Virus record (IMG/VR): IMGVR_UViG_3300025141_000036 | Coordinates: 48,402-112,401 of that record | Origin: a virus | Strand: one strand, 5' to 3' | DNA: 64,000 bases | Part shown: positions 1-64,000 of the stretch, piece by piece | Layout of the letters: each line of letters begins with the position of its first letter | Position numbering within the stretch: position 1 is the stretch's first letter | Notes under the pieces: model-generated | The model's input: only the letters and a program-made list of their open reading frames with translations | Told to the model about the DNA's origin: nothing | Databases searched by the model: none | Position numbers and translations under genes: made by a program

Positions 1-928
1 CAATGGCCAAACCCCATCCGTGTCGGGATCTGCCTGGGGTGGCTGCATATTCTGAAGTTCCAGCTTTTATGTTTCTTATTTTAGTGGAAACTTGCCTGTC
101 GTAACTTCTGACTCCACTCGCAGTTCCTGCTATGGAAATTTGAAATCCGAAATGTGCATTGAATGCATCTTCTATCTGGTTCCAACTAGGGATTATGTCT
201 TTCACAACTATTGTTCCTTGATTAGTCACACCCAATAATTCTTGTGGAAATGAGCCATTATAAACTGGCTTATTGTGCCAACCGGAGACGTTGCCTACAT
301 AATATCTCTTCAGAGGCGCAGGAAACCCAGAGTGTCCCGTAGTTCTAACGGAATCGGATCCGTTTGGTGCATTCGGAATGTTTGAGAGATCCGGGGTCCC
401 TGAGTTGTAAAATTGCCCCATAGTTTCTTGATCCCAACTGTTTGCAAACGTTTGGAATAGACTATCCTTTTCTCTAAGGTTCAAAAATTTCTTAGAGAGG
501 CCCACTCTTTGCATTAAGACTATGGAATTTTTCTTTCCTTCTGAATGGTATCTAGCAGACCAGATTTCCCCTTCTTGAGGGCTCCTTCCAGCCTCTTGCA
601 TTACAAATCCAATTGGGTGCATATTTATTAATTTCTTTGTCATTTGAACATCGGGTTCACTAAAAGGATCGGGGAATTCTAAATCATCGTTGATATAACT
701 CCTCACTCTACTAAAGAAATACGCAGGCTCTTGAGGATTATTAGTAGCTGGGTTTCCATGAGCAGATCCTCGAAATGGATTACTGCTTTTTTCTCCAGAC
801 AAAACCACCACTTGAAATATCTTTGGTTCTTTTCTTTGATTATGTTTTACCACCGCATGTTGCAAGTTTTGGCGATGTAGGTTGATTTTTTCAACTGCAC
901 CCATAAGAATAGCAGGAACTTCTATCAT
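1..928 (-). CDS. Modular peptidoglycan hydrolase 1: shared N-terminal domain + M15/VanY-like D-Ala-D-Ala carboxypeptidase (runs off window; absent from ORF track)
   Basis: Manual translation from ATG 928: MIEVPAILMGAVEK...GSAHGNPATNNPQEP...PDPFSEPDVQMTKKLINMHPIG...EGEIWS, then SGVRSYDRQ...AATPGRSRHGWGLAI (SxHxxGxAxD M15 motif). Confidence 0.85.
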   Translation of the reverse strand, partial: MIEVPAILMGAVEKINLHRQNLQHAVVKHNQRKEPKIFQVVVLSGEKSSNPFRGSAHGNPATNNPQEPAYFFSRVRSYINDDLEFPDPFSEPDVQMTKKLINMHPIGFVMQEAGRSPQEGEIWSARYHSEGKKNSIVLMQRVGLSKKFLNLREKDSLFQTFANSWDQETMGQFYNSGTPDLSNIPNAPNGSDSVRTTGHSGFPAPLKRYYVGNVSGWHNKPVYNGSFPQELLGVTNQGTIVVKDIIPSWNQIEDAFNAHFGFQISIAGTASGVRSYDRQVSTKIRNIKAGTSEYAATPGRSRHGWGLAI

Positions 929-933
929 TTTCT

Positions 934-2265
934 TTACCCCTTGGCTAAATCACGTATTGCTATAGCACGTGGGCTTTTATCGATTGCAGCCCTGACTTGA
1001 TTAATGGCATTCATTGATCTGTCGGCGTCTGCTTTATTTACAGCCCCTTGCTTGTTAACACCAACACCACCATAATATTTAACATAAGCAGGGATCCACT
1101 TTCCTTTTCTATATGCCCCTTTTTGTAATCTTATTGATGCAAACTCATAAGCCAAATCGTTTCCGGCTGACTTTGGGCTTACGCTGTCTCCAAATAAATA
1201 GCGGCCGAGTGTTTTTCTCTTCATCGAAACCAAGTAAATGCCTAAAGCATTTTGATTTAATTTATTAAATTGATCACCTGTGTTCAAACCCTGGATTCTA
1301 CTGACAGCACTTTTGAAAGTTTTGGGAATTATCTGGTAGCCTCCGGTGGCAAAAAGACGTCCATTTCCTGCTGTTATGACTTTTGCGCCTTTTGATTGTC
1401 CAGCTCTGACTTGAGCAATTGACCATTGTGATAATGGTCCCCAGCCAGTTCCAATGTAATTAGTGTTGCCTATATAACCAGGCTTTCCATATCGGGAATA
1501 GTAATTAAAAGCATCGTACTGTTCACCATTAAAGTGTTTGGTTGCACAACCTTCTCTAGAGCACTCGTGTTGTCTTATGTTGTTTAACAGTGGTTCAAAG
1601 ATCCCCATACCTGCTAGTTCTTTTAATTGAGCCCACGTGAAGTTTAAACGACCTTTGATTTTTGTCCCTTGAGAGACTCTTACATTTACAACTGGTTCTG
1701 TGATCTCACCATTGGGCCCTACTTGTGCAACATCGCCGATGATGACAGGGCTATGCCTGAGATTTTCCCAAACATTTGCTGCTTGTTGGTATAAACTATC
1801 CTTCTCTTTAAGATTTAAGAACCCTTTATCTACCCCCACTCTATTAATAAGAATTATCCCTTTTCTATCTTTTGTTAAATAACGACAAGTCCAGATATCC
1901 CCTTCTTTGGGGACAAGGCCCGTTGATTTCTCCAAGACACCGATCGGGTGCATATTAGCCAACTTCTTTGTCATCTTCACATCTGGTTCTTTAAACGGAT
2001 CCGGCGTGGTTAATTCATCTATATCTTTTCTTCTTATTCTCGCGAAATAATATGAAGGCTCTTGAGGGTTATTAGTAGCGAGATTACCATGGGCAGTGCC
2101 TACGTGAGGGTTATTAGAATTAGTTTCACCGCCTGATAAAACCACCGCTTCGAAGATTTCAGGTAACACATTAGAGAATGTTTTACTTATAAAACCGAAT
2201 TCTCTTTCTCTTTTGAGAGAAATGCGATTTAAAGCAGTCATAATGTTGGCGGGGACATCTATCAT
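934..2265 (-). CDS. Modular peptidoglycan hydrolase 2: shared N-terminal domain + lambda-R/GH104-like muramidase
   Basis: N-terminal ~165 aa homologous to neighbours; C-terminal IRQHE...ATGGYQIIPKTF...FNKLNQ...LAYEFASI. Confidence 0.75.
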   Translation of the reverse strand: MIDVPANIMTALNRISLKREREFGFISKTFSNVLPEIFEAVVLSGGETNSNNPHVGTAHGNLATNNPQEPSYYFARIRRKDIDELTTPDPFKEPDVKMTKKLANMHPIGVLEKSTGLVPKEGDIWTCRYLTKDRKGIILINRVGVDKGFLNLKEKDSLYQQAANVWENLRHSPVIIGDVAQVGPNGEITEPVVNVRVSQGTKIKGRLNFTWAQLKELAGMGIFEPLLNNIRQHECSREGCATKHFNGEQYDAFNYYSRYGKPGYIGNTNYIGTGWGPLSQWSIAQVRAGQSKGAKVITAGNGRLFATGGYQIIPKTFKSAVSRIQGLNTGDQFNKLNQNALGIYLVSMKRKTLGRYLFGDSVSPKSAGNDLAYEFASIRLQKGAYRKGKWIPAYVKYYGGVGVNKQGAVNKADADRSMNAINQVRAAIDKSPRAIAIRDLAKG

Positions 2266-3509
2266 GATGGAAAAACCCTATCGACTGCGTCTGCTCTTTT
2301 TTTGCGGTGGCTTGGATCATGACTATTATTAACATAATCAGCTAAAGATTCGTTTGGAGTTCTTTTACCGTTTGAAGAGTGCTTATCTACACCCCCAGAG
2401 CCTGCTGAGTTTCTGATTCCTGCTATTATTGCAAGATTTCTATTAGTTTTAGGCCAACCATAGCCTGCTAGTTGTGCTTCGGATGTATCTGCATATTTTC
2501 TTTTCCATACCGCTCTCTGTATGTCTCTGGTTTTGGGGTGTTGAACAAAACTTTCCCAACCTTTTCTCCACCAAGGGTGTTTATAATAACAAGGGTTTCC
2601 TTTTGACTTCTTTGTACAAGTCTTGTTGAAAGCCTTAAGTGCGGAAGAAGATTTGCCGAACCAAGTTACAATGATCTCCTCCCCTAGCAGCTCAACTGCT
2701 TTATCCACTAGCGGATTCAAAGTTTCTCGCTGCCAGTGGGCTATACCTATAATGCCTCTACCATCTACAGGGCAAACCTCATCATACCGTTTTCCCCATT
2801 TACACTTTTTGTCTCCTTTTATACCAGCGTCCAGTGCAATAATAGATTCTAAAGTAATAATCCACCAGTCTGGAGTGTATTGTCCCGGGGCCGTCGGCTT
2901 TGATTGGTAATAGACAACATTAGGGTTTGTGGGACCTTTATTTTTTGGGGCTTGATATTGTTGCTGGGGCTGTTGATAACCTGAACCTATCAATTGTGGT
3001 TGATTGCTGGACCATTCTGCTGCGGATGTTTGATACATGCTGTCTTTTGTGGTCAAAGATAAAAACCCCTTATCAACATCTACTCTGTTAATCAAAAGAA
3101 TAGTGGCCTTATCGGGCCCCAGAAACCTACAACTCCATATATCTCCCTCCTTGGGGATTACATTCGCTTTATTATTCAATAAAACTCCCAGAGTGTGCAT
3201 CACAGCTAGCTGTTGTGCCATTTGTTTGTTGGATTCTAGGAACGGGTCTGGTTTATTTTCTTGTAATGCTGCCACCTTGCGACACCTAACAAAATGATAG
3301 TTTTGTTCCTGGGGATTATTATTCGCGGGATTACCATAGGCAGTGCCGATATTAACATTATTGCTTTTAAAACTAGCAGCAACCACAACAGCATTAAAAA
3401 TTTCCCCTTCTTTGTTGTAATAATCTCTGGCTATCGTTTCGAAACTTTGTTCATTAGTCAAAGAGATTCTATCTAGCATCGAATGGATTGAAGCTGGAAC
3501 CTCGATCAT
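2262..3509 (-). CDS. Modular protein 3: shared N-terminal domain + probable lysozyme-fold domain
   Basis: Same N-terminus (GTAYGNPANNNPQE, PDPF, PKEGDIWSCR); C-terminal DGRGIIGIAHW resembles lysozyme-superfamily GIxQW motif. Confidence 0.6.
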   Translation of the reverse strand: MIEVPASIHSMLDRISLTNEQSFETIARDYYNKEGEIFNAVVVAASFKSNNVNIGTAYGNPANNNPQEQNYHFVRCRKVAALQENKPDPFLESNKQMAQQLAVMHTLGVLLNNKANVIPKEGDIWSCRFLGPDKATILLINRVDVDKGFLSLTTKDSMYQTSAAEWSSNQPQLIGSGYQQPQQQYQAPKNKGPTNPNVVYYQSKPTAPGQYTPDWWIITLESIIALDAGIKGDKKCKWGKRYDEVCPVDGRGIIGIAHWQRETLNPLVDKAVELLGEEIIVTWFGKSSSALKAFNKTCTKKSKGNPCYYKHPWWRKGWESFVQHPKTRDIQRAVWKRKYADTSEAQLAGYGWPKTNRNLAIIAGIRNSAGSGGVDKHSSNGKRTPNESLADYVNNSHDPSHRKKRADAVDRVFPS

Positions 3510-3796
3510 TTTTCATCTTCCTCTGATTTTTGAATTTGGTCGAAAATTTGTGCGAAATCTTTTTCCGATAGCTCATCTGATGATTCTTGCTTGGTCATTA
3601 GGCCACAAAGCTTAACCAATTGTTCGTTCGACCGCTGTAATGTTTCTACATATTTTGCTAGTGTCATTCCAATAGTTTGATGTCTTGCGTCGTCAACAGC
3701 AAGCCACTTAATGGCATCATCGAGCAATTCTCTCGTTATTTCCCTATCATCTTCAAGGTTTTTAATAGCTTTTTCAATGTGTTTTTTACTTTTCAT
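3506..3796 (-). CDS. Hypothetical coiled-coil protein
   Basis: 96-aa ORF overlapping next gene by ATGA. Confidence 0.7.
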   Translation of the reverse strand: MKSKKHIEKAIKNLEDDREITRELLDDAIKWLAVDDARHQTIGMTLAKYVETLQRSNEQLVKLCGLMTKQESSDELSEKDFAQIFDQIQKSEEDEK

Positions 3797-3815
3797 ATAA
3801 ATAATTAGATTTTAT

Positions 3816-4508
3816 TCAAATTTTCCCGTCATCCCAGTCTTTTTTAAAGTCCTTATATCTACTTCTCATTTTATTAAGATGTGTCACAACCTGTTTAGTG
3901 TTCATCCCAGTAAGCTCCCGTAAATAAAGATAGATGGCTTTTTTATTGAAAATTTCAATGTCGTCTACTGACGATAAAATTATTTTTACCGCTTCGTAAA
4001 CTTTTTTCTCACCTTCTTTTTCGTAATCAACCTCCCAGGAATTAATCTCACCCCATAGGTTTTCCCAAAACTCTTTTGTCGATCTTTCTTGATAATAATG
4101 ATCTCCGGGATCAACAAAAGAAGTCTCCAGTTCTAATTCTGCATTTTCATATGGTACTTCTCTTTGGAGTCTTTTTGTGTTCTTTTTTACTTTATGTATA
4201 AACCAATTTTTAGTTATCACACTAAAATAAGAAAAAGCCTTTGATCCACGATTTGGATCATATTTGTCTAAAATGGTGGTGAGCCAAACTTTGCACTCCA
4301 TCCTAAGTTCATCAATGTTTGGCAAGTTTGTAAACTTATAGGAAAATACAATCTTATCAACCATCTGATTAAACGCTGGTTGTATCCATTTTATGTATAG
4401 CTGTTCTTTTTCTGCATGATCATCGCTGTTGCAAAAATCAAGAATTGCCTGTTCGTGTTCCTGCGTAAAATACATTTTGCTCTTTGCTTTCTTCTTCACT
4501 TTTCTCAT
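3816..4508 (-). CDS. Phage RNA polymerase sigma factor (T4 gp55-like, probably late)
   Basis: MYFT.E...KYDPNRGSKAFSYFSVITKNWFI region-2-like motif. Confidence 0.7.
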   Translation of the reverse strand: MRKVKKKAKSKMYFTQEHEQAILDFCNSDDHAEKEQLYIKWIQPAFNQMVDKIVFSYKFTNLPNIDELRMECKVWLTTILDKYDPNRGSKAFSYFSVITKNWFIHKVKKNTKRLQREVPYENAELELETSFVDPGDHYYQERSTKEFWENLWGEINSWEVDYEKEGEKKVYEAVKIILSSVDDIEIFNKKAIYLYLRELTGMNTKQVVTHLNKMRSRYKDFKKDWDDGKI

Positions 4509-4824
4509 TTATCTCCTCCATTTCTAAAACATCTAGGGGTTCGGTTATATCTACAATGTCACCATATTCATCATCCATTAGGGCAATAAGCGCCCTAGTG
4601 TGTTCTAGTAGGTGCTGTAGGGTCTCATCTCCATAAAAGGTGTCTAGAGAGTAAACTTTTTTTAAGTGGTTTTTGTAGGCGGCCAAAAGTTCTATCAAAT
4701 CACCTAAGTTCTGTGAAACATAAGACAATCTTTGTGACTGCTCTCTTGCAAACCAGATCAAAAAACAATTAAGGGTAAAAGACACACAAAGTGCTAACCC
4801 TAGCCATATTTCAATTGTCATCAT
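4438..4824 (-). CDS. Hypothetical membrane-anchored protein
   Basis: N-terminal TM helix. Confidence 0.6.
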   Translation of the reverse strand: MMTIEIWLGLALCVSFTLNCFLIWFAREQSQRLSYVSQNLGDLIELLAAYKNHLKKVYSLDTFYGDETLQHLLEHTRALIALMDDEYGDIVDITEPLDVLEMEEINEKSEEESKEQNVFYAGTRTGNS

Positions 4825-5071
4825 AATAATTCTCTCTTACGTTACGTTTCATATCTTCTAGGAGGGCTCTGTTGTCCTCTATAGCCGCTTTTGTTGCGTC
4901 CCCTACCTTACCACTCCTTGGTTTACCAGAACTCTTGAGAAAAGGCATTTGCGGCACTCTATGAGGGTCTTCGGATGAGCAATGAATACATTTGTCTATT
5001 TCCTCTGACATCCCATGGTATACCTCAAAGCACTCTTCGCAAGAGTTACATTTGTAAACATACTTTGGCAT
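4811..5071 (-). CDS. FmdB-family zinc-ribbon protein
   Basis: MPKYVYKCNSC...FEV...CIHC. Confidence 0.8.
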   Translation of the reverse strand: MPKYVYKCNSCEECFEVYHGMSEEIDKCIHCSSEDPHRVPQMPFLKSSGKPRSGKVGDATKAAIEDNRALLEDMKRNVRENYYDDN

Positions 5072-5274
5072 TATTGAACGCTCGTTTCGATTGTTCCACC
5101 TTCTGGTGACGGGGCTTGCACCACTGGAGGGTTTATAACCACCAGTTGGTCAGAATCATCGATTTGTATTTCAAAACCAGTTAAGGTTGGGACGATGTCT
5201 GTTTGTTCCATTAGTGATTTCTGAAGCGCCATCATAATGGCACCTACTGCTTGATTAGATAATTTATAGTTCAT
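5071..5274 (-). CDS. Hypothetical protein
   Basis: 67-aa ORF tightly coupled to neighbours. Confidence 0.6.
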   Translation of the reverse strand: MNYKLSNQAVGAIMMALQKSLMEQTDIVPTLTGFEIQIDDSDQLVVINPPVVQAPSPEGGTIETSVQ

Positions 5275-6112
5275 TTATAATCTCCTTAATATAATCTTCT
5301 AACTTGTATTTAGGCTCCCAGCCTAAAATTTTCTGTGTGTTTTTAATATCTGCCTTTGTTTCTTGGGCTTCTCCTCTTCTTTTTGGAAGAGTAACTTTTT
5401 CACTTTCGAATAGATCTACAATCTCATTGATTGAATAATTAATTCCCGTTCCAAAATTAAAAATCTCTCCTTGCCAAACAGCTTCGGCTAGTTGAATTAA
5501 CCCATCACATATATCGGATACGTGTGTAAAATCTCTTCTCTGTTTTCCATCTCCAACTACCGTTAGGGGTAATCCTTTGGATTTCAACTCTTCAAATTTC
5601 GCTATAATTGGGGTGAACTCTCCAATAAGTGGATTTCGTGGACCGTAAACATTAAAAAATCGAGCGGTCACTGTTGAAACCCCAAACACTTTTGAATACA
5701 TTTCACACATCTCTTCACCTAATTTTTTACTAAAGGTATATGGGTTTTTTAGCTTACCCCCGTAACATGATGACGATCCAGCGTAAACCACTTTACAATC
5801 TCTGGTTCTTGCATAATCGCAAACAACTGATGTACCTAAAACATTACTTTTTTGCCACAAATGAGGATTTTGAAAACTAGGCTGGATTCTGGCCTCTGCT
5901 GCTAAATGGAAGATAACGTCTACATCTTCGCAAAACACGGATGATAGTAGACCAATGTCATCATAATAATATTCTTTCACAGAATCATTCTTCCACAAAT
6001 AACTTCCAGATGACATATCGTCAATAACATAGACAGTCCAGCCTTTTTCGACTAAGCGATCAACCAAGTTGCTTCCCACGAAGCCTAAGCCACCAGTAAC
6101 TAATGCTCTCAT
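5264..6112 (-). CDS. NAD-dependent sugar epimerase/dehydratase (extended SDR)
   Basis: MRALVTGGLGFVGS, HLAA, YxxSK, RFFNVYGP, GDGKQRRDF; likely start ATG 6112. Confidence 0.9.
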   Translation of the reverse strand: MRALVTGGLGFVGSNLVDRLVEKGWTVYVIDDMSSGSYLWKNDSVKEYYYDDIGLLSSVFCEDVDVIFHLAAEARIQPSFQNPHLWQKSNVLGTSVVCDYARTRDCKVVYAGSSSCYGGKLKNPYTFSKKLGEEMCEMYSKVFGVSTVTARFFNVYGPRNPLIGEFTPIIAKFEELKSKGLPLTVVGDGKQRRDFTHVSDICDGLIQLAEAVWQGEIFNFGTGINYSINEIVDLFESEKVTLPKRRGEAQETKADIKNTQKILGWEPKYKLEDYIKEIINEL

Positions 6113-6960
6113 TTGTCCCCCTCGTCTTTCGACACAGCACCTTCGATTTTCAACCAATCATGGTTCTCTCTAACTTCAATATTCTTTTTCCATGCAGCCT
6201 CCATGACTGCCGGATCAACCCCCAATTCTTTTGCTTTAACGATCATAGCGTTGATATCCTTTGGGAAACATTTTCCCCCAAATCCCGGAGAACCATCATG
6301 GCCCGGAACATCGATGTGTGAATTACCTATACGTCCATCTGTTATAAATCCTTCAATTGCTTGATCCCAATTGGCCCCTGCAGCGTCACAAATTTGCTTC
6401 ATTTCATTCATAAACGAGATCTTCGTGGAGAAGAAACAATTAGCCATGTATTTAATCAACTCGGCGGTTTCAAAATCAGTTTTGATGATCTTAGTATAAG
6501 GAAACCGTAATCGATATAATTTTTCGACCTCTGTGGTATAAAGGATATTCCCTCCTAACACAATTCTAGAGGTGTTTATAAAATCTAATTTTGCTCGCCT
6601 TTCTGTCAAAAACTCAGGATTGAAAACGAATGCCATCTGAGGAAACTTTTCGCTAAGTTCTTGGCTTGTTCCCGGAACAATTGTTGATTTTAAAACAAAT
6701 ATATTATCGCGGTAATCTATCCCCAGATCATCAATCGATTTTAGGACTCCTTCAATTATTGAAAGATCACATTTTCCATCTTTATTCATAGGAGTTGGAA
6801 GAGACAAAAAAATAATTTTTGCTTCCTCGAGCATTTCTTTTAGTGTGCTTATTGATCGATTTGGGTCCTTATCATAGATTAATATATCATCGGTGTGCAA
6901 AACAAACCCATGAACGATAGCTGACCCTACAAATCCATTCCCAATAATTCCAATTTTCAT
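6109..6960 (-). CDS. UDP-glucose/GDP-mannose dehydrogenase family (lacks C-terminal domain)
   Basis: GIIGNGFVG, LPTP, KSTIVPGT, FNPEFL, GFGGKCFPKD. Confidence 0.88.
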   Translation of the reverse strand: MKIGIIGNGFVGSAIVHGFVLHTDDILIYDKDPNRSISTLKEMLEEAKIIFLSLPTPMNKDGKCDLSIIEGVLKSIDDLGIDYRDNIFVLKSTIVPGTSQELSEKFPQMAFVFNPEFLTERRAKLDFINTSRIVLGGNILYTTEVEKLYRLRFPYTKIIKTDFETAELIKYMANCFFSTKISFMNEMKQICDAAGANWDQAIEGFITDGRIGNSHIDVPGHDGSPGFGGKCFPKDINAMIVKAKELGVDPAVMEAAWKKNIEVRENHDWLKIEGAVSKDEGDK

Positions 6961-6979
6961 ATTTCACCTCTGGTTAAAA

Positions 6980-7750
6980 TCATGAATGTACTCCTCTTTT
7001 GCTCGGGTCAATATTATATTTCTTAAAAATAATTTCCAACTCATTCTTATAAATGTCCATAGCCCACATTGATGGGAGCCCATAAGATCCCCCGTGAAGG
7101 GCTGTGGATATATAAGGAAAAACACTTGAATCATGATGCAGTCTTCCTCTTTTCGGCTCCTCATTAAAGATATAACAACCTGTTATCCCAAGGGCCAAAC
7201 ATGCATAAGTGCCCAGTCGTTCTGCCTCGAGAATGTTCTTTGGTTTGTAAGAATTCATCAATTGCTGAAGTCTTTTTCTTTTCCAAAGAGTTGTTTGGCA
7301 AGAAAAAATATATGGATGTGAGTAGGTTCCAGCTGGCTCTCCTCCGGTTTGAGGGATCTCATATATATTTAAGTCATTATGAATTTTCTTGCCGCCCTCT
7401 ACTCCTGATTTCATAAATCTTAGAAAGTCATAATTTGAATCGATTAAAAAATTATTTAAATTCTCTATATTTTCCTTCTTAACGTCACCATATAAAAGAT
7501 GGTCTTCGTGGGAATAGATTATATTATCCTCTTCAATGTGATCTAATGATTCCACCAGCCTTTTGTAAAATGGGTCGTCTTCTTTGTTATAAACCACATC
7601 GCAAAAATTAGGCTCATATTCTTCATTTTGATTTATAATGAGAGTGTGCTTTAAAAAGCCAGCATGTTGTTTAAATTGACCGTAATAGGCATCCCAAACA
7701 TCGTTGTATGTAGAATGAGTCCAAGTTGCAACTCTAAGATTTTTTATCAT
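6980..7750 (-). CDS. Putative glycosyltransferase-like protein
   Basis: DVWDAY, YSHEDH, QTTLWK motifs; position within sugar cluster. Confidence 0.5.
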   Translation of the reverse strand: MIKNLRVATWTHSTYNDVWDAYYGQFKQHAGFLKHTLIINQNEEYEPNFCDVVYNKEDDPFYKRLVESLDHIEEDNIIYSHEDHLLYGDVKKENIENLNNFLIDSNYDFLRFMKSGVEGGKKIHNDLNIYEIPQTGGEPAGTYSHPYIFSCQTTLWKRKRLQQLMNSYKPKNILEAERLGTYACLALGITGCYIFNEEPKRGRLHHDSSVFPYISTALHGGSYGLPSMWAMDIYKNELEIIFKKYNIDPSKRGVHS

Positions 7751-8424
7751 ATTAAGATTTCCTCTAAATTTTTTTTCACATATTCCATGGGAAACTTAAT
7801 CCCCGTGTACATATGGAATTGTTTGGATGCTTGGAGTAAAGAAAGTTCTTTTCCTGTTTGAGTATTAATCAAGCAATCTATAAAACACACATTGGGGTTT
7901 ACAGTTATATTTTCAACAGGAGTGCAATTAAAAATAAGACCAGAATCAATATTTCCAATCTCTTCCCAGTTGTTCCTAGTTATTATTTTAACTTCATCGA
8001 ACAATTTTTTTGCCGAGAACTGTGCTGCTTTAGAAAAACCACCAGAACCTAATATATATATAATATCTCTGTGTTTTATTTTACTCAAAACAGTGTATGT
8101 CGAATAAGCGTCGGTGTTATATGCTGTCAATACTCCGTCATCATTTATGATTGTATTACAGGAACCAATCACCCCAACTTCTTCTGATATCTTATCAACA
8201 AAATTGATTGCACTTATTTTATAAGGCATTGTAACTCCGCAGCCCCTAATCCCGAACGCTTTAATTCCTTTTATGGCACTATTAAGTTCTGATTTTTTGA
8301 CAGAAAAAGATTTATAAATAAAATCACATCCCACTTTTTTGAACGCTGCGTTGTGAATAGAGCACCCAAAGTTTCCTGCCGATTCTGCTATTGATATGCA
8401 GACTTTAGTATTTTTATTTATCAT
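7747..8424 (-). CDS. Shikimate dehydrogenase-like protein
   Basis: SIHNAAF, VTMPYK, SCNTI, YNTD, ILGSGG. Confidence 0.8.
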   Translation of the reverse strand: MINKNTKVCISIAESAGNFGCSIHNAAFKKVGCDFIYKSFSVKKSELNSAIKGIKAFGIRGCGVTMPYKISAINFVDKISEEVGVIGSCNTIINDDGVLTAYNTDAYSTYTVLSKIKHRDIIYILGSGGFSKAAQFSAKKLFDEVKIITRNNWEEIGNIDSGLIFNCTPVENITVNPNVCFIDCLINTQTGKELSLLQASKQFHMYTGIKFPMEYVKKNLEEILI

Positions 8425-9337
8425 TAAGAATCGTCTCCGTCATTTTTTCTGATGTTAATCCATATTTGTTCCACAAATCCATTGGAGGAGCAGACTCGGG
8501 AAACACATCATTCAACCCAATTCTCAACAGTCGTGCGGGATGGTTTTCACATAAAACCTCTGCTACTATAGAACCTAGACCGCCAACTATAGAATGATCT
8601 TCTATTGTAACAATTTTTTTAGTTTCCTTGGCGGCTTTGATTATAATTTCTTTATCAACGGGCTTTAAGGTCGGAAGATTTATAACTCGACATGAAATCC
8701 CTTGATCTTCAAGGTTTTCCGCTGTCTTTAAAGCTTCCGAAAGGATGCAACCGCTACTTATTAAAGTAATGTCATTTCCCGGTAAAAGCTGGTTTCCTTT
8801 TCCAAACTGAAATCTATAATTTTCTGAGAGGTGTTCTTCTACAGGTTGCCTTCCTATTCTTAAATAAACCGGATTTTTTAAATCTGTCTCTACTAGATAT
8901 TTTGTTATTTCACGAGCCTCAATAGGAGTTGCAGGTTGCAAAACAACCATTCCAGGAATAGACCTCATCAAACTTACATCCTCGAGACCCATTTGGGTCA
9001 CTCCATCCTTTCCAATGGCCAAACCAGCATGAGTGCCCACTAAAATTACAGGAGCCTCAGAATAACCTATAGAGACCCTTATAACATCATACTTCCCTGT
9101 AAGGAAAGAAGCAAAAGATGCCATAAAGACTTTGTAGCCATATTCTGACATACCTGATGCTATTCCAATCATATTACATTCAGCTATTCCACATTCGAAA
9201 AATCTATCAGGGTATGCTTCATGAAATTTTGAAAGCCTTGTCGCTTTTGACAAATCAGCACTCAAAGCTATAACATCTTTTCTGTCTCTGGCTGATTCTA
9301 CTAGTTGTTTGCCGAAGGCATCTCTTGTTGCTAACAT
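8414..9337 (-). CDS. Transketolase, C-terminal (pyrimidine-binding) subunit
   Basis: LSADLS, GIAECNM, GKDGVTQM, PVYLRIGR, EDHSIVGGLG. Confidence 0.9.
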   Translation of the reverse strand: MLATRDAFGKQLVESARDRKDVIALSADLSKATRLSKFHEAYPDRFFECGIAECNMIGIASGMSEYGYKVFMASFASFLTGKYDVIRVSIGYSEAPVILVGTHAGLAIGKDGVTQMGLEDVSLMRSIPGMVVLQPATPIEAREITKYLVETDLKNPVYLRIGRQPVEEHLSENYRFQFGKGNQLLPGNDITLISSGCILSEALKTAENLEDQGISCRVINLPTLKPVDKEIIIKAAKETKKIVTIEDHSIVGGLGSIVAEVLCENHPARLLRIGLNDVFPESAPPMDLWNKYGLTSEKMTETILNDK

Positions 9338-10110
9338 CTCAACTCCTCTAGTGCTGCTTCATATTCTTCTTTATTTGGTGCTTTAGCATGCCAAGCTGGG
9401 TCATTCATGAATGAAACACCTGCTCCTTTCTGTGTGTCTAGGATTATACACTTTGGTTTTCCATTTGATTCTAAAGAATCCATAGCTTTCTCTATTTCTT
9501 CATAAGAATTGCCATTAATTCTAATTATATCCCACTTAAAACTAGCTAGTTTTTCCCCCAAAGGATCTAAGGGCAGGATATCCTCTACTAAGCCATCGTT
9601 CTGTGATTTATTAAAATCAATAAAACAGATAAGATTATCTAATTTGAATTTAGGGGCTAACATAAACGCTTCCCACACTTGCCCTTCTTGAATTTCTCCA
9701 TCGCCAACGATACAAAAACACTTTCCGCCAAGGGCCTGTAGTTTCATAGCCAGAGCATGCCCTAGGGCTATACTTAATCCTTGTCCTAGGGAACCTGTTG
9801 TAGCATGCATATAGGGCAACCTCACTTTGTCAGGGTGACCTTGCAAGGGAGAATCAATTTCTCTAAATTTTGCCAGATCCTCATCTGATAAGATTTCCAA
9901 TTCATAGAGTGCGGCATACAAAATAGGAACAGCATGCCCTTTGGACAAAATAAGTTTGCTCCCGCCTATCCCTCTAGATGTCAGATCATAATTTGAATAT
10001 AGATATGCCACCAACTCTGCTAAAGAAAAACTACCTCCGATATGACCAGACTGTTTTTCATAAATCATTCGCAGCACATGCTCTCTTAATCGATTAGCCG
10101 ATATTTTCAT
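9331..10110 (-). CDS. Transketolase, N-terminal (ThDP-binding) subunit
   Basis: SGHIGGS, LSKGHA, LQGHP, TGSLGQG, GDGEIQEG. Confidence 0.9.
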   Translation of the reverse strand: MKISANRLREHVLRMIYEKQSGHIGGSFSLAELVAYLYSNYDLTSRGIGGSKLILSKGHAVPILYAALYELEILSDEDLAKFREIDSPLQGHPDKVRLPYMHATTGSLGQGLSIALGHALAMKLQALGGKCFCIVGDGEIQEGQVWEAFMLAPKFKLDNLICFIDFNKSQNDGLVEDILPLDPLGEKLASFKWDIIRINGNSYEEIEKAMDSLESNGKPKCIILDTQKGAGVSFMNDPAWHAKAPNKEEYEAALEELRC

Positions 10111-10726
10111 TCGCAACCTTCCTTTTTAATAAACCCACAGCAATGTGAGTAATTTTAGAAATAGAATCTTCAAAATGAAAATTATTATTATTCTTCCCAG
10201 TTTGCCCCGGAAAAATAGAGTCTCCCCTAACAATTATCAACAAATCAGCTAAATCTCTTGCTTTGCAGCTTTCATTTCTTGTAATAACCACCACTTTCAT
10301 TCCAATTTCTTTTGCATATTCTGCTGCTTTAATAACGTTTTTTGAATTTCCTGAACCACTGATTCCGAAGAACACATCACCTGATGATCCTTGATATCTT
10401 AATTGCTCAACAAAAATGTTCTCATATCCCAAATCATTAGAGATGCCTGTTATTGTAGCTACACAATCACACAAATTCACACAATGAAACTTATTCCTAG
10501 GAGCGGATCTGTTTCCTTTGTCCTCAGAGACAAACGGATGCATATTTAAATCTACGACCAGATTGCCCACATAAGCCACATTCCCACCATTTCCACAAGC
10601 AAACACTTTCTTTTCTTTTTCATAAGCTTCAAAGATTATTTTTACAAAAGACTCGATTTCGGTTGATGAAATTGTCTGTATTACTCTTGATGATTCTTTT
10701 TTGTAAACTTCTATTAATTCTTGCAT
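10094..10726 (-). CDS. SIS-domain phosphoheptose isomerase (GmhA-like)
   Basis: ACGNGG, ITGISND, ISGSGNSKNV. Confidence 0.8.
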   Translation of the reverse strand: MQELIEVYKKESSRVIQTISSTEIESFVKIIFEAYEKEKKVFACGNGGNVAYVGNLVVDLNMHPFVSEDKGNRSAPRNKFHCVNLCDCVATITGISNDLGYENIFVEQLRYQGSSGDVFFGISGSGNSKNVIKAAEYAKEIGMKVVVITRNESCKARDLADLLIIVRGDSIFPGQTGKNNNNFHFEDSISKITHIAVGLLKRKVANENIG

Positions 10727-12282
10727 TCTTCATCTCCTTTTAAATGTTTTGATAATAAATATTTTCCTAATAAAAATAAAAAATCTCCGTATTTCCCACC
10801 ATGAAAATCCTCATATAGAGAGCAAATTCCAATATATTGCAAAATACCCAATAACTTTACATTGCTCCAATCTAAATCTCTCTCAACACAAAACATTTCA
10901 AACTCTATCAACAAAAATAATAGATTGCTTTTGACTTTATAAGAAAGAAAAGCTTCTTTGTTTTTAATTTTATAATCATAATGTTTAGATAAAACCATTT
11001 GCCCATTAATCAAGAGAGCATGATATAACTTTCCTAAGTCATAATATGTATCTCCAACCTCCAAACTTTCGCCAAAAGATTCCCTCCAATCGATTAATTG
11101 AAACCGTTGGCCATCATAAATTATGTTTTCTGGTTGGAAATCACCATGAAAATTGCTAGGAATCGCATTCTTATAAATAGATTCCCAGTTTACTCTACTT
11201 AAGGTCTTTTGGATAGGTTCAACTTTTATCCCGTTAATAAATTCTATTTTATCTAACTCACTATCAGAATAAAGACTTATTCTATCGAACAACTTTTCTT
11301 TATACATTTTATTGCAATTGTCGAGAAAACCTTTCGATTTTTCAAAACGCGATGATGAAATCTTATCCATATAAAAATCTAAGACACTCTTCAAAACGTT
11401 CTCATCCAATATCTGGGATAGAGTTTCTCCTTCTATAAACTTATATGAATACATATTATCATTAACCAATTCTACTTCCGGAACGGAATTGTTAAGAAAA
11501 TCTACTCTCAACAGTCTTTTCTTAACCTTTTCGGGATTGTGAAAATATTTTATAACAGTTTCATTTTCAATAAAAATTGTTTCGTCATTTTTGGGAGCAA
11601 CCACTTCTTTATTGTAGACTTTTCGAGTTTCGTCATATGACTTATTATTTCCCGTATCATGCCAAGTAAAAAAGTTTAATCTTATTTCCTTCAAATCATA
11701 AAACCCATGGATAACTTGATATTCATCATTTATAATACTCTTTTCTCTCAAAGAATCCCAGAATGTTTTATAATCATAAACCCCGGCCATTCCGTTATAA
11801 GCCAAATTCCCTATTCCGTAATAAAGCTCATCCAAGTATTCTTCTCCTTTTATTAAACAATATCCCGATGAGGAAGCACTCTCTATTATTGAAGTGCCAA
11901 TCCAATTGTCATCTAGGTAGGAAAATTTTTCGACTTCTTCTACTATAGTATCAGACGAAGTGAAAATAAAAGGGCACCGTAAATGTTTTTCACACTGTAA
12001 CAGACTAAGGCCCGGGCCGGATCCGGGTCCTGAGAAATTTTCTACATGAACATAAGTTATTTTTCTACTTGGAAACACCCTTTTTAGATAAGACTTAACT
12101 TGATAACTCTTAAATCCCAGCGCAATCACAATCTCTATATCTTTACTGAAACTCCTTATTATTTTAGATATCACTGCTCTGTTTTCTATTGGTAACAATG
12201 ATTTGTGCAAACCAGCAACAGTAGTGTTTCTAGACCCCTGGCCTGCTGATAAAATACAAAGTTTGAATTTGCTATTTTTCAT
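10714..12282 (-). CDS. Nucleotidyltransferase fused to choline/aminoglycoside-kinase-like domain
   Basis: ILSAGQGSR...KSLLP N-terminus; HGDFQPENI...IDWR...YDLGKL C-terminus. Confidence 0.8.
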   Translation of the reverse strand: MKNSKFKLCILSAGQGSRNTTVAGLHKSLLPIENRAVISKIIRSFSKDIEIVIALGFKSYQVKSYLKRVFPSRKITYVHVENFSGPGSGPGLSLLQCEKHLRCPFIFTSSDTIVEEVEKFSYLDDNWIGTSIIESASSSGYCLIKGEEYLDELYYGIGNLAYNGMAGVYDYKTFWDSLREKSIINDEYQVIHGFYDLKEIRLNFFTWHDTGNNKSYDETRKVYNKEVVAPKNDETIFIENETVIKYFHNPEKVKKRLLRVDFLNNSVPEVELVNDNMYSYKFIEGETLSQILDENVLKSVLDFYMDKISSSRFEKSKGFLDNCNKMYKEKLFDRISLYSDSELDKIEFINGIKVEPIQKTLSRVNWESIYKNAIPSNFHGDFQPENIIYDGQRFQLIDWRESFGESLEVGDTYYDLGKLYHALLINGQMVLSKHYDYKIKNKEAFLSYKVKSNLLFLLIEFEMFCVERDLDWSNVKLLGILQYIGICSLYEDFHGGKYGDFLFLLGKYLLSKHLKGDEECKN

Positions 12283-12300
12283 TTAATTCTCGTTTTATAT

Positions 12301-12329
12301 ATTATAACACATTCTTCGTCCCCTGTCAA
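12301..12329 (-). promoter_or_regulatory. Sigma70-type promoter
   Basis: TTGACA-N17-TATAAT perfect consensus. Confidence 0.85.
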
Positions 12330-12336
12330 AAAAAAA

Positions 12337-12810
12337 TTAATTTTTATGCTCGATATCTATTTTTCCAGATTTTCTATTTGTATCATCTTGATATCTAATG
12401 ACATCATTAAGATGAGGAGTGGAAACCTCCAAAGCAGTATAGGATTCTCTAGCTATGACTCTATGTTTTCTATTGAGAGGGACTGTCCACCCTGATCCTG
12501 CTTTATAAATCTTGGATTCCATAACCCCTTCATCATTTTCCAAAAGAACCTCTGCTTCTCCTTCAATCACATAGTTTGCTTCAATCTTATATTCATGAGA
12601 TTGTAAACTACATCTATTACCTTTTTTCATATGAATCAGCTTAAAAGCATAAAACTCATTTAATTCCAACCATAGTTCATAGCCCCATGGCTTTACTACT
12701 TTATAATCGCTTACTGATAGGTTATCCGGCTTGCTGTTATCAATCGTATCTTTGTACTCCTCTAGTGCTTGCTTTATAAACAAATCTTTAATGTGATCAA
12801 ATTTTGACAT
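12337..12810 (-). CDS. Cupin (mannose-6-phosphate isomerase-like)
   Basis: VKPWGYE, SLQSH..K.E, KHRV. Confidence 0.8.
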   Translation of the reverse strand: MSKFDHIKDLFIKQALEEYKDTIDNSKPDNLSVSDYKVVKPWGYELWLELNEFYAFKLIHMKKGNRCSLQSHEYKIEANYVIEGEAEVLLENDEGVMESKIYKAGSGWTVPLNRKHRVIARESYTALEVSTPHLNDVIRYQDDTNRKSGKIDIEHKN

Positions 12811-13162
12811 CTTTAATTCCTTGGTTTCTTTTTAAATTTATTGCATATGCATAATCTTTATCCCCTGAGGGCTTTCTATCATTTATAATATATCTTTTTC
12901 CTCCGCCAATGCCCATAACTAATTGGTCATAGATAATGCCGGCTTTTGACAATTGTTTTTCTGTTTGCTTTCTCATACTCTCTCTACGACCAGTAGTGAG
13001 AATAATGTTGTAGCCTCGGCGGTCCCACTCTTCTAGTTTTTCTAGTGTTCCGTTTAAAATTTCCATTTTATTATCTTGTCGACAAGATAAAAAGGGTGAC
13101 TGATGTTTTACTAACGTGCCATCTATATCACAAAAAATAGTGGCTGGTCTCTTTTCATTCAT
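12797..13162 (-). CDS. HAD-like phosphatase (capsule-biosynthesis type)
   Basis: FCDIDGTL, LTTGR, YIINDRKP. Confidence 0.75.
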   Translation of the reverse strand: MNEKRPATIFCDIDGTLVKHQSPFLSCRQDNKMEILNGTLEKLEEWDRRGYNIILTTGRRESMRKQTEKQLSKAGIIYDQLVMGIGGGKRYIINDRKPSGDKDYAYAINLKRNQGIKDVKI

Positions 13163-14280
13163 AATATAAACCTTGTACTTGGGTTAATGTTCTCCAAGAT
13201 ATCTTTCTTTATCTCTTCTGTATACATTGCTGCCTTAAGAACAACAATGGGGTTAACAACATCTTTTAGAATCTGTGGAGACCGGACAAACAAGTTTGTT
13301 CCATAAAGTCTCTGGTTTATTTTCGCAGGGTCGTTATCCAATATGAAAGAAAAGTTTTCCTCTTTCAAACCAAACTTCAACAAAGATTGGGTAAAAATGT
13401 GAGCACCAAAAATAAATGTGTTACTCTTATTTTCCAGTTGGTTTTCAATTTTCTTCACTTCTGCATTGTAATAATTCATAAAATCATCCAAATAAGACGA
13501 ATCTTGTTTATAAACCTTATCGGCTGCAACAGACGAAGATTTGATCGCTGAAACGAAAACACAGTGGTTGCTAAAGTCTTTTTCTTCTACAACTTCAAGG
13601 CCAGAGTAATGTAAAATTTCTCTTAACAACTCTTTTGTTAAACCATAGGTGTGTTCAAAATTCATCGCATTTGTGAAACCATCTTTCATCATCTCATCAA
13701 TTATGGGTGCCGAAATGAACATCATTTTTCCTTCTTCTAAAAGCTCTGTCATCACTTTAATCTCGTTCATAGGATCATAGAGGTGCTCTATAACATGAGA
13801 ATGAATGATTGCGTCGGGTTTTTCTTTTACAGAATTCTTATCAAAAAATTGTTCTTTTAAAATAATCTTATCTGTTGGCTTATTACCATAACAACTCAGG
13901 TTAGTGTCATAAACCGTTATAGATTCAATCTTCTGGTTTTTCTCAAGGTGCTTAGCTAAAACTAGTTGTGCGCCACCAATCTCTACAAGATTACCTGATG
14001 CACTAATATTGATGAAGTCTGCAAATTCTTTGTGGTGGCGATTCCAAATTTTACCAAAAGAACTGTTATGAGCATCTTTATATAAAATTTCCAACGGAAC
14101 TAATTTTGTTAATTGTGCTGTTTTACACTCAGAACATTTTGCAAAATTCAAATCTAGTGTCAAATCGGATTCTCTGTTTTGAGTTGTAGTTCCCATATAG
14201 ATAGGAAAATCTTTTATAGAATAAGCATCTACTAAAGGAGACGAGCAATAAACACATTCGCTTCGCAGGACATATTTCAT
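13159..14280 (-). CDS. SAM-dependent sugar C-methyltransferase-like protein
   Basis: CxxC...CxxC, VEIGG, HVIEH, FEH, FGA, DNDP.K. Confidence 0.75.
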   Translation of the reverse strand: MKYVLRSECVYCSSPLVDAYSIKDFPIYMGTTTQNRESDLTLDLNFAKCSECKTAQLTKLVPLEILYKDAHNSSFGKIWNRHHKEFADFINISASGNLVEIGGAQLVLAKHLEKNQKIESITVYDTNLSCYGNKPTDKIILKEQFFDKNSVKEKPDAIIHSHVIEHLYDPMNEIKVMTELLEEGKMMFISAPIIDEMMKDGFTNAMNFEHTYGLTKELLREILHYSGLEVVEEKDFSNHCVFVSAIKSSSVAADKVYKQDSSYLDDFMNYYNAEVKKIENQLENKSNTFIFGAHIFTQSLLKFGLKEENFSFILDNDPAKINQRLYGTNLFVRSPQILKDVVNPIVVLKAAMYTEEIKKDILENINPSTRFIL

Positions 14281-15014
14281 TTATCGCTCCACACACAAAT
14301 TTTATTAATAGTTGGTTCATTTCGTAAATAACCGCGGGTCTTTCCTGCTTCTCCCAACAAATAATGATTAAGTGTTGATCCTATGTCGATGTAAGTATTT
14401 TGTGAATTAAACTCAAACAACTGATGGGCTAAAATGTTACCAAACGGTCCGGCACAAAAAAGGAACAAATTATCTTTTATTTCCTCTGTTGTTATGAAAT
14501 CTTTCACCTCCGATATTAATTCATTATTATCTACCCATGCATTCTTTCCAATCTGAAAATGTTTCGAGACATCAAACGGAAGACTATCCAAATTAGATGC
14601 CGAGTTTGAAACCAAAACCACCTCAAACTCTGAATAATGTGGAACCATCTTATCTAAATAATGCTTATGATTTCCATTAACAAAAAGATTGGCCCAAGTT
14701 AAATTTGTTAATTCTTGCCCCGATTGTTTTTTTAGCCAATTATGAACAGTTAACCCCCCAATACAACAAGGACATGAGATTCCTACGAAATAATTTTCAT
14801 TCTTAAATCTAAATGACTCTATCATTTGTTTTCGAAACTCTTGATTCTCTTTTGGATTAAACCAAAACTCACCATTATTAATTGGCTTATTTGATAGGAT
14901 GTGTAATTCTCCATCAGCATATTTAGAAAAAGAAAATGGCTCTTTGGTTTTTAACTTATCAATCAATATTTTTAAATCTTCCCTAAAACTTTTATTCTCT
15001 GTTTTAAATTTCAT
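14277..15014 (-). CDS. Putative GT-D-fold-like glycosyltransferase
   Basis: FSFSKYADGE, FCAGP, IDIGS. Confidence 0.55.
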   Translation of the reverse strand: MKFKTENKSFREDLKILIDKLKTKEPFSFSKYADGELHILSNKPINNGEFWFNPKENQEFRKQMIESFRFKNENYFVGISCPCCIGGLTVHNWLKKQSGQELTNLTWANLFVNGNHKHYLDKMVPHYSEFEVVLVSNSASNLDSLPFDVSKHFQIGKNAWVDNNELISEVKDFITTEEIKDNLFLFCAGPFGNILAHQLFEFNSQNTYIDIGSTLNHYLLGEAGKTRGYLRNEPTINKICVWSDK

Positions 15015-15016
15015 AA

Positions 15017-15796
15017 TTATTCTTCCTTCCATTTTGGATAAGGTTTATTACAGGCTTTCTTAAACTTGACCTTGAAGTCATCGGGCCATTCTTTATTGAT
15101 AACTCCATCTTTTGGCACCCTCGGCGGTAAATAAATATTTAATCTATTTTCTCTACAATATTTAAAAATTTGATATACCTTGTAAGAATCAGTCCCTTTG
15201 GAAATTCGAACATCCCATAGTTTGTTTTGCGATGGCTCACAATCTCCAAGCAACACCTCCCTTAATGCCTCAACAGTTAAGGAGTCAGCCTCTCGGACAA
15301 AACCCTGCTCGGTTGTATAGGGTGTGTATGTAAATTTTTTTGTTTTTAATATCTCGCCACTATCCACCCTATTTTCAATTCTCATGATCGAAACTCCCCA
15401 TTCGCAGGATTCCAACATTCTTCCCCAGACTAACGAGGCGCCGCCTTGAACATCTGGGAGTATCGCTCCATGGTTACCAATTACTTCGAATTTTGATGTG
15501 ATTGATTTAGGAACTATCCTAGAATCACCTAAAGTTATAATCAAATCAATTTTGTTTCTCTCACAAAACTCTAGGCAATTTTGCCATTCGCTTGTTTTAT
15601 CTAGGACTATTTTATTTTCTTCACAAAAACTATCTAACTTAACAGAGTTCACTTTACTGTTTAGTTTATCATCAGGGAGACCAAAAACATATAGGATCTC
15701 GAACTTGCCTAGATCACTTATCATCTTCATACTCTCTAAAGTTAGTTTTGTGTTTCCGGTAATTGCTACCTTAATGACATGATTGTTTTGAACCAT
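15017..15796 (-). CDS. Formyltransferase-family protein (probably sugar N-formyltransferase)
   Basis: GNHGAILP..QGGA.L.W, VDSGEI. Confidence 0.7.
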   Translation of the reverse strand: MVQNNHVIKVAITGNTKLTLESMKMISDLGKFEILYVFGLPDDKLNSKVNSVKLDSFCEENKIVLDKTSEWQNCLEFCERNKIDLIITLGDSRIVPKSITSKFEVIGNHGAILPDVQGGASLVWGRMLESCEWGVSIMRIENRVDSGEILKTKKFTYTPYTTEQGFVREADSLTVEALREVLLGDCEPSQNKLWDVRISKGTDSYKVYQIFKYCRENRLNIYLPPRVPKDGVINKEWPDDFKVKFKKACNKPYPKWKEE

Positions 15797-16320
15797 CGTT
15801 TGGCGATCTCCTTATATCCTTCATGTGTAAAGTGGACTCCATCTATCAGGTGGGATTCTAAATCTGACATATCTGCTACTATAAAGTTCATTTCTTTCGA
15901 TAATTTTGCAATCACCCTATTGTATTTTACAACATATTCTCTATTGGACATATAGTATGGACTAAACTTTAGATCTGGGAGAGTCGCAACAATGGGCATT
16001 TTACCATTAACTCTTATTGAATTGATTATTTGTTTTAAATTATCTTCATAAATTTCAAGGGGTGTTGGTTTCTTAGTATCGTTTGTACCAATCATAAGTA
16101 GAGAAATTTTTGCACCTGGATTGGCTTTAAGTTGATGCCATGATCTTCTTAATAAATCTGAGCTTGTTTCTCCGTTCACACCATAGTTGTGGCAAATATA
16201 AAATTCCCCAGTTTCTTTTGATAGCATACTACCTAACTCAGTAGGGTAAGATCTACCATATCTATCTCTTGCTCCATAGGTGAGGGAATCCCCCAAACAC
16301 ACTATTTCATTCCAAATCAT
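15766..16320 (-). CDS. SGNH/GDSL hydrolase
   Basis: LGDSLTYG, GTND, DGVH. Confidence 0.88.
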   Translation of the reverse strand: MIWNEIVCLGDSLTYGARDRYGRSYPTELGSMLSKETGEFYICHNYGVNGETSSDLLRRSWHQLKANPGAKISLLMIGTNDTKKPTPLEIYEDNLKQIINSIRVNGKMPIVATLPDLKFSPYYMSNREYVVKYNRVIAKLSKEMNFIVADMSDLESHLIDGVHFTHEGYKEIAKRWFKTIMSLR

Positions 16321-17887
16321 TTTTTCTCCTATAAATTGGCTTCCAGCCATTCATTATGGCATTCTTAACACACGCATCTCTTTGAGCATAAAACACTCCA
16401 TGGTTTCTCGCCCTAGATGTTGCCTTTTCATCTACTCCCAGTTTGTATCCGTCCAGAGAACTGTGCAGAGACAAGTCCTCGGCAGGATGTGGAGGGCACA
16501 ACGTTTTTATTCCACCATACTTCTGGGCGCAATATGAAAATTGAATATCTTCTCCATTATGCCAGGTAAATGGCTTCTCCATCCACAAATATTTAAGCCA
16601 TTCAGTTTCGAAAAACCACGCATGACCTCCTAAATCAACTTCTATCACTTCTTCGTTCTGTGTTGTCCATCCAACTAGTGTTCTACCAACATATTTATCA
16701 CTGGTTATACTTATGCCGTTGCCGACCAGGATGCCTCTATGATTTTCCATTGTTTTTAGACAATTTTCAAGCCACCGGGCTCCGGGAATGGTATCATCAT
16801 CAAACATAGCAATGTATTTACTATCGCTCAAAAGTGCACCAGCGAAGCGGCCATAAAATTTCCAATTGTAATCATTCCGAATAACTCGATCAACATTAAA
16901 TTGAGAAAAATCTATATTAGCATTATCTTCATGGTGATTAACCCAGATCCAAATATCTTTCACTGGGGTCGATTGGTTTCTTATTGCATTTATTTGTTTT
17001 TCCAAATATTCTGGTCTTCTATAGCAATTAAGAATAACTGTTATTGAATCGTCTCTCAGTAATTCTTCAAACGTGTTTACAGCATCAGAAACCTTGTTTC
17101 TAAGCGTTTCAATCAACTCAGGGCCCGATTGGTCAAACCAAGACTCAGAAGCTGCTCCGATAAGGTTTTTGCTCGTTAAAACCTTACACCCTAACATCTT
17201 AGCTTCAACCACAACACGAGATAATGTTTCTAGGACCTGAGGGATGAAAATAAAGTATTCATACTCGGCCATTTTTTGCAACAATTCTTTTTCCGGGAGA
17301 GGGCCAATTAATTCATAATCTAAATTTTTCTGCTTGCAATAAGAAACCGCTTGACTTGTTCCCTTAATTGGATTAGGAGAGTTTATTATGCAATATTTTC
17401 CATTCTTATTTTGAATATCAATCTCGGAAATAAAGTCAAATTTGTCCTTTGACCACAATGAACAACCAATGCTAATAACATTATTAATATTTAAATTTTG
17501 TTCCATTACTGTTTTACAAATCTCACTCAAAACAACAACGGCTTTTGCATTCCTATAAAACTCCGCATTGATCAACTGATCACGAGGAACCTTAAAGTTA
17601 GCAAAAGCCGCAGGGTTTCTGTTTTTAATGTATTTATGATCGTGTTCATAAATAATGTAATCTTTTAACATTATAATTTGCTTATGTCTTGCAGAAAGAG
17701 AAACAAAGTTGGAAACAATAAGCATTTCCGAATCAATAATAATCTCATCTGTGAGATCAGAACACTTAAGCTTTCTTACTTCAATTCCTTTAGAAACCAA
17801 CGAATTGATTAAAACAGAGTCATTAAGCTCTGCTCCGCCCGTTAAATCATCACTAAAAAAATCTGCAAGAAAAACTATTGGTTTCAT
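16307..17887 (-). CDS. Two-domain glycosyltransferase (GT-B-like + GT2)
   Basis: GGAE..., ETLSRVVVEAK; ITVILNCYRRP, FDDD. Confidence 0.75.
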   Translation of the reverse strand: MKPIVFLADFFSDDLTGGAELNDSVLINSLVSKGIEVRKLKCSDLTDEIIIDSEMLIVSNFVSLSARHKQIIMLKDYIIYEHDHKYIKNRNPAAFANFKVPRDQLINAEFYRNAKAVVVLSEICKTVMEQNLNINNVISIGCSLWSKDKFDFISEIDIQNKNGKYCIINSPNPIKGTSQAVSYCKQKNLDYELIGPLPEKELLQKMAEYEYFIFIPQVLETLSRVVVEAKMLGCKVLTSKNLIGAASESWFDQSGPELIETLRNKVSDAVNTFEELLRDDSITVILNCYRRPEYLEKQINAIRNQSTPVKDIWIWVNHHEDNANIDFSQFNVDRVIRNDYNWKFYGRFAGALLSDSKYIAMFDDDTIPGARWLENCLKTMENHRGILVGNGISITSDKYVGRTLVGWTTQNEEVIEVDLGGHAWFFETEWLKYLWMEKPFTWHNGEDIQFSYCAQKYGGIKTLCPPHPAEDLSLHSSLDGYKLGVDEKATSRARNHGVFYAQRDACVKNAIMNGWKPIYRRKNDLE

Positions 17888-19122
17888 ACTAAGTCAATCT
17901 CCGATAAAGCCTCTTGCCATTCCAACTCTTCACCGGTTGGGGCATAAATAGCATCGCAAAAACCTTTGTAAAGCTTTTCTTCATTAAAATTTTCATTAAT
18001 TAATGATTGAAGTTCTACTGCTGTTTCTTTGGCATTATCCCACTCCTTGAAGGTTTTTCTCAAAGTCATTTTGTAGGAACCTTGGGCTGCAAATGCCCAC
18101 ATAGATTCCTTTTGAATAACTCCTTCCCAGACAGCTTCTTTTTGAACTGGTCTTAGGGAGTATTCCACTTTTTGATAATAGTCTTTCTTGTCATGAACCA
18201 AAAAGTCCAAATGACCTGACCAACCAACAGCAATGACCGGCAAACCTTCTCGAGCTGCTTCAAATAGTGGAAGACCGAAGCCTTCTCCATGAGCTATGTT
18301 GACAATCGCCTTCACTTTCGAATGAGAATATAATTCCGTCATTTGACCAGCAGACAAATCTCCATGAAGCAAATGAACTTTACATTTTCTATCAGGATAT
18401 CTAGCCAAAGCTTGACTTATAGCTTTTTCCGTCATTTCCAAATCTATTCTAGAATTACCTGCTGTATTGCATTTTATTATTAACCCGACCTCTTGGTCTA
18501 TAAACTCTTCTACCCACCAATTTATAGCATTTCCAAAGTTTTTTCTTGGGCTAATTTGAGAACACATCAGGAAATTGAAGTCACACGGTGGTTCAAAACC
18601 GGGAATAGATTCCGCTTCTTCGCGCGGTGTTGTCTCCCAGACTACTTCTACAGGGGTTTCCAGGGTATAGGGAAACTTCTTACCCGTGGGGTCTTGGGCC
18701 TCGACTGTTGTATTTTCATAGGTGGTTTTCGCATGACTGGAGACTACTAAGATTTTGTCTACCTCCTCGTTTCCTTTTTGTAGCCACGATGGTGCCACTT
18801 TTGTAGTTTCAATCCCTGCTGTATAGCCAAAATTAACAGGACACAATTTCTGAAATTCATTAGGGATTGTGATTTGCAAACTCATATCTGGTTTCAATTG
18901 TTCCTGTTGGAGTAGAATTTGCGTATGTGCTATTCTCGAATCCATCCATTGACGAAATTCGTTGTCTTGCCAAATCCAACCAGTGTGACCCCATGGAATT
19001 GGTTGAACATAAATTTCAAATAAGTCTTCACGAGACCTCAAGGCTCTTAGGGCAAATCGAGACTGTTCTCCGTAGCCAGACTGACTCAGACACGGTGCTC
19101 TTACAAAAATCTTTTTTCTCAT
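17884..19122 (-). CDS. Glycosyltransferase family 4
   Basis: SGYG, RKN, GEGFGLPLFEA. Confidence 0.85.
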   Translation of the reverse strand: MRKKIFVRAPCLSQSGYGEQSRFALRALRSREDLFEIYVQPIPWGHTGWIWQDNEFRQWMDSRIAHTQILLQQEQLKPDMSLQITIPNEFQKLCPVNFGYTAGIETTKVAPSWLQKGNEEVDKILVVSSHAKTTYENTTVEAQDPTGKKFPYTLETPVEVVWETTPREEAESIPGFEPPCDFNFLMCSQISPRKNFGNAINWWVEEFIDQEVGLIIKCNTAGNSRIDLEMTEKAISQALARYPDRKCKVHLLHGDLSAGQMTELYSHSKVKAIVNIAHGEGFGLPLFEAAREGLPVIAVGWSGHLDFLVHDKKDYYQKVEYSLRPVQKEAVWEGVIQKESMWAFAAQGSYKMTLRKTFKEWDNAKETAVELQSLINENFNEEKLYKGFCDAIYAPTGEELEWQEALSEIDLV

Positions 19123-20390
19123 GCGACCTCCTTAAAAATGATTCTATTCGCAGTTTTTCGAGTTTCCCAAGACCCTTCTTCTTTATGGATCTTAAGCATC
19201 AACTCCACCCATTGGGTGTTAAAATTTTCAAAATTATAATTCTTTACAACGTGCTCTCTGCCTTTGGCGCCAAGCTTCTTTCTTCCTTCGGGCCCCAGGT
19301 CATACATGTTGCTCAGGGCTGATAAGACATGGGATTTACTAACCCTATCTTCATAAATATAAGGCACATCTTGGGATCCGATAACCGATTTTGATGTCGG
19401 AAAAATCGGGAAGCCAAATGTATCATCCGGGGAGATTACTTGCTCTTGTAAGCCGCCAGTTACTGTCGCGATAATGGGAACTCCACAAGAAAGAGACTCC
19501 AGAGTAGATAATCCAAACCCCTCTGCGTCTGATATATTAATTGTGGCATCAGCCATCATATAATAAAATGGCATTGTCTGCTTAGGAACCTTTTGAGTCG
19601 AGAAAACTATCTGCCCTTCTGTCATTCCTAAATGTTCTGCTATGTGGACCAGATCTTGCCCGTGAGCGTCCTTAGGGGCAGTGTGCATTACAAGCATTGC
19701 TTTATCATGCAAATCTCGCTCATCTAGCCATTCTTTCCACCACCATACAAGAGTTCCAGATTGTTTACGACGGGCGTTTCTATTATTCCAGAAAACGACA
19801 AATTTCTCCCTATCCTTCTCATCGAAATTCTCTTCTCTGAGTTTTTTCTTTTCTTCGTCTGTAACTATTCGAAAAAGAGTGTTATCTACTGCATGTGGCA
19901 GATAAGTACAAGGGACGTCAGGAGCCACTTTACGAACTATGTCATCAGTTAATTTTGATATCGTCATGATGTGGTCATTCGACTCATAAAACTTCTTATT
20001 AAACATAGGATAAGGATAGTTATCCCAAACGTGATAATAAACCAAGGGACAAAGGGGACGGATCTCGTTTTCCATTTTCCACAACCATCCCCAAAATCTA
20101 GGGTCTGTCATAATCCAAACAATATCTGGTTTCTCATTGCGAAGTACCGATCTCAGCATATCTTCGGTTCCATAGCCATCGACAGGGATAACTCTCCAAT
20201 CTTCTCCAAACTCTTCCACCTTTACGGGAGTATAATCATGATGTTTGATTGCACCCCCTAAAGACAAAATGGAAAACTTTCCACTCCTCAAGAGAGCTTC
20301 ACAAACATATTTGGTTTGGGTTCCAACTCCTGATGGACTTAGGGGGTGATCCCCTAAGGTTAAAACTTTAATTTTCTTAGACATACGCAT
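19119..20390 (-). CDS. Glycosyltransferase family 4
   Basis: PSGVG, NRNARRK, EGFGLSTLES. Confidence 0.85.
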   Translation of the reverse strand: MRMSKKIKVLTLGDHPLSPSGVGTQTKYVCEALLRSGKFSILSLGGAIKHHDYTPVKVEEFGEDWRVIPVDGYGTEDMLRSVLRNEKPDIVWIMTDPRFWGWLWKMENEIRPLCPLVYYHVWDNYPYPMFNKKFYESNDHIMTISKLTDDIVRKVAPDVPCTYLPHAVDNTLFRIVTDEEKKKLREENFDEKDREKFVVFWNNRNARRKQSGTLVWWWKEWLDERDLHDKAMLVMHTAPKDAHGQDLVHIAEHLGMTEGQIVFSTQKVPKQTMPFYYMMADATINISDAEGFGLSTLESLSCGVPIIATVTGGLQEQVISPDDTFGFPIFPTSKSVIGSQDVPYIYEDRVSKSHVLSALSNMYDLGPEGRKKLGAKGREHVVKNYNFENFNTQWVELMLKIHKEEGSWETRKTANRIIFKEVA

Positions 20391-20410
20391 CCTTATGTTG
20401 TTTTACCTAT

Positions 20411-20439
20411 AATATAACACACACAAATTCACTTGTCAA
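20411..20439 (-). promoter_or_regulatory. Sigma70-type promoter for glycosylation cluster
   Basis: TTGACA-N17-TATATT. Confidence 0.8.
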
Positions 20440-20458
20440 GAAAAAAAGTTGACTTTTT

Positions 20459-21412
20459 TTATAAAGAGTCAAAATAAATCACGCCACTCACCACGGCTAC
20501 GGACAACCCTAAGCCCAACATAATTTTTAAAAAGTCCCCAACGAGCATTGGAAAAATTACACTTACCTCTTTGTCTTTATTAAAGGTGCGATAAACGGCC
20601 AATTCACGCCCAGCTAGCAACCCTACAAAGACCCAAGTGGTAGACATAGGGATCGCACTGTGGATCTTAAAATACCACAAAACTAGAGCGTAGAAAAGAT
20701 CTATTAGACAGGCAGATCTTATAAAACGAGTCCCGCTTTTGGATAGGACAATTTCTTGAATCTTTCCGCCTTTTGTGTAGAATAAATGAGCCAAGCCTGC
20801 TACAAGAATCCCAATCACCCCTAACATCATAGGGAGAGTGACTCCTTCTCGAGGAAGATAAGCAAAAACATTGGCAATATCATGAGACAGCCACATATAC
20901 CACAAAAAGCCCGTAGACAACCATTGTGCCACGGACCAAAATCTTTTGTGATCTTCTCGAACCTTTTGTTTCTCATCAAAGAAGCGATGCATCACCATCC
21001 AGATAGCGTAGGCCGAAATGGCTGCTAGACCATAGCCCATTGCTGATTTTATTATAATCTTCTCAAGCACGAGACCTGTCGAAAAGGCACTCAAGGTAAG
21101 AAGTGTAGTGGAAACAGGAACCCCAAGCCTGGTTAGACCAAGCAGAAGAACCGGTGCCGCTGCATGGTACCACTGGAATACTTCCGGGAGAGGAATCTTC
21201 TCCAATCTCCCAAAAGCAATATCTCCAGAGGCCCAGCCAGACAGTAGGGTTCCCGCCAGGATGCTGGACGCAAACGCCCACATCCAATACCACTTTACTT
21301 TTTTATTATTGGAACTTATAAATGTTCCAAGAGTTTGGGCACTATCGTTTCCAATAACTGAATAAGCTGCTAATAAAAAACCGATGGTGCCAAAAATCGC
21401 CGATAAAGACAC
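20459..21412 (-). CDS. PiT-like (inorganic phosphate transporter family) membrane protein
   Basis: Multiple TM helices; duplicated signatures GNDSAQT/HDIAN and PVSTT/PMSTT. Confidence 0.7.
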   Translation of the reverse strand: MSLSAIFGTIGFLLAAYSVIGNDSAQTLGTFISSNNKKVKWYWMWAFASSILAGTLLSGWASGDIAFGRLEKIPLPEVFQWYHAAAPVLLLGLTRLGVPVSTTLLTLSAFSTGLVLEKIIIKSAMGYGLAAISAYAIWMVMHRFFDEKQKVREDHKRFWSVAQWLSTGFLWYMWLSHDIANVFAYLPREGVTLPMMLGVIGILVAGLAHLFYTKGGKIQEIVLSKSGTRFIRSACLIDLFYALVLWYFKIHSAIPMSTTWVFVGLLAGRELAVYRTFNKDKEVSVIFPMLVGDFLKIMLGLGLSVAVVSGVIYFDSL

Positions 21413-21447
21413 TTTAACCTTCCTTTATCAATAATTAGTCATCAATT

Positions 21448-22221
21448 TTAAGGACAGTGTTCTGTCTTATTAAAGTCACATTTAGAACAGGACTTTCTAT
21501 TCTTAACAAAGTTAGCAGCCTTAATAGTTCGACATCCATCTGTCAATAGTTTAGTAGCGCTCTTAGTCTTTCGGGGACCAGAAGTCACACGAAAAATTTC
21601 AACTTTATTTTCCTTAGCAGTTCTCTTGAGAAGTCCAAAGTGTGTTTCCACAAGTTTGGGGTCAAGGTTGTGCTTCTCGCAGAAAAACTTCTTGTATAAG
21701 GTTAATTGATAAGTCACTAACTTTTCCGATCGTTTCTTGGCATCCCAGCCCCAGCTGCATGATTTCCAATCAAGAATGTGATATTTACCGTCTTCTGTTT
21801 TTATAACAAGATCAATGAAGCCCTTGAGATTCCACTCATAAGTAAGCTCATCTATAGGTTCATAAAGCATCTCTTCTGTTGAGAACACCTCGTATTCTCC
21901 AAAATGTTCTTTAAGTTGCGGAAAGACAGAAGGGGAAATTTCTTTCCCCTGCTGTCGCATTTGTGTGATCATTTTGTTGTCTGGTTTATCATCCAGTTTC
22001 TTTAGTTCACACAAAAATGCTAAATCAAAATGTTCGTCATAATCGATTGGCTCCAATTCTTCTTTTGCAATGTGTTCGCAAACGCTATGAATAGCAGTAC
22101 CAAAAGCAGTAAAGACATTTCCGGTGAAGCCTTTTAATTTATCAATGTATTGCAATTTATGTTTAAAGGGGCAATCCGCCCATGTTTTCAATTCTGAAAA
22201 TGAAATGTGTTGTTTTGTCAT
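21448..22221 (-). CDS. PD-(D/E)XK RecB/Cas4-like exonuclease
   Basis: SFS...CP, GTAIH, GFIDL, DWKS, YQLTLY, C-terminal CxxC...CP. Confidence 0.85.
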   Translation of the reverse strand: MTKQHISFSELKTWADCPFKHKLQYIDKLKGFTGNVFTAFGTAIHSVCEHIAKEELEPIDYDEHFDLAFLCELKKLDDKPDNKMITQMRQQGKEISPSVFPQLKEHFGEYEVFSTEEMLYEPIDELTYEWNLKGFIDLVIKTEDGKYHILDWKSCSWGWDAKKRSEKLVTYQLTLYKKFFCEKHNLDPKLVETHFGLLKRTAKENKVEIFRVTSGPRKTKSATKLLTDGCRTIKAANFVKNRKSCSKCDFNKTEHCP

Positions 22222-22886
22222 TAGTCCTCCAAATGAACAAGTTCGTCTATTATCCTGTATAATACAGGACTTAAATCTTTTAATAATCCTTTGTTTCCTA
22301 TGAAATATTCCTCAAATCCTCGAGCAAAATATTCATTTACTGATGTTACTGCATAAGATGAAATAAAAATGTTTGACACCAGCTGATTAAGAACGTCATA
22401 ACCCACTGATTTATAAAGATAGTTATCAATTTCCTTACTATACTCTATATTGGATAAGAAGTCTTTTGGAACATCTGTAATCTGTTTTAATCTCGTAGTT
22501 AAGTTTCGCCTCTTTGCTTTAAATTCTGCTTGGATGGCGCCTGAGCCATAGACCAGATGCTCATTATTTCTCTCTACCGCATGTGCTAATTCATGAACAA
22601 TGTCATCTATCATATCTAAATCTTCTTCTTGATTGTTTGTTACGTATATCGCGCCATCTTCGTAATAAGCATTTATCTCTCGCTCTTTCATTTTTGGAAA
22701 CTGACCTACATAAATAATATCAACATTACGCGCTAAATGAAAAGGCACGCGCGAACTTATATAATTAAAAACAAAGTCAGGATCTACATTATCTGGTAGC
22801 CTATCTTTAATATAAACATCCACACCGTTTAGGTTATACACGTCCTTAAGTCTCCTTCCTTTTTTAGCTGATTCGATAATCCACAT
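22221..22886 (-). CDS. Zinc-metallopeptidase-like protein (HExxH)
   Basis: HELAH; SYAVTSVNEYFARGF. Confidence 0.6.
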   Translation of the reverse strand: MWIIESAKKGRRLKDVYNLNGVDVYIKDRLPDNVDPDFVFNYISSRVPFHLARNVDIIYVGQFPKMKEREINAYYEDGAIYVTNNQEEDLDMIDDIVHELAHAVERNNEHLVYGSGAIQAEFKAKRRNLTTRLKQITDVPKDFLSNIEYSKEIDNYLYKSVGYDVLNQLVSNIFISSYAVTSVNEYFARGFEEYFIGNKGLLKDLSPVLYRIIDELVHLED

Positions 22887-22909
22887 AATTCTTCACCGTA
22901 ATTATAACT

Positions 22910-22938
22910 AATATAACATAAAGAAATTAACTTGTCAA
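22910..22938 (-). promoter_or_regulatory. Sigma70-type promoter
   Basis: TTGACA-N17-TATATT. Confidence 0.75.
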
Positions 22939-22939
22939 A

Positions 22940-23359
22940 TTATTTGTTGGTTTTTACAATCCAATCGGCTATCGGGAGGACGACATTCCAGTTTGAATTT
23001 GGGTTTTTCATATGATGATCCCAGTGCCATCGTTGATATGATTTTGCCCACTTGGGATTACGGTGTCCATAATTGTGCAAAACGAAGAATGCTATAACAT
23101 AGACAACTGTAGCAAAATAGAACATACAACTAATGTAAAAAATAGGGAAATGGATAATAGCAAGGAATAATAAACCAACCGTTTCGATGAAAGACATTCG
23201 AATATCAATAAAATTGTTCTTTTTAGCAACGACATGATGGTCCCTCAAATGATATGCAAAGAGACTATCTTTTTTCTTGCCTCTTACATGAAATAGATGT
23301 TTGTGAATCCACCATTCCAAAAAACTTGCATAAATCGTTCCTAAAATAAATCCTATCAT
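22940..23359 (-). CDS. Fatty acid hydroxylase/sterol desaturase family protein
   Basis: EWWIHKHLFH, HLRDHH, HNYGH, HWDHH His boxes. Confidence 0.8.
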   Translation of the reverse strand: MIGFILGTIYASFLEWWIHKHLFHVRGKKKDSLFAYHLRDHHVVAKKNNFIDIRMSFIETVGLLFLAIIHFPIFYISCMFYFATVVYVIAFFVLHNYGHRNPKWAKSYQRWHWDHHMKNPNSNWNVVLPIADWIVKTNK

Positions 23360-24699
23360 AATAATTTAGCGGCGGCAGTTGCCAGCTTTGATCGCTCTCC
23401 TTTCCTAAATGTAATATGGCCGGCAAGTTCACTTCCTTTAAACTTCTCAACAGCATACGTCAAACCATTGCTTGTTTCATTCGTGTAGACATTATCTATT
23501 TGTTCGATGTCGCCGGTTAAAACAATTTTTGTGTTCTCGCCAATCCGAGTGATAATCGTCTTGACTTCATGCGCCGTTAAATTTTGGGCCTCATCTATAA
23601 TTACAAACGCATTAGAAATTGACCGACCTCTTATGTAAGTTAATGCTTCAACTTCAATTTTTCCTTTCTCTACGTAGGCTTCGAGCATAGTGCGATCATC
23701 TCCCATAAGGTGACGAATATTGTCTTGGATTGGCTTCAACCAAGGAAGCATTTTTTCTTCCATCGTTCCCGGAAGGAAACCAATGTCCTTTCCTAAAGGC
23801 TGTACAGGGCGTGAAATAATGATTCGTCGGTATTGGTCACCCTTTCCTCCCAGACCTTGTTCCAAAGCTGCTGCAATGGCCATTAAGGTCTTCCCAGAGC
23901 CTGCTTTACCTATGAGAGAAACCAGAGGAATCTCATCATCGAACAAAAGGTCAAATGCGAAGGATTGCTCTTTGTTCCGTGGAAGCACTCCCCACATCAA
24001 TTCGTTTTTAAAATCTCGGATATGTTGTAAAGGTTTAGCATAATCTGAGAATCTCGATAGCGCTGTTTTCTTTTCGTTGCTCGAAGACACAAGCATGACA
24101 AATTCGTTTGGGTGTAATATTATCTTTTGTTCGAGCACTACATCTTCATCCAAATAAACATCATCTCCGAGATAAAATTGGTTGACCAACTCTTCGTCTA
24201 CAAGAAGTTTTGTAAACCCCTCGTATATCTTGTCTGTGTTGTCAACAACTTGAGAATTGCTGTAATCTTCAGTTAATAGTGCTAGTGAATCAGCTATCAC
24301 TCTCATATTGATATCACGAGAAACCACAATTGTTTTTCTTTTCGGTGTTTCCTTTTTTATTGTCAGTGCAGTGGCCAAAATCAAATGATCCGACATCTTA
24401 TGAGTAAGGTCCTTAGGAAGCTCGTTAAGGGCTATTTCAGACGCTTTAACAACACGGAGCACCCCTAACCCCTTGGCGATGCGAACACCTCGAGAAAGGC
24501 TGCCAGCGGCTCTTAGAGTGTCAAAAGTTCTTATTGATTGTCTTGCGTGATGACCAACTGAGTCTTGTCGTTTTTTATGAAGATCTATTTCCTCCAACAC
24601 CTTAAGGGGAATAATAATATCGTTATTTTGGAATTTATAAATGCAATTAGAATCAGAAAGAAAGACGCTTGTGTCTATAATAAAATTCTTTTTAGCCAT
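23356..24699 (-). CDS. phoH: PIN-PhoH (PhoH2) protein
   Basis: IDTSVFL PIN domain; GKAGSGKT, IGFLPG, YIRGRS, DEAQN, GDIEQID. Confidence 0.92.
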   Translation of the reverse strand: MAKKNFIIDTSVFLSDSNCIYKFQNNDIIIPLKVLEEIDLHKKRQDSVGHHARQSIRTFDTLRAAGSLSRGVRIAKGLGVLRVVKASEIALNELPKDLTHKMSDHLILATALTIKKETPKRKTIVVSRDINMRVIADSLALLTEDYSNSQVVDNTDKIYEGFTKLLVDEELVNQFYLGDDVYLDEDVVLEQKIILHPNEFVMLVSSSNEKKTALSRFSDYAKPLQHIRDFKNELMWGVLPRNKEQSFAFDLLFDDEIPLVSLIGKAGSGKTLMAIAAALEQGLGGKGDQYRRIIISRPVQPLGKDIGFLPGTMEEKMLPWLKPIQDNIRHLMGDDRTMLEAYVEKGKIEVEALTYIRGRSISNAFVIIDEAQNLTAHEVKTIITRIGENTKIVLTGDIEQIDNVYTNETSNGLTYAVEKFKGSELAGHITFRKGERSKLATAAAKLL

Positions 24700-27554
24700 T
24701 ACATCTCCTTGAGTAACTGTTCTATTATTGGCTTTAACTTCCGAATAATCTGTTCCCTTCGACCCATCCTTTTATTTATTCTACTTCTTGACCGGGAGGC
24801 TGCTCTGCTTGTAACCTCCTCCTCATCTTCTGATGATTGAGTTAAGTGATTGACCAAAAGATTGATTACTGGGTGCTCTTCTCTAACTAGGGCCAGAAAT
24901 GCAACCCTATGATTATCCTTCATATTTTTCATTATTTGTTGCATTTTTTTCTTGCCGGTGGGGCCTCTAAGGTGGAGGCGCTTGGGGAAGTTATCAACTA
25001 TTTGTTTTTGTTTCTTTTTTCTTCTTGCATAAGGAGATACACTTTCCAATACCGGAGATGTCTCCTTGTTATAGAGTGTTATAAAGTTTTTGATCGCATC
25101 TCGATATTCCTCTTCCAGATTTTCCCAGTGCTCTGACTTAAAAAGAGGGGATACATATTTTTCCACCTCATCTTTGACAACAACTTCCAACTCTTCCTCA
25201 GTCTCTGGGAGGTTTTCCTCTGGAGTTTCTTCTCGAACTTTTTTCATAATCCTGTCAATCATACTTTCTTCTGATTCTTCATCGCTCGGGCCTTCTTCCG
25301 CAAACCTTCTGGCTATTTCTGCCACATCGGGAAAGTCTGGTGAGTCTGCGTCACTATCTACTGATGGCTGCGGACCCTCTTCGTCACTCAAAGACTCATC
25401 GCTGGGATCGAGAAGTGTTTTATCTGCTTTCCTTGGAACTCTCATGGGAACCCCAAAACTGTCTTCGATCGCCTTGGATAAACTTCGCATTCTTAATGCT
25501 AAGCGCTTTATATTCGAAGACGAAATTCCATCATCCTTGACAGTCATATAGAGGTCCCTCAAGACTTGCCCAAATAAACCTATTTGTTTGTCTAGTTCTT
25601 TTATGGCTGTTGCTAGAGTGACAACTTCACCTTGAGAATTAATATAAGATTGAGGAAAAAACTTTATAATTTCCTTAGCCAGATCTTTCATTTCTTCGGC
25701 GGCGGCGATTGCCTTTCTTTGTACATCTCGTGAAATCTGTTTAACTTCGGGCTCTGCTACTTCGGGCTCTGCTTCTTCGGCTTCGTTGGTCTCTTCCAAC
25801 GTCAATGAGGGTTTAAGAGAATTCACATAGATACTGCCCATTTTATTATAAATTTCCCTTATAAATTTAACCTTTTCCTCTCGAGACCCTTGTTGTTCCT
25901 GAAGTGGTTCTAGTTCTGATCCCTGTTCTGCTATTATTTTTGCCAAAAAGGCTATCAATAAACCACATTGCTCTTGAACTTGACCGAGCACGCCATAATC
26001 TCCACCTTGGCCTGTTCCCGTTAACATTCTTTCGAGACTTGTGCCATCATATCCGGCGCTTGCGCTTTGACGAAAACCAAATCGCTGATATGCATCGGCT
26101 ATTCCTCTTGCGTCTTTTAGTAAATCAGCAAAATCTCCCACTTCTCTTTTTAGTGTGATTTTATCCTTTTTTGACCATGGAATATAATTTGTTTCAGTTT
26201 CTTCTTCTTTTTCTTCATTAAAGGCTCGGCGCTGGGTTGAGCCGTCTTCGTCGGCTGGACCTCGGATAATCTCGTTAAGATTATCAATCAAGCCATAAAG
26301 CATAGATGCTTGTGTCTGCAAAAATAACTGTCCCATAAAGGATGCTGTATTAGGGGTTTGGCCAAAAAATTCGTCCATACTTTGAATTTTTGACTCATCT
26401 ATCTCTTGTTGTTGAACAATTTTATTGTCGGTGAAATCTTTCGTAACCGTCTCTTCATCCACTTCAGAGGTTTCTATTGGTGAAGGGCTTTCTGGGTCTA
26501 TCTCTGCTTCTGGTTCTTTTCTATTATATTCATTTTTAAACCACTCTAGCGCTTTACAGTATTGTGGGTGTTCCTCGGTATCGCAGTCTTCAGTCATCTT
26601 CTTGACAAAGTTTTCTCTCATTTCGGCATTTCCATCTAGAAACAATTCTGGATGGAAACCATAAGGGTTACTTTCCTCCGATGTAGCTGCAGCGTGCATC
26701 AGATAAATCAGGGGGTTGGCGAATTCGGGGTCTCTCATCTCATGATCGAAGTAAGGGTTGTTTTGTGGGAGTTCCAATGGCAATTGACTTACCATCTCTA
26801 GTTTAGCGTCGACTGAGCCTTTTTCGTCTGACGAAAAATATTTATTCATGAAAGCCTTCATACCTATCTTCTTTATTTCGGTGACCCCTGCTTCTATGAG
26901 TTTTTGCTGCCACTGATCAAAGGCACTATAGTCTTCGTCCGTGTAAGGGGCTTCATCTTTGCCAGTGGAGTCGGTATCGGGTTCTTTCGGGGAAGCTGAA
27001 GGAGGATGTGTTTTATCAAATGTTTGTTTTAGGATTTCTTTTTGTTCATCCGACAGGTCAAAGTCCGGATTTTTTTTAACATTGCCTAAGATGCGCTGGT
27101 ATGACTTAGGATCGTTGTTGATAGATTTTATGAAACTTGCAATTTGCTCATCTTCGGCGGGAGGCAATCCTGTTTTCACTGGGCTCTGGGAATCCCCTAG
27201 GGAATTAAGTTGGGCCTCGACTGCATTATTAAGAACCTTGAGTCCTTCTTCTTCTTCACCTAAAGCTTTTATAGCACTTGTTAGCCACCTTTTGTACTGT
27301 TTGGATTCGGGGCTTATTAATTTTATTATTTCTTCGGGCTTTCTGTTTGCAGCAAGCGCTCTTGTGATATAATTTCTCACTTTTGCGGCTATGTTGCCTT
27401 TCGGGGTTGCCGCTCCTTCACCCAATTCGTCTTCCACCATTATTTCTTCGACAATCAATCGATTGACGATGGATGATTCGGCTAATTTTTGTTTGAGAAT
27501 CTCTTGGATCAATGGGTGTTTAAAAACGGCGGTGGCTAGTTTTTTATTATTCAT
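24699..27554 (-). CDS. Large acidic hypothetical protein (putative virion/internal head protein)
   Basis: 951 aa, E/D-rich, several LxE motifs. Confidence 0.6.
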   Translation of the reverse strand: MNNKKLATAVFKHPLIQEILKQKLAESSIVNRLIVEEIMVEDELGEGAATPKGNIAAKVRNYITRALAANRKPEEIIKLISPESKQYKRWLTSAIKALGEEEEGLKVLNNAVEAQLNSLGDSQSPVKTGLPPAEDEQIASFIKSINNDPKSYQRILGNVKKNPDFDLSDEQKEILKQTFDKTHPPSASPKEPDTDSTGKDEAPYTDEDYSAFDQWQQKLIEAGVTEIKKIGMKAFMNKYFSSDEKGSVDAKLEMVSQLPLELPQNNPYFDHEMRDPEFANPLIYLMHAAATSEESNPYGFHPELFLDGNAEMRENFVKKMTEDCDTEEHPQYCKALEWFKNEYNRKEPEAEIDPESPSPIETSEVDEETVTKDFTDNKIVQQQEIDESKIQSMDEFFGQTPNTASFMGQLFLQTQASMLYGLIDNLNEIIRGPADEDGSTQRRAFNEEKEEETETNYIPWSKKDKITLKREVGDFADLLKDARGIADAYQRFGFRQSASAGYDGTSLERMLTGTGQGGDYGVLGQVQEQCGLLIAFLAKIIAEQGSELEPLQEQQGSREEKVKFIREIYNKMGSIYVNSLKPSLTLEETNEAEEAEPEVAEPEVKQISRDVQRKAIAAAEEMKDLAKEIIKFFPQSYINSQGEVVTLATAIKELDKQIGLFGQVLRDLYMTVKDDGISSSNIKRLALRMRSLSKAIEDSFGVPMRVPRKADKTLLDPSDESLSDEEGPQPSVDSDADSPDFPDVAEIARRFAEEGPSDEESEESMIDRIMKKVREETPEENLPETEEELEVVVKDEVEKYVSPLFKSEHWENLEEEYRDAIKNFITLYNKETSPVLESVSPYARRKKKQKQIVDNFPKRLHLRGPTGKKKMQQIMKNMKDNHRVAFLALVREEHPVINLLVNHLTQSSEDEEEVTSRAASRSRSRINKRMGRREQIIRKLKPIIEQLLKEM

Positions 27555-27733
27555 TATTTGTCCTCCCTTACCAAAGCTATATATTGTCTTACAACTGCTT
27601 GTTGTTCAGAGGGCAATGACGATAAGATCTTCTCTACATTATCTTCGAGAGATTGAGAATCCAATTCCTCTTCATTTACACGAGACAGTTCTTCTTTTAT
27701 TATTTGCTTAAGCCTTTGTCTAGATACTTTCAT
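27554..27733 (-). CDS. Small protein with MKVSRQRLKQIIKEE leader (not in ORF track)
   Basis: Manual translation, 59 aa, coupled to both neighbours. Confidence 0.7.
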   Translation of the reverse strand: MKVSRQRLKQIIKEELSRVNEEELDSQSLEDNVEKILSSLPSEQQAVVRQYIALVREDK

Positions 27734-27963
27734 TATTTAATCTCCGTCACTGAATTAGATATTTCTGGGTTGAAATCTGTTCTTAATTTAATGAGTGGGT
27801 TAAATGATGCTCTTTTTCTATCTAACAAAAGAGCTCCTTGTGGTTTTACCAACTGGCCTGTTACATCAACCCCTTCAAAGTCTATCTCTGTTCTACTCTT
27901 GTATTTGACATCACGGTCAACGTCCTGTGCAAATACTAGAAATACTAAAAACAATAAAAACAT
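27733..27963 (-). CDS. CglF/GltF-like (myxobacterial gliding-motility family) secreted protein
   Basis: Signal peptide ending ..VFA/QD; YKSRTEIDFEGVDVTGQLVKPQG..L.RKRASFNPLIKLRTDFNPEI matches the CglF pattern as I recall it. Confidence 0.75.
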   Translation of the reverse strand: MFLLFLVFLVFAQDVDRDVKYKSRTEIDFEGVDVTGQLVKPQGALLLDRKRASFNPLIKLRTDFNPEISNSVTEIK

Positions 27964-28006
27964 AATATTCCACCTCGCAGTAAATAGATTCAAAAAGATT
28001 AATGAG

Positions 28007-28252
28007 TTAATGTTCTACGGGTTTAATTCCCATCGAATTCATTTTTACTAAATATTCGAAAAAAGATTTAAGACTTTCATCTTTTGATAATTGGAACCCT
28101 ACAGAACCTACTGCTGCCACTTCATCTATAGGGATCCCTGCGTCCCCGGCGGCTTGGCACCAATACAAAATTCCTTTCATTATTTCCATTATTGCTGGGT
28201 CATTTTCTGCTTTTTGCAAGAAGGACTCGAGATTTTTATCATTTAGCTGCAT
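28007..28252 (-). CDS. Hypothetical protein
   Basis: 81-aa ORF. Confidence 0.6.
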   Translation of the reverse strand: MQLNDKNLESFLQKAENDPAIMEIMKGILYWCQAAGDAGIPIDEVAAVGSVGFQLSKDESLKSFFEYLVKMNSMGIKPVEH

Positions 28253-28670
28253 TTAATTGCTCCATTGCTTTATTAACCAACCAAGAGGATGATTGAGGTT
28301 TATCTTTTCCGCCGATTCCCCATAACATCTGAACTCCCAGTTCGTCGCACACTTCCATTTCGGGTGTATTGTCTTTTTTTCTGTCTCCTCCGTTTGCAAA
28401 GGCTGATGGCCTTAGTCTTCTGATGGCTTCGCACACAGTGCCATCGGAATCATCCACATTTGACACCACTTGAACTCCTTTAATATTTCCAAGGATAGAG
28501 ACCCTTTCTTCATAAGGCATAAAAACATAACCCTTTTTTCTTAGAAGCCACTCATCTGAATTGACTACTACTATTACAGAGCCCCAGTGGGAGGCTTCTT
28601 GAATCATTTTTACATGACCAACATGGACGGGATCGAACCCTCCGCTTACCATAATCCTTTTCATTTTCAC
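28239..28670 (-). CDS. Cytidylyltransferase-like (TagD/RfaE-II family)
   Basis: SGGFDPVHVGH, NSD, ER, FANGGDR, SSS. Confidence 0.88.
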   Translation of the reverse strand: MKMKRIMVSGGFDPVHVGHVKMIQEASHWGSVIVVVNSDEWLLRKKGYVFMPYEERVSILGNIKGVQVVSNVDDSDGTVCEAIRRLRPSAFANGGDRKKDNTPEMEVCDELGVQMLWGIGGKDKPQSSSWLVNKAMEQLNAAK

Positions 28671-29164
28671 CTCACAATAAAATTATGCCATCCGGTGGGA
28701 ACATCAATGTGATGATAAAAATCAATGATGCTAACATTTGGCACATATGGTATTTTAATTAGTCTCATAGAAGCCTCTTGGGGTGTTTTATTACCCTTTT
28801 TCTGATTACAAGATAAACAGCATGTCACAAGGTTTAACCATCCTCTTCCGCCACCTCTTGATTTAGGGATAATGTGATCTAGTGACAAAAATTTATATTT
28901 AAACTGCCCTAAGCAATATTGACAAGTATATTTATCTCTCCAATAAATGTTTTTTCGGGTGGGGCTCATTGAGACTCTTTTTTTTTGAACATAACTCTTT
29001 AATACAATTACCGATGGAAACAAAAAACGGGCACAAGGCCCGTGAGTGTAATCCTCAACAGACTGTGCCCGCCCAGTATAAACCATAGAGAATCCTTTCT
29101 CTGCTGGTATAATTTCTATAGGTCGCCAAGAGGCGTCCAGTTTTAGCGTCATCAAGTTTCCCAC
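28667..29164 (-). CDS. HNH endonuclease (McrA-like)
   Basis: RDKYTCQYC...DHIIPKSRGG...NLVTCCLSCNQKK. Confidence 0.9.
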   Translation of the reverse strand: MGNLMTLKLDASWRPIEIIPAEKGFSMVYTGRAQSVEDYTHGPCARFLFPSVIVLKSYVQKKRVSMSPTRKNIYWRDKYTCQYCLGQFKYKFLSLDHIIPKSRGGGRGWLNLVTCCLSCNQKKGNKTPQEASMRLIKIPYVPNVSIIDFYHHIDVPTGWHNFIVR

Positions 29165-29171
29165 ATAATAA

Positions 29172-29495
29172 TTAGGCCTTTGACATAAGTTTCGACGCCG
29201 CTCCGTCGGGAGTTAATTTGGAACTTACCACCTCTGGCATGTTAAAATTGTCAACAAACGATTTTAGTTCCCCAAATGCTTTCTTATAATCTGGTTCCAT
29301 AACAACTTCAGTTTTTCCTCCGTGTCCATGGATAGCATGAACTTCTCCAATTGAATCATAAACAGTTACACTAGGATGTTCTGATAACCACGTGACTGCG
29401 ACCTTACCATTATCAAAGACGAATCCTTGGGCAACTCTACCTGTGCCGCTGATTCCGCTTTCGTCTTCAGTTCTATTTAAATAAAATATTTTCAT
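29172..29495 (-). CDS. Conserved phage hypothetical protein
   Basis: LNRTEDESGISGTGRVAQG...HGHGGKT. Confidence 0.65.
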   Translation of the reverse strand: MKIFYLNRTEDESGISGTGRVAQGFVFDNGKVAVTWLSEHPSVTVYDSIGEVHAIHGHGGKTEVVMEPDYKKAFGELKSFVDNFNMPEVVSSKLTPDGAASKLMSKA

Positions 29496-29508
29496 ACTAT
29501 TGGTTCTC

Positions 29509-29949
29509 CTAGATCCATTCATAATCATCATCGCTACTGGAGTCTTCTTCAAGTTCTTCTGTTTCTTCATTGTTTATAGCTTCCCTTTTTTTAAGTTCGT
29601 TAACTGATTCTATTTTTGTTTCTTCTAATCCTCGAAAATCTCTCATTATCTCGGCGTGTTGTGTAGAAATGAATTGTAAAACAGATGTAAAAATTTCAAA
29701 CACATCCTGTTGATAAGGAACCATAAATAGCGTTGAGCTAACTATTTGAATTTGCATCCCGAGTTGCATTTCTAATGTTTCCACATCAAGAGCACCATCG
29801 TCCTTTAAATAGGCCGTAAATTCGGTTTCTTCCTCAAAAAACTCCAACATTTTTAACAAATAAAATTGCTCTTCTTCAGCACTATCTAGGTTTAAATTAA
29901 TTCCATTCATTAAAATTTCTTTAATACCCGAGGAAACAAAACTACTCAT
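29509..29949 (-). CDS. Hypothetical acidic protein
   Basis: 146-aa ORF. Confidence 0.55.
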   Translation of the reverse strand: MSSFVSSGIKEILMNGINLNLDSAEEEQFYLLKMLEFFEEETEFTAYLKDDGALDVETLEMQLGMQIQIVSSTLFMVPYQQDVFEIFTSVLQFISTQHAEIMRDFRGLEETKIESVNELKKREAINNEETEELEEDSSSDDDYEWI

Positions 29950-30743
29950 GGCTTCCTCCGCAGAATCTCTATCATGCTATCTATTATTTCTGCAGTGTGC
30001 AAGGGCCCTGAAGAGACATAGGATTTTCCTATACATGCTTGATAGATCTCATAATCATTACCATTAGGTTCGCACCTATCACCCACAAACCAAACATCCC
30101 AATTTTTAAAATGTTGGAGTCCATATGTTTTATCCCAACCAGTAGGATATATATCAAACGATGTGTCTCCACCCAACTTTACAGTTACCAAATGGTCTAT
30201 TTCCTTTATTTTTAGAATTGCACGCAATTCTAGTAATACTCTTTCTCTAAGACCTTCAGTCTTATCTAATAGCATAAATTCTTCTCTGTCTTCATGAGTG
30301 GCATTTCGTCCTATCGGACACCAATTTATTATAGAGCCTCGACAGTTAATAAAGTGACCTGTAAGGGGGACTGCTGAATTTGCCATGTCTACTTGAGAGT
30401 AAATAAGTTCTTGCATAAGGATTTTATAATTCTTTTTTCCCAAGTGACTTTCCATCGAAACTTCATACTTCAATTTAAAATCCTCTTGAGGAAATGACGG
30501 AGGAGTATAATATTTCGTGCCATTGCAAGGTAGCAAATGTGTTCTATAGCGACCAGAAGACTTTCTTAAAAAATCACCCATTTGCTCTCTAAGATAATCT
30601 TCATCGGATCCCGTTATAATTCCCATGTGTGCTCCACAATTTGTTAGGCGATAAAGGGCTTCAACAAGTTCTTTACAATTAAAAACTTTTCGAGATTCTG
30701 TTAAGGTTCCATCCATATCAAATAAAATTATAGTGTTATCCAT
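29946..30743 (-). CDS. Eukaryote-type (HAD-IIB) phosphomannomutase
   Basis: LFDMDGTLT, GSD, CPIGRNAT, GGDTSFDIYPTGWDKTY, GDR..PNGNDYEI. Confidence 0.88.
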   Translation of the reverse strand: MDNTIILFDMDGTLTESRKVFNCKELVEALYRLTNCGAHMGIITGSDEDYLREQMGDFLRKSSGRYRTHLLPCNGTKYYTPPSFPQEDFKLKYEVSMESHLGKKNYKILMQELIYSQVDMANSAVPLTGHFINCRGSIINWCPIGRNATHEDREEFMLLDKTEGLRERVLLELRAILKIKEIDHLVTVKLGGDTSFDIYPTGWDKTYGLQHFKNWDVWFVGDRCEPNGNDYEIYQACIGKSYVSSGPLHTAEIIDSMIEILRRKP

Positions 30744-30945
30744 CTTCTTCTCCTTTTAGGAGAGTCCCTGTTCTTACTACGAACTTAGATTTGTCAGGGC
30801 CGCACCTTCGAACTTTAACAAGGCCCTCTAAGGACTTCCTGTGTTTGTCTGCTTCTTGGAAGGTTTTGTAATAGGCAACATTTTTCCATTTTACTTTTTG
30901 GGGATTTGGCAATCTTTTCTCAGTAATCTCAGTGTTTTCACTCAT
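30736..30945 (-). CDS. Hypothetical protein
   Basis: 69-aa ORF with SD (AGGAG). Confidence 0.6.
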   Translation of the reverse strand: MSENTEITEKRLPNPQKVKWKNVAYYKTFQEADKHRKSLEGLVKVRRCGPDKSKFVVRTGTLLKGEEDG

Positions 30946-30986
30946 ACTTTCTCCTATTTGTAATGTAAGTTAGTTGTTATTCATAT

Positions 30987-31015
30987 AATATAACCCTTTT
31001 AGGGTTTAGTGTCAA
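30987..31015 (-). promoter_or_regulatory. Sigma70-type promoter
   Basis: TTGACA-N17-TATATT. Confidence 0.75.
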
Positions 31016-31175
31016 GTCTTTTTTCGACTTCTTCTTTGACTTCTTTGATAAGGTCGAGAGCCTCGTAAATCTTTTTTTGAAAAATTTCACCAGTAGCTAG
31101 ATAAGCTGATCTTCTTATTTGATGTTCTGTTTTATCCAGCGCTAGCCAAATTTTTGTATCAAGGTCTTTATTCAT
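30999..31175 (-). CDS. Small hypothetical protein (not in ORF track)
   Basis: MNKDLDTKIWLALDK..., 58 aa, SD GGAGG in upstream LEVI. Confidence 0.55.
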   Translation of the reverse strand: MNKDLDTKIWLALDKTEHQIRRSAYLATGEIFQKKIYEALDLIKEVKEEVEKRLDTKP

Positions 31176-31395
31176 TTGTTATCACCTCCAAATAGATTTC
31201 TGGTAAAACTTCTTCTCTACCGTTTGACCAAACTACTGTTATATCACCTCTATTTCTTCCGTCATAAGAAAAATTAGTTTTATCATGTACAATTTTTATA
31301 ACCCCTATCATTCCCATATTTAAACCGCTTCTAATAAACTCAGATAAGATAGCAACGCCCACTTCTCTTTGTTTAACTAAATCACCTACTTCCAT
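31168..31395 (-). CDS. GDLV SH3-like small protein
   Basis: MEVGDLVK...IGVI...VVW...LEVI. Confidence 0.75.
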   Translation of the reverse strand: MEVGDLVKQREVGVAILSEFIRSGLNMGMIGVIKIVHDKTNFSYDGRNRGDITVVWSNGREEVLPEIYLEVITNE

Positions 31396-31600
31396 CTATC
31401 ACCTCCAATTCGTAATCTGAGAACTTCCAAACACCTTCAATCGTTTGAACATAATAAAGACACCCTAACAAATCACTATAATCTATTTCCAAAATTATAC
31501 CTATCAATCCAAGATCTGGTCTGTTATAAAAAGGGGAATAAACCGATTCTTTAATTCTTACAAGATCTCCTACTTCTAGTATAGCCAGTTCTGATGTCAT
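31382..31600 (-). CDS. GDLV SH3-like small protein
   Basis: LEVGDLVRIK...IGII...LEVIDGSR; start uncertain (overlaps a TTGACA-N17-TATACT element ending at 31606). Confidence 0.65.
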   Translation of the reverse strand: MTSELAILEVGDLVRIKESVYSPFYNRPDLGLIGIILEIDYSDLLGCLYYVQTIEGVWKFSDYELEVIDGSR

Positions 31601-31650
31601 TGTCAAATTTTTCTTTTTGTATTTTTTTCTTTATATACATGTAAATAATC

Positions 31651-32004
31651 TTAATCATTTATAAATAACTTCTCTGTTTTATATCTTTTTAATAATTTAT
31701 CAAATTCTCTAATATCAATACCTAACATTCTTGCACCATCTCTTTTAGATTCACAAGCTGATAGTACATACCTTAGTACTGCGTCTTTGCAAATAGAAGG
31801 CATTGCCTTCCATAATGGAAAATTATATAATTTATTCTTTGTCAGTTGAACCGCTAGCTCCAACTTAAGAGCTATAACTTCTTCTAAAGTAAGAGAAGAA
31901 AGGACATTTAAGAACTCATCATTTATCTTCCGATTTCTTCTCATGAAAGAGATAAAAGAATAATTTTTAAATTTATTTATTTTTTTATTTGACACAGACA
32001 CCAA
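31651..32004 (-). CDS. Fis-like HTH DNA-binding protein
   Basis: C-terminal VLRYVL...SKRDGARMLGID...LLKRY. Confidence 0.65.
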   Translation of the reverse strand: MVSVSNKKINKFKNYSFISFMRRNRKINDEFLNVLSSLTLEEVIALKLELAVQLTKNKLYNFPLWKAMPSICKDAVLRYVLSACESKRDGARMLGIDIREFDKLLKRYKTEKLFIND

Positions 32005-32017
32005 AATAGGCTATATT
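31989..32017 (+). promoter_or_regulatory. Plus-strand (antisense) sigma70-type promoter
   Basis: TTGACA-N17-TATATT on + strand. Confidence 0.55.
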
Positions 32018-32031
32018 ATCTATAGTTGTTA

Positions 32032-32928
32032 TTAATCTTGTTTCATAGAGTCATACTGATCAGTTGATGGCTCAGTGACTTCTTTTTGAAGTTCGTCTTC
32101 AAACTTATCAAAATATAATTTTAAATTAGTAATCAGATAGTCTACAAAGATTTTTTTATCTTCTATGTCTGCCAGCATATCATATGCATCAAGGATGTAT
32201 TGTGAGATTTTTTTGAAACATGTGAAAGCCATGTTTCTACCAGTCTCATCCATATCTGATAGTTCATTGCTAAATTCTTCAATTTCATTAGGCTCATCGT
32301 CATCTTCAACAGGAATTTTTTTATCTTCATCTTCAATGTCAACTTCAATTTCAGCTTCTTCAAGATTTTTCAAGGTTGCGTCCAACTCTTCGTCACCTTC
32401 CTCACCCGTAACATCTATATTTGTTTCGGTTTCGGACTCAGATCCATAAACCTCTTCATCAGTATTTGGCCCACCGAAATCAGGTGTAGGTTCTGCCATC
32501 AAAGCCTGCGTGCCTTGTAAATAACTGTCATTTACTAATGAAGGAGCAAGAGCTTTCTTCACAGCAGAGATCATATGAGCCCTAAATGACTCTCTTTGAA
32601 CTTTAGAGGTAGTCATACGCTTATAATCAGTTCGGAGGGTAGTAATCATCTTTTTTAAGACATCCTCAAGGACGTTAATCCCAGTGGAACGATGAGGGTG
32701 CATATCTGAGATATCACCTTCTTTGAGGAGACCTCTAATAACTTTCCGCAACCTTTGTTCCTGCAGGAATTGTTGCTTTTCTTGTTCATACAGCATTGAC
32801 TTTATTTTTTTTCTTATATATTTTCGAACAATAGCTTCGCCAATTATTTCTTCACGCATAGGGGTTTCTTCCTTTTCATTTAATAGCTCAAACAACTGTT
32901 TAAGATTGTTTACCTCAATAATGGCCAT
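32032..32928 (-). CDS. Acidic hypothetical protein (putative virion protein)
   Basis: LRKVIRGLLKE motif, D/E-rich linker. Confidence 0.65.
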   Translation of the reverse strand: MAIIEVNNLKQLFELLNEKEETPMREEIIGEAIVRKYIRKKIKSMLYEQEKQQFLQEQRLRKVIRGLLKEGDISDMHPHRSTGINVLEDVLKKMITTLRTDYKRMTTSKVQRESFRAHMISAVKKALAPSLVNDSYLQGTQALMAEPTPDFGGPNTDEEVYGSESETETNIDVTGEEGDEELDATLKNLEEAEIEVDIEDEDKKIPVEDDDEPNEIEEFSNELSDMDETGRNMAFTCFKKISQYILDAYDMLADIEDKKIFVDYLITNLKLYFDKFEDELQKEVTEPSTDQYDSMKQD

Positions 32929-33911
32929 TACTTAAGCCTTAAGCGAAGTTTTTTATTACTCTTTAAAACTTTACGGATGCTCTCTTTCAAACTACCGGTT
33001 TCCAAAAGAGCATCTTCAGGAGAAGCTCCATCATCTGCTTTCTCAGAGGTAGCAGCATCTTCGCTAGCTTCGTCTTCTGTAACAAGCCCTGATGGATCTC
33101 TGTCTTCGTGGCCAACCAACTTATCTTTTCGATTGCGATGCTCATCTTTTCGATCATCTTCATAGTCATCGTGATCATACTCAGCCTCGTCGCGGTCGTG
33201 GTCACGATCACCCTTGAGAGCCCTTAAGTGTCTTTCTATTTCTTTGATATGATCATCATCAGCATGTTCATTTTTCCAATTATTCCAAGCTTCGTCTTCG
33301 CCGCTGTCTTCTTGAAGCGCTTCGCCTTTATCCAGAGCAGAAGTTTCTTCTTTTTCTTCTTTCTCTGTTCCAGTAAAAGCAGCGGGGGATTTTCCCCAAT
33401 CATCTGTTTTATCTTCTTTAAGAATCCCAAATCTCTTCATAAGAAGTTGATTGAGTTCGTTATTTTTCCATTCATTTAATGACATTTCTTGTTTCTCCTT
33501 AAGTTTAAGATTGTCTTCGTATTCTCTAAAGTATCCGTTGCCTAATTTCATGGCTTCGTCTTCTAAATCTTTAAGATCTTTGTTTTTTAAATAGTATCCA
33601 GGCCCAGAGTATCCTCCAACATCTAGTCTACCTTCTTCGTTTTGCCAATGGTGGATTAATTCATGGGCAATAGATCGAAGCATGTCCTTTGGGTGTCTCC
33701 CATCGGTATAAACATGGATTTGGATACTATTAGGGTCATAATATGCCGTCTTTCCCAGGATATTATCTTCGTTTGAAGGTTCTGAGTCAAAAACCATTAT
33801 CGGCGGCTTATTAAAGCCGATTTTATTGTGCATATGAGAGTATAAACCTTGCACATGATCTTCTAAATCACTTAAATCTATGTTAGCTGGGTTTTTTATC
33901 ATGCAAGGCAT
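32928..33911 (-). CDS. HExxH metallopeptidase-like domain + acidic tail
   Basis: RSIAHELIHHWQ...EDEA. Confidence 0.6.
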   Translation of the reverse strand: MPCMIKNPANIDLSDLEDHVQGLYSHMHNKIGFNKPPIMVFDSEPSNEDNILGKTAYYDPNSIQIHVYTDGRHPKDMLRSIAHELIHHWQNEEGRLDVGGYSGPGYYLKNKDLKDLEDEAMKLGNGYFREYEDNLKLKEKQEMSLNEWKNNELNQLLMKRFGILKEDKTDDWGKSPAAFTGTEKEEKEETSALDKGEALQEDSGEDEAWNNWKNEHADDDHIKEIERHLRALKGDRDHDRDEAEYDHDDYEDDRKDEHRNRKDKLVGHEDRDPSGLVTEDEASEDAATSEKADDGASPEDALLETGSLKESIRKVLKSNKKLRLRLK

Positions 33912-33918
33912 AGTCTAA

Positions 33919-34179
33919 TTAGTCCTCTAAATCCGATTTTTTCACTAAAATAAGGCTTATTTTAACAGGGTTTGAGTGCCCAAAAGGCAATATCTCGGCT
34001 ATTTTGATGTCTCTTTTGTCCAATTTACCGGTGTATATGGACAGTAAGACACCGTATTTGTAGTTTCGAGTCACATTTTCGTCTGTATGTTCCCATCCTG
34101 GCCACCTAACTATCTCTCCAACCTCGAATTTTAGCGTTTGAGAGTCCCCCAAGACCTTATTCTTGAGTTTTTCGAGCAT
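33919..34179 (-). CDS. SH3-like small protein
   Basis: FEVGEIVRW...YGVLL; likely start ATG 34179. Confidence 0.55.
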   Translation of the reverse strand: MLEKLKNKVLGDSQTLKFEVGEIVRWPGWEHTDENVTRNYKYGVLLSIYTGKLDKRDIKIAEILPFGHSNPVKISLILVKKSDLED

Positions 34180-34192
34180 TTCTTTGCTCAAT

Positions 34193-34516
34193 TTAAGGAT
34201 TCGCGCCTGAATCGCGTCCATAATAGATGAATTCCAAGCAGTTTCCATAAGGATCCAGCAAATAGCAGCCGATAGAGCCGTCTCTATGGTGTATAATGTG
34301 ACCATTTTCTGGAAAATCCTCCATTTTATCTACAAAAACACCAATATGGGAGTGTTCATAGTGTTTTTCATCGATAAGAGATAGAAAAGTATTATCTAAT
34401 TGTAATCTTTTGTAAGAGTTCGTCTCATAAACCACTTTTGAGCCGAGTTTTTTACAATACCAGGCGCTTGCTGCATTAATATCGGATACTTTGATGGCAA
34501 TATGGTCTATTTTCAC
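34193..34516 (-). CDS. VOC/glyoxalase-family protein
   Basis: IDHIAIKVSD...WY...HIG...DPYGNCLE. Confidence 0.85.
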   Translation of the reverse strand: MKIDHIAIKVSDINAASAWYCKKLGSKVVYETNSYKRLQLDNTFLSLIDEKHYEHSHIGVFVDKMEDFPENGHIIHHRDGSIGCYLLDPYGNCLEFIYYGRDSGANP

Positions 34517-34878
34517 GAACCACTCAGTTTTTCGAGCATTTGAATGACCATTTCATCGCTCATATTGACATCTGCGGAGTCAATAGGGTCATTTTCAGGC
34601 CCAACATAGTCATATGCCCCCTCTTCCATTCCGTATTCAACGTAATGTTTAACAGTTTTAAGATAATCCGCGGCCTTTGTCAGTTTTGCTTGCACCCACG
34701 ACTCTAGTTGAGTAGTATCGGCAAGCATTTCACTTAATTCTCGCGCATATGTTTCCATATCTTGGAGTTGGCGTTTAGCCATGGCCCCCTCTTCATCAAT
34801 TTCAGGCTGCATTGGCCCTTGGGCCATAGCACATTCTTCTAAAATGATTTGTGTAAGTCGTTTTTTGCTAATTTTCAT
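34513..34878 (-). CDS. Putative virion protein with MKISKKRLTQIILEE leader
   Basis: EGAMAKRQL...LESWVQAKLTKAADYL. Confidence 0.7.
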   Translation of the reverse strand: MKISKKRLTQIILEECAMAQGPMQPEIDEEGAMAKRQLQDMETYARELSEMLADTTQLESWVQAKLTKAADYLKTVKHYVEYGMEEGAYDYVGPENDPIDSADVNMSDEMVIQMLEKLSGS

Positions 34879-35023
34879 GTTTTTTATTCCTTCAAGAACG
34901 CAATGTAGAACAAAAGTAGCATAATCATAAACAATTCTTCAAAAACTGCTACTCCTAACATGGTAAATAGAAAAATAATGGTTATTTTGATCAAATGAAA
35001 AATTTTTTCTTCTTGGTGTTGCA

Positions 35024-35380
35024 TTAATTAAACCCCATAAATTCAATTTGGTCTTTAAAGACCTTTAAAATTACTCCGATTTGCCATGTATGATGAGAAT
35101 AAACATAGCACCTCTCTTTATCATCATCAGCCCAGGGCATTAGATAGTATTCTTTATCACGAGGGACAGCAATGTGGATCTTATCATTGACAGAATAACA
35201 AAAAATAATTCCATTTCCCTTAAATCTTACAGGTGGTAATAAGGTTCCGTCATCTTGGTGTAGGAGTTTTGCAAGCTTTAGGGCTAATTTTTCGGGATTT
35301 TTATATAAATATTCCCGTAATTTTGCTTGACTTTTAATTCCGCTATTCTCCGCCGCCACCATCGCCGCCTCCATCTCCAA
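35024..35380 (-). CDS. Hypothetical protein
   Basis: 118-aa ORF, start uncertain. Confidence 0.5.
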   Translation of the reverse strand: MEMEAAMVAAENSGIKSQAKLREYLYKNPEKLALKLAKLLHQDDGTLLPPVRFKGNGIIFCYSVNDKIHIAVPRDKEYYLMPWADDDKERCYVYSHHTWQIGVILKVFKDQIEFMGFN

Positions 35381-36608
35381 AATCTACAGGACTGTGCCCA
35401 CCAGAGCCTCCATAAGGCCAAGTAGACCACCCGGTCGACCCTTTATTGCTTGTTTTTCTCTTATTTTTGCGTTTTTTCTTTCTTTTCTTCTTTCTTTTTT
35501 CATCTAAGTCGTAAAGAAATTTTATTTTTATTTTTGGACGGGTCTTTTCCTCCTTTTCTTCCCCAATCGGCCCCCATCCACCACCGGGAGCACCCGGAGG
35601 CGCTGATTTTCCTAAAGGTTTCTTAACATTCTTATAAGGCGAACCACCTGTGCGTCCTTGTCCCGTTAATTCTTTAAAATCTTTAGGATAATCCTTCAAT
35701 CTTTGGGAAACTTTTTGATAATCTCGAGATTCAAAGACTAAATGTTTCTCTTGAATCATCAAGTTGACCGCATTTGTTAAATTTTCCGTCGCCCCTTCAG
35801 CAGATTGTAATTTATGCTCAACTTCTCGAATGTCACCACAGAAATAATCAGACAATTCCCACTGTAGCTGAACGGCGCCAACTAATTCTTCGCAAGAATA
35901 TGGAACATAAGAGAGATAGTAATGCACTAATTTTTTTTTATTTTGCCAGAACGTCTCCAAGCTGTCTAAATATTGGAGATTTGTGATTTTTAGTTGCATT
36001 TCTTCATTAACTTCCCTCCACAAAGCAAACTCGGGCAACTCCCCTACCATCAGGTGACCTCCGGCCGCATCCCATTCATGAGAGTCTGATCGCTGAACTA
36101 TAACAAACTTGTTGTCATTGGTAATTATAATTCCTTTTGCAACCTCTTCTGTGTCGGATAGAAGGGAATCTGCATTAATAACTTTGATATTAAAATCCGA
36201 ATGGAGATGTTGGAAGGCTTCGATAGCTTCGAGTTCTTCGGGGTTGTCTTCATAGTGCAAAGAGGAGCCTAATTCGTAAAGTTTTTGTGCTTTTTTATCT
36301 CCGTTTGTGTAAAAGATGCCATCTACTTTAACGCCCAGCCCATCGAGCATAGACTTTACTGATGATTGTGGATTTTCAAGAGCTGCATTGCGTGAGGTGA
36401 CTACTAAGACAGTCACGCCTTCTTGCTCTTTAAATTTTTTAATCCTGGAAATAATAGCAGGATTTATTCCTCCAAATTGATATTGGACCTCTAGACCATC
36501 ATTTTTATTTTCGAATGACTTTACAATCGTGTTGTCAAAATCAAATGTAACCACCGTTCCATTTTTGTTTTCGTTTAATTTCTTCATTTTATCTAAAAGA
36601 TCTTTCAT
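35343..36608 (-). CDS. HAD-like + NUDIX hydrolase fusion with basic/Gly-rich tail
   Basis: TFDFDNTIV, VTSR, HYEDN; GGH...E...ALWREVNEE. Confidence 0.75.
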   Translation of the reverse strand: MKDLLDKMKKLNENKNGTVVTFDFDNTIVKSFENKNDGLEVQYQFGGINPAIISRIKKFKEQEGVTVLVVTSRNAALENPQSSVKSMLDGLGVKVDGIFYTNGDKKAQKLYELGSSLHYEDNPEELEAIEAFQHLHSDFNIKVINADSLLSDTEEVAKGIIITNDNKFVIVQRSDSHEWDAAGGHLMVGELPEFALWREVNEEMQLKITNLQYLDSLETFWQNKKKLVHYYLSYVPYSCEELVGAVQLQWELSDYFCGDIREVEHKLQSAEGATENLTNAVNLMIQEKHLVFESRDYQKVSQRLKDYPKDFKELTGQGRTGGSPYKNVKKPLGKSAPPGAPGGGWGPIGEEKEEKTRPKIKIKFLYDLDEKRKKKRKKKRKNKRKTSNKGSTGWSTWPYGGSGGHSPVDFGDGGGDGGGGE

Positions 36609-36628
36609 AATTTTATTCCTATTATAAC

Positions 36629-36657
36629 AATATAACATATTTTAGGCATTTTGTCAA
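36629..36657 (-). promoter_or_regulatory. Sigma70-type promoter
   Basis: TTGACA-N17-TATATT. Confidence 0.75.
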
Positions 36658-37172
36658 CGCTTAAAACGCACTTTTATCCTCTTTCTGTGGGGCTTTTCGT
36701 TTAATGTCTTAAGATACTCTTCTCTTTCTTTGTAGCCATCAAATTCATCCACCTGAGGGCCCAATCCGTAAGTAAGAAGCCCACCAGTTGAATACATTTC
36801 TTCCAACTCTTCTTCTTTTTCGGTTAATTTTCTTCCAATTTTTTCAAAAGCGTCACCAGGAACGTCAAAAGCAGAACTGGGGGCAACCATGGGAGGCAAA
36901 TCAGGAGGTAAATCCTTTGTCATCTCTGGCGCTAGTCCATCTGAAACCAACTTATCTGGATCATCTCTGGTGGTCCCCACTGAACCAACAAGACCTCCTC
37001 CCCCCGCAGCTGATATTTCCTCTATTTGCTCTTCCTTCTTCGGACCAGAGCACATTTCTTCAGCTTCGGCCTGTTCTAGACCCTTCGGTCGGTCTGCGTC
37101 TGGTTTTTTCATCGCACACATATATTTTCTTTGTTTATCAGAGTAAACTTCTCTTATTATTTTTACTTTCAT
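36654..37172 (-). CDS. Hypothetical (putative virion) protein
   Basis: MKVKIIREVYSDKQRKYMC; SD GAGG. Confidence 0.6.
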   Translation of the reverse strand: MKVKIIREVYSDKQRKYMCAMKKPDADRPKGLEQAEAEEMCSGPKKEEQIEEISAAGGGGLVGSVGTTRDDPDKLVSDGLAPEMTKDLPPDLPPMVAPSSAFDVPGDAFEKIGRKLTEKEEELEEMYSTGGLLTYGLGPQVDEFDGYKEREEYLKTLNEKPHRKRIKVRFKR

Positions 37173-37209
37173 GAAGACGTACCTCACAATAAATAGTAGA
37201 GGAACTAGG

Positions 37210-37725
37210 TTAATCTGGGATCCAAAATTTTTCTCCACCAAACTCAAGAAGTGGGTGCATTATATGTCCTGATTTTTCTACATGACTCATTCCAAACGCA
37301 TGACCTAATTCATGTTCCAAAAGACGGGGCTTAAATTTGTGTTCGTTAGGTAAAACAATCTCAGCAGACATCATTTTGTTTAAAATTGTTAATCTTGAGG
37401 TTATAGCGTAAGTGTTTGGCAACAGTTCCCCCTCGGCCCTTATAAAAATTATCCCCTCGGACCACCGACCTTTACTGCAGATTTGATTATCTCTGTCCCA
37501 ATGCACGTAGTCCACAACGTATCCTCTTAATCCCCACCATTCTACGGCTTTATGAACTCGATAGTTGGTTACCTGACTATCGGGGCATACAACAATAATA
37601 GGATTATCATCCCATGCGGCAATAATGAATTTACTTTCCTCCCAAGTAACTTTCAAGTAGCTCCCTCCGATAAACCCAATAAGCCCAGAAAACAAAAGCC
37701 ACCAATGATAATAATTTTTTAACAT
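37210..37725 (-). CDS. Matrixin-family (M10-like) metalloprotease, membrane anchored
   Basis: HELGHAFGMSH + Met-turn HIMHP; N-terminal TM. Confidence 0.8.
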   Translation of the reverse strand: MLKNYYHWWLLFSGLIGFIGGSYLKVTWEESKFIIAAWDDNPIIVVCPDSQVTNYRVHKAVEWWGLRGYVVDYVHWDRDNQICSKGRWSEGIIFIRAEGELLPNTYAITSRLTILNKMMSAEIVLPNEHKFKPRLLEHELGHAFGMSHVEKSGHIMHPLLEFGGEKFWIPD

Positions 37726-39302
37726 CCCCAGATACCATATTCGATAGTAATGGTCTGGCTAGGTTGTGGAATAGAATTCTCATCGAATACAACAGAATTA
37801 GAAACGGGGTCGTAAGACCATCCGGTAGTTATTTGACCATTAACGCTTACAATTATAGAGGATTCAATAGGATCCGGCTCATCCAAAGCAAAAGTGCTTC
37901 GAACAGTAACTGTGTTTGCAAGGTCTTGCATTTGATTTCCCCAATCAGTGGCACAAATGGAATACCAATCCCCACCATAACGCTGGGTCATCTCATAATA
38001 GCCTGAACCAAACCCAACACTTCTATGATAGAACCCGTTATTCCAAGTACAGCCTGATGGGTAGTCGCCAATTACTCCAAAGTGCCGCATCATATCAACG
38101 TTAGGCTTAAGAGTATCAAAGAAACTAGTGTAAGCAGTCCAAGTTCCTATACTAAAGTCTGGCTCGTCTGAGACATAAATAATAACTAACGTAGCATCGT
38201 TCCGCCAAAAAGAAGTTCCCGGTGCGGCACCAGTATCATAGTCAGTATTCTGAAGCGCTCTGTGTGCCATTTCAATACCTTTTTCATAAGCAGACCCGCC
38301 GATGCTGATTAAACTGATAGTTCCTTGAGCCCAATCAACAGCGTTAGTGTTAGTGTTATCAATCCAACATACTACACCTGAACATTGGAAAAATCCTCGA
38401 TCTGTTGTGATAAATCCTAGATGAAAGTCTGCCCCGGTAGCCAAAAACACATTCATAAAGGATGTCATTTGATTAGAGAGTTCCTGTTGGAACATAGACA
38501 TGGAACCGGAGTTATCGATAACAAAAATAATATCTAAAATAGGGATTTCTTCTTGAACATGGGTTTGTGTAATGAACTGCTCGAAGACACCTTCTCCATA
38601 TTGTACAATTTCGACTTCTGGGGTTAAAGGATCATCCCCTCTTACGGTAATAACGCTGTCGTCAATCCCCGTGTCATCGGGGATGTAGGAGACAAGGAAA
38701 TCTACCTCTTGATTTGGTTCCAAGTTCCATGGTGGAGGAGGCAAAGAGCCAAATTCCATAAGAATGTCCACGGGCTGAGTTACCATCTGTGACACACTAT
38801 CAACTGTAAGAGGAAGATTGCCATCATTTCTGATTGTTATTCTCTCTTCATTATCACAGCCCATTGAAATAGTTCCATAATCGAACGTGAGAGGCTCCAC
38901 AGTCATTACAGGGGCATCACCACTCCCGAGGATTAGAACTTCAATCTGAGGGCTCTCATCGTCGTTAGAAACGACTTCTATAAGACCACCATTATTCTCA
39001 TATGTTTGAGGCTCATAATAGACGTCTATTTGAATTCCTTCTCCGGGTTGCAGTTCCCAATCTTCTGTCACATCATGATCAATGCTAAACCTGTCATTTC
39101 CCGCAATAAGTAAAAGGGGATCGAGTATTAATACCTCATCCCCTGCATTTACAATTGTTAATTCTTCTACGCCGGTCTCTTCGCCCGATCTTATGTTGCC
39201 AAAGTCAATAATCTCCGGCAAAACCACAATCTCAGGTTGTGGATCCTGCATTTTTGTCAATGTTATGTCTTGACAGCCTAATAAAACTCCTAATAAAAAC
39301 AT
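37719..39302 (-). CDS. Lipoprotein with tandem Ig-like (choice-of-anchor-D type) domains and vWA domain
   Basis: Lipobox LLGC; IDFG..., FDYG... Ig-like repeats; MIDAS VIDNSGSM, VSDE. Confidence 0.8.
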   Translation of the reverse strand: MFLLGVLLGCQDITLTKMQDPQPEIVVLPEIIDFGNIRSGEETGVEELTIVNAGDEVLILDPLLLIAGNDRFSIDHDVTEDWELQPGEGIQIDVYYEPQTYENNGGLIEVVSNDDESPQIEVLILGSGDAPVMTVEPLTFDYGTISMGCDNEERITIRNDGNLPLTVDSVSQMVTQPVDILMEFGSLPPPPWNLEPNQEVDFLVSYIPDDTGIDDSVITVRGDDPLTPEVEIVQYGEGVFEQFITQTHVQEEIPILDIIFVIDNSGSMSMFQQELSNQMTSFMNVFLATGADFHLGFITTDRGFFQCSGVVCWIDNTNTNAVDWAQGTISLISIGGSAYEKGIEMAHRALQNTDYDTGAAPGTSFWRNDATLVIIYVSDEPDFSIGTWTAYTSFFDTLKPNVDMMRHFGVIGDYPSGCTWNNGFYHRSVGFGSGYYEMTQRYGGDWYSICATDWGNQMQDLANTVTVRSTFALDEPDPIESSIIVSVNGQITTGWSYDPVSNSVVFDENSIPQPSQTITIEYGIWGC

Positions 39303-39356
39303 TCATAAGTCCCCCGTCTATAAGTAACTAGGGGGCCATAGACAGATTTGGAATTT

Positions 39357-39713
39357 TTATTTCATGTATTCTACGGCAAGATTGTTTTCTAGCAACAGAT
39401 CGTTGATACTTTTTTCACTTTTTTCATCATCCTCGATGTGCCAGATGGTTGCAAGATATCTACCGTACTTTCCTTTCTTATGAGACTCAACATAAATCTC
39501 TTTTCCTAAACACTTTTCCCTAACGTAATCTCGAGCTCGCCGGGCGTAACTTTTAGTTTCTTCCGTTCCTCCCCGTAATTCGGGGGTGTCTATTCCTAAA
39601 AGACGAAGTTTAATGTTACGGAGGACAACCGAAAACCCAAGATCAAGGTCAACAGTTAGAGTATCTCCATCATAGACACTTGTTACGGTCGCCTTATAAA
39701 TGTAGAGGTTCAT
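39357..39713 (-). CDS. Thermonuclease (SNase) family
   Basis: VYDGDT, RLLGIDTPE, GKYGRYLA. Confidence 0.9.
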   Translation of the reverse strand: MNLYIYKATVTSVYDGDTLTVDLDLGFSVVLRNIKLRLLGIDTPELRGGTEETKSYARRARDYVREKCLGKEIYVESHKKGKYGRYLATIWHIEDDEKSEKSINDLLLENNLAVEYMK

Positions 39714-41656
39714 TTGGGTTCTTTTTTAAATTTCAATAATTCATTAAGAATTCTTTGAGATTCTTCATCGAGATCCTTCGCTGGCCGACTCATTAGAATC
39801 TCATCAGCCACTTCTGCAAGTTGATTACCAAAATCTTTTCCAAGTTGGGTCATTACTTCTACACTAAAGTTCCTTTTTGCAGCTTCCATAAAAGCGGCCA
39901 GATTTTCTCTTTGATGATCTAATTGCTCTTCGTTGAAACTAGGGTTTTGAAGCGCGTTTGTGGTCCAATTAAAATAAAGCACCATATTACCCCCATGAGA
40001 GAATCTAACTCTCTGAATGCTGTTCGAGGCATCAAAAAATTCATCCCATTCTCTGGGGATCATATTTATGACATAATCATCAGCAAGAACTTCTGTTCTT
40101 TGAAGTCTTCTAGCAGCGTTCTTATAATCTCTCACATCGTCATATGTCGCATGACCGGCCTCCGAGCCCACTTTAAGAAGTTTTCTTTTTATTCTCATAC
40201 TCATAGAAATTCTATCTTCTTGGGCAATCCATGTCAGCCTAGAAAAGTCTCCCTCTGTCCGTATATTATCTCCTTCGTAGCTTTTAACATTATAGAACCC
40301 ATCGGTAATTTGCTGTTTCATTTGAGACCAAGTTGCTGTAAGTGATTTGTTTGATTTAAGTCCGAGGTACATTAAAAAATTATAAACTTTACGCTTGACA
40401 TCTCCACCTTGAACATGCTCCCAAGCATAATTGCTAATTTCTGGCTTTCCCATTTTTTCGTAGAACCATTTGATATAGGGCCAATATTCTTCCTTTGGAA
40501 CTTGATTGCTATTTCCGAGCACCTGAATAATAGCGTTGACCCCTTGATTCCATTCAATCATCACGTGCCACCGGGGCTTTCCGGCCTCACTATAACTCAT
40601 TAAATTAAAGAGTTCACTGCCGCCCATGGATGCTTGTCCACAATTATTTAAATGTCGAGCAGACAGATCACAATTATCAGACCTTACATCATACCAAAAG
40701 AACCCGTCGTCAAATTGATGAAAAACACAAGGTTCATCCCACTCAGCAGATGCATCATCACAAGGAGTCATATCAATATTTAACAACTCATCTTCGATCC
40801 ATTCATTTGTTGCACCAATAATATTAATGTTAATGTTATCATCTGCCGCCTCCTTTTCGACCTTCTTGCGAAAAGCAGTAAGTTTTTTAGCATTGGCATC
40901 GCTGCCTTCGGAACGAGTACTGTAGCCGTCTTCATCAACGAATTGTATAATGTTGAGAATTCTGCTGGTCATTAAGTTAGCTTCTTGAAATTGTAGTGAT
41001 TGGATTTGCTGCGTGATTATATGATCGACATGCTCCGCCGGGTCTTGATCCATACCTTCGGTATCAATTGACTTCCAGAATTTACCCAGTTGTTTGTCGA
41101 GACTAGAGATCATCTTGTTCATGGCTCGAAGTTTCCCCATTGCTCCTTTATTCATTTGTGCATCTTTAATTTTATCAATCCAGCCCTTTTTTTCTTTCAA
41201 ATTCAAGACCTTATTAACAAACCCTCGAGCTTTTGTGAAATCCTCTGGTCGCTCATTGGCTGTTTGAAAATAAAATGAAGTAAGATTTTTAAATACTGTA
41301 GTATATTTTTCCCAAATGTTTTCGGCGTTTAGAAACCGAAAAATCAAACTATCCATGCTATATTTGAAAAGAATGTTTTCAGCAATCTTGCCTTTGGTGG
41401 TTTGATCAGCAATGTGAGATCTCAATTCTTCGAAATGTTTAGGCCACCCCGAGTCCCAAGCTTCATGCAGCAAACCGCCGGATGGCATTTCGCCAAAATT
41501 TTCCTCTGTTTCAGACATTACTTCCGCAATTGTCTCGTAGAGACTCGCGCGATTTAATGTTGTTTTCGTTGATTCTTTTTTCTCTTCCTCTATAACCCCC
41601 GCATCATCGAGGACTTCGGAGAGCATCTTAAATAAATTCTTTCGATTAACTTTCAC
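39710..41656 (-). CDS. Large hypothetical (putative virion) protein
   Basis: Repeated leader RKNLFKMLSEVL / RASLYETIAEVM. Confidence 0.65.
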   Translation of the reverse strand: MKVNRKNLFKMLSEVLDDAGVIEEEKKESTKTTLNRASLYETIAEVMSETEENFGEMPSGGLLHEAWDSGWPKHFEELRSHIADQTTKGKIAENILFKYSMDSLIFRFLNAENIWEKYTTVFKNLTSFYFQTANERPEDFTKARGFVNKVLNLKEKKGWIDKIKDAQMNKGAMGKLRAMNKMISSLDKQLGKFWKSIDTEGMDQDPAEHVDHIITQQIQSLQFQEANLMTSRILNIIQFVDEDGYSTRSEGSDANAKKLTAFRKKVEKEAADDNININIIGATNEWIEDELLNIDMTPCDDASAEWDEPCVFHQFDDGFFWYDVRSDNCDLSARHLNNCGQASMGGSELFNLMSYSEAGKPRWHVMIEWNQGVNAIIQVLGNSNQVPKEEYWPYIKWFYEKMGKPEISNYAWEHVQGGDVKRKVYNFLMYLGLKSNKSLTATWSQMKQQITDGFYNVKSYEGDNIRTEGDFSRLTWIAQEDRISMSMRIKRKLLKVGSEAGHATYDDVRDYKNAARRLQRTEVLADDYVINMIPREWDEFFDASNSIQRVRFSHGGNMVLYFNWTTNALQNPSFNEEQLDHQRENLAAFMEAAKRNFSVEVMTQLGKDFGNQLAEVADEILMSRPAKDLDEESQRILNELLKFKKEPK

Positions 41657-42081
41657 TTCTTTTTTCCTTCATATTTAAAGCCAAAGAGTCCCGGACGAGG
41701 AGCTCTTCGTGCGTTAGCATAAGGCAACTGTCCCTTGGAAGGTGGAGTGCCTAATACAGCCGAGAAATGCAACTCAAAGGCCATTTTGAATCCAGCCTTA
41801 TAGGAAGCGCTTCTATGCTCTGTTGCTACATCAATGTACTTGAGTAGACCCTTCTTGGTCTGCTTCTCACGCTTTTTAAGCAGTCGAGCAGTGGTTCTCT
41901 TCCCATCGCTGAGACCTTTGTTCCATTCTGGACCGCCAAGATCGATTGAATTTAACTCATCAGGGGAGTCCCCAACATCAGACAGAGGATTCTCAAGTTT
42001 CCCAATGCTAAAAGCATCATCATCGGACTCTCTCATTACTTCTTCAATAAGCGTAACAATCAATTGTTTCGTTAGTTTCAT
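41653..42081 (-). CDS. Putative virion protein with MKLTKQLIVTLIEEVM leader
   Basis: Leader motif; ATGA coupling. Confidence 0.65.
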   Translation of the reverse strand: MKLTKQLIVTLIEEVMRESDDDAFSIGKLENPLSDVGDSPDELNSIDLGGPEWNKGLSDGKRTTARLLKKREKQTKKGLLKYIDVATEHRSASYKAGFKMAFELHFSAVLGTPPSKGQLPYANARRAPRPGLFGFKYEGKKK

Positions 42082-42542
42082 ACACCCGACCACTTATTTT
42101 GTTGTTTCTTGGTGGCAACAATGTTCCCCTGGTTATCAAGGAGATTGGCGTATTTGTCTGTAATCCCTTTTCTTTGTAAAATAAAATTGGCTACATCCCA
42201 AAAGCGACCTTCTTCATCTGGTTCGACATATTTGCCGTTAATGTTGATGTAGTAGGGGACGCTCTCAATGTTCCCATCTAGATCGATTACGTCCTGGGTA
42301 ATTTGTAGAACAATATTATTTTTCTGGTAGTTCTTCTTAAGGTTGTGAGTCCACCCTGAATCAACAGCGGCCTTTATGCGAACCATCCCACCAGGAATCT
42401 TCGGAGTGCCCGTTAGCGACTTATCAAAGAACACCAGTGCGGAGTCCCAAGGTTTTATTTGTGAAAACCCCTTTCTCTTATCAGCTTCTTGCTGTAGCTC
42501 TTCTTCAATCATTTCCATGATTAATTTTTTTGTTACCTTCAT
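42078..42542 (-). CDS. Putative virion protein with MKVTKKLIMEMIEEEL leader
   Basis: Leader motif; ATGA coupling. Confidence 0.65.
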   Translation of the reverse strand: MKVTKKLIMEMIEEELQQEADKRKGFSQIKPWDSALVFFDKSLTGTPKIPGGMVRIKAAVDSGWTHNLKKNYQKNNIVLQITQDVIDLDGNIESVPYYININGKYVEPDEEGRFWDVANFILQRKGITDKYANLLDNQGNIVATKKQQNKWSGV

Positions 42543-42754
42543 TCCTTACACTCCTCTGGCAATTGTGATTTTAATTCTTTTTTGTAAACATCTATTGTGG
42601 GTTGAACCCACGAAATTTTTGGGCAAAGCTCTTTGTGATCCTTTTTGTCTTGTAGAAACAACTCTAGAGCAGTCATATCGCGCTTCAAATCATCGCAATC
42701 CTGTGCTATTGTTGGATCACCATTGAACAGTAATACAAACATCCCGACGGTCAT
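42539..42754 (-). CDS. Small secreted hypothetical protein
   Basis: Hydrophobic N-terminus, three Cys. Confidence 0.55.
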   Translation of the reverse strand: MTVGMFVLLFNGDPTIAQDCDDLKRDMTALELFLQDKKDHKELCPKISWVQPTIDVYKKELKSQLPEECKE

Positions 42755-43023
42755 TGGCTTGTCACCAGATGCTCGATCCGACCCAGGGAACCCTTCATAT
42801 ACTCGATGTCTTTCTCGATTCCTATGATCTGCTTCGCGTTGTCGTCCGAGCCTGCTATCTTTTTTTCAAGTAGGTCGATTGCCTCCTGTGCATCACCCAA
42901 GTCATTCTCAAGTTCTGCCACCATTACATTGGTGTTCCATACCCAGCCTGCTAAAGGAATTACTAGCATCCCTAGGCACATCTGCAGCATCTTCCACACA
43001 TCGTCTTTTGTCAAGTTAGACAT
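42751..43023 (-). CDS. TM + coiled-coil protein (holin/spanin-like architecture)
   Basis: One TM helix then heptad repeats. Confidence 0.55.
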   Translation of the reverse strand: MSNLTKDDVWKMLQMCLGMLVIPLAGWVWNTNVMVAELENDLGDAQEAIDLLEKKIAGSDDNAKQIIGIEKDIEYMKGSLGRIEHLVTSQ

Positions 43024-43355
43024 CTATAAAGCTCCCAAATTTTTTTTAGAATATTTTTGCTATCCTAAATAGTGTCTCAATGATCTAATTGGGGGAAAAT
43101 GCAAAATCTGGGAATTTTTGTGGAGGGTCCTGGTGTACCTCGCTGCGCTCGCCGCCGAAACCGTAACATGTAGCACTTATTTCGAACCGACGGACATCGC
43201 ACGACCCACGGGGGAGGGAGGAGTACCCCCCTCGAACCGCAACTTAAATTTGTTACGCGAAAACTGAAGCGACAGCATAAACGAAACACATGCCAGCCAG
43301 TGTAACAACGTAGCACCAGAAAATCATCTGGCATAACATTACTAGACGTTTCATG

Positions 43356-43961
43356 TTACACCTGCGTAACAGGTGTCGGTGTCCAGTCGTTACCGAATGT
43401 TTCGTTGAGTTCAGCAACCAACCAATCAGGTCGCGCTTCATCCTCGAGAGTACCGACGTTAGACGCAGGCTTCTTAGGAGCGCGAGGCTTCGGGGCTTTC
43501 GCACGCTTGCGCTCGGACTTAGGAAGTTCCATAGCGAACTCATCAAACTCCCAACCGAAAGCCTCGGCATCATCGATGTTAACGATGACCTCGTTGTCCT
43601 CGGTGCAACGGGCGATTAAGCTCTCAATCATTCCATTGACCAGCGCGGTCGCACCGATGAAAGCATCTTGGCAACTCCAGTGAGCACCTTTGCCAGTGTT
43701 AGGGCACAGACCATCACGACGCGCCTCAAGACCAGCGATTTCAATCTCTGCTGAAGCAGTGCGAGCAGCAGACACGGCAGTAATGCGCTCCAGCGCACCC
43801 CATTCGGGCGAGGTGATTGCAATGCGGAGGCGAGAGCCTGAGCGCGTCACGACCTCACCAAAGCCAAGCGACGGGTGCATGGCAATAGTGCCACGCGCAG
43901 GAATGCGAGTACCAGCAGGAGTGAGAACAGGGATGAGAGTTGAAGTTTCAAGAGTAGTCAT
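43356..43961 (-). CDS. Hypothetical early-type protein, GC-richer codon usage
   Basis: SD GGAGG, own promoter; HPSLGFGEV Tudor/SH3-like motif. Confidence 0.7.
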   Translation of the reverse strand: MTTLETSTLIPVLTPAGTRIPARGTIAMHPSLGFGEVVTRSGSRLRIAITSPEWGALERITAVSAARTASAEIEIAGLEARRDGLCPNTGKGAHWSCQDAFIGATALVNGMIESLIARCTEDNEVIVNIDDAEAFGWEFDEFAMELPKSERKRAKAPKPRAPKKPASNVGTLEDEARPDWLVAELNETFGNDWTPTPVTQV

Positions 43962-44013
43962 AAAGTGCCTCCAGAGGCGAGAGAAGAAAGAAAAATTTCT
44001 TTCTTACATGTAT

Positions 44014-44042
44014 AATATAGCATAGTTGGAAAGGGTTGTCAA
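44014..44042 (-). promoter_or_regulatory. Sigma70-type promoter (GGACA-N5-TGTCC palindrome at 44062-44076 upstream)
   Basis: TTGACA-N17-TATATT. Confidence 0.8.
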
Positions 44043-44090
44043 ATTTAATTTAAGGGTTTTCGGACAGATTATGTCCTTTATTTATATGGT

Positions 44091-44210
44091 CTAAGTTTCA
44101 TCATCTGATAACTCCTGAAGTTGCATGAGGTGATAGGCTTCACAAAGAAGAATGCCTGCAATGGTGGAAAGGAACATAACGACAACAACGTCGAACGGGG
44201 TAATAATCAT
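44091..44210 (-). CDS. Small TM peptide (not in ORF track)
   Basis: MIITPFDVVVVMFLSTIAGILLC..., SD GGAGG. Confidence 0.55.
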   Translation of the reverse strand: MIITPFDVVVVMFLSTIAGILLCEAYHLMQLQELSDDET

Positions 44211-44222
44211 AGAGCCTCCAGA

Positions 44223-44570
44223 TTATTGGTTTCTATAAGCGTCAAGAGCGACCTCTGAGGACACTCCATTGCGAGAGTAGTGTAATGCAGTAGAGGCGTT
44301 TGCAACGTCCATTCTAACACGTTGTACGCCTGCCTTAATGACAACGTAGTATTGACCGCTGGGAGCCACGAAAGCGTCAGCAGCATAGTTGCCAACGACT
44401 TCTGGAACCTTGTTTGGCAGCCGACCTGTTGAATAGGCTTGAGCAGTGGAGAAGTTGTGACAAGCGACATAGCGCGATCTGTCGGGAGTGACGGCAAAGA
44501 GCTGAGTGATTGGATCCAAAGCAGTTGAAGAAGGATCGGTGATAAGAGCAGAGCGAGAAATGATAGTCAT
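44223..44570 (-). CDS. Hypothetical protein
   Basis: SD GAGG, promoter upstream. Confidence 0.65.
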   Translation of the reverse strand: MTIISRSALITDPSSTALDPITQLFAVTPDRSRYVACHNFSTAQAYSTGRLPNKVPEVVGNYAADAFVAPSGQYYVVIKAGVQRVRMDVANASTALHYSRNGVSSEVALDAYRNQ

Positions 44571-44618
44571 AAAGACCTCGAATGAAATAGAGCAACGAAA
44601 TTGTTTACCCTATACTAT

Positions 44619-44647
44619 AATGTAACCCATTCTAATCCTGTTGTCAA
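44619..44647 (-). promoter_or_regulatory. Sigma70-type promoter
   Basis: TTGACA-N17-TACATT. Confidence 0.75.
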
Positions 44648-44748
44648 GTTAAATGGGTCACTTTTATTTTCTTTTGACATTTCCCTGACATCTTTTTATG
44701 GACGTCGATAGCTCGGGGCGTGTAGCAATTCCGCTCTTAGAGGGTTCC

Positions 44749-44824
44749 ATAGTTATGTAAAGTATTTTCCTCTTCTTATAGTTATGTAAAGTATTTGCTC
44801 TTATCATAGTTATGTAAAGTATTT
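44749..44824. repeat. Three exact 19-bp direct repeats ATAGTTATGTAAAGTATTT
   Basis: Copies at 44749, 44778, 44806 (period 28-29 bp). Confidence 0.95.
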
Positions 44825-45326
44825 CGATGACCTCCGAAACTTCGTTTCGTTACGCATGTTACACGCGCATCACACGTAACACGTAACACACACGTTTTTT
44901 ATGAAATAAAAAAGCCCAATAAAATCGGGGGGTTAAGTCACATTGCTCTAGGAGGTTTCCATTGTTTTTCCGTAACACCTGCGGCTGTTACACGGGTTAC
45001 GCGCTACTTACATACGAGTGTTTCGCCTATAACCCCCGCAGTCCCGAAGGGAGCGGGTCTATTACACCCACAGTGCTGGCACACAGGCACACACAACACA
45101 GAACCCGCACAATCGCCCTCAGAGGCTTTCTAAAGCCCTTGCATTGCCAACACCCCCATGCAACACACCAAACGCGCTCAATGCCTGTTTACAGCCTCCA
45201 ATGTGCATCTGTGATCATCTGTAGGCACGAACTCACGGACGCACCACACGACATACACACAAAATAAAATCCTCTCCAAGAGAGAAGTGGGCACGGGGTA
45301 GGGGGGTAGATGGGTAGAAGGTCGGA

Positions 45327-45491
45327 TTAGACAGGCTCTAACAATGATTTCATTATCCAATAGTCCATTGGCTTCTTCTTGAGTTCCCTACACAATGCAA
45401 AGCCCTCTTGATAACAGTCGCCAATCTCCACAACCAAGAACATCAAGCAACCACGAACAACCAAGTCACCGACGCTAATCCTTGATGTCAC
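45327..45491 (-). CDS. GDLV SH3-like small protein
   Basis: ISVGDLVVRG; GTG start after GAGG. Confidence 0.6.
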   Translation of the reverse strand: MTSRISVGDLVVRGCLMFLVVEIGDCYQEGFALCRELKKKPMDYWIMKSLLEPV

Positions 45492-45660
45492 TGAGAACCT
45501 CATAGCAAAGATAGAACGATGGGATCGTACAGGTGTGAACGTGTTCATAACGATCAAGCATCCTCACCTCAATGTAGTCCATTCCTACCTTGTGATTATG
45601 TACCTTCGTAGCGTGTCCATACTCGCCTGATTGTATTCCTCTTACTAATTTATTTTTCAT
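45475..45660 (-). CDS. Divergent SH3-like small protein
   Basis: KLVRG...YG...YEVL. Confidence 0.55.
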   Translation of the reverse strand: MKNKLVRGIQSGEYGHATKVHNHKVGMDYIEVRMLDRYEHVHTCTIPSFYLCYEVLSDIKD

Positions 45661-45839
45661 GTGTTCTCCGATGTTTCAACCAGCGTCACCCATTCGGACG
45701 AGTGGTTTGATGTAACTCCATTCGACCATTGCACACACAGACCTTGAACGTCCCATGCGGCTTCTGGTGCGGTGGCTTCCAGCACGATACCGACCAATGA
45801 CGGCTTGTCTCTCCAGCAGACCAAATCTCCTACCTTCAT
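45657..45839 (-). CDS. GDLV SH3-like small protein
   Basis: MKVGDLVCW...GIV...VQW. Confidence 0.8.
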   Translation of the reverse strand: MKVGDLVCWRDKPSLVGIVLEATAPEAAWDVQGLCVQWSNGVTSNHSSEWVTLVETSENT

Positions 45840-46000
45840 GCGTTCTCCTTTATCCGAACGAGCCAGCCGCTTGAATGGCAACTTTCAACTCCATTTCCCC
45901 ACAACACCGTAATCACGCTGTTTCTGTGGACGTTTACGACGATCCCGATGTAATCTTCGGGAACTGCATTACCATACTTAACTAAATCGCCTACTTGCAT
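45836..46000 (-). CDS. GDLV SH3-like small protein
   Basis: MQVGDLVKY...GIV...VLW. Confidence 0.8.
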   Translation of the reverse strand: MQVGDLVKYGNAVPEDYIGIVVNVHRNSVITVLWGNGVESCHSSGWLVRIKENA

Positions 46001-46179
46001 ATCTTCTCCAAATCTTCCACGTGTGCCCTCACTCTCCCATTTCTGCACTGGATAAGAGCCGAAGCTTTCTTCCAACTGTAAACCGATGATGATGTTGTTC
46101 GCACCCAGCGGATTGTGACAATCTCACCAGTGTATTCTCTATCTCTATTGTTTACCTTCACTAAATCACCTACTTTCAT
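45991..46179 (-). CDS. GDLV SH3-like small protein
   Basis: MKVGDLVKV...LEKICK. Confidence 0.8.
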   Translation of the reverse strand: MKVGDLVKVNNRDREYTGEIVTIRWVRTTSSSVYSWKKASALIQCRNGRVRAHVEDLEKICK

Positions 46180-46364
46180 AGAACCTCCAAATAATCGCGA
46201 TGAACATCGCTTATCATGCCATTGCTCCAGCCAACCTTGTAGCAGGACACAATGTCTCCATCACTCATCACAACACCGATCTGTTGCCGATAGACATTTC
46301 CTTCTTCTCTTAAGCAACTTGCTATCCAAGACAGCGACCATTTAACTAAATCACCTTTATTCAT
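46176..46364 (-). CDS. GDLV SH3-like small protein
   Basis: MNKGDLVKW...LEVL. Confidence 0.8.
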   Translation of the reverse strand: MNKGDLVKWSLSWIASCLREEGNVYRQQIGVVMSDGDIVSCYKVGWSNGMISDVHRDYLEVL

Positions 46365-46518
46365 TTATGACCTCCAGCCATTCGCGCTTTTCTAATCGCT
46401 TGTCTTTGTTTGTTTGCACCACGACCCAAGCCGTTGCGCTTGATACGTTGTATTTGATTTCCAAGATGATCCCGAGTTCATCGAACCTTCTGCATTTAAC
46501 TAAATCACCTACTTTCAT
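46357..46518 (-). CDS. GDLV SH3-like small protein (not in ORF track)
   Basis: MKVGDLVKCRRFDELGII...WLEVINE. Confidence 0.8.
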   Translation of the reverse strand: MKVGDLVKCRRFDELGIILEIKYNVSSATAWVVVQTNKDKRLEKREWLEVINE

Positions 46519-46654
46519 CTATCAACTCCAAATCTCTTTCTAAATGGTAGCCATCTGTTCCATCTGCCCAGCGGCAGACGACCACAGAACCGACCTCCAC
46601 AACGATCCCAATGTCACCATCGAGGCGGTATCTTACTAAATCACCTACTTTCAT
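46505..46654 (-). CDS. GDLV SH3-like small protein (not in ORF track)
   Basis: MKVGDLVRYRLDGDIGIV...WADG...LELIDESR. Confidence 0.8.
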   Translation of the reverse strand: MKVGDLVRYRLDGDIGIVVEVGSVVVCRWADGTDGYHLERDLELIDESR

Positions 46655-46823
46655 TTATCACCTCGACACCATCGAAATACAGCCAGTAAATACCGCCCGT
46701 TGTTAAACTTTGAACCATCACTTTCCTTTGTGCTTGCTCGATGATTTCGACCACCATCGAAAGTTGCCGATGGAATGGCTGAGCATGCAACCTTCTTTCT
46801 ATAACTAAATCACCTGCTTTCAT
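46641..46823 (-). CDS. GDLV SH3-like small protein
   Basis: MKAGDLVI...VEVINESR. Confidence 0.8.
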   Translation of the reverse strand: MKAGDLVIERRLHAQPFHRQLSMVVEIIEQAQRKVMVQSLTTGGIYWLYFDGVEVINESR

Positions 46824-47001
46824 TGAAGCCTCCGATTTCTGAGCATGCGACCAGTTCAATGTCCTCTCGGGAGCAAAGAACCTGTGTGCTGTTGAGCAAC
46901 TGGACGTTAGCCAGCATTTCATCGTTGTCATCGTCCCACTGAAAGTCGATTATTATTCCCAGACCGAAGTCCTTGTCTTTTACTAAATCCCCTATGTTCA
47001 T
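46810..47001 (-). CDS. GDLV SH3-like small protein
   Basis: MNIGDLVKDKDFGLGII. Confidence 0.8.
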   Translation of the reverse strand: MNIGDLVKDKDFGLGIIIDFQWDDDNDEMLANVQLLNSTQVLCSREDIELVACSEIGGFNESR

Positions 47002-47013
47002 GTGTCCTCCAGA

Positions 47014-47232
47014 CTACGGGGTTATTGGAATGACTTCACGAGCGTAAAGCCAATAAGAGTTGCCGAGGCTCTCGAAATGAACCTTGACTAGAACCGTTGC
47101 ACCATCTTTGTATCCTTCGATGTCAACGACAATGCCCATTGTGTTAGTTGACCACTGTTTGTGAACATTTTCATGAATGTGAAGCCGAAGCACATCACTG
47201 TCCACTGTCACAAGGTCACCAACTTCAAACAT
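47014..47232 (-). CDS. GDLV SH3-like small protein
   Basis: MFEVGDLVTV...MGIVV. Confidence 0.8.
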   Translation of the reverse strand: MFEVGDLVTVDSDVLRLHIHENVHKQWSTNTMGIVVDIEGYKDGATVLVKVHFESLGNSYWLYAREVIPITP

Positions 47233-47254
47233 TGATTGTTCCTCCTACATGATA

Positions 47255-47283
47255 TACTTATCTCGTTTAGAACAAACTGTCAA
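47255..47283 (-). promoter_or_regulatory. Class-17 promoter (palindrome GGACA-N5-TGTCC at 47314-47328 upstream)
   Basis: TTGACA-N17-TAAGTA. Confidence 0.6.
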
Positions 47284-47572
47284 GTAAATCGGACAAGTTT
47301 TTTGGATCTTTTCGGACAGTTTTTGTCCGTTTCTTAAATCCATTCTTTCGTCCCTCCTTGTAAAGCACCGTGGCACGGGCTTCATCAATGAACTCTACTT
47401 CATCACCCAATGTAAAGTATTTCCGAGGCATGAAGAACTTCTGAGATTGTCCTGTGGCTTGAAAAGTGACCATGAACAGGTCATCGCGTGGATCTTTTCG
47501 GTATTTGGTGAGTTGAGCAGCCCCTACTCCATAGGTTTTGTGCTCACAATATCTGTAGGTTTCTTCAGTCAT
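47267..47572 (-). CDS. Hypothetical protein
   Basis: HKTYGVG Tudor-like motif. Confidence 0.6.
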   Translation of the reverse strand: MTEETYRYCEHKTYGVGAAQLTKYRKDPRDDLFMVTFQATGQSQKFFMPRKYFTLGDEVEFIDEARATVLYKEGRKNGFKKRTKTVRKDPKNLSDLLDSLF

Positions 47573-47732
47573 AATCGACCTCATCTGTTAAAAAGGTTAA
47601 AATTGCGTGGTGGTGGGCATTATAGTTAAAAATTACAGGAGTGTCATAATCATCGAAGAACCAGACATGCCAGTAGTCATTGACCATCTTGGCATGTCCA
47701 TATCCGCGATCAAAATGCCTGACAAGCCTCAT
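47565..47732 (-). CDS. Small hypothetical protein (not in ORF track)
   Basis: MRLVRHFDRGYGHAK..., ATGA coupling. Confidence 0.55.
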   Translation of the reverse strand: MRLVRHFDRGYGHAKMVNDYWHVWFFDDYDTPVIFNYNAHHHAILTFLTDEVDYD

Positions 47733-48031
47733 CGCCTGTCGCGTGGCACAAGCCCCGCTTGCCTTGCAGCCTCAACAAGCATGATGTTGCGACGGGGAAC
47801 TTGTTGTTTGACCATCCCAACATGCGACGATGTTGTCTGAGATCGGTATGCGTTTCCACGGGCTGTGTAGTCATACACGATTGTGCAAGCACCGCCATTC
47901 TCCTTGATGTGCTCGGCAATGCGTAGGTTGTAAGAAAAGAGCGATTGACCATCTGTAGTCAAAGCACCCGCGTTCAAGGGTCGTTGGTTCATAAAAGCCT
48001 CTACGACTTGTTCATTTGTAAATCTAGCCAT
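47729..48031 (-). CDS. Hypothetical phage protein
   Basis: LFSYNLRIA...SQTTSSHV; SD GGAGG. Confidence 0.7.
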   Translation of the reverse strand: MARFTNEQVVEAFMNQRPLNAGALTTDGQSLFSYNLRIAEHIKENGGACTIVYDYTARGNAYRSQTTSSHVGMVKQQVPRRNIMLVEAARQAGLVPRDRR

Positions 48032-48064
48032 TGTTACCTCCAATGGTGTTTGGGTTATATATAA

Positions 48065-48093
48065 TACCTATCGGGTTGGATAGGATTTGTCAA
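48065..48093 (-). promoter_or_regulatory. Class-17 promoter with TATAACCCAAAC leader
   Basis: TTGACA-N17-TAGGTA. Confidence 0.65.
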
Positions 48094-48113
48094 GAAAATA
48101 GTTGAAAACAGTT

Positions 48114-48470
48114 CTAATCCATCGCATATCTCGCTTTCAAATCGCCAACGATGGTGTTGGTTACTCTCCAATCGGGGTGAGAAGTGAGAAGTTCGATGGT
48201 AGGCATGAGAAAAATAGGTTTGTTTTTTATTTTCCTCACGACTGCTAGGGCATTCTTGTAGTTTGGGAAGATTGCCAGTTGACCACCTGTCAAAAGGTGG
48301 GTTACAACATACTTTTTACTGTATCGTGTTCTCTCTCCCGATTGTTTCTCCAAGTATTCATCAAGAGCACGATGAATAATGAAGGGGAAAATGTGTTCGG
48401 CTGGCATGGTGGCAGATATGCTCTTTCCTGTTCGTGAAGTTATAGTGATTGTTTGTCTTGTAAGGCTCAT
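48114..48470 (-). CDS. Hypothetical protein
   Basis: 118 aa, SD AGGAG. Confidence 0.65.
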   Translation of the reverse strand: MSLTRQTITITSRTGKSISATMPAEHIFPFIIHRALDEYLEKQSGERTRYSKKYVVTHLLTGGQLAIFPNYKNALAVVRKIKNKPIFLMPTIELLTSHPDWRVTNTIVGDLKARYAMD

Positions 48471-48519
48471 AAAGGCTCCTTAAAGGCTCTTGAAGAGATT
48501 GGAAGGTAGAGGATAGGGC

Positions 48520-48537
48520 GAGGCTCTTACGAGCCTC
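48520..48537 (-). other. RNA hairpin GAGGCTC-GTAA-GAGCCTC after vWA gene
   Basis: 7-bp perfect stem with GNRA loop; no U-tract. Confidence 0.5.
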
Positions 48538-48547
48538 TAACGACCCT

Positions 48548-49792
48548 TTAACGGTCGATTGCTATCACTCTCTCGTTTGTCGTGAAGTAAGGACGATCGG
48601 CACACTCTGGTGTTGTCATCCACATTCTCTGACACTTCGATGGTTTCGGCTTTGGGGCTTCCATATCGGTGAGAATGATGTGACCGTCGAACTGACGTTC
48701 ATTGACCCACTTGGTGGGAGCATTGAAGCAAGTTCCACCGCAAGAGACACGCTCGAAAGTTCGTCGCTTGCCCTTTTTCCAGACATAGACCTCGCTTTCA
48801 GCAACCTGAGTATCGAAGGGAACCACCGTGAACTCGGCATACTTGGCAAGTCCATTCAGTTCAGCAAAGAAAGAGGCTAGCATTGCATCAGAGACAGACC
48901 CCGACTGATCGATGCTTATCGCAATCTTAGCAGTGCGGTTGATCCGCTTTCCAGAATGAATGTAAGGGAAACGCTTGTTTATCCTCCGAGGTGTCGAGCG
49001 TTTGTTGGCTCTTTGAGAAGTCTTGATGAAGTAACGAAGAACAGACCGCCAGTTAACCTTTGGAGTTACCATGTCTTGGATCTTCTTTCGCATCCCTTGG
49101 GATACAGTGCCCCAGCCTCGACCACCTGAGTTTACCTCCTCAGTAGCCTTGCGGATAGCATCCTTCAAGCGTTCTTCAGCCATTGCCTTGGTTTCAGCGT
49201 CAACCTCACCCCAGCCGCTGTGGTCATCGAGGCTGTCAGGAAGGGGTTTGCCCTTGCCGTTACCTTGACCATCGCCAGATTGAGGCTCTCCATCACCTTC
49301 ACCACCTTCACCGTCTTGACCTTCGCCCTCGCCACCTTCGGGGGGCTTGAACTGTTCATCATTCTGGAGTTTGGAGAAGTACCATTCAGCAGACTTTTCC
49401 AAAGGATAGTCTTGAAATGGTTCTTGTGTCGGGATACAGCCACCTTCGGGCAACTTACCAACAAGGAAGGAGTTGATTGCAAGGTCTGTGGCTACATTCC
49501 ACATCTTGCTCATACCTTCGGGAGGAAGCCGACCAGTGACATGTTCAAAGATGAGGTGGTAGAACTCATGCATAAGAACACCAAGCCGCTGTTCCTCTGA
49601 GAGGTCAGCAAAGAAGTCAGGATTGTAGAGCATGACAAACTGCGCAGTCTCTTTGTCAATCATGACACCAGCAGTGGGGATAGCCTTGCTTTCCACCTTG
49701 TGAATACGACGAGACAGCCCAGCAAAGAACGGCTCAGATTGAAGCAACTTGAAAGTGTGCTTGTTCAAATCAAATGGGGGTTTGGTAGTCAT
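48548..49792 (-). CDS. Metallopeptidase-like (HExxH) + vWA-like protein (DUF2201 type)
   Basis: IPTAGV, HEFYH, LDDHSGW, IDQSGSV, GGT, ILTD. Confidence 0.85.
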   Translation of the reverse strand: MTTKPPFDLNKHTFKLLQSEPFFAGLSRRIHKVESKAIPTAGVMIDKETAQFVMLYNPDFFADLSEEQRLGVLMHEFYHLIFEHVTGRLPPEGMSKMWNVATDLAINSFLVGKLPEGGCIPTQEPFQDYPLEKSAEWYFSKLQNDEQFKPPEGGEGEGQDGEGGEGDGEPQSGDGQGNGKGKPLPDSLDDHSGWGEVDAETKAMAEERLKDAIRKATEEVNSGGRGWGTVSQGMRKKIQDMVTPKVNWRSVLRYFIKTSQRANKRSTPRRINKRFPYIHSGKRINRTAKIAISIDQSGSVSDAMLASFFAELNGLAKYAEFTVVPFDTQVAESEVYVWKKGKRRTFERVSCGGTCFNAPTKWVNERQFDGHIILTDMEAPKPKPSKCQRMWMTTPECADRPYFTTNERVIAIDR

Positions 49793-49822
49793 AAAGACCT
49801 CCAGAGTTTTGGGTTATATATA

Positions 49823-49851
49823 CTACTATCGGGTTGAGGGGGAGTTGTCAA
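49823..49851 (-). promoter_or_regulatory. Class-17 promoter
   Basis: TTGACA-N17-TAGTAG + TATAACCC leader. Confidence 0.6.
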
Positions 49852-49890
49852 GGAGAAACTAAAAAAACCTTGACAACCCCGTCAGGACGG

Positions 49891-50955
49891 TTAGTCCTTC
49901 TTTGCACCGAGTATCTCGATCATGTAATCACGAACCGAGGTTCCACCAGTGAGTTGCACAGAGTGGACACCAGAAGCATTGTGCCGCTGTTCAGCACCCG
50001 AAGCAATCACAGTCCAGAAGGACATTCCGATTTCCGAAGGAAGAGTGACCATATACTCAGCAACATTTTTCAGTTGCTTCTTGGTCAACTTGCTATCGAA
50101 GCACTTAGACTGCTTGAACTTCTCTATAAGAGCGTTGTGATCGTTGATCTTGAACTCTTTGGTAAGTTTCAACTTACCTTCATCTAAGATGTTCTCGACG
50201 GTTACAATCTTCTTGTAGTTTGCAACGAAGTCATTGAAAGCCACCGCACCTTCAAAGCCAATGAAGGATGAGGCAAGGTGATAAAGAACGGGACTTTGCT
50301 TAAGCTCCCCATTCATCGACAACAGAGCGTCAGAAAGGCGAACCCAAGAGCGTCGAGAAGGATAAACCTTGTTAGGCTCATACTCGTCTTTGTGCTCCAA
50401 GTGCTGGTGGTTCTGGTTGATGAAGTCCCAAACTTGAGAGATCACGTTTCCATCTGCCCATTCGAGCCAATCTTCGACAGTTGGGGCAACATCAAAGACA
50501 GTGTAACGGTCGAGTTCCGCAGGATCCATTTCCCCGACTTGGTACTGAGCACCGTGCTCTCCACCATTTACACAGGCAAAGATGAGGGTGTCGGGGTGGA
50601 GGGTGTAACCCGCGATCTTCCGACTGTCGCACAACTCGAAGATGCCTTGGCGAACTTCCATTGTCGCACGGTCAACTTCATCGAGGAAGAGGATAACAGG
50701 CTTGTTACAAGCCGTGTGAAGCCATTCTGGAGCCAACCACTGAGTGACATTGTTCTCTACCTTCGGTAAGCCGAGAAGGTCACCTTCGGTCATTTGAGAG
50801 GCACGACGTTCAATAACGTCAATCCCACGGGCTTCAGCGATTTGATAGACGATAGCAGATTTCCCGATACCATGCCGCCCTCGAATGAGGACAGGGAACT
50901 TAGCGTCAAGAATGAAAGGAAGGACTGAGTTAAGAGTTTTGAAGTCAATAGCCAT
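49891..50955 (-). CDS. MoxR-like AAA+ ATPase
   Basis: GRHGIGKS, LFLDEVDR, DPAELDRY, PSRRSW. Confidence 0.88.
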   Translation of the reverse strand: MAIDFKTLNSVLPFILDAKFPVLIRGRHGIGKSAIVYQIAEARGIDVIERRASQMTEGDLLGLPKVENNVTQWLAPEWLHTACNKPVILFLDEVDRATMEVRQGIFELCDSRKIAGYTLHPDTLIFACVNGGEHGAQYQVGEMDPAELDRYTVFDVAPTVEDWLEWADGNVISQVWDFINQNHQHLEHKDEYEPNKVYPSRRSWVRLSDALLSMNGELKQSPVLYHLASSFIGFEGAVAFNDFVANYKKIVTVENILDEGKLKLTKEFKINDHNALIEKFKQSKCFDSKLTKKQLKNVAEYMVTLPSEIGMSFWTVIASGAEQRHNASGVHSVQLTGGTSVRDYMIEILGAKKD

Positions 50956-51050
50956 GATAGGCTCCTACTAGAGGTGTTCTCGAAAGAACGGGTTATATAA
51001 TAAATAGTGATTGAAAAGTGAAAGAGGGTCTGTTTCTCTTTCATACTAAT

Positions 51051-51093
51051 AATGTAACCTTCTGCCATAAAAAAGCAAGGTCAAAAAATGTCC
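51051..51093 (-). promoter_or_regulatory. Class-16 promoter with abutting palindrome
   Basis: GGACA-N5-TGACC|TTGCTT-N16-TACATT. Confidence 0.75.
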
Positions 51094-51097
51094 GTTT

Positions 51098-51307
51098 TTA
51101 TTTTGTTTCGACAATCTCGTAAATGTCGGGGTTAACAGTATGTAAATCTCCATCTTGATTTTCAATGATGGGGAACTTCTGTTCTTTTGTTGCCAAGAAG
51201 TCAACTACCTTTCCTCCAAGACTTTGAAAACCTTTGCTTCCTGTCGCTTGTTGGGGGTATCCCGATATGGGTTTGATGAAATCGCCTATTTTGAATGTGC
51301 TGCTCAT
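51098..51307 (-). CDS. SH3-like small protein
   Basis: FKIGDFIK...GKVV...YEIV. Confidence 0.65.
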   Translation of the reverse strand: MSSTFKIGDFIKPISGYPQQATGSKGFQSLGGKVVDFLATKEQKFPIIENQDGDLHTVNPDIYEIVETK

Positions 51308-51337
51308 TGGAGCCTCCATTTGTTTGGGTTATACTGT

Positions 51338-51380
51338 ATTCTATCCGATTGAGTGAAAAAAGCAAGGACATTAAATGTCC
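51338..51380 (-). promoter_or_regulatory. Class-16 promoter with abutting palindrome
   Basis: GGACA-N5-TGTCC|TTGCTT-N16-TAGAAT. Confidence 0.75.
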
Positions 51381-51589
51381 GTTTTTATCTTGCCTCGACA
51401 GGCTCGTTTGTTTTGCTTCTTTTTTTTATTACTGGTGACGGTGTGAAGCCCACCGCGCCATTCGTGAAGGCTACCGCCCTCTTCAAAGTGCAACTTGCGT
51501 TCGACCCCTCTTATTCGAGCGAGTTCTTCAAGTTGTTTGTTCCGCCTTCGGATTTGAGCGCGGCTTACTGGTTGTTTCTGATTTGACAT
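51371..51589 (-). CDS. Small basic hypothetical protein
   Basis: R/K-rich 72 aa. Confidence 0.6.
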   Translation of the reverse strand: MSNQKQPVSRAQIRRRNKQLEELARIRGVERKLHFEEGGSLHEWRGGLHTVTSNKKKKQNKRACRGKIKTDI

Positions 51590-51759
51590 GGGATTATTCC
51601 TTTTTATAGGGTGAGCAAGGGGAGCGGCATCTATATTGCATAGTGACCTCCAAGGGTTAAGCGTTGATGATGCCCATAAGAGCGAACATTGACATAAGGA
51701 ATGAGAGATAAAGGGTAATCAACAGCATGTTGACCTCCATTGTTTTGGGTTATATAGAA

Positions 51760-51788
51760 TACTTATCGGGTTGGATAAGATTTGTCAA
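51760..51788 (-). promoter_or_regulatory. Class-17 promoter
   Basis: TTGACA-N17-TAAGTA + leader. Confidence 0.65.
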
Positions 51789-51797
51789 GAAAAAAGT

Positions 51798-51980
51798 TTA
51801 TTTATTTTTTATCTCCCAGACTTTCTCGTCAAGGTCTGCGGGTTCTACTTGCCAATCACTTGCGATTGCGTTTCTGAAAGTTAGTCCGAACCTTTCAAGG
51901 TATTCATCTTTCAGTTTCATAAAGGATTGAGCGGCATTTTCGACACGCTCAGCATAGGTGAATAGTTCAGTAATAGGCAT
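51798..51980 (-). CDS. Hypothetical protein
   Basis: SD GGGAG, promoter 52013-52041 (TTGACA-N17-TAGATT). Confidence 0.6.
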   Translation of the reverse strand: MPITELFTYAERVENAAQSFMKLKDEYLERFGLTFRNAIASDWQVEPADLDEKVWEIKNK

Positions 51981-52055
51981 TTTGAAACTCCCTGTTTCTT
52001 GGTTATATAAGTAATCTATTGTGCTGGAAAGGTTTTGTCAAGAAAATAAATGATT

Positions 52056-52259
52056 TTAATTGGCATCGTCCAGCTTGCCTGACATTTCGAGTAGTGCCAA
52101 GATTGCAATCCAGATGGTATCGGTTTCTTCTTCGCTTAATCCTTCGCACTCTTCGAGGGTTTTCTGAATAAGATTACAATAGATCAGACCATCCGCAAGA
52201 TGGTCGATGTTTTCCTTTGCTCGCTCAAACGGGGTCATATTCACCTCTTTTTCGTGCAT
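52056..52259 (-). CDS. Hypothetical protein
   Basis: 67-aa ORF. Confidence 0.55.
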   Translation of the reverse strand: MHEKEVNMTPFERAKENIDHLADGLIYCNLIQKTLEECEGLSEEETDTIWIAILALLEMSGKLDDAN

Positions 52260-52509
52260 TATACACCATTGTTTGTAAGATATCTCTTGAAAACTCTTTA
52301 CCCTTAAATGTCCTAAGACCTTTGTGGTTCAGGGCGATTGCCATTTGTCTATAAGTGGCAACTTGCCCATATGAGTTGGCTTTCTTGTGGAAATATTCTA
52401 TCCAGTTAAGTATTTTTAATCTGTGTTGTTTTGCTCTTGTAGCCCGAACTCTAAGGGCTTTGTCAAGTGCTTGAGGGTTGTTTCTAAAATCTCCAATACC
52501 GCTCATCAC
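52225..52509 (-). CDS. Stand-alone 'Recombinase' (PF07508-like) DNA-binding domain protein
   Basis: TYRQMAIALNHKGLRTFKGKEFS resembles IA..LN..G..T..G..W motif. Confidence 0.55.
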   Translation of the reverse strand: MMSGIGDFRNNPQALDKALRVRATRAKQHRLKILNWIEYFHKKANSYGQVATYRQMAIALNHKGLRTFKGKEFSRDILQTMVYNARKRGEYDPV

Positions 52510-52730
52510 TCACCCCCTTTAGGTGGCTTAAAGCCCATAGAAGGACGCTCAGGAGCCTCTGGAGGAGCCTGACGGATAGCCACGGGCATCCCACCTAGGG
52601 TGGGCGGTAGGGTAGCACTAGAGAGGGCTACAACGGTTAAGATTTTGCTCAACAGTTCTTCTGATATGTCGATCGTTAGTTTGATTTGATTGCTCATGAG
52701 AGCCTCCTTATAGTATTTCTTGTCGTTCAA
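52506..52730 (-). CDS. Hypothetical protein
   Basis: ORF with SD; start probably MSNQIK. Confidence 0.55.
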   Translation of the reverse strand: MNDKKYYKEALMSNQIKLTIDISEELLSKILTVVALSSATLPPTLGGMPVAIRQAPPEAPERPSMGFKPPKGGE

Positions 52731-52920
52731 TGTCGAAGTAACCTACATCTTCACTGAATAGGTATTCTTGGAAATCATTAAGATTTAAGCCATGCTCCTC
52801 GTCGAAGAGGTGCTCGAAGTATTCAAAGACGTGTGCCTCTGCCTTTCCTCTTGTGGAGAAAACGAAAACATCGTCCTCTTCTCCGCTGTGCCTGATTTTT
52901 AATGTGTAAACGTGTGTCAT
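52708..52920 (-). CDS. Hypothetical protein
   Basis: 70 aa, SD AGGAG. Confidence 0.6.
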   Translation of the reverse strand: MTHVYTLKIRHSGEEDDVFVFSTRGKAEAHVFEYFEHLFDEEHGLNLNDFQEYLFSEDVGYFDIERQEIL

Positions 52921-52921
52921 A

Positions 52922-53617
52922 TCACTTCTCCTTGTTGTGGTTCTTTCGAGACACCAGTTTGATTTGGTTCTCTCGAAGGGTTACTTCCCCAGAGGGGAAC
53001 ATTATCCTGTAAGTCTTTGTGCCACCTTTGGTTTTGTTGTAGGTAGCCACGGTATCCACGTAGGAGGCTTCGATTTCTGTAATGAAGCCCATTTCCTTGT
53101 CTACTCCCTTTGCTCGGTCATAGTAAGACACCTCGCTTGCTCTGATTTGCACCAGTTCACCAGCGGTGTAGATGGGTGGGTGGTCATAAATCTTCCGAAG
53201 TCTGTCTGCTAACTTCGAGGAAGTCATTGTTTCGCAGTCCGAGAAGCAGGGTGTAGTGCCCCCAACGACAGCCAGCAAAATGCGATTGGCGCATTTTCGT
53301 CTGTTCTGAATATGGTGGATATAGGCGGTCTGTTGAGACTTGTTGAAGAACCGAGCCAAGAACAAGACCCACTCACGGTAAGCGGCATCCTCTCTCCACT
53401 TGCGGTCATGAGCCTTCTCACCCTTTTTCTTCGCCCGAAGTTGCGTGGTGGAGTTGCGCTCTATAAGAACCTTGGCGAAGTCCTCTTGACGAGGGGTTAA
53501 CTTCTTCCATTTCTTGAGGCTCTTGACCAAGTCATTTAGGGTGAGTTCGTCGCGACGATTGCCGAGGACGATTGCTGCTGCGGCAGCATTAATGAGTTCG
53601 CTTCGAGTGATGGTCAT
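52922..53617 (-). CDS. Hypothetical protein with C-terminal SH3-like domain
   Basis: YTAGELVQIR...MGFIT...YRIMF. Confidence 0.7.
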   Translation of the reverse strand: MTITRSELINAAAAAIVLGNRRDELTLNDLVKSLKKWKKLTPRQEDFAKVLIERNSTTQLRAKKKGEKAHDRKWREDAAYREWVLFLARFFNKSQQTAYIHHIQNRRKCANRILLAVVGGTTPCFSDCETMTSSKLADRLRKIYDHPPIYTAGELVQIRASEVSYYDRAKGVDKEMGFITEIEASYVDTVATYNKTKGGTKTYRIMFPSGEVTLRENQIKLVSRKNHNKEK

Positions 53618-53648
53618 TGTGACCTCCATTTGTTTGGGTTATACTATA

Positions 53649-53677
53649 CTCTTATCGGGTTCAACCTATTTTGTCAA
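53649..53677 (-). promoter_or_regulatory. Class-17 promoter
   Basis: TTGACA-N17-TAAGAG + TATAACCCAAACAAATGGAGG. Confidence 0.65.
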
Positions 53678-53688
53678 GAAAATAGTTG

Positions 53689-53910
53689 TTATTTGTCTAT
53701 GACCTCGAACCATCGGGCATACTCTTCCCTCAGTTCTTCTTCGGAATAAAGTAATGTTGTGGAATAGTCCGTACCTTCGGGTCTGTGGCAAGTCCAGAAG
53801 ATACGATAGATGGTTTCATCCAACCCACCTTCTTCTATTCCTACGACTAGCCCAACATCGTTGGTATCCTGCATTGTATCTATGATAAGTTGACCTATTT
53901 CTAGTTTCAT
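53689..53910 (-). CDS. GDLV-type SH3-like small protein
   Basis: MKLEIGQLI...VGLVV...FEVI. Confidence 0.75.
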   Translation of the reverse strand: MKLEIGQLIIDTMQDTNDVGLVVGIEEGGLDETIYRIFWTCHRPEGTDYSTTLLYSEEELREEYARWFEVIDK

Positions 53911-54092
53911 TTTATTCTCCTGAGCCAGACCGAACCGAGTGTATCGACAAAGTTAGGGCTTGGTAAAATTATCCATTGTACCGTAACGGTCGGGGGGTTC
54001 ACCCTATCGCCCGTAGGTGTTCCATAGGTTTTAGTGATAACTCCCAGACTTTCGGGGTGATTAACGTGCTGGATTAAATCTCCTACTTGCAT
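53907..54092 (-). CDS. GDLV SH3-like small protein
   Basis: MQVGDLIQH. Confidence 0.8.
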   Translation of the reverse strand: MQVGDLIQHVNHPESLGVITKTYGTPTGDRVNPPTVTVQWIILPSPNFVDTLGSVWLRRIK

Positions 54093-54253
54093 AATACCTC
54101 CAAGTGGGGCACGGGGTGGTAGGTGCGGTAGCCCTCTGTGAGCCATTCCACCAGAGCCATGCCACCATCAAAACCCACAACTATTCCCAACCATTTGGCT
54201 CTTCTTGCACTTACCCGTTCGGGCAGGTGCTTTACTAAAGTTCCTATTTGCAT
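54083..54253 (-). CDS. GDLV-type SH3-like small protein (not in ORF track)
   Basis: MQIGTLVKH...LGIVV...LEVLCK. Confidence 0.8.
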   Translation of the reverse strand: MQIGTLVKHLPERVSARRAKWLGIVVGFDGGMALVEWLTEGYRTYHPVPHLEVLCK

Positions 54254-54408
54254 AATACCTCCAGCCCTTCGGTTCTTACCCAGCCAGTTGAGTTACTGCC
54301 TAGGGCGAACCAATAGACTTTCACATGGACTTTGGAACCAATGCTAACTTTGGTAATCATCCCCAACAGTTCGTTGGTTGTGCCTTTTACTAAATCACCT
54401 ATTTTCAT
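54244..54408 (-). CDS. GDLV SH3-like small protein (not in ORF track)
   Basis: MKIGDLVKG...LGMI...LEVLCK. Confidence 0.8.
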   Translation of the reverse strand: MKIGDLVKGTTNELLGMITKVSIGSKVHVKVYWFALGSNSTGWVRTEGLEVLCK

Positions 54409-54599
54409 AATGTCCTTCCTTGTTCTGGTGGGTGTATCATCTTTAAGTCATAACTACTGTACCACCCGTTCTGGGTAGTGTCGGGGAAGTGGACTAGATA
54501 AGCACGTTGTCTGTTACTCGCTTCTGGGAAAAACCATCCAAACTCCACAATAATCCCGATGTTATCAAGTCCATCGTCTACTAAATCTCCTATCTGCAT
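54405..54599 (-). CDS. GDLV SH3-like small protein
   Basis: MQIGDLVDD. Confidence 0.8.
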   Translation of the reverse strand: MQIGDLVDDGLDNIGIIVEFGWFFPEASNRQRAYLVHFPDTTQNGWYSSYDLKMIHPPEQGRTL

Positions 54600-54769
54600 A
54601 GAACCTCCAAGCATGTGGGGTTGCACCAGTGGTAGCCGTCAAGTTCCTTATAGCCTGTCCCCGAGAACAGAACTTTATGATTGTGAGCATCGTTCCAGTC
54701 AACTCTTATCTCGACGATAACGCCCAGACCAAGTTGACCTACGAACTTTACTAAGTCTCCTACTTCCAT
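54590..54769 (-). CDS. GDLV SH3-like small protein
   Basis: MEVGDLVKF...TCLEVLCR. Confidence 0.8.
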   Translation of the reverse strand: MEVGDLVKFVGQLGLGVIVEIRVDWNDAHNHKVLFSGTGYKELDGYHWCNPTCLEVLCR

Positions 54770-54945
54770 AGAGCCTCCAAGCATGTGTCGAAATAGTGTC
54801 CTGTGTCTCCATTGTGCCACAGCACCACACAACACAGTTCACCCTTTGGGTGAGCCAAGAAGGTGTCTTGGACTATGCCTATCCTTGGGTCTTGTTTGGG
54901 GTGATTGTCATGTTTTATTCTTCTTACTAAGTCTCCAACATTCAT
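54760..54945 (-). CDS. GDLV SH3-like small protein
   Basis: MNVGDLVRR...TCLEALWK. Confidence 0.8.
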   Translation of the reverse strand: MNVGDLVRRIKHDNHPKQDPRIGIVQDTFLAHPKGELCCVVLWHNGDTGHYFDTCLEALWK

Positions 54946-54975
54946 CGAAGCCTCCATTTGTTTGGGTTATACTGT

Positions 54976-55018
54976 ATTGTAACACTTTGAAGCACTTTGT
55001 CGAGGACAGAAAATGTCC
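54976..55018 (-). promoter_or_regulatory. Class-16 promoter with abutting palindrome
   Basis: GGACA-N5-TGTCC|TCGACA-N16-TACAAT. Confidence 0.75.
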
Positions 55019-55019
55019 G

Positions 55020-55217
55020 TTATCCTACGACCTCCAGCCTGTGGATCTCAAAGGAAACTTCAGCCCCACCGAGAACACCGTTATTCCACAGAACCGTAGC
55101 CATGTCGACCACATCTTCGCCCTGCAACCCTTTGGGATAAATGTCTTGATAAAGACCTATAACTATTCCCATAGCCTTGGGGTTAGTTTTCATAATAACT
55201 AAATCGCCTATCTTCAT
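55020..55217 (-). CDS. GDLV SH3-like small protein
   Basis: MKIGDLVIM...LEVV. Confidence 0.8.
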   Translation of the reverse strand: MKIGDLVIMKTNPKAMGIVIGLYQDIYPKGLQGEDVVDMATVLWNNGVLGGAEVSFEIHRLEVVG

Positions 55218-55372
55218 ATTACCTCCAAGTGATTGAGCCACATCCACATAGGAAGCCCGTTGTCCCACTGAACTTGTGCTTGCAATCGCAAGGAATGGTT
55301 TTCAACTGCTATCACGATACCTATGCCCCAGTGGGGGTTCGGGGGGTTGATGACTAAATCTCCGATTTGCAT
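55214..55372 (-). CDS. GDLV SH3-like small protein
   Basis: MQIGDLVIN...LEVI. Confidence 0.8.
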   Translation of the reverse strand: MQIGDLVINPPNPHWGIGIVIAVENHSLRLQAQVQWDNGLPMWMWLNHLEVI

Positions 55373-55521
55373 AATGCCTCCAAAGCCCAAACGGCAATCC
55401 ATCGAATTGTCCCATCGTTCCACACGACATGAGCCTCATTCGCAACGGGCTTCGCCATTCCTATGATGACACCGACTTGGTGGAACCCATTCTTTGTCTT
55501 TACTAAATCTCCGATTTGCAT
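55354..55521 (-). CDS. GDLV SH3-like small protein (not in ORF track)
   Basis: MQIGDLVKT...VVWNDG...LEALCKSEI. Confidence 0.8.
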   Translation of the reverse strand: MQIGDLVKTKNGFHQVGVIIGMAKPVANEAHVVWNDGTIRWIAVWALEALCKSEI

Positions 55522-55742
55522 ACGACCCCCAACATTCCATCTTCAGCATACTCATGACAACTTTCTCCCCAATAGCAATGCTCCCCGTCTTGTGGGAAGT
55601 CTGCTCTCCATAGGAAGTCTCGCTCATCATCGAACAGCAGGGTCACCATCCCAATGACGGTAGACCGATCACCTTCCAAGTGATACCACCAGACGAGATC
55701 GCCTACTTGTAGGTTGTCCAGTTGTTCTATAATGTCTTTCAT
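55503..55742 (-). CDS. GDLV SH3-like small protein
   Basis: LQVGDLVWW...CKSEI. Confidence 0.8.
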   Translation of the reverse strand: MKDIIEQLDNLQVGDLVWWYHLEGDRSTVIGMVTLLFDDERDFLWRADFPQDGEHCYWGESCHEYAEDGMLGVVCKSEI

Positions 55743-55942
55743 TTCTTACCTCGCATAAACTTGATTTCATACCGAGCCATTGGGACGCGCTTGAGTGTTC
55801 CATCTGGTCTGAACCAGTCTATCATGTAAGGATGCTGAAGCCCTTTTATTTCCATTATCATCCCCCAGTATCCGTAGACCTCTGAGTTTTGCTTGGCTTT
55901 GTTGCCAGCGGCTGACAGTTCTACTAAATCACCTACTTGCAT
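55739..55942 (-). CDS. GDLV SH3-like small protein
   Basis: MQVGDLVELSAAG. Confidence 0.8.
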   Translation of the reverse strand: MQVGDLVELSAAGNKAKQNSEVYGYWGMIMEIKGLQHPYMIDWFRPDGTLKRVPMARYEIKFMRGKK

Positions 55943-56097
55943 AAGACCTCCAAGTGGCGGTTGGTGGACGACACTTCATATCTGAAGCCAACATGGTTGG
56001 TTAGTCCGATAATAACCCACCTGTGATTGTGTGCTTTTTCAACTACAATCCCGAATTCAGTGGTGTCTTTGAATTTTATTAAACTTCCGATTTGCAT
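55933..56097 (-). CDS. GDLV-type SH3-like small protein (not in ORF track)
   Basis: MQIGSLIKF...FGIVV...LEVLCK. Confidence 0.75.
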   Translation of the reverse strand: MQIGSLIKFKDTTEFGIVVEKAHNHRWVIIGLTNHVGFRYEVSSTNRHLEVLCK

Positions 56098-56243
56098 ACT
56101 GCCTCCAGTGATCCATCGTTAAACCAATAGTGTTCCTGCCGCTTGGGGCAATAACAACGAAGCATTTTGTTGTTATCACCAACCTTAACAACAATAAGAA
56201 TATTGCCGCCCTTGTAGTATCTTGCTAAATCTCCAACTTTCAT
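56079..56243 (-). CDS. GDLV SH3-like small protein
   Basis: MKVGDLARY...LEAVCKSEV. Confidence 0.8.
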   Translation of the reverse strand: MKVGDLARYYKGGNILIVVKVGDNNKMLRCYCPKRQEHYWFNDGSLEAVCKSEV

Positions 56244-56410
56244 GATACCACCTTGCACATAAAATAGAGCCATTCACGCTCTTCACCTTCACAAAGAACA
56301 GTGTAAGAGCCTTTCATAGCGTTTAGCCGAAGGCAAACCCCAATGTAATCTTGGGGCTGCTCTCCAGTGTAGTCAGTGTAGTGTATCAGTGATCCAACTT
56401 CATCATTCAT
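56240..56410 (-). CDS. GDLV-type SH3-like small protein
   Basis: EVGSLIHY...IGVC. Confidence 0.7.
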   Translation of the reverse strand: MNDEVGSLIHYTDYTGEQPQDYIGVCLRLNAMKGSYTVLCEGEEREWLYFMCKVVS

Positions 56411-56439
56411 AATGTCTCCATTTGTTTGGGTTATACTAT

Positions 56440-56482
56440 AATGTAACACTTTGGGGCACTTTGTCGAGGACATAAAATGACC
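56440..56482 (-). promoter_or_regulatory. Class-16 promoter with abutting palindrome
   Basis: GGTCA-N5-TGTCC|TCGACA-N16-TACATT. Confidence 0.75.
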
Positions 56483-56486
56483 GCTT

Positions 56487-57368
56487 TTACAGCCATTTGT
56501 TGATAAGCTTGGTAACATCGGCTGCATCGAGTTTTGCCTTTGACCGCTTTTTCGTTAGAAAAGCCATAGCCTTGGCATGTCCTTCCTCTATCCACTCGTC
56601 ACCTATGGGGGTTTCGGATGGAGACAGCACGGAGACAAACTTCGGGGCTTGGTAATAAGGGGACGAGAACTTTACAAGGCTCCTTGGATGGTCGGTTATA
56701 CCCAGATCACCGAAGGAGACAATCTTTGTCTCGTTGTCTATCTGGACTGTCACATCAAGCTGTTGTTTGTAAGCATCATCCCGATAACAGTAGCGAGAAG
56801 CCCCATCATGAGCAGCACAGAACAGCGAGAGTTGATCCCAATTAACAGCGGTAACAACACCAATGACTTCTCGGTCATCTCTGTCATAGCCTTGCCTCAC
56901 TGCGAGATTGAGCAGTGCTCCTTCGGAGATACCCATTTTTTCTACAAACTTCTTATAGAAGGCTCTACGCCAGTTGCGGTTTGCTTCGATAGCATCGGCA
57001 GTGTAACTATCCATCGCAACACAGTTGCGACGATTGTGGGCTTTTGAACCACAGAACCCACACTTAGGAGCAGACCTAGCCACCCCAGTACGGGAGGTGG
57101 AGGCTTTCAGTTTTGCTGCCTCTTGTTTGGCATGAGCGTCCTTGCACTTTTGATACCACTCTCCCCAGTAACGGGGGGTAGCATACCAGTGACATGTCTT
57201 TAGGGTCTTGCTTATCCCTAGGGGTATCACGGGGGGTGACTTTGATAAATAAACATAGTCCTCGGCTACACGGGGGCAGTTGGTTGCGTTGTGGGCTGCG
57301 TTTCCGCAATAAGAGCATTTGGGTGCGGCTCTGTGGCTGGATCTTCCTTTGTTGTTATATATATTCAT
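56487..57368 (-). CDS. Double CCHC zinc-knuckle protein A
   Basis: CSYCGNAAHNATNC and CGFCGSKAHNRRNC. Confidence 0.8.
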   Translation of the reverse strand: MNIYNNKGRSSHRAAPKCSYCGNAAHNATNCPRVAEDYVYLSKSPPVIPLGISKTLKTCHWYATPRYWGEWYQKCKDAHAKQEAAKLKASTSRTGVARSAPKCGFCGSKAHNRRNCVAMDSYTADAIEANRNWRRAFYKKFVEKMGISEGALLNLAVRQGYDRDDREVIGVVTAVNWDQLSLFCAAHDGASRYCYRDDAYKQQLDVTVQIDNETKIVSFGDLGITDHPRSLVKFSSPYYQAPKFVSVLSPSETPIGDEWIEEGHAKAMAFLTKKRSKAKLDAADVTKLINKWL

Positions 57369-57370
57369 GA

Positions 57371-57622
57371 TTACTTCTCCTCTGGAGTTCTAGGGGTTTG
57401 TCCACCTGTGTTGACAGGCTTCTTTGGTTGTTTCTTGATGGGGACGTAGCACAGACCATTTTGGATCATCACACTGGCGGTTCTTCCGAAGAAGCCCTGA
57501 AGTGACCAAGCCAAGCCAGTGTCGATAAGGTGTTGCCACGCTTGAATGTATTGCTCGTCGCTTTCAGGCTCCTGAGCACCTTCGGCTATCATCGTAGCCT
57601 CTAAGTTAGTTAGTTTCTTCAT
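57371..57622 (-). CDS. Conserved phage hypothetical protein
   Basis: AWQHLIDTGLAWSLQGFFGRTA. Confidence 0.7.
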   Translation of the reverse strand: MKKLTNLEATMIAEGAQEPESDEQYIQAWQHLIDTGLAWSLQGFFGRTASVMIQNGLCYVPIKKQPKKPVNTGGQTPRTPEEK

Positions 57623-57652
57623 CGAAACCTCCTGTTGTTTGGGTTATACTAT

Positions 57653-57695
57653 ATTCTATCCGATTGGCAGACTTTTGCAAGGACAAAATATGTCC
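57653..57695 (-). promoter_or_regulatory. Class-16 promoter with abutting palindrome
   Basis: GGACA-N5-TGTCC|TTGCAA-N16-TAGAAT. Confidence 0.75.
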
Positions 57696-57706
57696 GTTTT
57701 GCTATT

Positions 57707-57940
57707 CTACCCTGTATGTCGGACTCGTTTGATTTCATATTCTTTCATAGGGAATGTTCCATCGCCACAGTTAAAACCGTACCAATGGATGACGTAGGGG
57801 TATCTATCCCAGCGACCCCGCTCGTCCCTTTTATGCCTCAACACCATCCCAATCATGTCATAAACTTTGTCGTTTTGCTTGGCTTTCCGACCAGCCGCAG
57901 ACAGTTCGACCAGTTCTCCAATCTTAAATCTGAAGTTCAT
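57707..57940 (-). CDS. GDLV-type SH3-like small protein (close paralog of 55739..55942)
   Basis: FKIGELVELSAAGRKAKQN...PY.I.W...PM..YEIK. Confidence 0.8.
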   Translation of the reverse strand: MNFRFKIGELVELSAAGRKAKQNDKVYDMIGMVLRHKRDERGRWDRYPYVIHWYGFNCGDGTFPMKEYEIKRVRHTG

Positions 57941-57941
57941 A

Positions 57942-58214
57942 TCACACCTTCCCACTGTCTACATCTTGGACGATAAGCAGAGGCTCACCATTCACATAGG
58001 AGGCTGAAACGAACGCATATTCGCTGATAAACGCCCCATCCTTGAGTTCTTCGTGGAAGTGTTTAACGTCCCCGCTGGTGAGCCACAAACGCTCGTCAGG
58101 GGTCACGTATGCGCTTGCTGTGGCAAACTCATGAACATCTCCAGACCATTCACCTAGGTTATCTTCTGCTAGCATTTGTGCGGTTTTCATTATTATTTCT
58201 AGTTTATCGGTCAT
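57942..58214 (-). CDS. Hypothetical protein
   Basis: 90 aa, SD GGAGG. Confidence 0.6.
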   Translation of the reverse strand: MTDKLEIIMKTAQMLAEDNLGEWSGDVHEFATASAYVTPDERLWLTSGDVKHFHEELKDGAFISEYAFVSASYVNGEPLLIVQDVDSGKV

Positions 58215-58440
58215 CTTGACCTCCTTTGATTATTTTACAGTTTTCGTTTAAGAGATAGTCAGTCCAGTGTTCCTCGGCAGAGTTGCTAGATAGCCAGTGG
58301 ACTACCACATGTTCTTTAAGGTTGTGATGGCTCGTTAGCCTTTTTTCTACATGCACCACCCACCCAGTGTCGGGTAGCCCAGCAGAAGAACCTACCATAT
58401 CGCTCTCCCACAGGATCATATCGCCTACTTCTAGTTGCAT
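58204..58440 (-). CDS. GDLV-type SH3-like small protein
   Basis: MQLEVGDMILW...GWVV...VHW. Confidence 0.75.
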   Translation of the reverse strand: MQLEVGDMILWESDMVGSSAGLPDTGWVVHVEKRLTSHHNLKEHVVVHWLSSNSAEEHWTDYLLNENCKIIKGGQDDR

Positions 58441-58468
58441 AGTTGCTCCATTTTTTTGGTTATACTAT

Positions 58469-58511
58469 ATTCTATCCGATTGACCAAGAAAGTCAAGGAC
58501 ATTTTTTGTCC
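58469..58511 (-). promoter_or_regulatory. Class-16 promoter with abutting palindrome
   Basis: GGACA-N5-TGTCC|TTGACT-N16-TAGAAT. Confidence 0.75.
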
Positions 58512-58513
58512 GT

Positions 58514-59494
58514 TTATGAAGTGTGCCAGCCGTACTGTTCAAGTCTTTTCTTAAGTTTCCCAGCGTTGCGACCTCTTCTAGAGGGGTGGAACTTGGCTAT
58601 CAGGGGAGCAAGGTAGGCATTAACTTCGTGTAATCGCCTGTTCTTTGCTATCCACTCCCAACACTCGGTGTAACCATTGTTAAACCATTCCTCTGAAGGT
58701 ATGTTCTCACTAGGTGCTAGGACGTTATCTATCCGCACTCCCCAAGAGGAACCACGGGCAAAGAGTTCGGCTATTTTACCTGCTTTTCCATTCACTGTGT
58801 CGTTCTCGACAATGGTATTCCAAGGGTTTTCAAGAGTGAATGTGTCACCGTTAACCAAAGTCTCAATCTTCATAACGGACTTGTATTCCCAACTGTTGAG
58901 AGTTAGACCCATATTGACTTTATCCCAATCTATCTTTGTGATAATGCCTATCCCAGAAAAGTTCTCTATCCAGCCGCCTTTGTCTCTCCAGTGGTCAGCA
59001 GACAGGGATAGCAAAGCACCTTCGGCAAAGCCCATGCCTTTCACAAAGCGTTCGTAGAACTGCTTGCGGTAGTTTTGGGAGGCTCGTTCGAGGTCATCAA
59101 CAAAGTTGTTCATAACATCACAGTGTCTGCGGTTATGCCCTGTCTCTCCGCAGAAGCCGCAAGAACTCTGTCGCTTGGCTGGCTTTCCGTAGAGCCGTTC
59201 TTTCCGCGCTTTCTTTTCTTTTCTGTCGTCTTTTCGACGCTCTTGGCGACGGTGGGCTATTCCCATCCTTTGAAAGATGGTATCATGGTAAACCAACTTG
59301 CCGTTGTTATCGCGTCTACCGTAAGACTGCTGTTGCCATTGTCCATAGAGGGTAATGTCTGGCTCCTTGCCTTGCTTTTGTAGTTCCATCATTTTGGCTG
59401 GAGCAGGGCAAGTCATCCACATGTGACCTTCACTACCACAGGTAGGGCAGTGGGTGGTTCGTTTATTTTGTTGTCTGTTCTCGTATATTTTCAT
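58514..59494 (-). CDS. Double CCHC zinc-knuckle protein B
   Basis: CPTCGSEGHMWMTC and CGFCGETGHNRRHC; start ATG 59494 after GGAGG. Confidence 0.8.
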   Translation of the reverse strand: MKIYENRQQNKRTTHCPTCGSEGHMWMTCPAPAKMMELQKQGKEPDITLYGQWQQQSYGRRDNNGKLVYHDTIFQRMGIAHRRQERRKDDRKEKKARKERLYGKPAKRQSSCGFCGETGHNRRHCDVMNNFVDDLERASQNYRKQFYERFVKGMGFAEGALLSLSADHWRDKGGWIENFSGIGIITKIDWDKVNMGLTLNSWEYKSVMKIETLVNGDTFTLENPWNTIVENDTVNGKAGKIAELFARGSSWGVRIDNVLAPSENIPSEEWFNNGYTECWEWIAKNRRLHEVNAYLAPLIAKFHPSRRGRNAGKLKKRLEQYGWHTS

Positions 59495-59526
59495 TCCGAC
59501 CTCCAAGTCGTTTGGGTTATATAATA

Positions 59527-59555
59527 CTCTTATCGGGTTCATCTTGTTTTGTCAA
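59527..59555 (-). promoter_or_regulatory. Class-17 promoter
   Basis: TTGACA-N17-TAAGAG + leader. Confidence 0.65.
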
Positions 59556-59746
59556 ACATTTTCTTGCTTTTTCTTTATTGCCTCGGTGATCTCGATGAAA
59601 TCTTCAGGCTTGATTTTCGCTAGGGCTAGTGTTATGGTGGTAGGGTCGGAGTTCATTTTGTCTAGAATGTCCTCCAGCAGCCACACATCAGCCTTTTGCA
59701 GTATGTCAATCGACCTGACTGACAGTTGTAGTTCGATCAACTCCAT
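59552..59746 (-). CDS. Hypothetical protein
   Basis: 64 aa; ELQLSVRS..IL..A resembles RNAP alpha-CTD/HhH-like motif. Confidence 0.55.
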   Translation of the reverse strand: MELIELQLSVRSIDILQKADVWLLEDILDKMNSDPTTITLALAKIKPEDFIEITEAIKKKQENV

Positions 59747-59981
59747 CTTCCACCTCCTCTATCACTTCGATCTCGTTGGAGGAACAGCCAATATAGTCTC
59801 CGTTCTCCAAAGCCACATGCCATCTTCCCCACTGCTCTTGCCCGAACTTATCGACACCTTCATCAGCCATTACTATCCCGATGCGTTCGGAATAAACGTA
59901 GCCTTTCTTCGGTGTCCATTTCTTCACAACGACCAGTTCCCCGATCTGAATGGCTTTTTTGTCTCTGTTTATTTTTATCAT
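59706..59981 (-). CDS. GDLV-type SH3-like small protein
   Basis: IQIGELVVV...IGIV...IEVI. Confidence 0.75.
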   Translation of the reverse strand: MIKINRDKKAIQIGELVVVKKWTPKKGYVYSERIGIVMADEGVDKFGQEQWGRWHVALENGDYIGCSSNEIEVIEEVEDGVDRTTTVSQVD

Positions 59982-60142
59982 AGTTTCTCCAAATAATCTA
60001 TATCGTGCCAGTCATAGCCTGTGCCTGTTTCACCACAACCGAACCAATGAATAAGCACATCTTCGCCAGTGCCGACCTCCACAATCATGCCCATCCCCCA
60101 GTAGGGGTAGCGGGGAGCGTGGACTAAATCACCTACTTTCAT
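59978..60142 (-). CDS. GDLV SH3-like small protein (not in ORF track)
   Basis: MKVGDLVHAPRYPYWGMGMIV...LEKL. Confidence 0.8.
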   Translation of the reverse strand: MKVGDLVHAPRYPYWGMGMIVEVGTGEDVLIHWFGCGETGTGYDWHDIDYLEKL

Positions 60143-60339
60143 ATTACCTCCAAGTAGTAGCCGTATTCGTGGGCTTCATGCGGCTGGTGTGCCCATTGCA
60201 CAATCCACTCATCGTGCTCGTCAAGCACGCCCCCCTTCCCACGGTAGGAGAGTATCATGCCTATCCAATCGAACTCTTCGCACTCAGGGGTCGAGAAGCC
60301 CTCTTTGATCCTTACCAAATCACCAGTTTGAAACATCAT
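60139..60339 (-). CDS. GDLV SH3-like small protein
   Basis: FQTGDLVRI...VQW...LEVI. Confidence 0.8.
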   Translation of the reverse strand: MMFQTGDLVRIKEGFSTPECEEFDWIGMILSYRGKGGVLDEHDEWIVQWAHQPHEAHEYGYYLEVI

Positions 60340-60616
60340 CGCCTTTCTCCTTAACGTCCAAGAACGCGCCAATGTAGCCCGCAGGACACACATACATGAT
60401 CACTCGCCAGCCCATAAACATCTGGGGTAGACGGGTAGACCACGGGGATACCTCGGTATCATCTGTCTCTGCGTAAACGTCCATAGTCGCACCGCAGTCG
60501 TTCGATGCTTTCTTAATAAAGAACGCACCCTCCGTAGCCTCTATCACTAGGGCTTTAATCTTTTCTTTTGCCTCGTCAAACGGGGCTTTCTTTGTATTCC
60601 AATGTAAATTAGCCAT
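60320..60616 (-). CDS. Hypothetical protein
   Basis: 98 aa, SD GGAGG. Confidence 0.65.
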   Translation of the reverse strand: MANLHWNTKKAPFDEAKEKIKALVIEATEGAFFIKKASNDCGATMDVYAETDDTEVSPWSTRLPQMFMGWRVIMYVCPAGYIGAFLDVKEKGDDVSNW

Positions 60617-60761
60617 TTATCACCTCCATTTCGCTTTCTAAATGCCAGCCGTTGCAACCATCTGCCCATTCAATCCAGACCGAACCGTCAGTCTCATGCA
60701 CAACAGTCACCCATCCAATGTCTCCATCGTAATGGTATTTTACTAAATCACCTACTTTCAT
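60609..60761 (-). CDS. GDLV SH3-like small protein (not in ORF track; close paralog of 46505..46654)
   Basis: MKVGDLVKYHYDGDIG...WADG..G.HLE. Confidence 0.8.
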   Translation of the reverse strand: MKVGDLVKYHYDGDIGWVTVVHETDGSVWIEWADGCNGWHLESEMEVING

Positions 60762-60916
60762 GACACCACCTCCAATTCATCTGCAAATCTCCACTCAGCA
60801 CCAAGCCCAATCCAATGGACGTAGAACTCTGGGTTCTTGCAGTCGGGATCATCGCAATCTATGATAAAACCAAAGCAAGTGAGAAGATGGTATCTTACTA
60901 AATCTCCGACTTTCAT
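60758..60916 (-). CDS. GDLV SH3-like small protein
   Basis: MKVGDLVRY...LEVV. Confidence 0.8.
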   Translation of the reverse strand: MKVGDLVRYHLLTCFGFIIDCDDPDCKNPEFYVHWIGLGAEWRFADELEVVS

Positions 60917-61056
60917 AATACCTCCAAGCTGTCGGTGTGACAAAGAGTATCCATTCCACATCGCCACAATACAACTCTTGCGTCCTCTGACCATACTCTT
61001 ATCACGATGCCAATCTCTCCATCGCCTCTTCCTCGCACCAAATCACCTATTTCCAT
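60913..61056 (-). CDS. GDLV SH3-like small protein (not in ORF track)
   Basis: MEIGDLVRGRGDGEIGIV...LEVL. Confidence 0.8.
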   Translation of the reverse strand: MEIGDLVRGRGDGEIGIVIRVWSEDARVVLWRCGMDTLCHTDSLEVL

Positions 61057-61216
61057 AGATCACCTCCAAGTCTGCTACAAGTTGGTTTACCTCGAAGCCG
61101 CCATCTTCATCCATTATCAAGACTGTGGCTATGTTACCTGTTTGTCGAACATCGACGACAAGCCCAAATAACTCACCCCAATGCTCTGTTGTTACTAAAT
61201 CACCTGCTACAATCAT
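61043..61216 (-). CDS. GDLV SH3-like small protein (not in ORF track)
   Basis: MIVAGDLVTT...FGLVV...LEVI. Confidence 0.8.
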   Translation of the reverse strand: MIVAGDLVTTEHWGELFGLVVDVRQTGNIATVLIMDEDGGFEVNQLVADLEVIYGNR

Positions 61217-61373
61217 TTATCACCTCGAAGTTTTGGGTTAGTTCCCACTTTTCACCCCAACTGTTGTTAGTCCATAGGACTTTTGCTTCAGTCTGTGAGT
61301 TGTAGTTCTTCTCCACTATTATCCCCAGCGCACCGCTGTGGACTGCGTGTCTTACTAAATCTCCTACTTGCAT
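61200..61373 (-). CDS. GDLV SH3-like small protein
   Basis: MQVGDLVRH...FEVINDCSR. Confidence 0.8.
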   Translation of the reverse strand: MQVGDLVRHAVHSGALGIIVEKNYNSQTEAKVLWTNNSWGEKWELTQNFEVINDCSR

Positions 61374-61558
61374 ATTACCTCCAAGTCTACGTTCTCGAAC
61401 CAACCTCTATCTCCATCGCCCCAGTGAATGTAACTGGAGGTAAATGTGTAGTGGTTCGGTCTGCTTTCACATGTTCCGATGCGCACAACTATCCCAACGT
61501 CTGTTTCGCTGGGGTGTCTCCAGACAACTAGATCACCTACTTCTATTCTATTCTTCAT
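61364..61558 (-). CDS. GDLV SH3-like small protein
   Basis: IEVGDLVVW...LEVICK. Confidence 0.8.
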   Translation of the reverse strand: MKNRIEVGDLVVWRHPSETDVGIVVRIGTCESRPNHYTFTSSYIHWGDGDRGWFENVDLEVICK

Positions 61559-61727
61559 TTATCACCACCAGATCCTCGACATAACAGATCCCTATCGTTC
61601 CCTTGCTTGCCCACATAACTCTTGCTTGCGCTTGCCTCCCTGAATATGGGGCAACGTGCTCAACCACAACACCTACGGTGTTTTCCCAGCCGAAGCGGGT
61701 TAGTCTTACCAAATCACCTACTTTCAT
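61548..61727 (-). CDS. GDLV SH3-like small protein (not in ORF track)
   Basis: MKVGDLVRL...VGVVV...VMW. Confidence 0.8.
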   Translation of the reverse strand: MKVGDLVRLTRFGWENTVGVVVEHVAPYSGRQAQARVMWASKGTIGICYVEDLVVINEE

Positions 61728-61728
61728 G

Positions 61729-62091
61729 TCAGTATCCTACCTGTATTTCGCGCTTGACATGAATGTCGCTACCATACCAATCGCCACGTTCCACAACATC
61801 GTCATTCTGTTCGCCAATGCGAACGAACCGATACCCATTTTGCGTTTCTTCTTTCTCGTCCATAGCGTTGAAGAACTTCTCGAACATTTCAACGTCTATG
61901 TAAGATGAATACCACTTGACGCTATCGACTGTAAAGAGCCAATGCCCATCACCTTGATAGTCTTTATCTAAGTGGAAGTCAGACATATCTCCGAAGATAT
62001 GAGCCATGAGTTCAGTTGTATTAAGAAAGGTGAGGAACTCACCTTGTAAGTCTTTGTGTATTGCTATTGCAACATCTGATCTGTATCCCAT
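61729..62091 (-). CDS. Conserved phage hypothetical protein
   Basis: MGYRSDVAIA...VKWY...FVRIGEQNDDV. Confidence 0.75.
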   Translation of the reverse strand: MGYRSDVAIAIHKDLQGEFLTFLNTTELMAHIFGDMSDFHLDKDYQGDGHWLFTVDSVKWYSSYIDVEMFEKFFNAMDEKEETQNGYRFVRIGEQNDDVVERGDWYGSDIHVKREIQVGY

Positions 62092-62122
62092 TGGACACCT
62101 CCATTTGTTTTGGTTATACTAT

Positions 62123-62165
62123 ATTCTATCCGATCGACAGAAAAAAGCAAGGTCATTTTTTGTCC
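62123..62165 (-). promoter_or_regulatory. Class-16 promoter with abutting palindrome
   Basis: GGACA-N5-TGACC|TTGCTT-N16-TAGAAT. Confidence 0.75.
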
Positions 62166-62344
62166 GTTTTTACTTTTTTTAACTCTATCTCTGCTATGTC
62201 TTGTTGTCTGCCGCCAGCCCACTGGACTTTGTACCACATGTGACCGTTGTATTTGTAACGATAGGTCACAATCCCCACCAATGCTTGATAGAGAAGGTCG
62301 TACCTGAATTCGACGAGATCGCCGACTTCAAACTTAGCGCGCAT
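62153..62344 (-). CDS. GDLV SH3-like small protein
   Basis: FEVGDLVEF...GIV...VQW. Confidence 0.8.
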   Translation of the reverse strand: MRAKFEVGDLVEFRYDLLYQALVGIVTYRYKYNGHMWYKVQWAGGRQQDIAEIELKKVKTDKK

Positions 62345-62516
62345 TATGCACTACCATTATCTCGACTCCATAAAGACCACGGGTGATCGTTCCATCGCCC
62401 CACACCACCTCATAGCGACGATCTCGCTGCCCGATGCGAGAAGCCTCCCTGATGATGCCGATACGACCATAATCCGTGTATCCTGTCCACATAACTAAAT
62501 CACCTACTTTCATCAT
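62334..62516 (-). CDS. GDLV SH3-like small protein
   Basis: MKVGDLVMW. Confidence 0.8.
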   Translation of the reverse strand: MMKVGDLVMWTGYTDYGRIGIIREASRIGQRDRRYEVVWGDGTITRGLYGVEIMVVHNAR

Positions 62517-62685
62517 TCACCGCCATAAGTTCAAGATGATGGATCTCTTCCCCAAAGACACCATCGCTCCACTGGACATCATACCACTTTGTGTGTATTG
62601 TATTGGGGTAAACTTTCGCTATCACCCCAATTTGTCCGTGGTCTTGGTCTTTACCGATCCACATAACTAAATCTCCTACTTTCAT
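62500..62685 (-). CDS. GDLV SH3-like small protein
   Basis: MKVGDLVMW...DESR. Confidence 0.8.
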   Translation of the reverse strand: MKVGDLVMWIGKDQDHGQIGVIAKVYPNTIHTKWYDVQWSDGVFGEEIHHLELMAVNDESR

Positions 62686-62858
62686 ATTGCCTCCAGTTCA
62701 TCAGTCCAATAAAGACCTGCGCCCATTCCATCGAGCCAATGGACTGTGACCATAGTGTATTTCTCGCCTTGTGTGTATTCTCTCGACCTATTATCAATCA
62801 CAATCCCGATCCCTTCGTAGTGATCGTTCTCGTGGATAACTAAAGTTCCTATTTTCAT
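62682..62858 (-). CDS. GDLV-type SH3-like small protein (not in ORF track)
   Basis: MKIGTLVIH...GIGIV...VHW...LEAI. Confidence 0.8.
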   Translation of the reverse strand: MKIGTLVIHENDHYEGIGIVIDNRSREYTQGEKYTMVTVHWLDGMGAGLYWTDELEAI

Positions 62859-62867
62859 TGTGACCTC

Positions 62868-63125
62868 CTATAGTCCATAGCGTTCTAGGACTTTGAGATC
62901 CCCTGGTTCTACTTCCTGACGGGAATAGATCGAGTAATGTCGATAATCATAGCTACTTTCATAGACGAAGACCTCCACTTCAACCCAATCTTTTTTGGGG
63001 TGTCCTGTGAAGTCCACAAGAATGTCGAGATCGGTTGGTTCCGCGCCAGTCGTTGGAAATAGCCACCTGTCATAGTATTCATGCTCCCCATCACGGGTCA
63101 TGATTGTGAATAGATAATGTTTCAT
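62868..63125 (-). CDS. Hypothetical protein
   Basis: RDGEHEY; SD GGAGG. Confidence 0.65.
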   Translation of the reverse strand: MKHYLFTIMTRDGEHEYYDRWLFPTTGAEPTDLDILVDFTGHPKKDWVEVEVFVYESSYDYRHYSIYSRQEVEPGDLKVLERYGL

Positions 63126-63158
63126 GTTGACCTCCTTGGTCGTTTGGGTTATGTTAGT

Positions 63159-63201
63159 AATGTATCACGGTCATTAAATAAATCAAGGACAAATTATGTC
63201 C
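63159..63201 (-). promoter_or_regulatory. Class-16 promoter with abutting palindrome
   Basis: GGACA-N5-TGTCC|TTGATT-N16-TACATT. Confidence 0.75.
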
Positions 63202-63413
63202 ATGTATTTTTTATACAGCCTGGTGCTCCATTGGAAAGCCTCTATCTTATGGTGAGACATGCTCTCACCATCTTCATAATAGGTTGTGTCTCCATCATTC
63301 CAATAGACTTCCCATGCAGTGCCGTCTTCGTGTTCTTTGCCTTCGGCACAAACAACCCCGACGAACATCCCACTGCTGTCTAGCACTATGTCTCCGATCT
63401 CAAATCTTGTCAT
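63183..63413 (-). CDS. GDLV-type SH3-like small protein
   Basis: FEIGDIVL...VGVV...VYWNDG. Confidence 0.75.
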   Translation of the reverse strand: MTRFEIGDIVLDSSGMFVGVVCAEGKEHEDGTAWEVYWNDGDTTYYEDGESMSHHKIEAFQWSTRLYKKYMDIICP

Positions 63414-63660
63414 TGCGACCTCCACTATCTCTATACGAGAAAATGTCGGGGTTGCGGTCTTGGATCTCCTGGATGGCTCGTAAGGTTTGCTGGTAGCTTT
63501 CTTTATATTCGTCAAGCGGGTTCATTTCGTAGGCAACTTGTAGCTCATAGGCTCGTTCCTTCACAACCGCCAAGATCAGTATGTCTACTTGCTCATGTAT
63601 GGTGGGATCTCTTCCTAGGATCCCTCTCAATTCATTATTCATCTTTTTAATCGCGCTCAT
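63400..63660 (-). CDS. Hypothetical protein
   Basis: 86 aa, SD AGGAG. Confidence 0.6.
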   Translation of the reverse strand: MSAIKKMNNELRGILGRDPTIHEQVDILILAVVKERAYELQVAYEMNPLDEYKESYQQTLRAIQEIQDRNPDIFSYRDSGGRNDKI

Positions 63661-63892
63661 GGCTATCTCCTTTTATTTCTTTGCATTTGTAAGCGAGAGA
63701 TTGATCCATAAGGAAACTCTCATTCTTAATTATATCGTGGAAACGATAGTTGTTTATCACAACTCCATCGTCACGATTGATTGTCTCTATGCCTATAAAT
63801 AGAAGCATGTCCCAGCCACGATCCCATGAGTTGTTGTCATGGTTCCACTGGTTTGTTCTCCACTGGCAACTGTATAATAATCCTGGTGTCAT
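63647..63892 (-). CDS. Hypothetical protein
   Basis: SD GGAGG, promoter upstream. Confidence 0.6.
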   Translation of the reverse strand: MTPGLLYSCQWRTNQWNHDNNSWDRGWDMLLFIGIETINRDDGVVINNYRFHDIIKNESFLMDQSLAYKCKEIKGDSHERD

Positions 63893-63922
63893 ATTGTCCT
63901 CCACAGTTTTGGGTTATACTAT

Positions 63923-63951
63923 ATTGTATCCCGTTGTGGTTCAGTTGTCAA
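63923..63951 (-). promoter_or_regulatory. Class-17 promoter
   Basis: TTGACA-N17-TACAAT + TATAACCCAAAAC leader. Confidence 0.75.
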
Positions 63952-64000
63952 ATCTTTTCTGTTGCTTTTCTCTTCATGCGCGTTTCCTTATTATGGTCAC

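Follow-up and report, generated by a model that had tools for sequence, protein, structure and literature searches.

The window analysed here, a stretch of 64,000 bases, runs from base 48402 to base 112401 of an IMG/VR virus record 112,401 bases long, whose completeness CheckV puts at 62%. A short gene for a GltF/CglF-like protein lies on its minus strand, in the following arrangement:

23356..24699, minus strand: PhoH-like ATPase, a phage-typical gene (phrog_2765, E 5e-111; 93% identical in the sister phage L002)
24699..27554, minus strand: acidic protein of 951 aa, function unknown, following in the run of genes on this strand
27554..27733, minus strand: downstream neighbour, 59 aa, its start overlapping the stop of the gltF-like gene (TAATG)
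27733..27963, minus strand: gltF/cglF-like coding sequence, 76 aa plus stop (open reading frame with a match to NF033764)
27970..27976, minus strand: Shine-Dalgarno sequence GAGGTGG, read from the sequence, 6 nt 5' of the ATG at 27963
28007..28252, minus strand: upstream neighbour, 81 aa, function unknown (open reading frame on the same strand, no PHROG match)

The GltF-like peptide quoted in a preliminary description of this DNA occurs letter for letter in the minus-strand frame at 27733-27963, the only match to this gene in the whole 112-kb phage record. The longest open reading frame begins at TTG 27993 and would give 86 aa. We rejected this start, as the TTG is absent in the close sister phage L002 (record G410, 187,355 bases, rated 100% complete), in which an in-frame TAA falls between the TTG-equivalent position and the conserved ATG, and GAGGT and ATG are both kept. 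Given the Shine-Dalgarno sequence and the lack of conservation of the TTG, ATG 27963 can be taken as the true start, which yields the 76 aa likewise picked by the gene callers of a public protein collection.

The 81-aa upstream neighbour has a 53% identical copy at the same place in L002, and the 59-aa downstream neighbour has neither a family match nor a match in L002. No match in Pfam or PHROG was obtained for the very acidic 951-aa ORF. The PhoH-like ATPase, as a phage-typical gene, anchors the region as phage DNA. The wider neighbourhood, all on one strand, comprises PhoH, an HNH endonuclease, a cytidylyltransferase and glycosyltransferases, so that the gltF-like gene sits among small accessory genes and not among structural ones. 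Two glycosyltransferases and a heptose-adenylyltransferase-like cytidylyltransferase (window positions 17884-20390 and 28239-28670) suggest that the phage may also alter the surface sugars of its host. The GC content of the window is ~0.38-0.40 up to ~42000 and then 0.44-0.48, with short ORFs, to the window end.

Assignment to the GltF/CglF family

The CglF/GltF homology proposed in the preliminary description is borne out by HMM search: the NCBIfam model NF033764 (CglF) matches with an E-value of 1.6e-12 and 47.3 bits across profile positions 26-88 of 88, that is, across the whole mature protein. No match was found in Pfam or PHROGs. The mature protein is 83% identical to the GltF of an uncultured member of the Myxococcota (locus L042), one of the bacterial genes found in glt-type synteny. 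It aligns gap-free in the mature part, at 36-38% identity, with equivalog-level CglF proteins (L140, 100.5 bits; L137), all of whose motif columns it retains.

The score of 47.3 bits falls short of the 90-bit equivalog cut-off of NF033764. However, this cut-off is reached in only 3 of the 201 Myxococcota genomes sampled, and even the syntenic bacterial GltF copies score just 52-61 bits, from which we conclude that it delimits a narrow subgroup and not the family; as bacterial copies in synteny also stay below 90 bits, the score of the phage protein is no argument against membership. Within the narrow Myxococcus-type equivalog, which is further characterised by a requirement for gliding, localisation at focal adhesions and rescue of mutants by cell contact, the phage protein cannot be placed by score (47.3 vs 90 bits) or by flanking genes, its neighbours being small ORFs, the 951-aa ORF and PhoH instead of gltE and gltG. 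Taken together, the NF033764 match, the 83% identity to syntenic GltF and the gap-free CglF alignment establish, at the level of sequence comparison, membership of the GltF/CglF/NfsF family in the broad sense.

Relatives of the protein are numerous, and the similarity is far beyond chance level. At E<=1e-3, 512 clusters were retrieved from 1.84 billion representatives, and a protein collection clustered at 90% identity yielded 1,261 clusters at the same threshold; the best 120 of these are nearly all 76 aa long, and several of the best 120 derive from Tara Oceans data. In the ESM Atlas the nearest clusters hold 56-98 members of 75-81 aa, of which all with a known taxon (100%) are viral.

Segments and predicted shape of the protein

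Four segments can be distinguished along the 76 residues:

27928..27963, minus strand: signal-peptide-like N-terminus, aa 1-12 (MFLLFLVFLVFA, then QD), aligned to homologues
27841..27903, minus strand: best-conserved block, aa 21-41 (YKSRTEIDFEGVDVTGQLVKP), with columns Y, T, D, F, E, G and P invariant or near-invariant
27781..27840, minus strand: middle block, aa 42-61 (QGALLLDRKRASFNPLIKLR), which with the preceding LVKP is part of an identical 21-aa run
27736..27780, minus strand: C-terminal segment, aa 62-76 (TDFNPEISNSVTEIK), a predicted helix with a conserved F..E[MI]..S pattern

Small size (about 75-130 aa) and an N-terminal type I signal peptide are expected of members of the family. 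The 76-aa phage protein begins with MFLLFLVFLVFA, a hydrophobic stretch that holds no Lys or Arg and closes with an A-x-A-type end (VFA before QD), and this end aligns with the A-x-A followed by Q-D/E at which the signal peptides of bacterial and phage homologues finish. Most phage homologues have canonical signal peptides of the MKY or MRF kind, for example MKYIIIFLLSGVAYA followed by DD and MRFLLLVVAFFSGFAHA followed by DP. Hydrophobicity and alignment speak for the signal peptide named in the preliminary description, whereas the basic n-region of such a peptide is missing from this copy; we consider it likely, judging by the aligned homologues, that the protein is exported.

The 21-aa run LVKPQGALLLDRKRASFNPLI is identical in the window and in four bacterial loci (L042, L043, L044 and L047). 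Compared with CglF of M. xanthus (GltF; MXAN_4868, NF033764; PMC3169522, PMC4488436, PMC11761067), the phage protein is likewise a small protein of the secreted type and has in common with it the motif Y-K-x-x-T-x-x-D-F-E, G, P-x-G, R, L-I-x-[LI]-R-x-x-F-x-x-E-[MI]-x-x-S. It differs in its shorter signal peptide, and its gene has no glt neighbours.

AlphaFold, run with an alignment of 46 sequences, predicts a signal helix, an extended irregular chain and a C-terminal helix (mean pLDDT 79, pTM 0.27). In 86-aa numbering the helices span residues 3-23 (signal) and 75-85, with residues 24-74 lacking regular structure; in 76-aa numbering the C-terminal helix corresponds to residues 65-75. The model has no globular fold; it has the largely unstructured chain and C-terminal helix that characterise the family, in agreement with PMC11761067, and the same extended chain with a terminal helix is predicted for M. 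xanthus CglF.

GltF has been described as a largely disordered periplasmic adaptor that bridges GltC, GltD and GltG (PMC11761067). In the published AlphaFold model of the M. xanthus proteins, GltG is contacted through its TonB-C-like domain by a GltF strand (residues 94-111), and the TPR protein GltC receives the terminal helix (133-147) in a crevice (PMC11761067). If positions are numbered backwards from the C-terminus in this gap-free part of the alignment, both contact segments of that model can be placed on the two best-conserved blocks of the phage protein: aa 21-41 would be the counterpart of the strand predicted to pair with the TonB-C-like domain, and aa 62-76 the positional counterpart of the helix predicted to occupy the GltC crevice.

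Bacterial relatives and their gene clusters

The preliminary description had assigned the family to Myxococcota, and matches were indeed present in 150 of the 201 genomes sampled from this phylum. A scan of one genome per prokaryote species returned 104 relatives, 80 of which were kept; these come from Myxococcota, from 'Deltaproteobacteria' MAGs or from MAGs with placeholder names, and two genomes labelled otherwise (G001, 'Enterobacterales', and G005, 'Oligoflexia') fall within the same Myxococcota phylum sample. The family has also been reported in Bdellovibrionota (PMC3169522).

At four loci (L042, L043, L044 and L055) the gene at the gltF position lies directly between a GltE-like gene for a TPR lipoprotein (NF033758, E 1e-37 to 1e-42) and a GltG-like gene (NF033760, E 1e-107 to 1e-112) that bears an AgmX/PglI tail, and the GltE-GltF pair is preceded by a TPR gene of 1,066-1,088 aa. 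This order matches gltD-E-F-G of M. xanthus, where GltF (MXAN_4868) has 89 aa and a signal peptide (PMC3169522). At L042 a 622-aa ORF occupies the gltC position and is followed by GltD-like and GltE-like genes, which by position fits an nfs-like order. One genome of lower GC content (G008, ~0.47-0.49) contains two clusters, each with its own GltF-type gene. The first, L140, is of the canonical glt type, with equivalog-level GltC (480 bits) and CglF (100.5 bits) followed by a long TPR gene. The second, L139, holds an OMP beta-barrel and GltC-, GltD-, GltE-, GltF- and GltG-like genes in a single run, the layout of the nfsA-H operon of M. xanthus, a Glt paralogue that moves spore-coat polymer (PMC3858216). 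The GltF of L139 is more phage-like than that of L140.

The GltF proteins of single-cluster Glt/Nfs-type machines (L042-L044, L055 and L139) and NfsF belong to the same subfamily as the phage copies, and the closest bacterial sequences are 74-83% identical to the phage protein in the mature part. While the bacterial genes stand beside those of their partners in the order OMP-gltC-D-E-F-G, the phage gene stands alone. Gene order and similarity suggest that the closest bacterial relatives serve single-cluster Glt/Nfs-type machines of uncultured Myxococcota with an Nfs-like arrangement. Manipulation of gliding or predation, as initially proposed for the phage gene, does not follow from the nearest bacterial clusters, which are of this single-cluster, Nfs-like order.

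Phage identity, spread and retention of the gene

Genes in the part of the record before the window, namely those for a large terminase (phrog_2, E 3e-52), an SbcC/Rad50-like nuclease, a DNA primase and a gp6-like baseplate wedge, mark the record as a genuine tailed phage. The claim that the CglF/GltF-like protein is phage-encoded holds, its gene being located in a terminase-bearing IMG/VR virus record. Among cultured phages, Flavobacterium phage vB_FspM_immuto and Microcystis phage Mel-JY01 come closest, at terminase identities of 46% and 45%, respectively; with cultured terminases no closer than this, the lineage is one of uncultured large myovirus-like phages.

Homologues of gltF were found in 40 IMG/VR contigs, including three complete genomes of 187-203 kb (G410, G205 and G206). 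In the sister phage L002 the local gene order is the same as in the window (p265, p146, p132, HNH, cytidylyltransferase, p81, gltF, then PhoH), and in the other 39 contigs the gltF-like gene has a different conserved neighbourhood. There (L003-L041) its neighbours are an ~800-900-aa protein, an 80-aa protein, a NUDIX hydrolase, a trypsin-like protease and a DUF5661 protein; the ~800-900-aa protein was compared with the 951-aa neighbour in the window and the two are unrelated. The TerL proteins of the complete genomes G205 (203 kb) and G206 (196 kb) are 66-67% identical to that of the window phage, and that of G207 is 51% identical. By terminase similarity, at least some of the other 39 contigs belong to the same broad phage lineage. 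A tblastn search against 50,697 GenBank phage records, the Flavobacterium and Microcystis relatives included, did not reveal a gltF-like gene; its absence from these relatives is what would be expected of a host-specific accessory gene.

The gene has a GC content of 0.34, compared with 0.39 in its surroundings and ~0.60 in the bacterial genes. Among the phage copies, synonymous sites are saturated and the proteins are 50-89% identical, with dN/dS of ~0.05-0.12 where dS was computable. The phage gltF-like gene is under strong purifying selection. Location in a bona fide phage genome, phage-like composition, conservation in related phages and purifying selection are the marks by which auxiliary genes are recognised, and all are present here. 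Five phage records, of which three are complete, were checked for gltC and for a gltG/J tail, and neither was detected.

A maximum-likelihood tree, built rapidly from the 60 mature residues of phage and bacterial copies, placed the window phage and L002 among the bacterial loci L042, L043, L045, L046 and L055. Of the other phage copies, 31 form a clade (SH-aLRT 96) that adjoins L103 (UBA796), L104, L049 and L048, and six form another (support 100) that adjoins L074, L090, L101 and L105. Phage copies thus occupy at least three positions in the tree, but a single phage clade is not rejected by the AU test (p 0.36), for which reason we make no claim of repeated capture.

The probable host

A host bearing Glt/Nfs-type machinery, most likely an aquatic member of the Myxococcota, is what we consider probable. 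In the preliminary description the gene was read as a pointer to this phylum, and the range of the family upholds that reading; the GC content of the phage (0.38 vs 0.47-0.73) and the lack of a CRISPR-like match do not. Phage loci with the gene have a GC of 0.33-0.45, Myxococcota loci 0.47-0.73 and the bacterial loci with close relatives 0.52-0.73. This mismatch is softened by the existence of Myxococcota with a GC of 0.47-0.53 (G008, G046 and G380), by the fact that L103 (0.55) and L104 (0.52), whose copies lie closest to the large phage clade, have the lowest GC of the bacterial loci found, and by phiKZ-type phages, which differ from their host by nearly 30 GC points. When window positions 20000-39999 were compared with 401 Myxococcota genomes for spacers or shared DNA, no spacer-like match emerged; the comparison gave just weak similarity at PhoH and gltF (65-78% identity) and short chance-level matches (E>=1e-6). 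The cultured relatives of the phage infect other phyla (Flavobacterium, Microcystis).

A proposed role in the host's surface-transport machine

The presumed setting is that of two trans-envelope machines of Myxococcota, Agl-Glt for gliding and Agl-Nfs for the spore coat. Once a cell is infected, the phage protein would be secreted into its periplasm and attach there to a host GltG-type protein, with the conserved strand segment on the TonB-C-like domain, and through its C-terminal helix to the TPR protein GltC. It could then replace or supplement host GltF within a Glt/Nfs-type machine, which would be kept going, or redirected, while host gene expression fails. That such a machine accepts GltF in trans is indicated by cglF mutants, whose motility is restored on contact with wild-type cells that provide the protein (PMC3325183). 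As no gltC or gltG/J tail is present in the five phage records, the protein must act via host partners, and the structural comparison points to a GltG-type protein and GltC as the candidates.

We lean towards a working replacement or takeover subunit of the host machine rather than a pure blocker, because both predicted contact segments are nearly unchanged and the phage carries no other Glt part; this reading is somewhat better than an open guess, and the present data do not tell support of the machine from its sabotage, so that the direction of the effect is best treated as conjectural. More broadly, and with greater reserve, we propose that a family-level clade of ~200-kb marine phages of planktonic or particle-attached Myxococcota may have captured GltF, repeatedly or anciently, to run or re-aim the host's PMF-driven surface-transport machine. 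To our knowledge, phages of this kind have not been described for planktonic or particle-attached Myxococcota.

The homology and export evidence could serve equally for a dominant-negative decoy that excludes superinfection: the phage copy would bind host GltG and/or GltC and stall the machine, leaving the infected cell immobilised or its outer-membrane Glt platform altered against adsorption or injection of further phages. Phages are known to make periplasmic or lipoprotein blockers of envelope machines, T5 Llp being an example, and the position of the gene among small accessory, not structural, genes would suit one. A blocker would nevertheless be expected to keep one interface and to lose or change the other, whereas the two putative contact segments and the residues that link them are kept to the same degree as in bacterial orthologues. 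GltF is, moreover, periplasmic and not surface-exposed (PMC11761067; PMC4488436). We therefore regard a decoy as unlikely, though as the strongest competitor of the favoured reading, and its variant in which the protein occludes an outer-membrane Glt receptor, as first suggested for this gene, fits poorly with a protein described as a periplasmic adaptor (PMC11761067).

Rather improbable, in our opinion, is a different target in a non-myxobacterial host, with the protein acting as a general ligand of TonB/TolA-type C-terminal domains and TPR proteins, such as those of Tol-Pal, TonB or a gltCDEG-type 'core complex' in low-GC marine Bacteroidota or Gammaproteobacteria. The GC mismatch with Myxococcota speaks for it, as do the Flavobacterium and Microcystis hosts of the closest cultured relatives and the kinship of Glt core genes, present in some Gammaproteobacteria, with Tol/TonB parts (PMC3169522). 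Yet an identity of 83% to Myxococcota GltF across the mature protein goes far beyond a shared short motif; all 80 kept genome matches lie at high-GC loci, and the contexts that were checked are of the Glt type; even the two differently labelled genomes, G001 and G005, group in the one phylum sample. The gene is missing from all 50,697 GenBank phages, those of Flavobacterium and Microcystis included, and a large phage-host GC gap is, as a matter of general knowledge, not without a phiKZ-like precedent. That the gene is non-functional, either a neutral recent passenger or bacterial DNA mis-assembled into a viral contig, is very hard to believe: although it is short, has no PHROG family and appears at three or more tree positions among bacterial copies, its GC of 0.34 is phage-like and unlike that of bacteria, it belongs to a same-strand run with overlapping stop and start codons, it recurs in 40 viral contigs and three complete genomes, and its protein is conserved while its synonymous sites are saturated.

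Relation to known systems and significance

The protein family as such is known, and what is new is its phage setting and the implications of that setting. In a limited literature search we found no phage-borne GltF/CglF. A 2026 preprint on myxobacterial viruses reports surface-sugar auxiliary genes, and a term search of its text returned no phage-borne Glt gene.

A well-known parallel is cyanophage psbA, a host-derived auxiliary gene of marine phages that replaces a labile host subunit. The gltF-like gene resembles it in encoding one subunit of a host machine, in its phage base composition, in being under purifying selection and in its spread across a phage clade; it differs in that its product is a structural adaptor of an envelope motor and not a metabolic or photosynthetic protein.

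If the favoured role as a working subunit is correct, this would be the first virus to contribute a structural component to a bacterial motor for gliding or surface conveyance; a phage-borne subunit of an envelope-spanning motility or surface-transport machine would represent a class of auxiliary gene that we did not find described. The gene would also be a host pointer, to Glt/Nfs-bearing Myxococcota, for a widespread uncultured clade of ~200-kb ocean phages, and gltF could serve as a sequence marker that gives hosts to a large group of unassigned ocean phages. The role of GltF in the Agl-Glt machine so far comes from genetics and structure prediction only, and the phage copies would add a natural set of highly diverged yet functionally constrained GltF proteins whose invariant positions mark contacts.

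GltF-like segments within other bacterial proteins

A GltF-like segment of ~55 residues also occurs inside long bacterial proteins, near residues 470-1000. Its hosts include VIT+VWA proteins of 636-780 aa (P0149, P0156, P0166 and P0173) and other proteins of 900-1345 aa (P0151, P0154, P0178, P0187, P0207 and P0231); one of the VIT/VWA proteins carries a Myxococcales annotation and is similar to the 'marine proteobacterial sortase target' family. Embedded in this way, the segment might act as a portable docking peptide for machines of the Glt type. In some Myxococcota genomes, two GltF-like genes stand in tandem, a few hundred bases apart (G055:C11:94459-95325; also G191:C46, G077:C24 and G010:C14).
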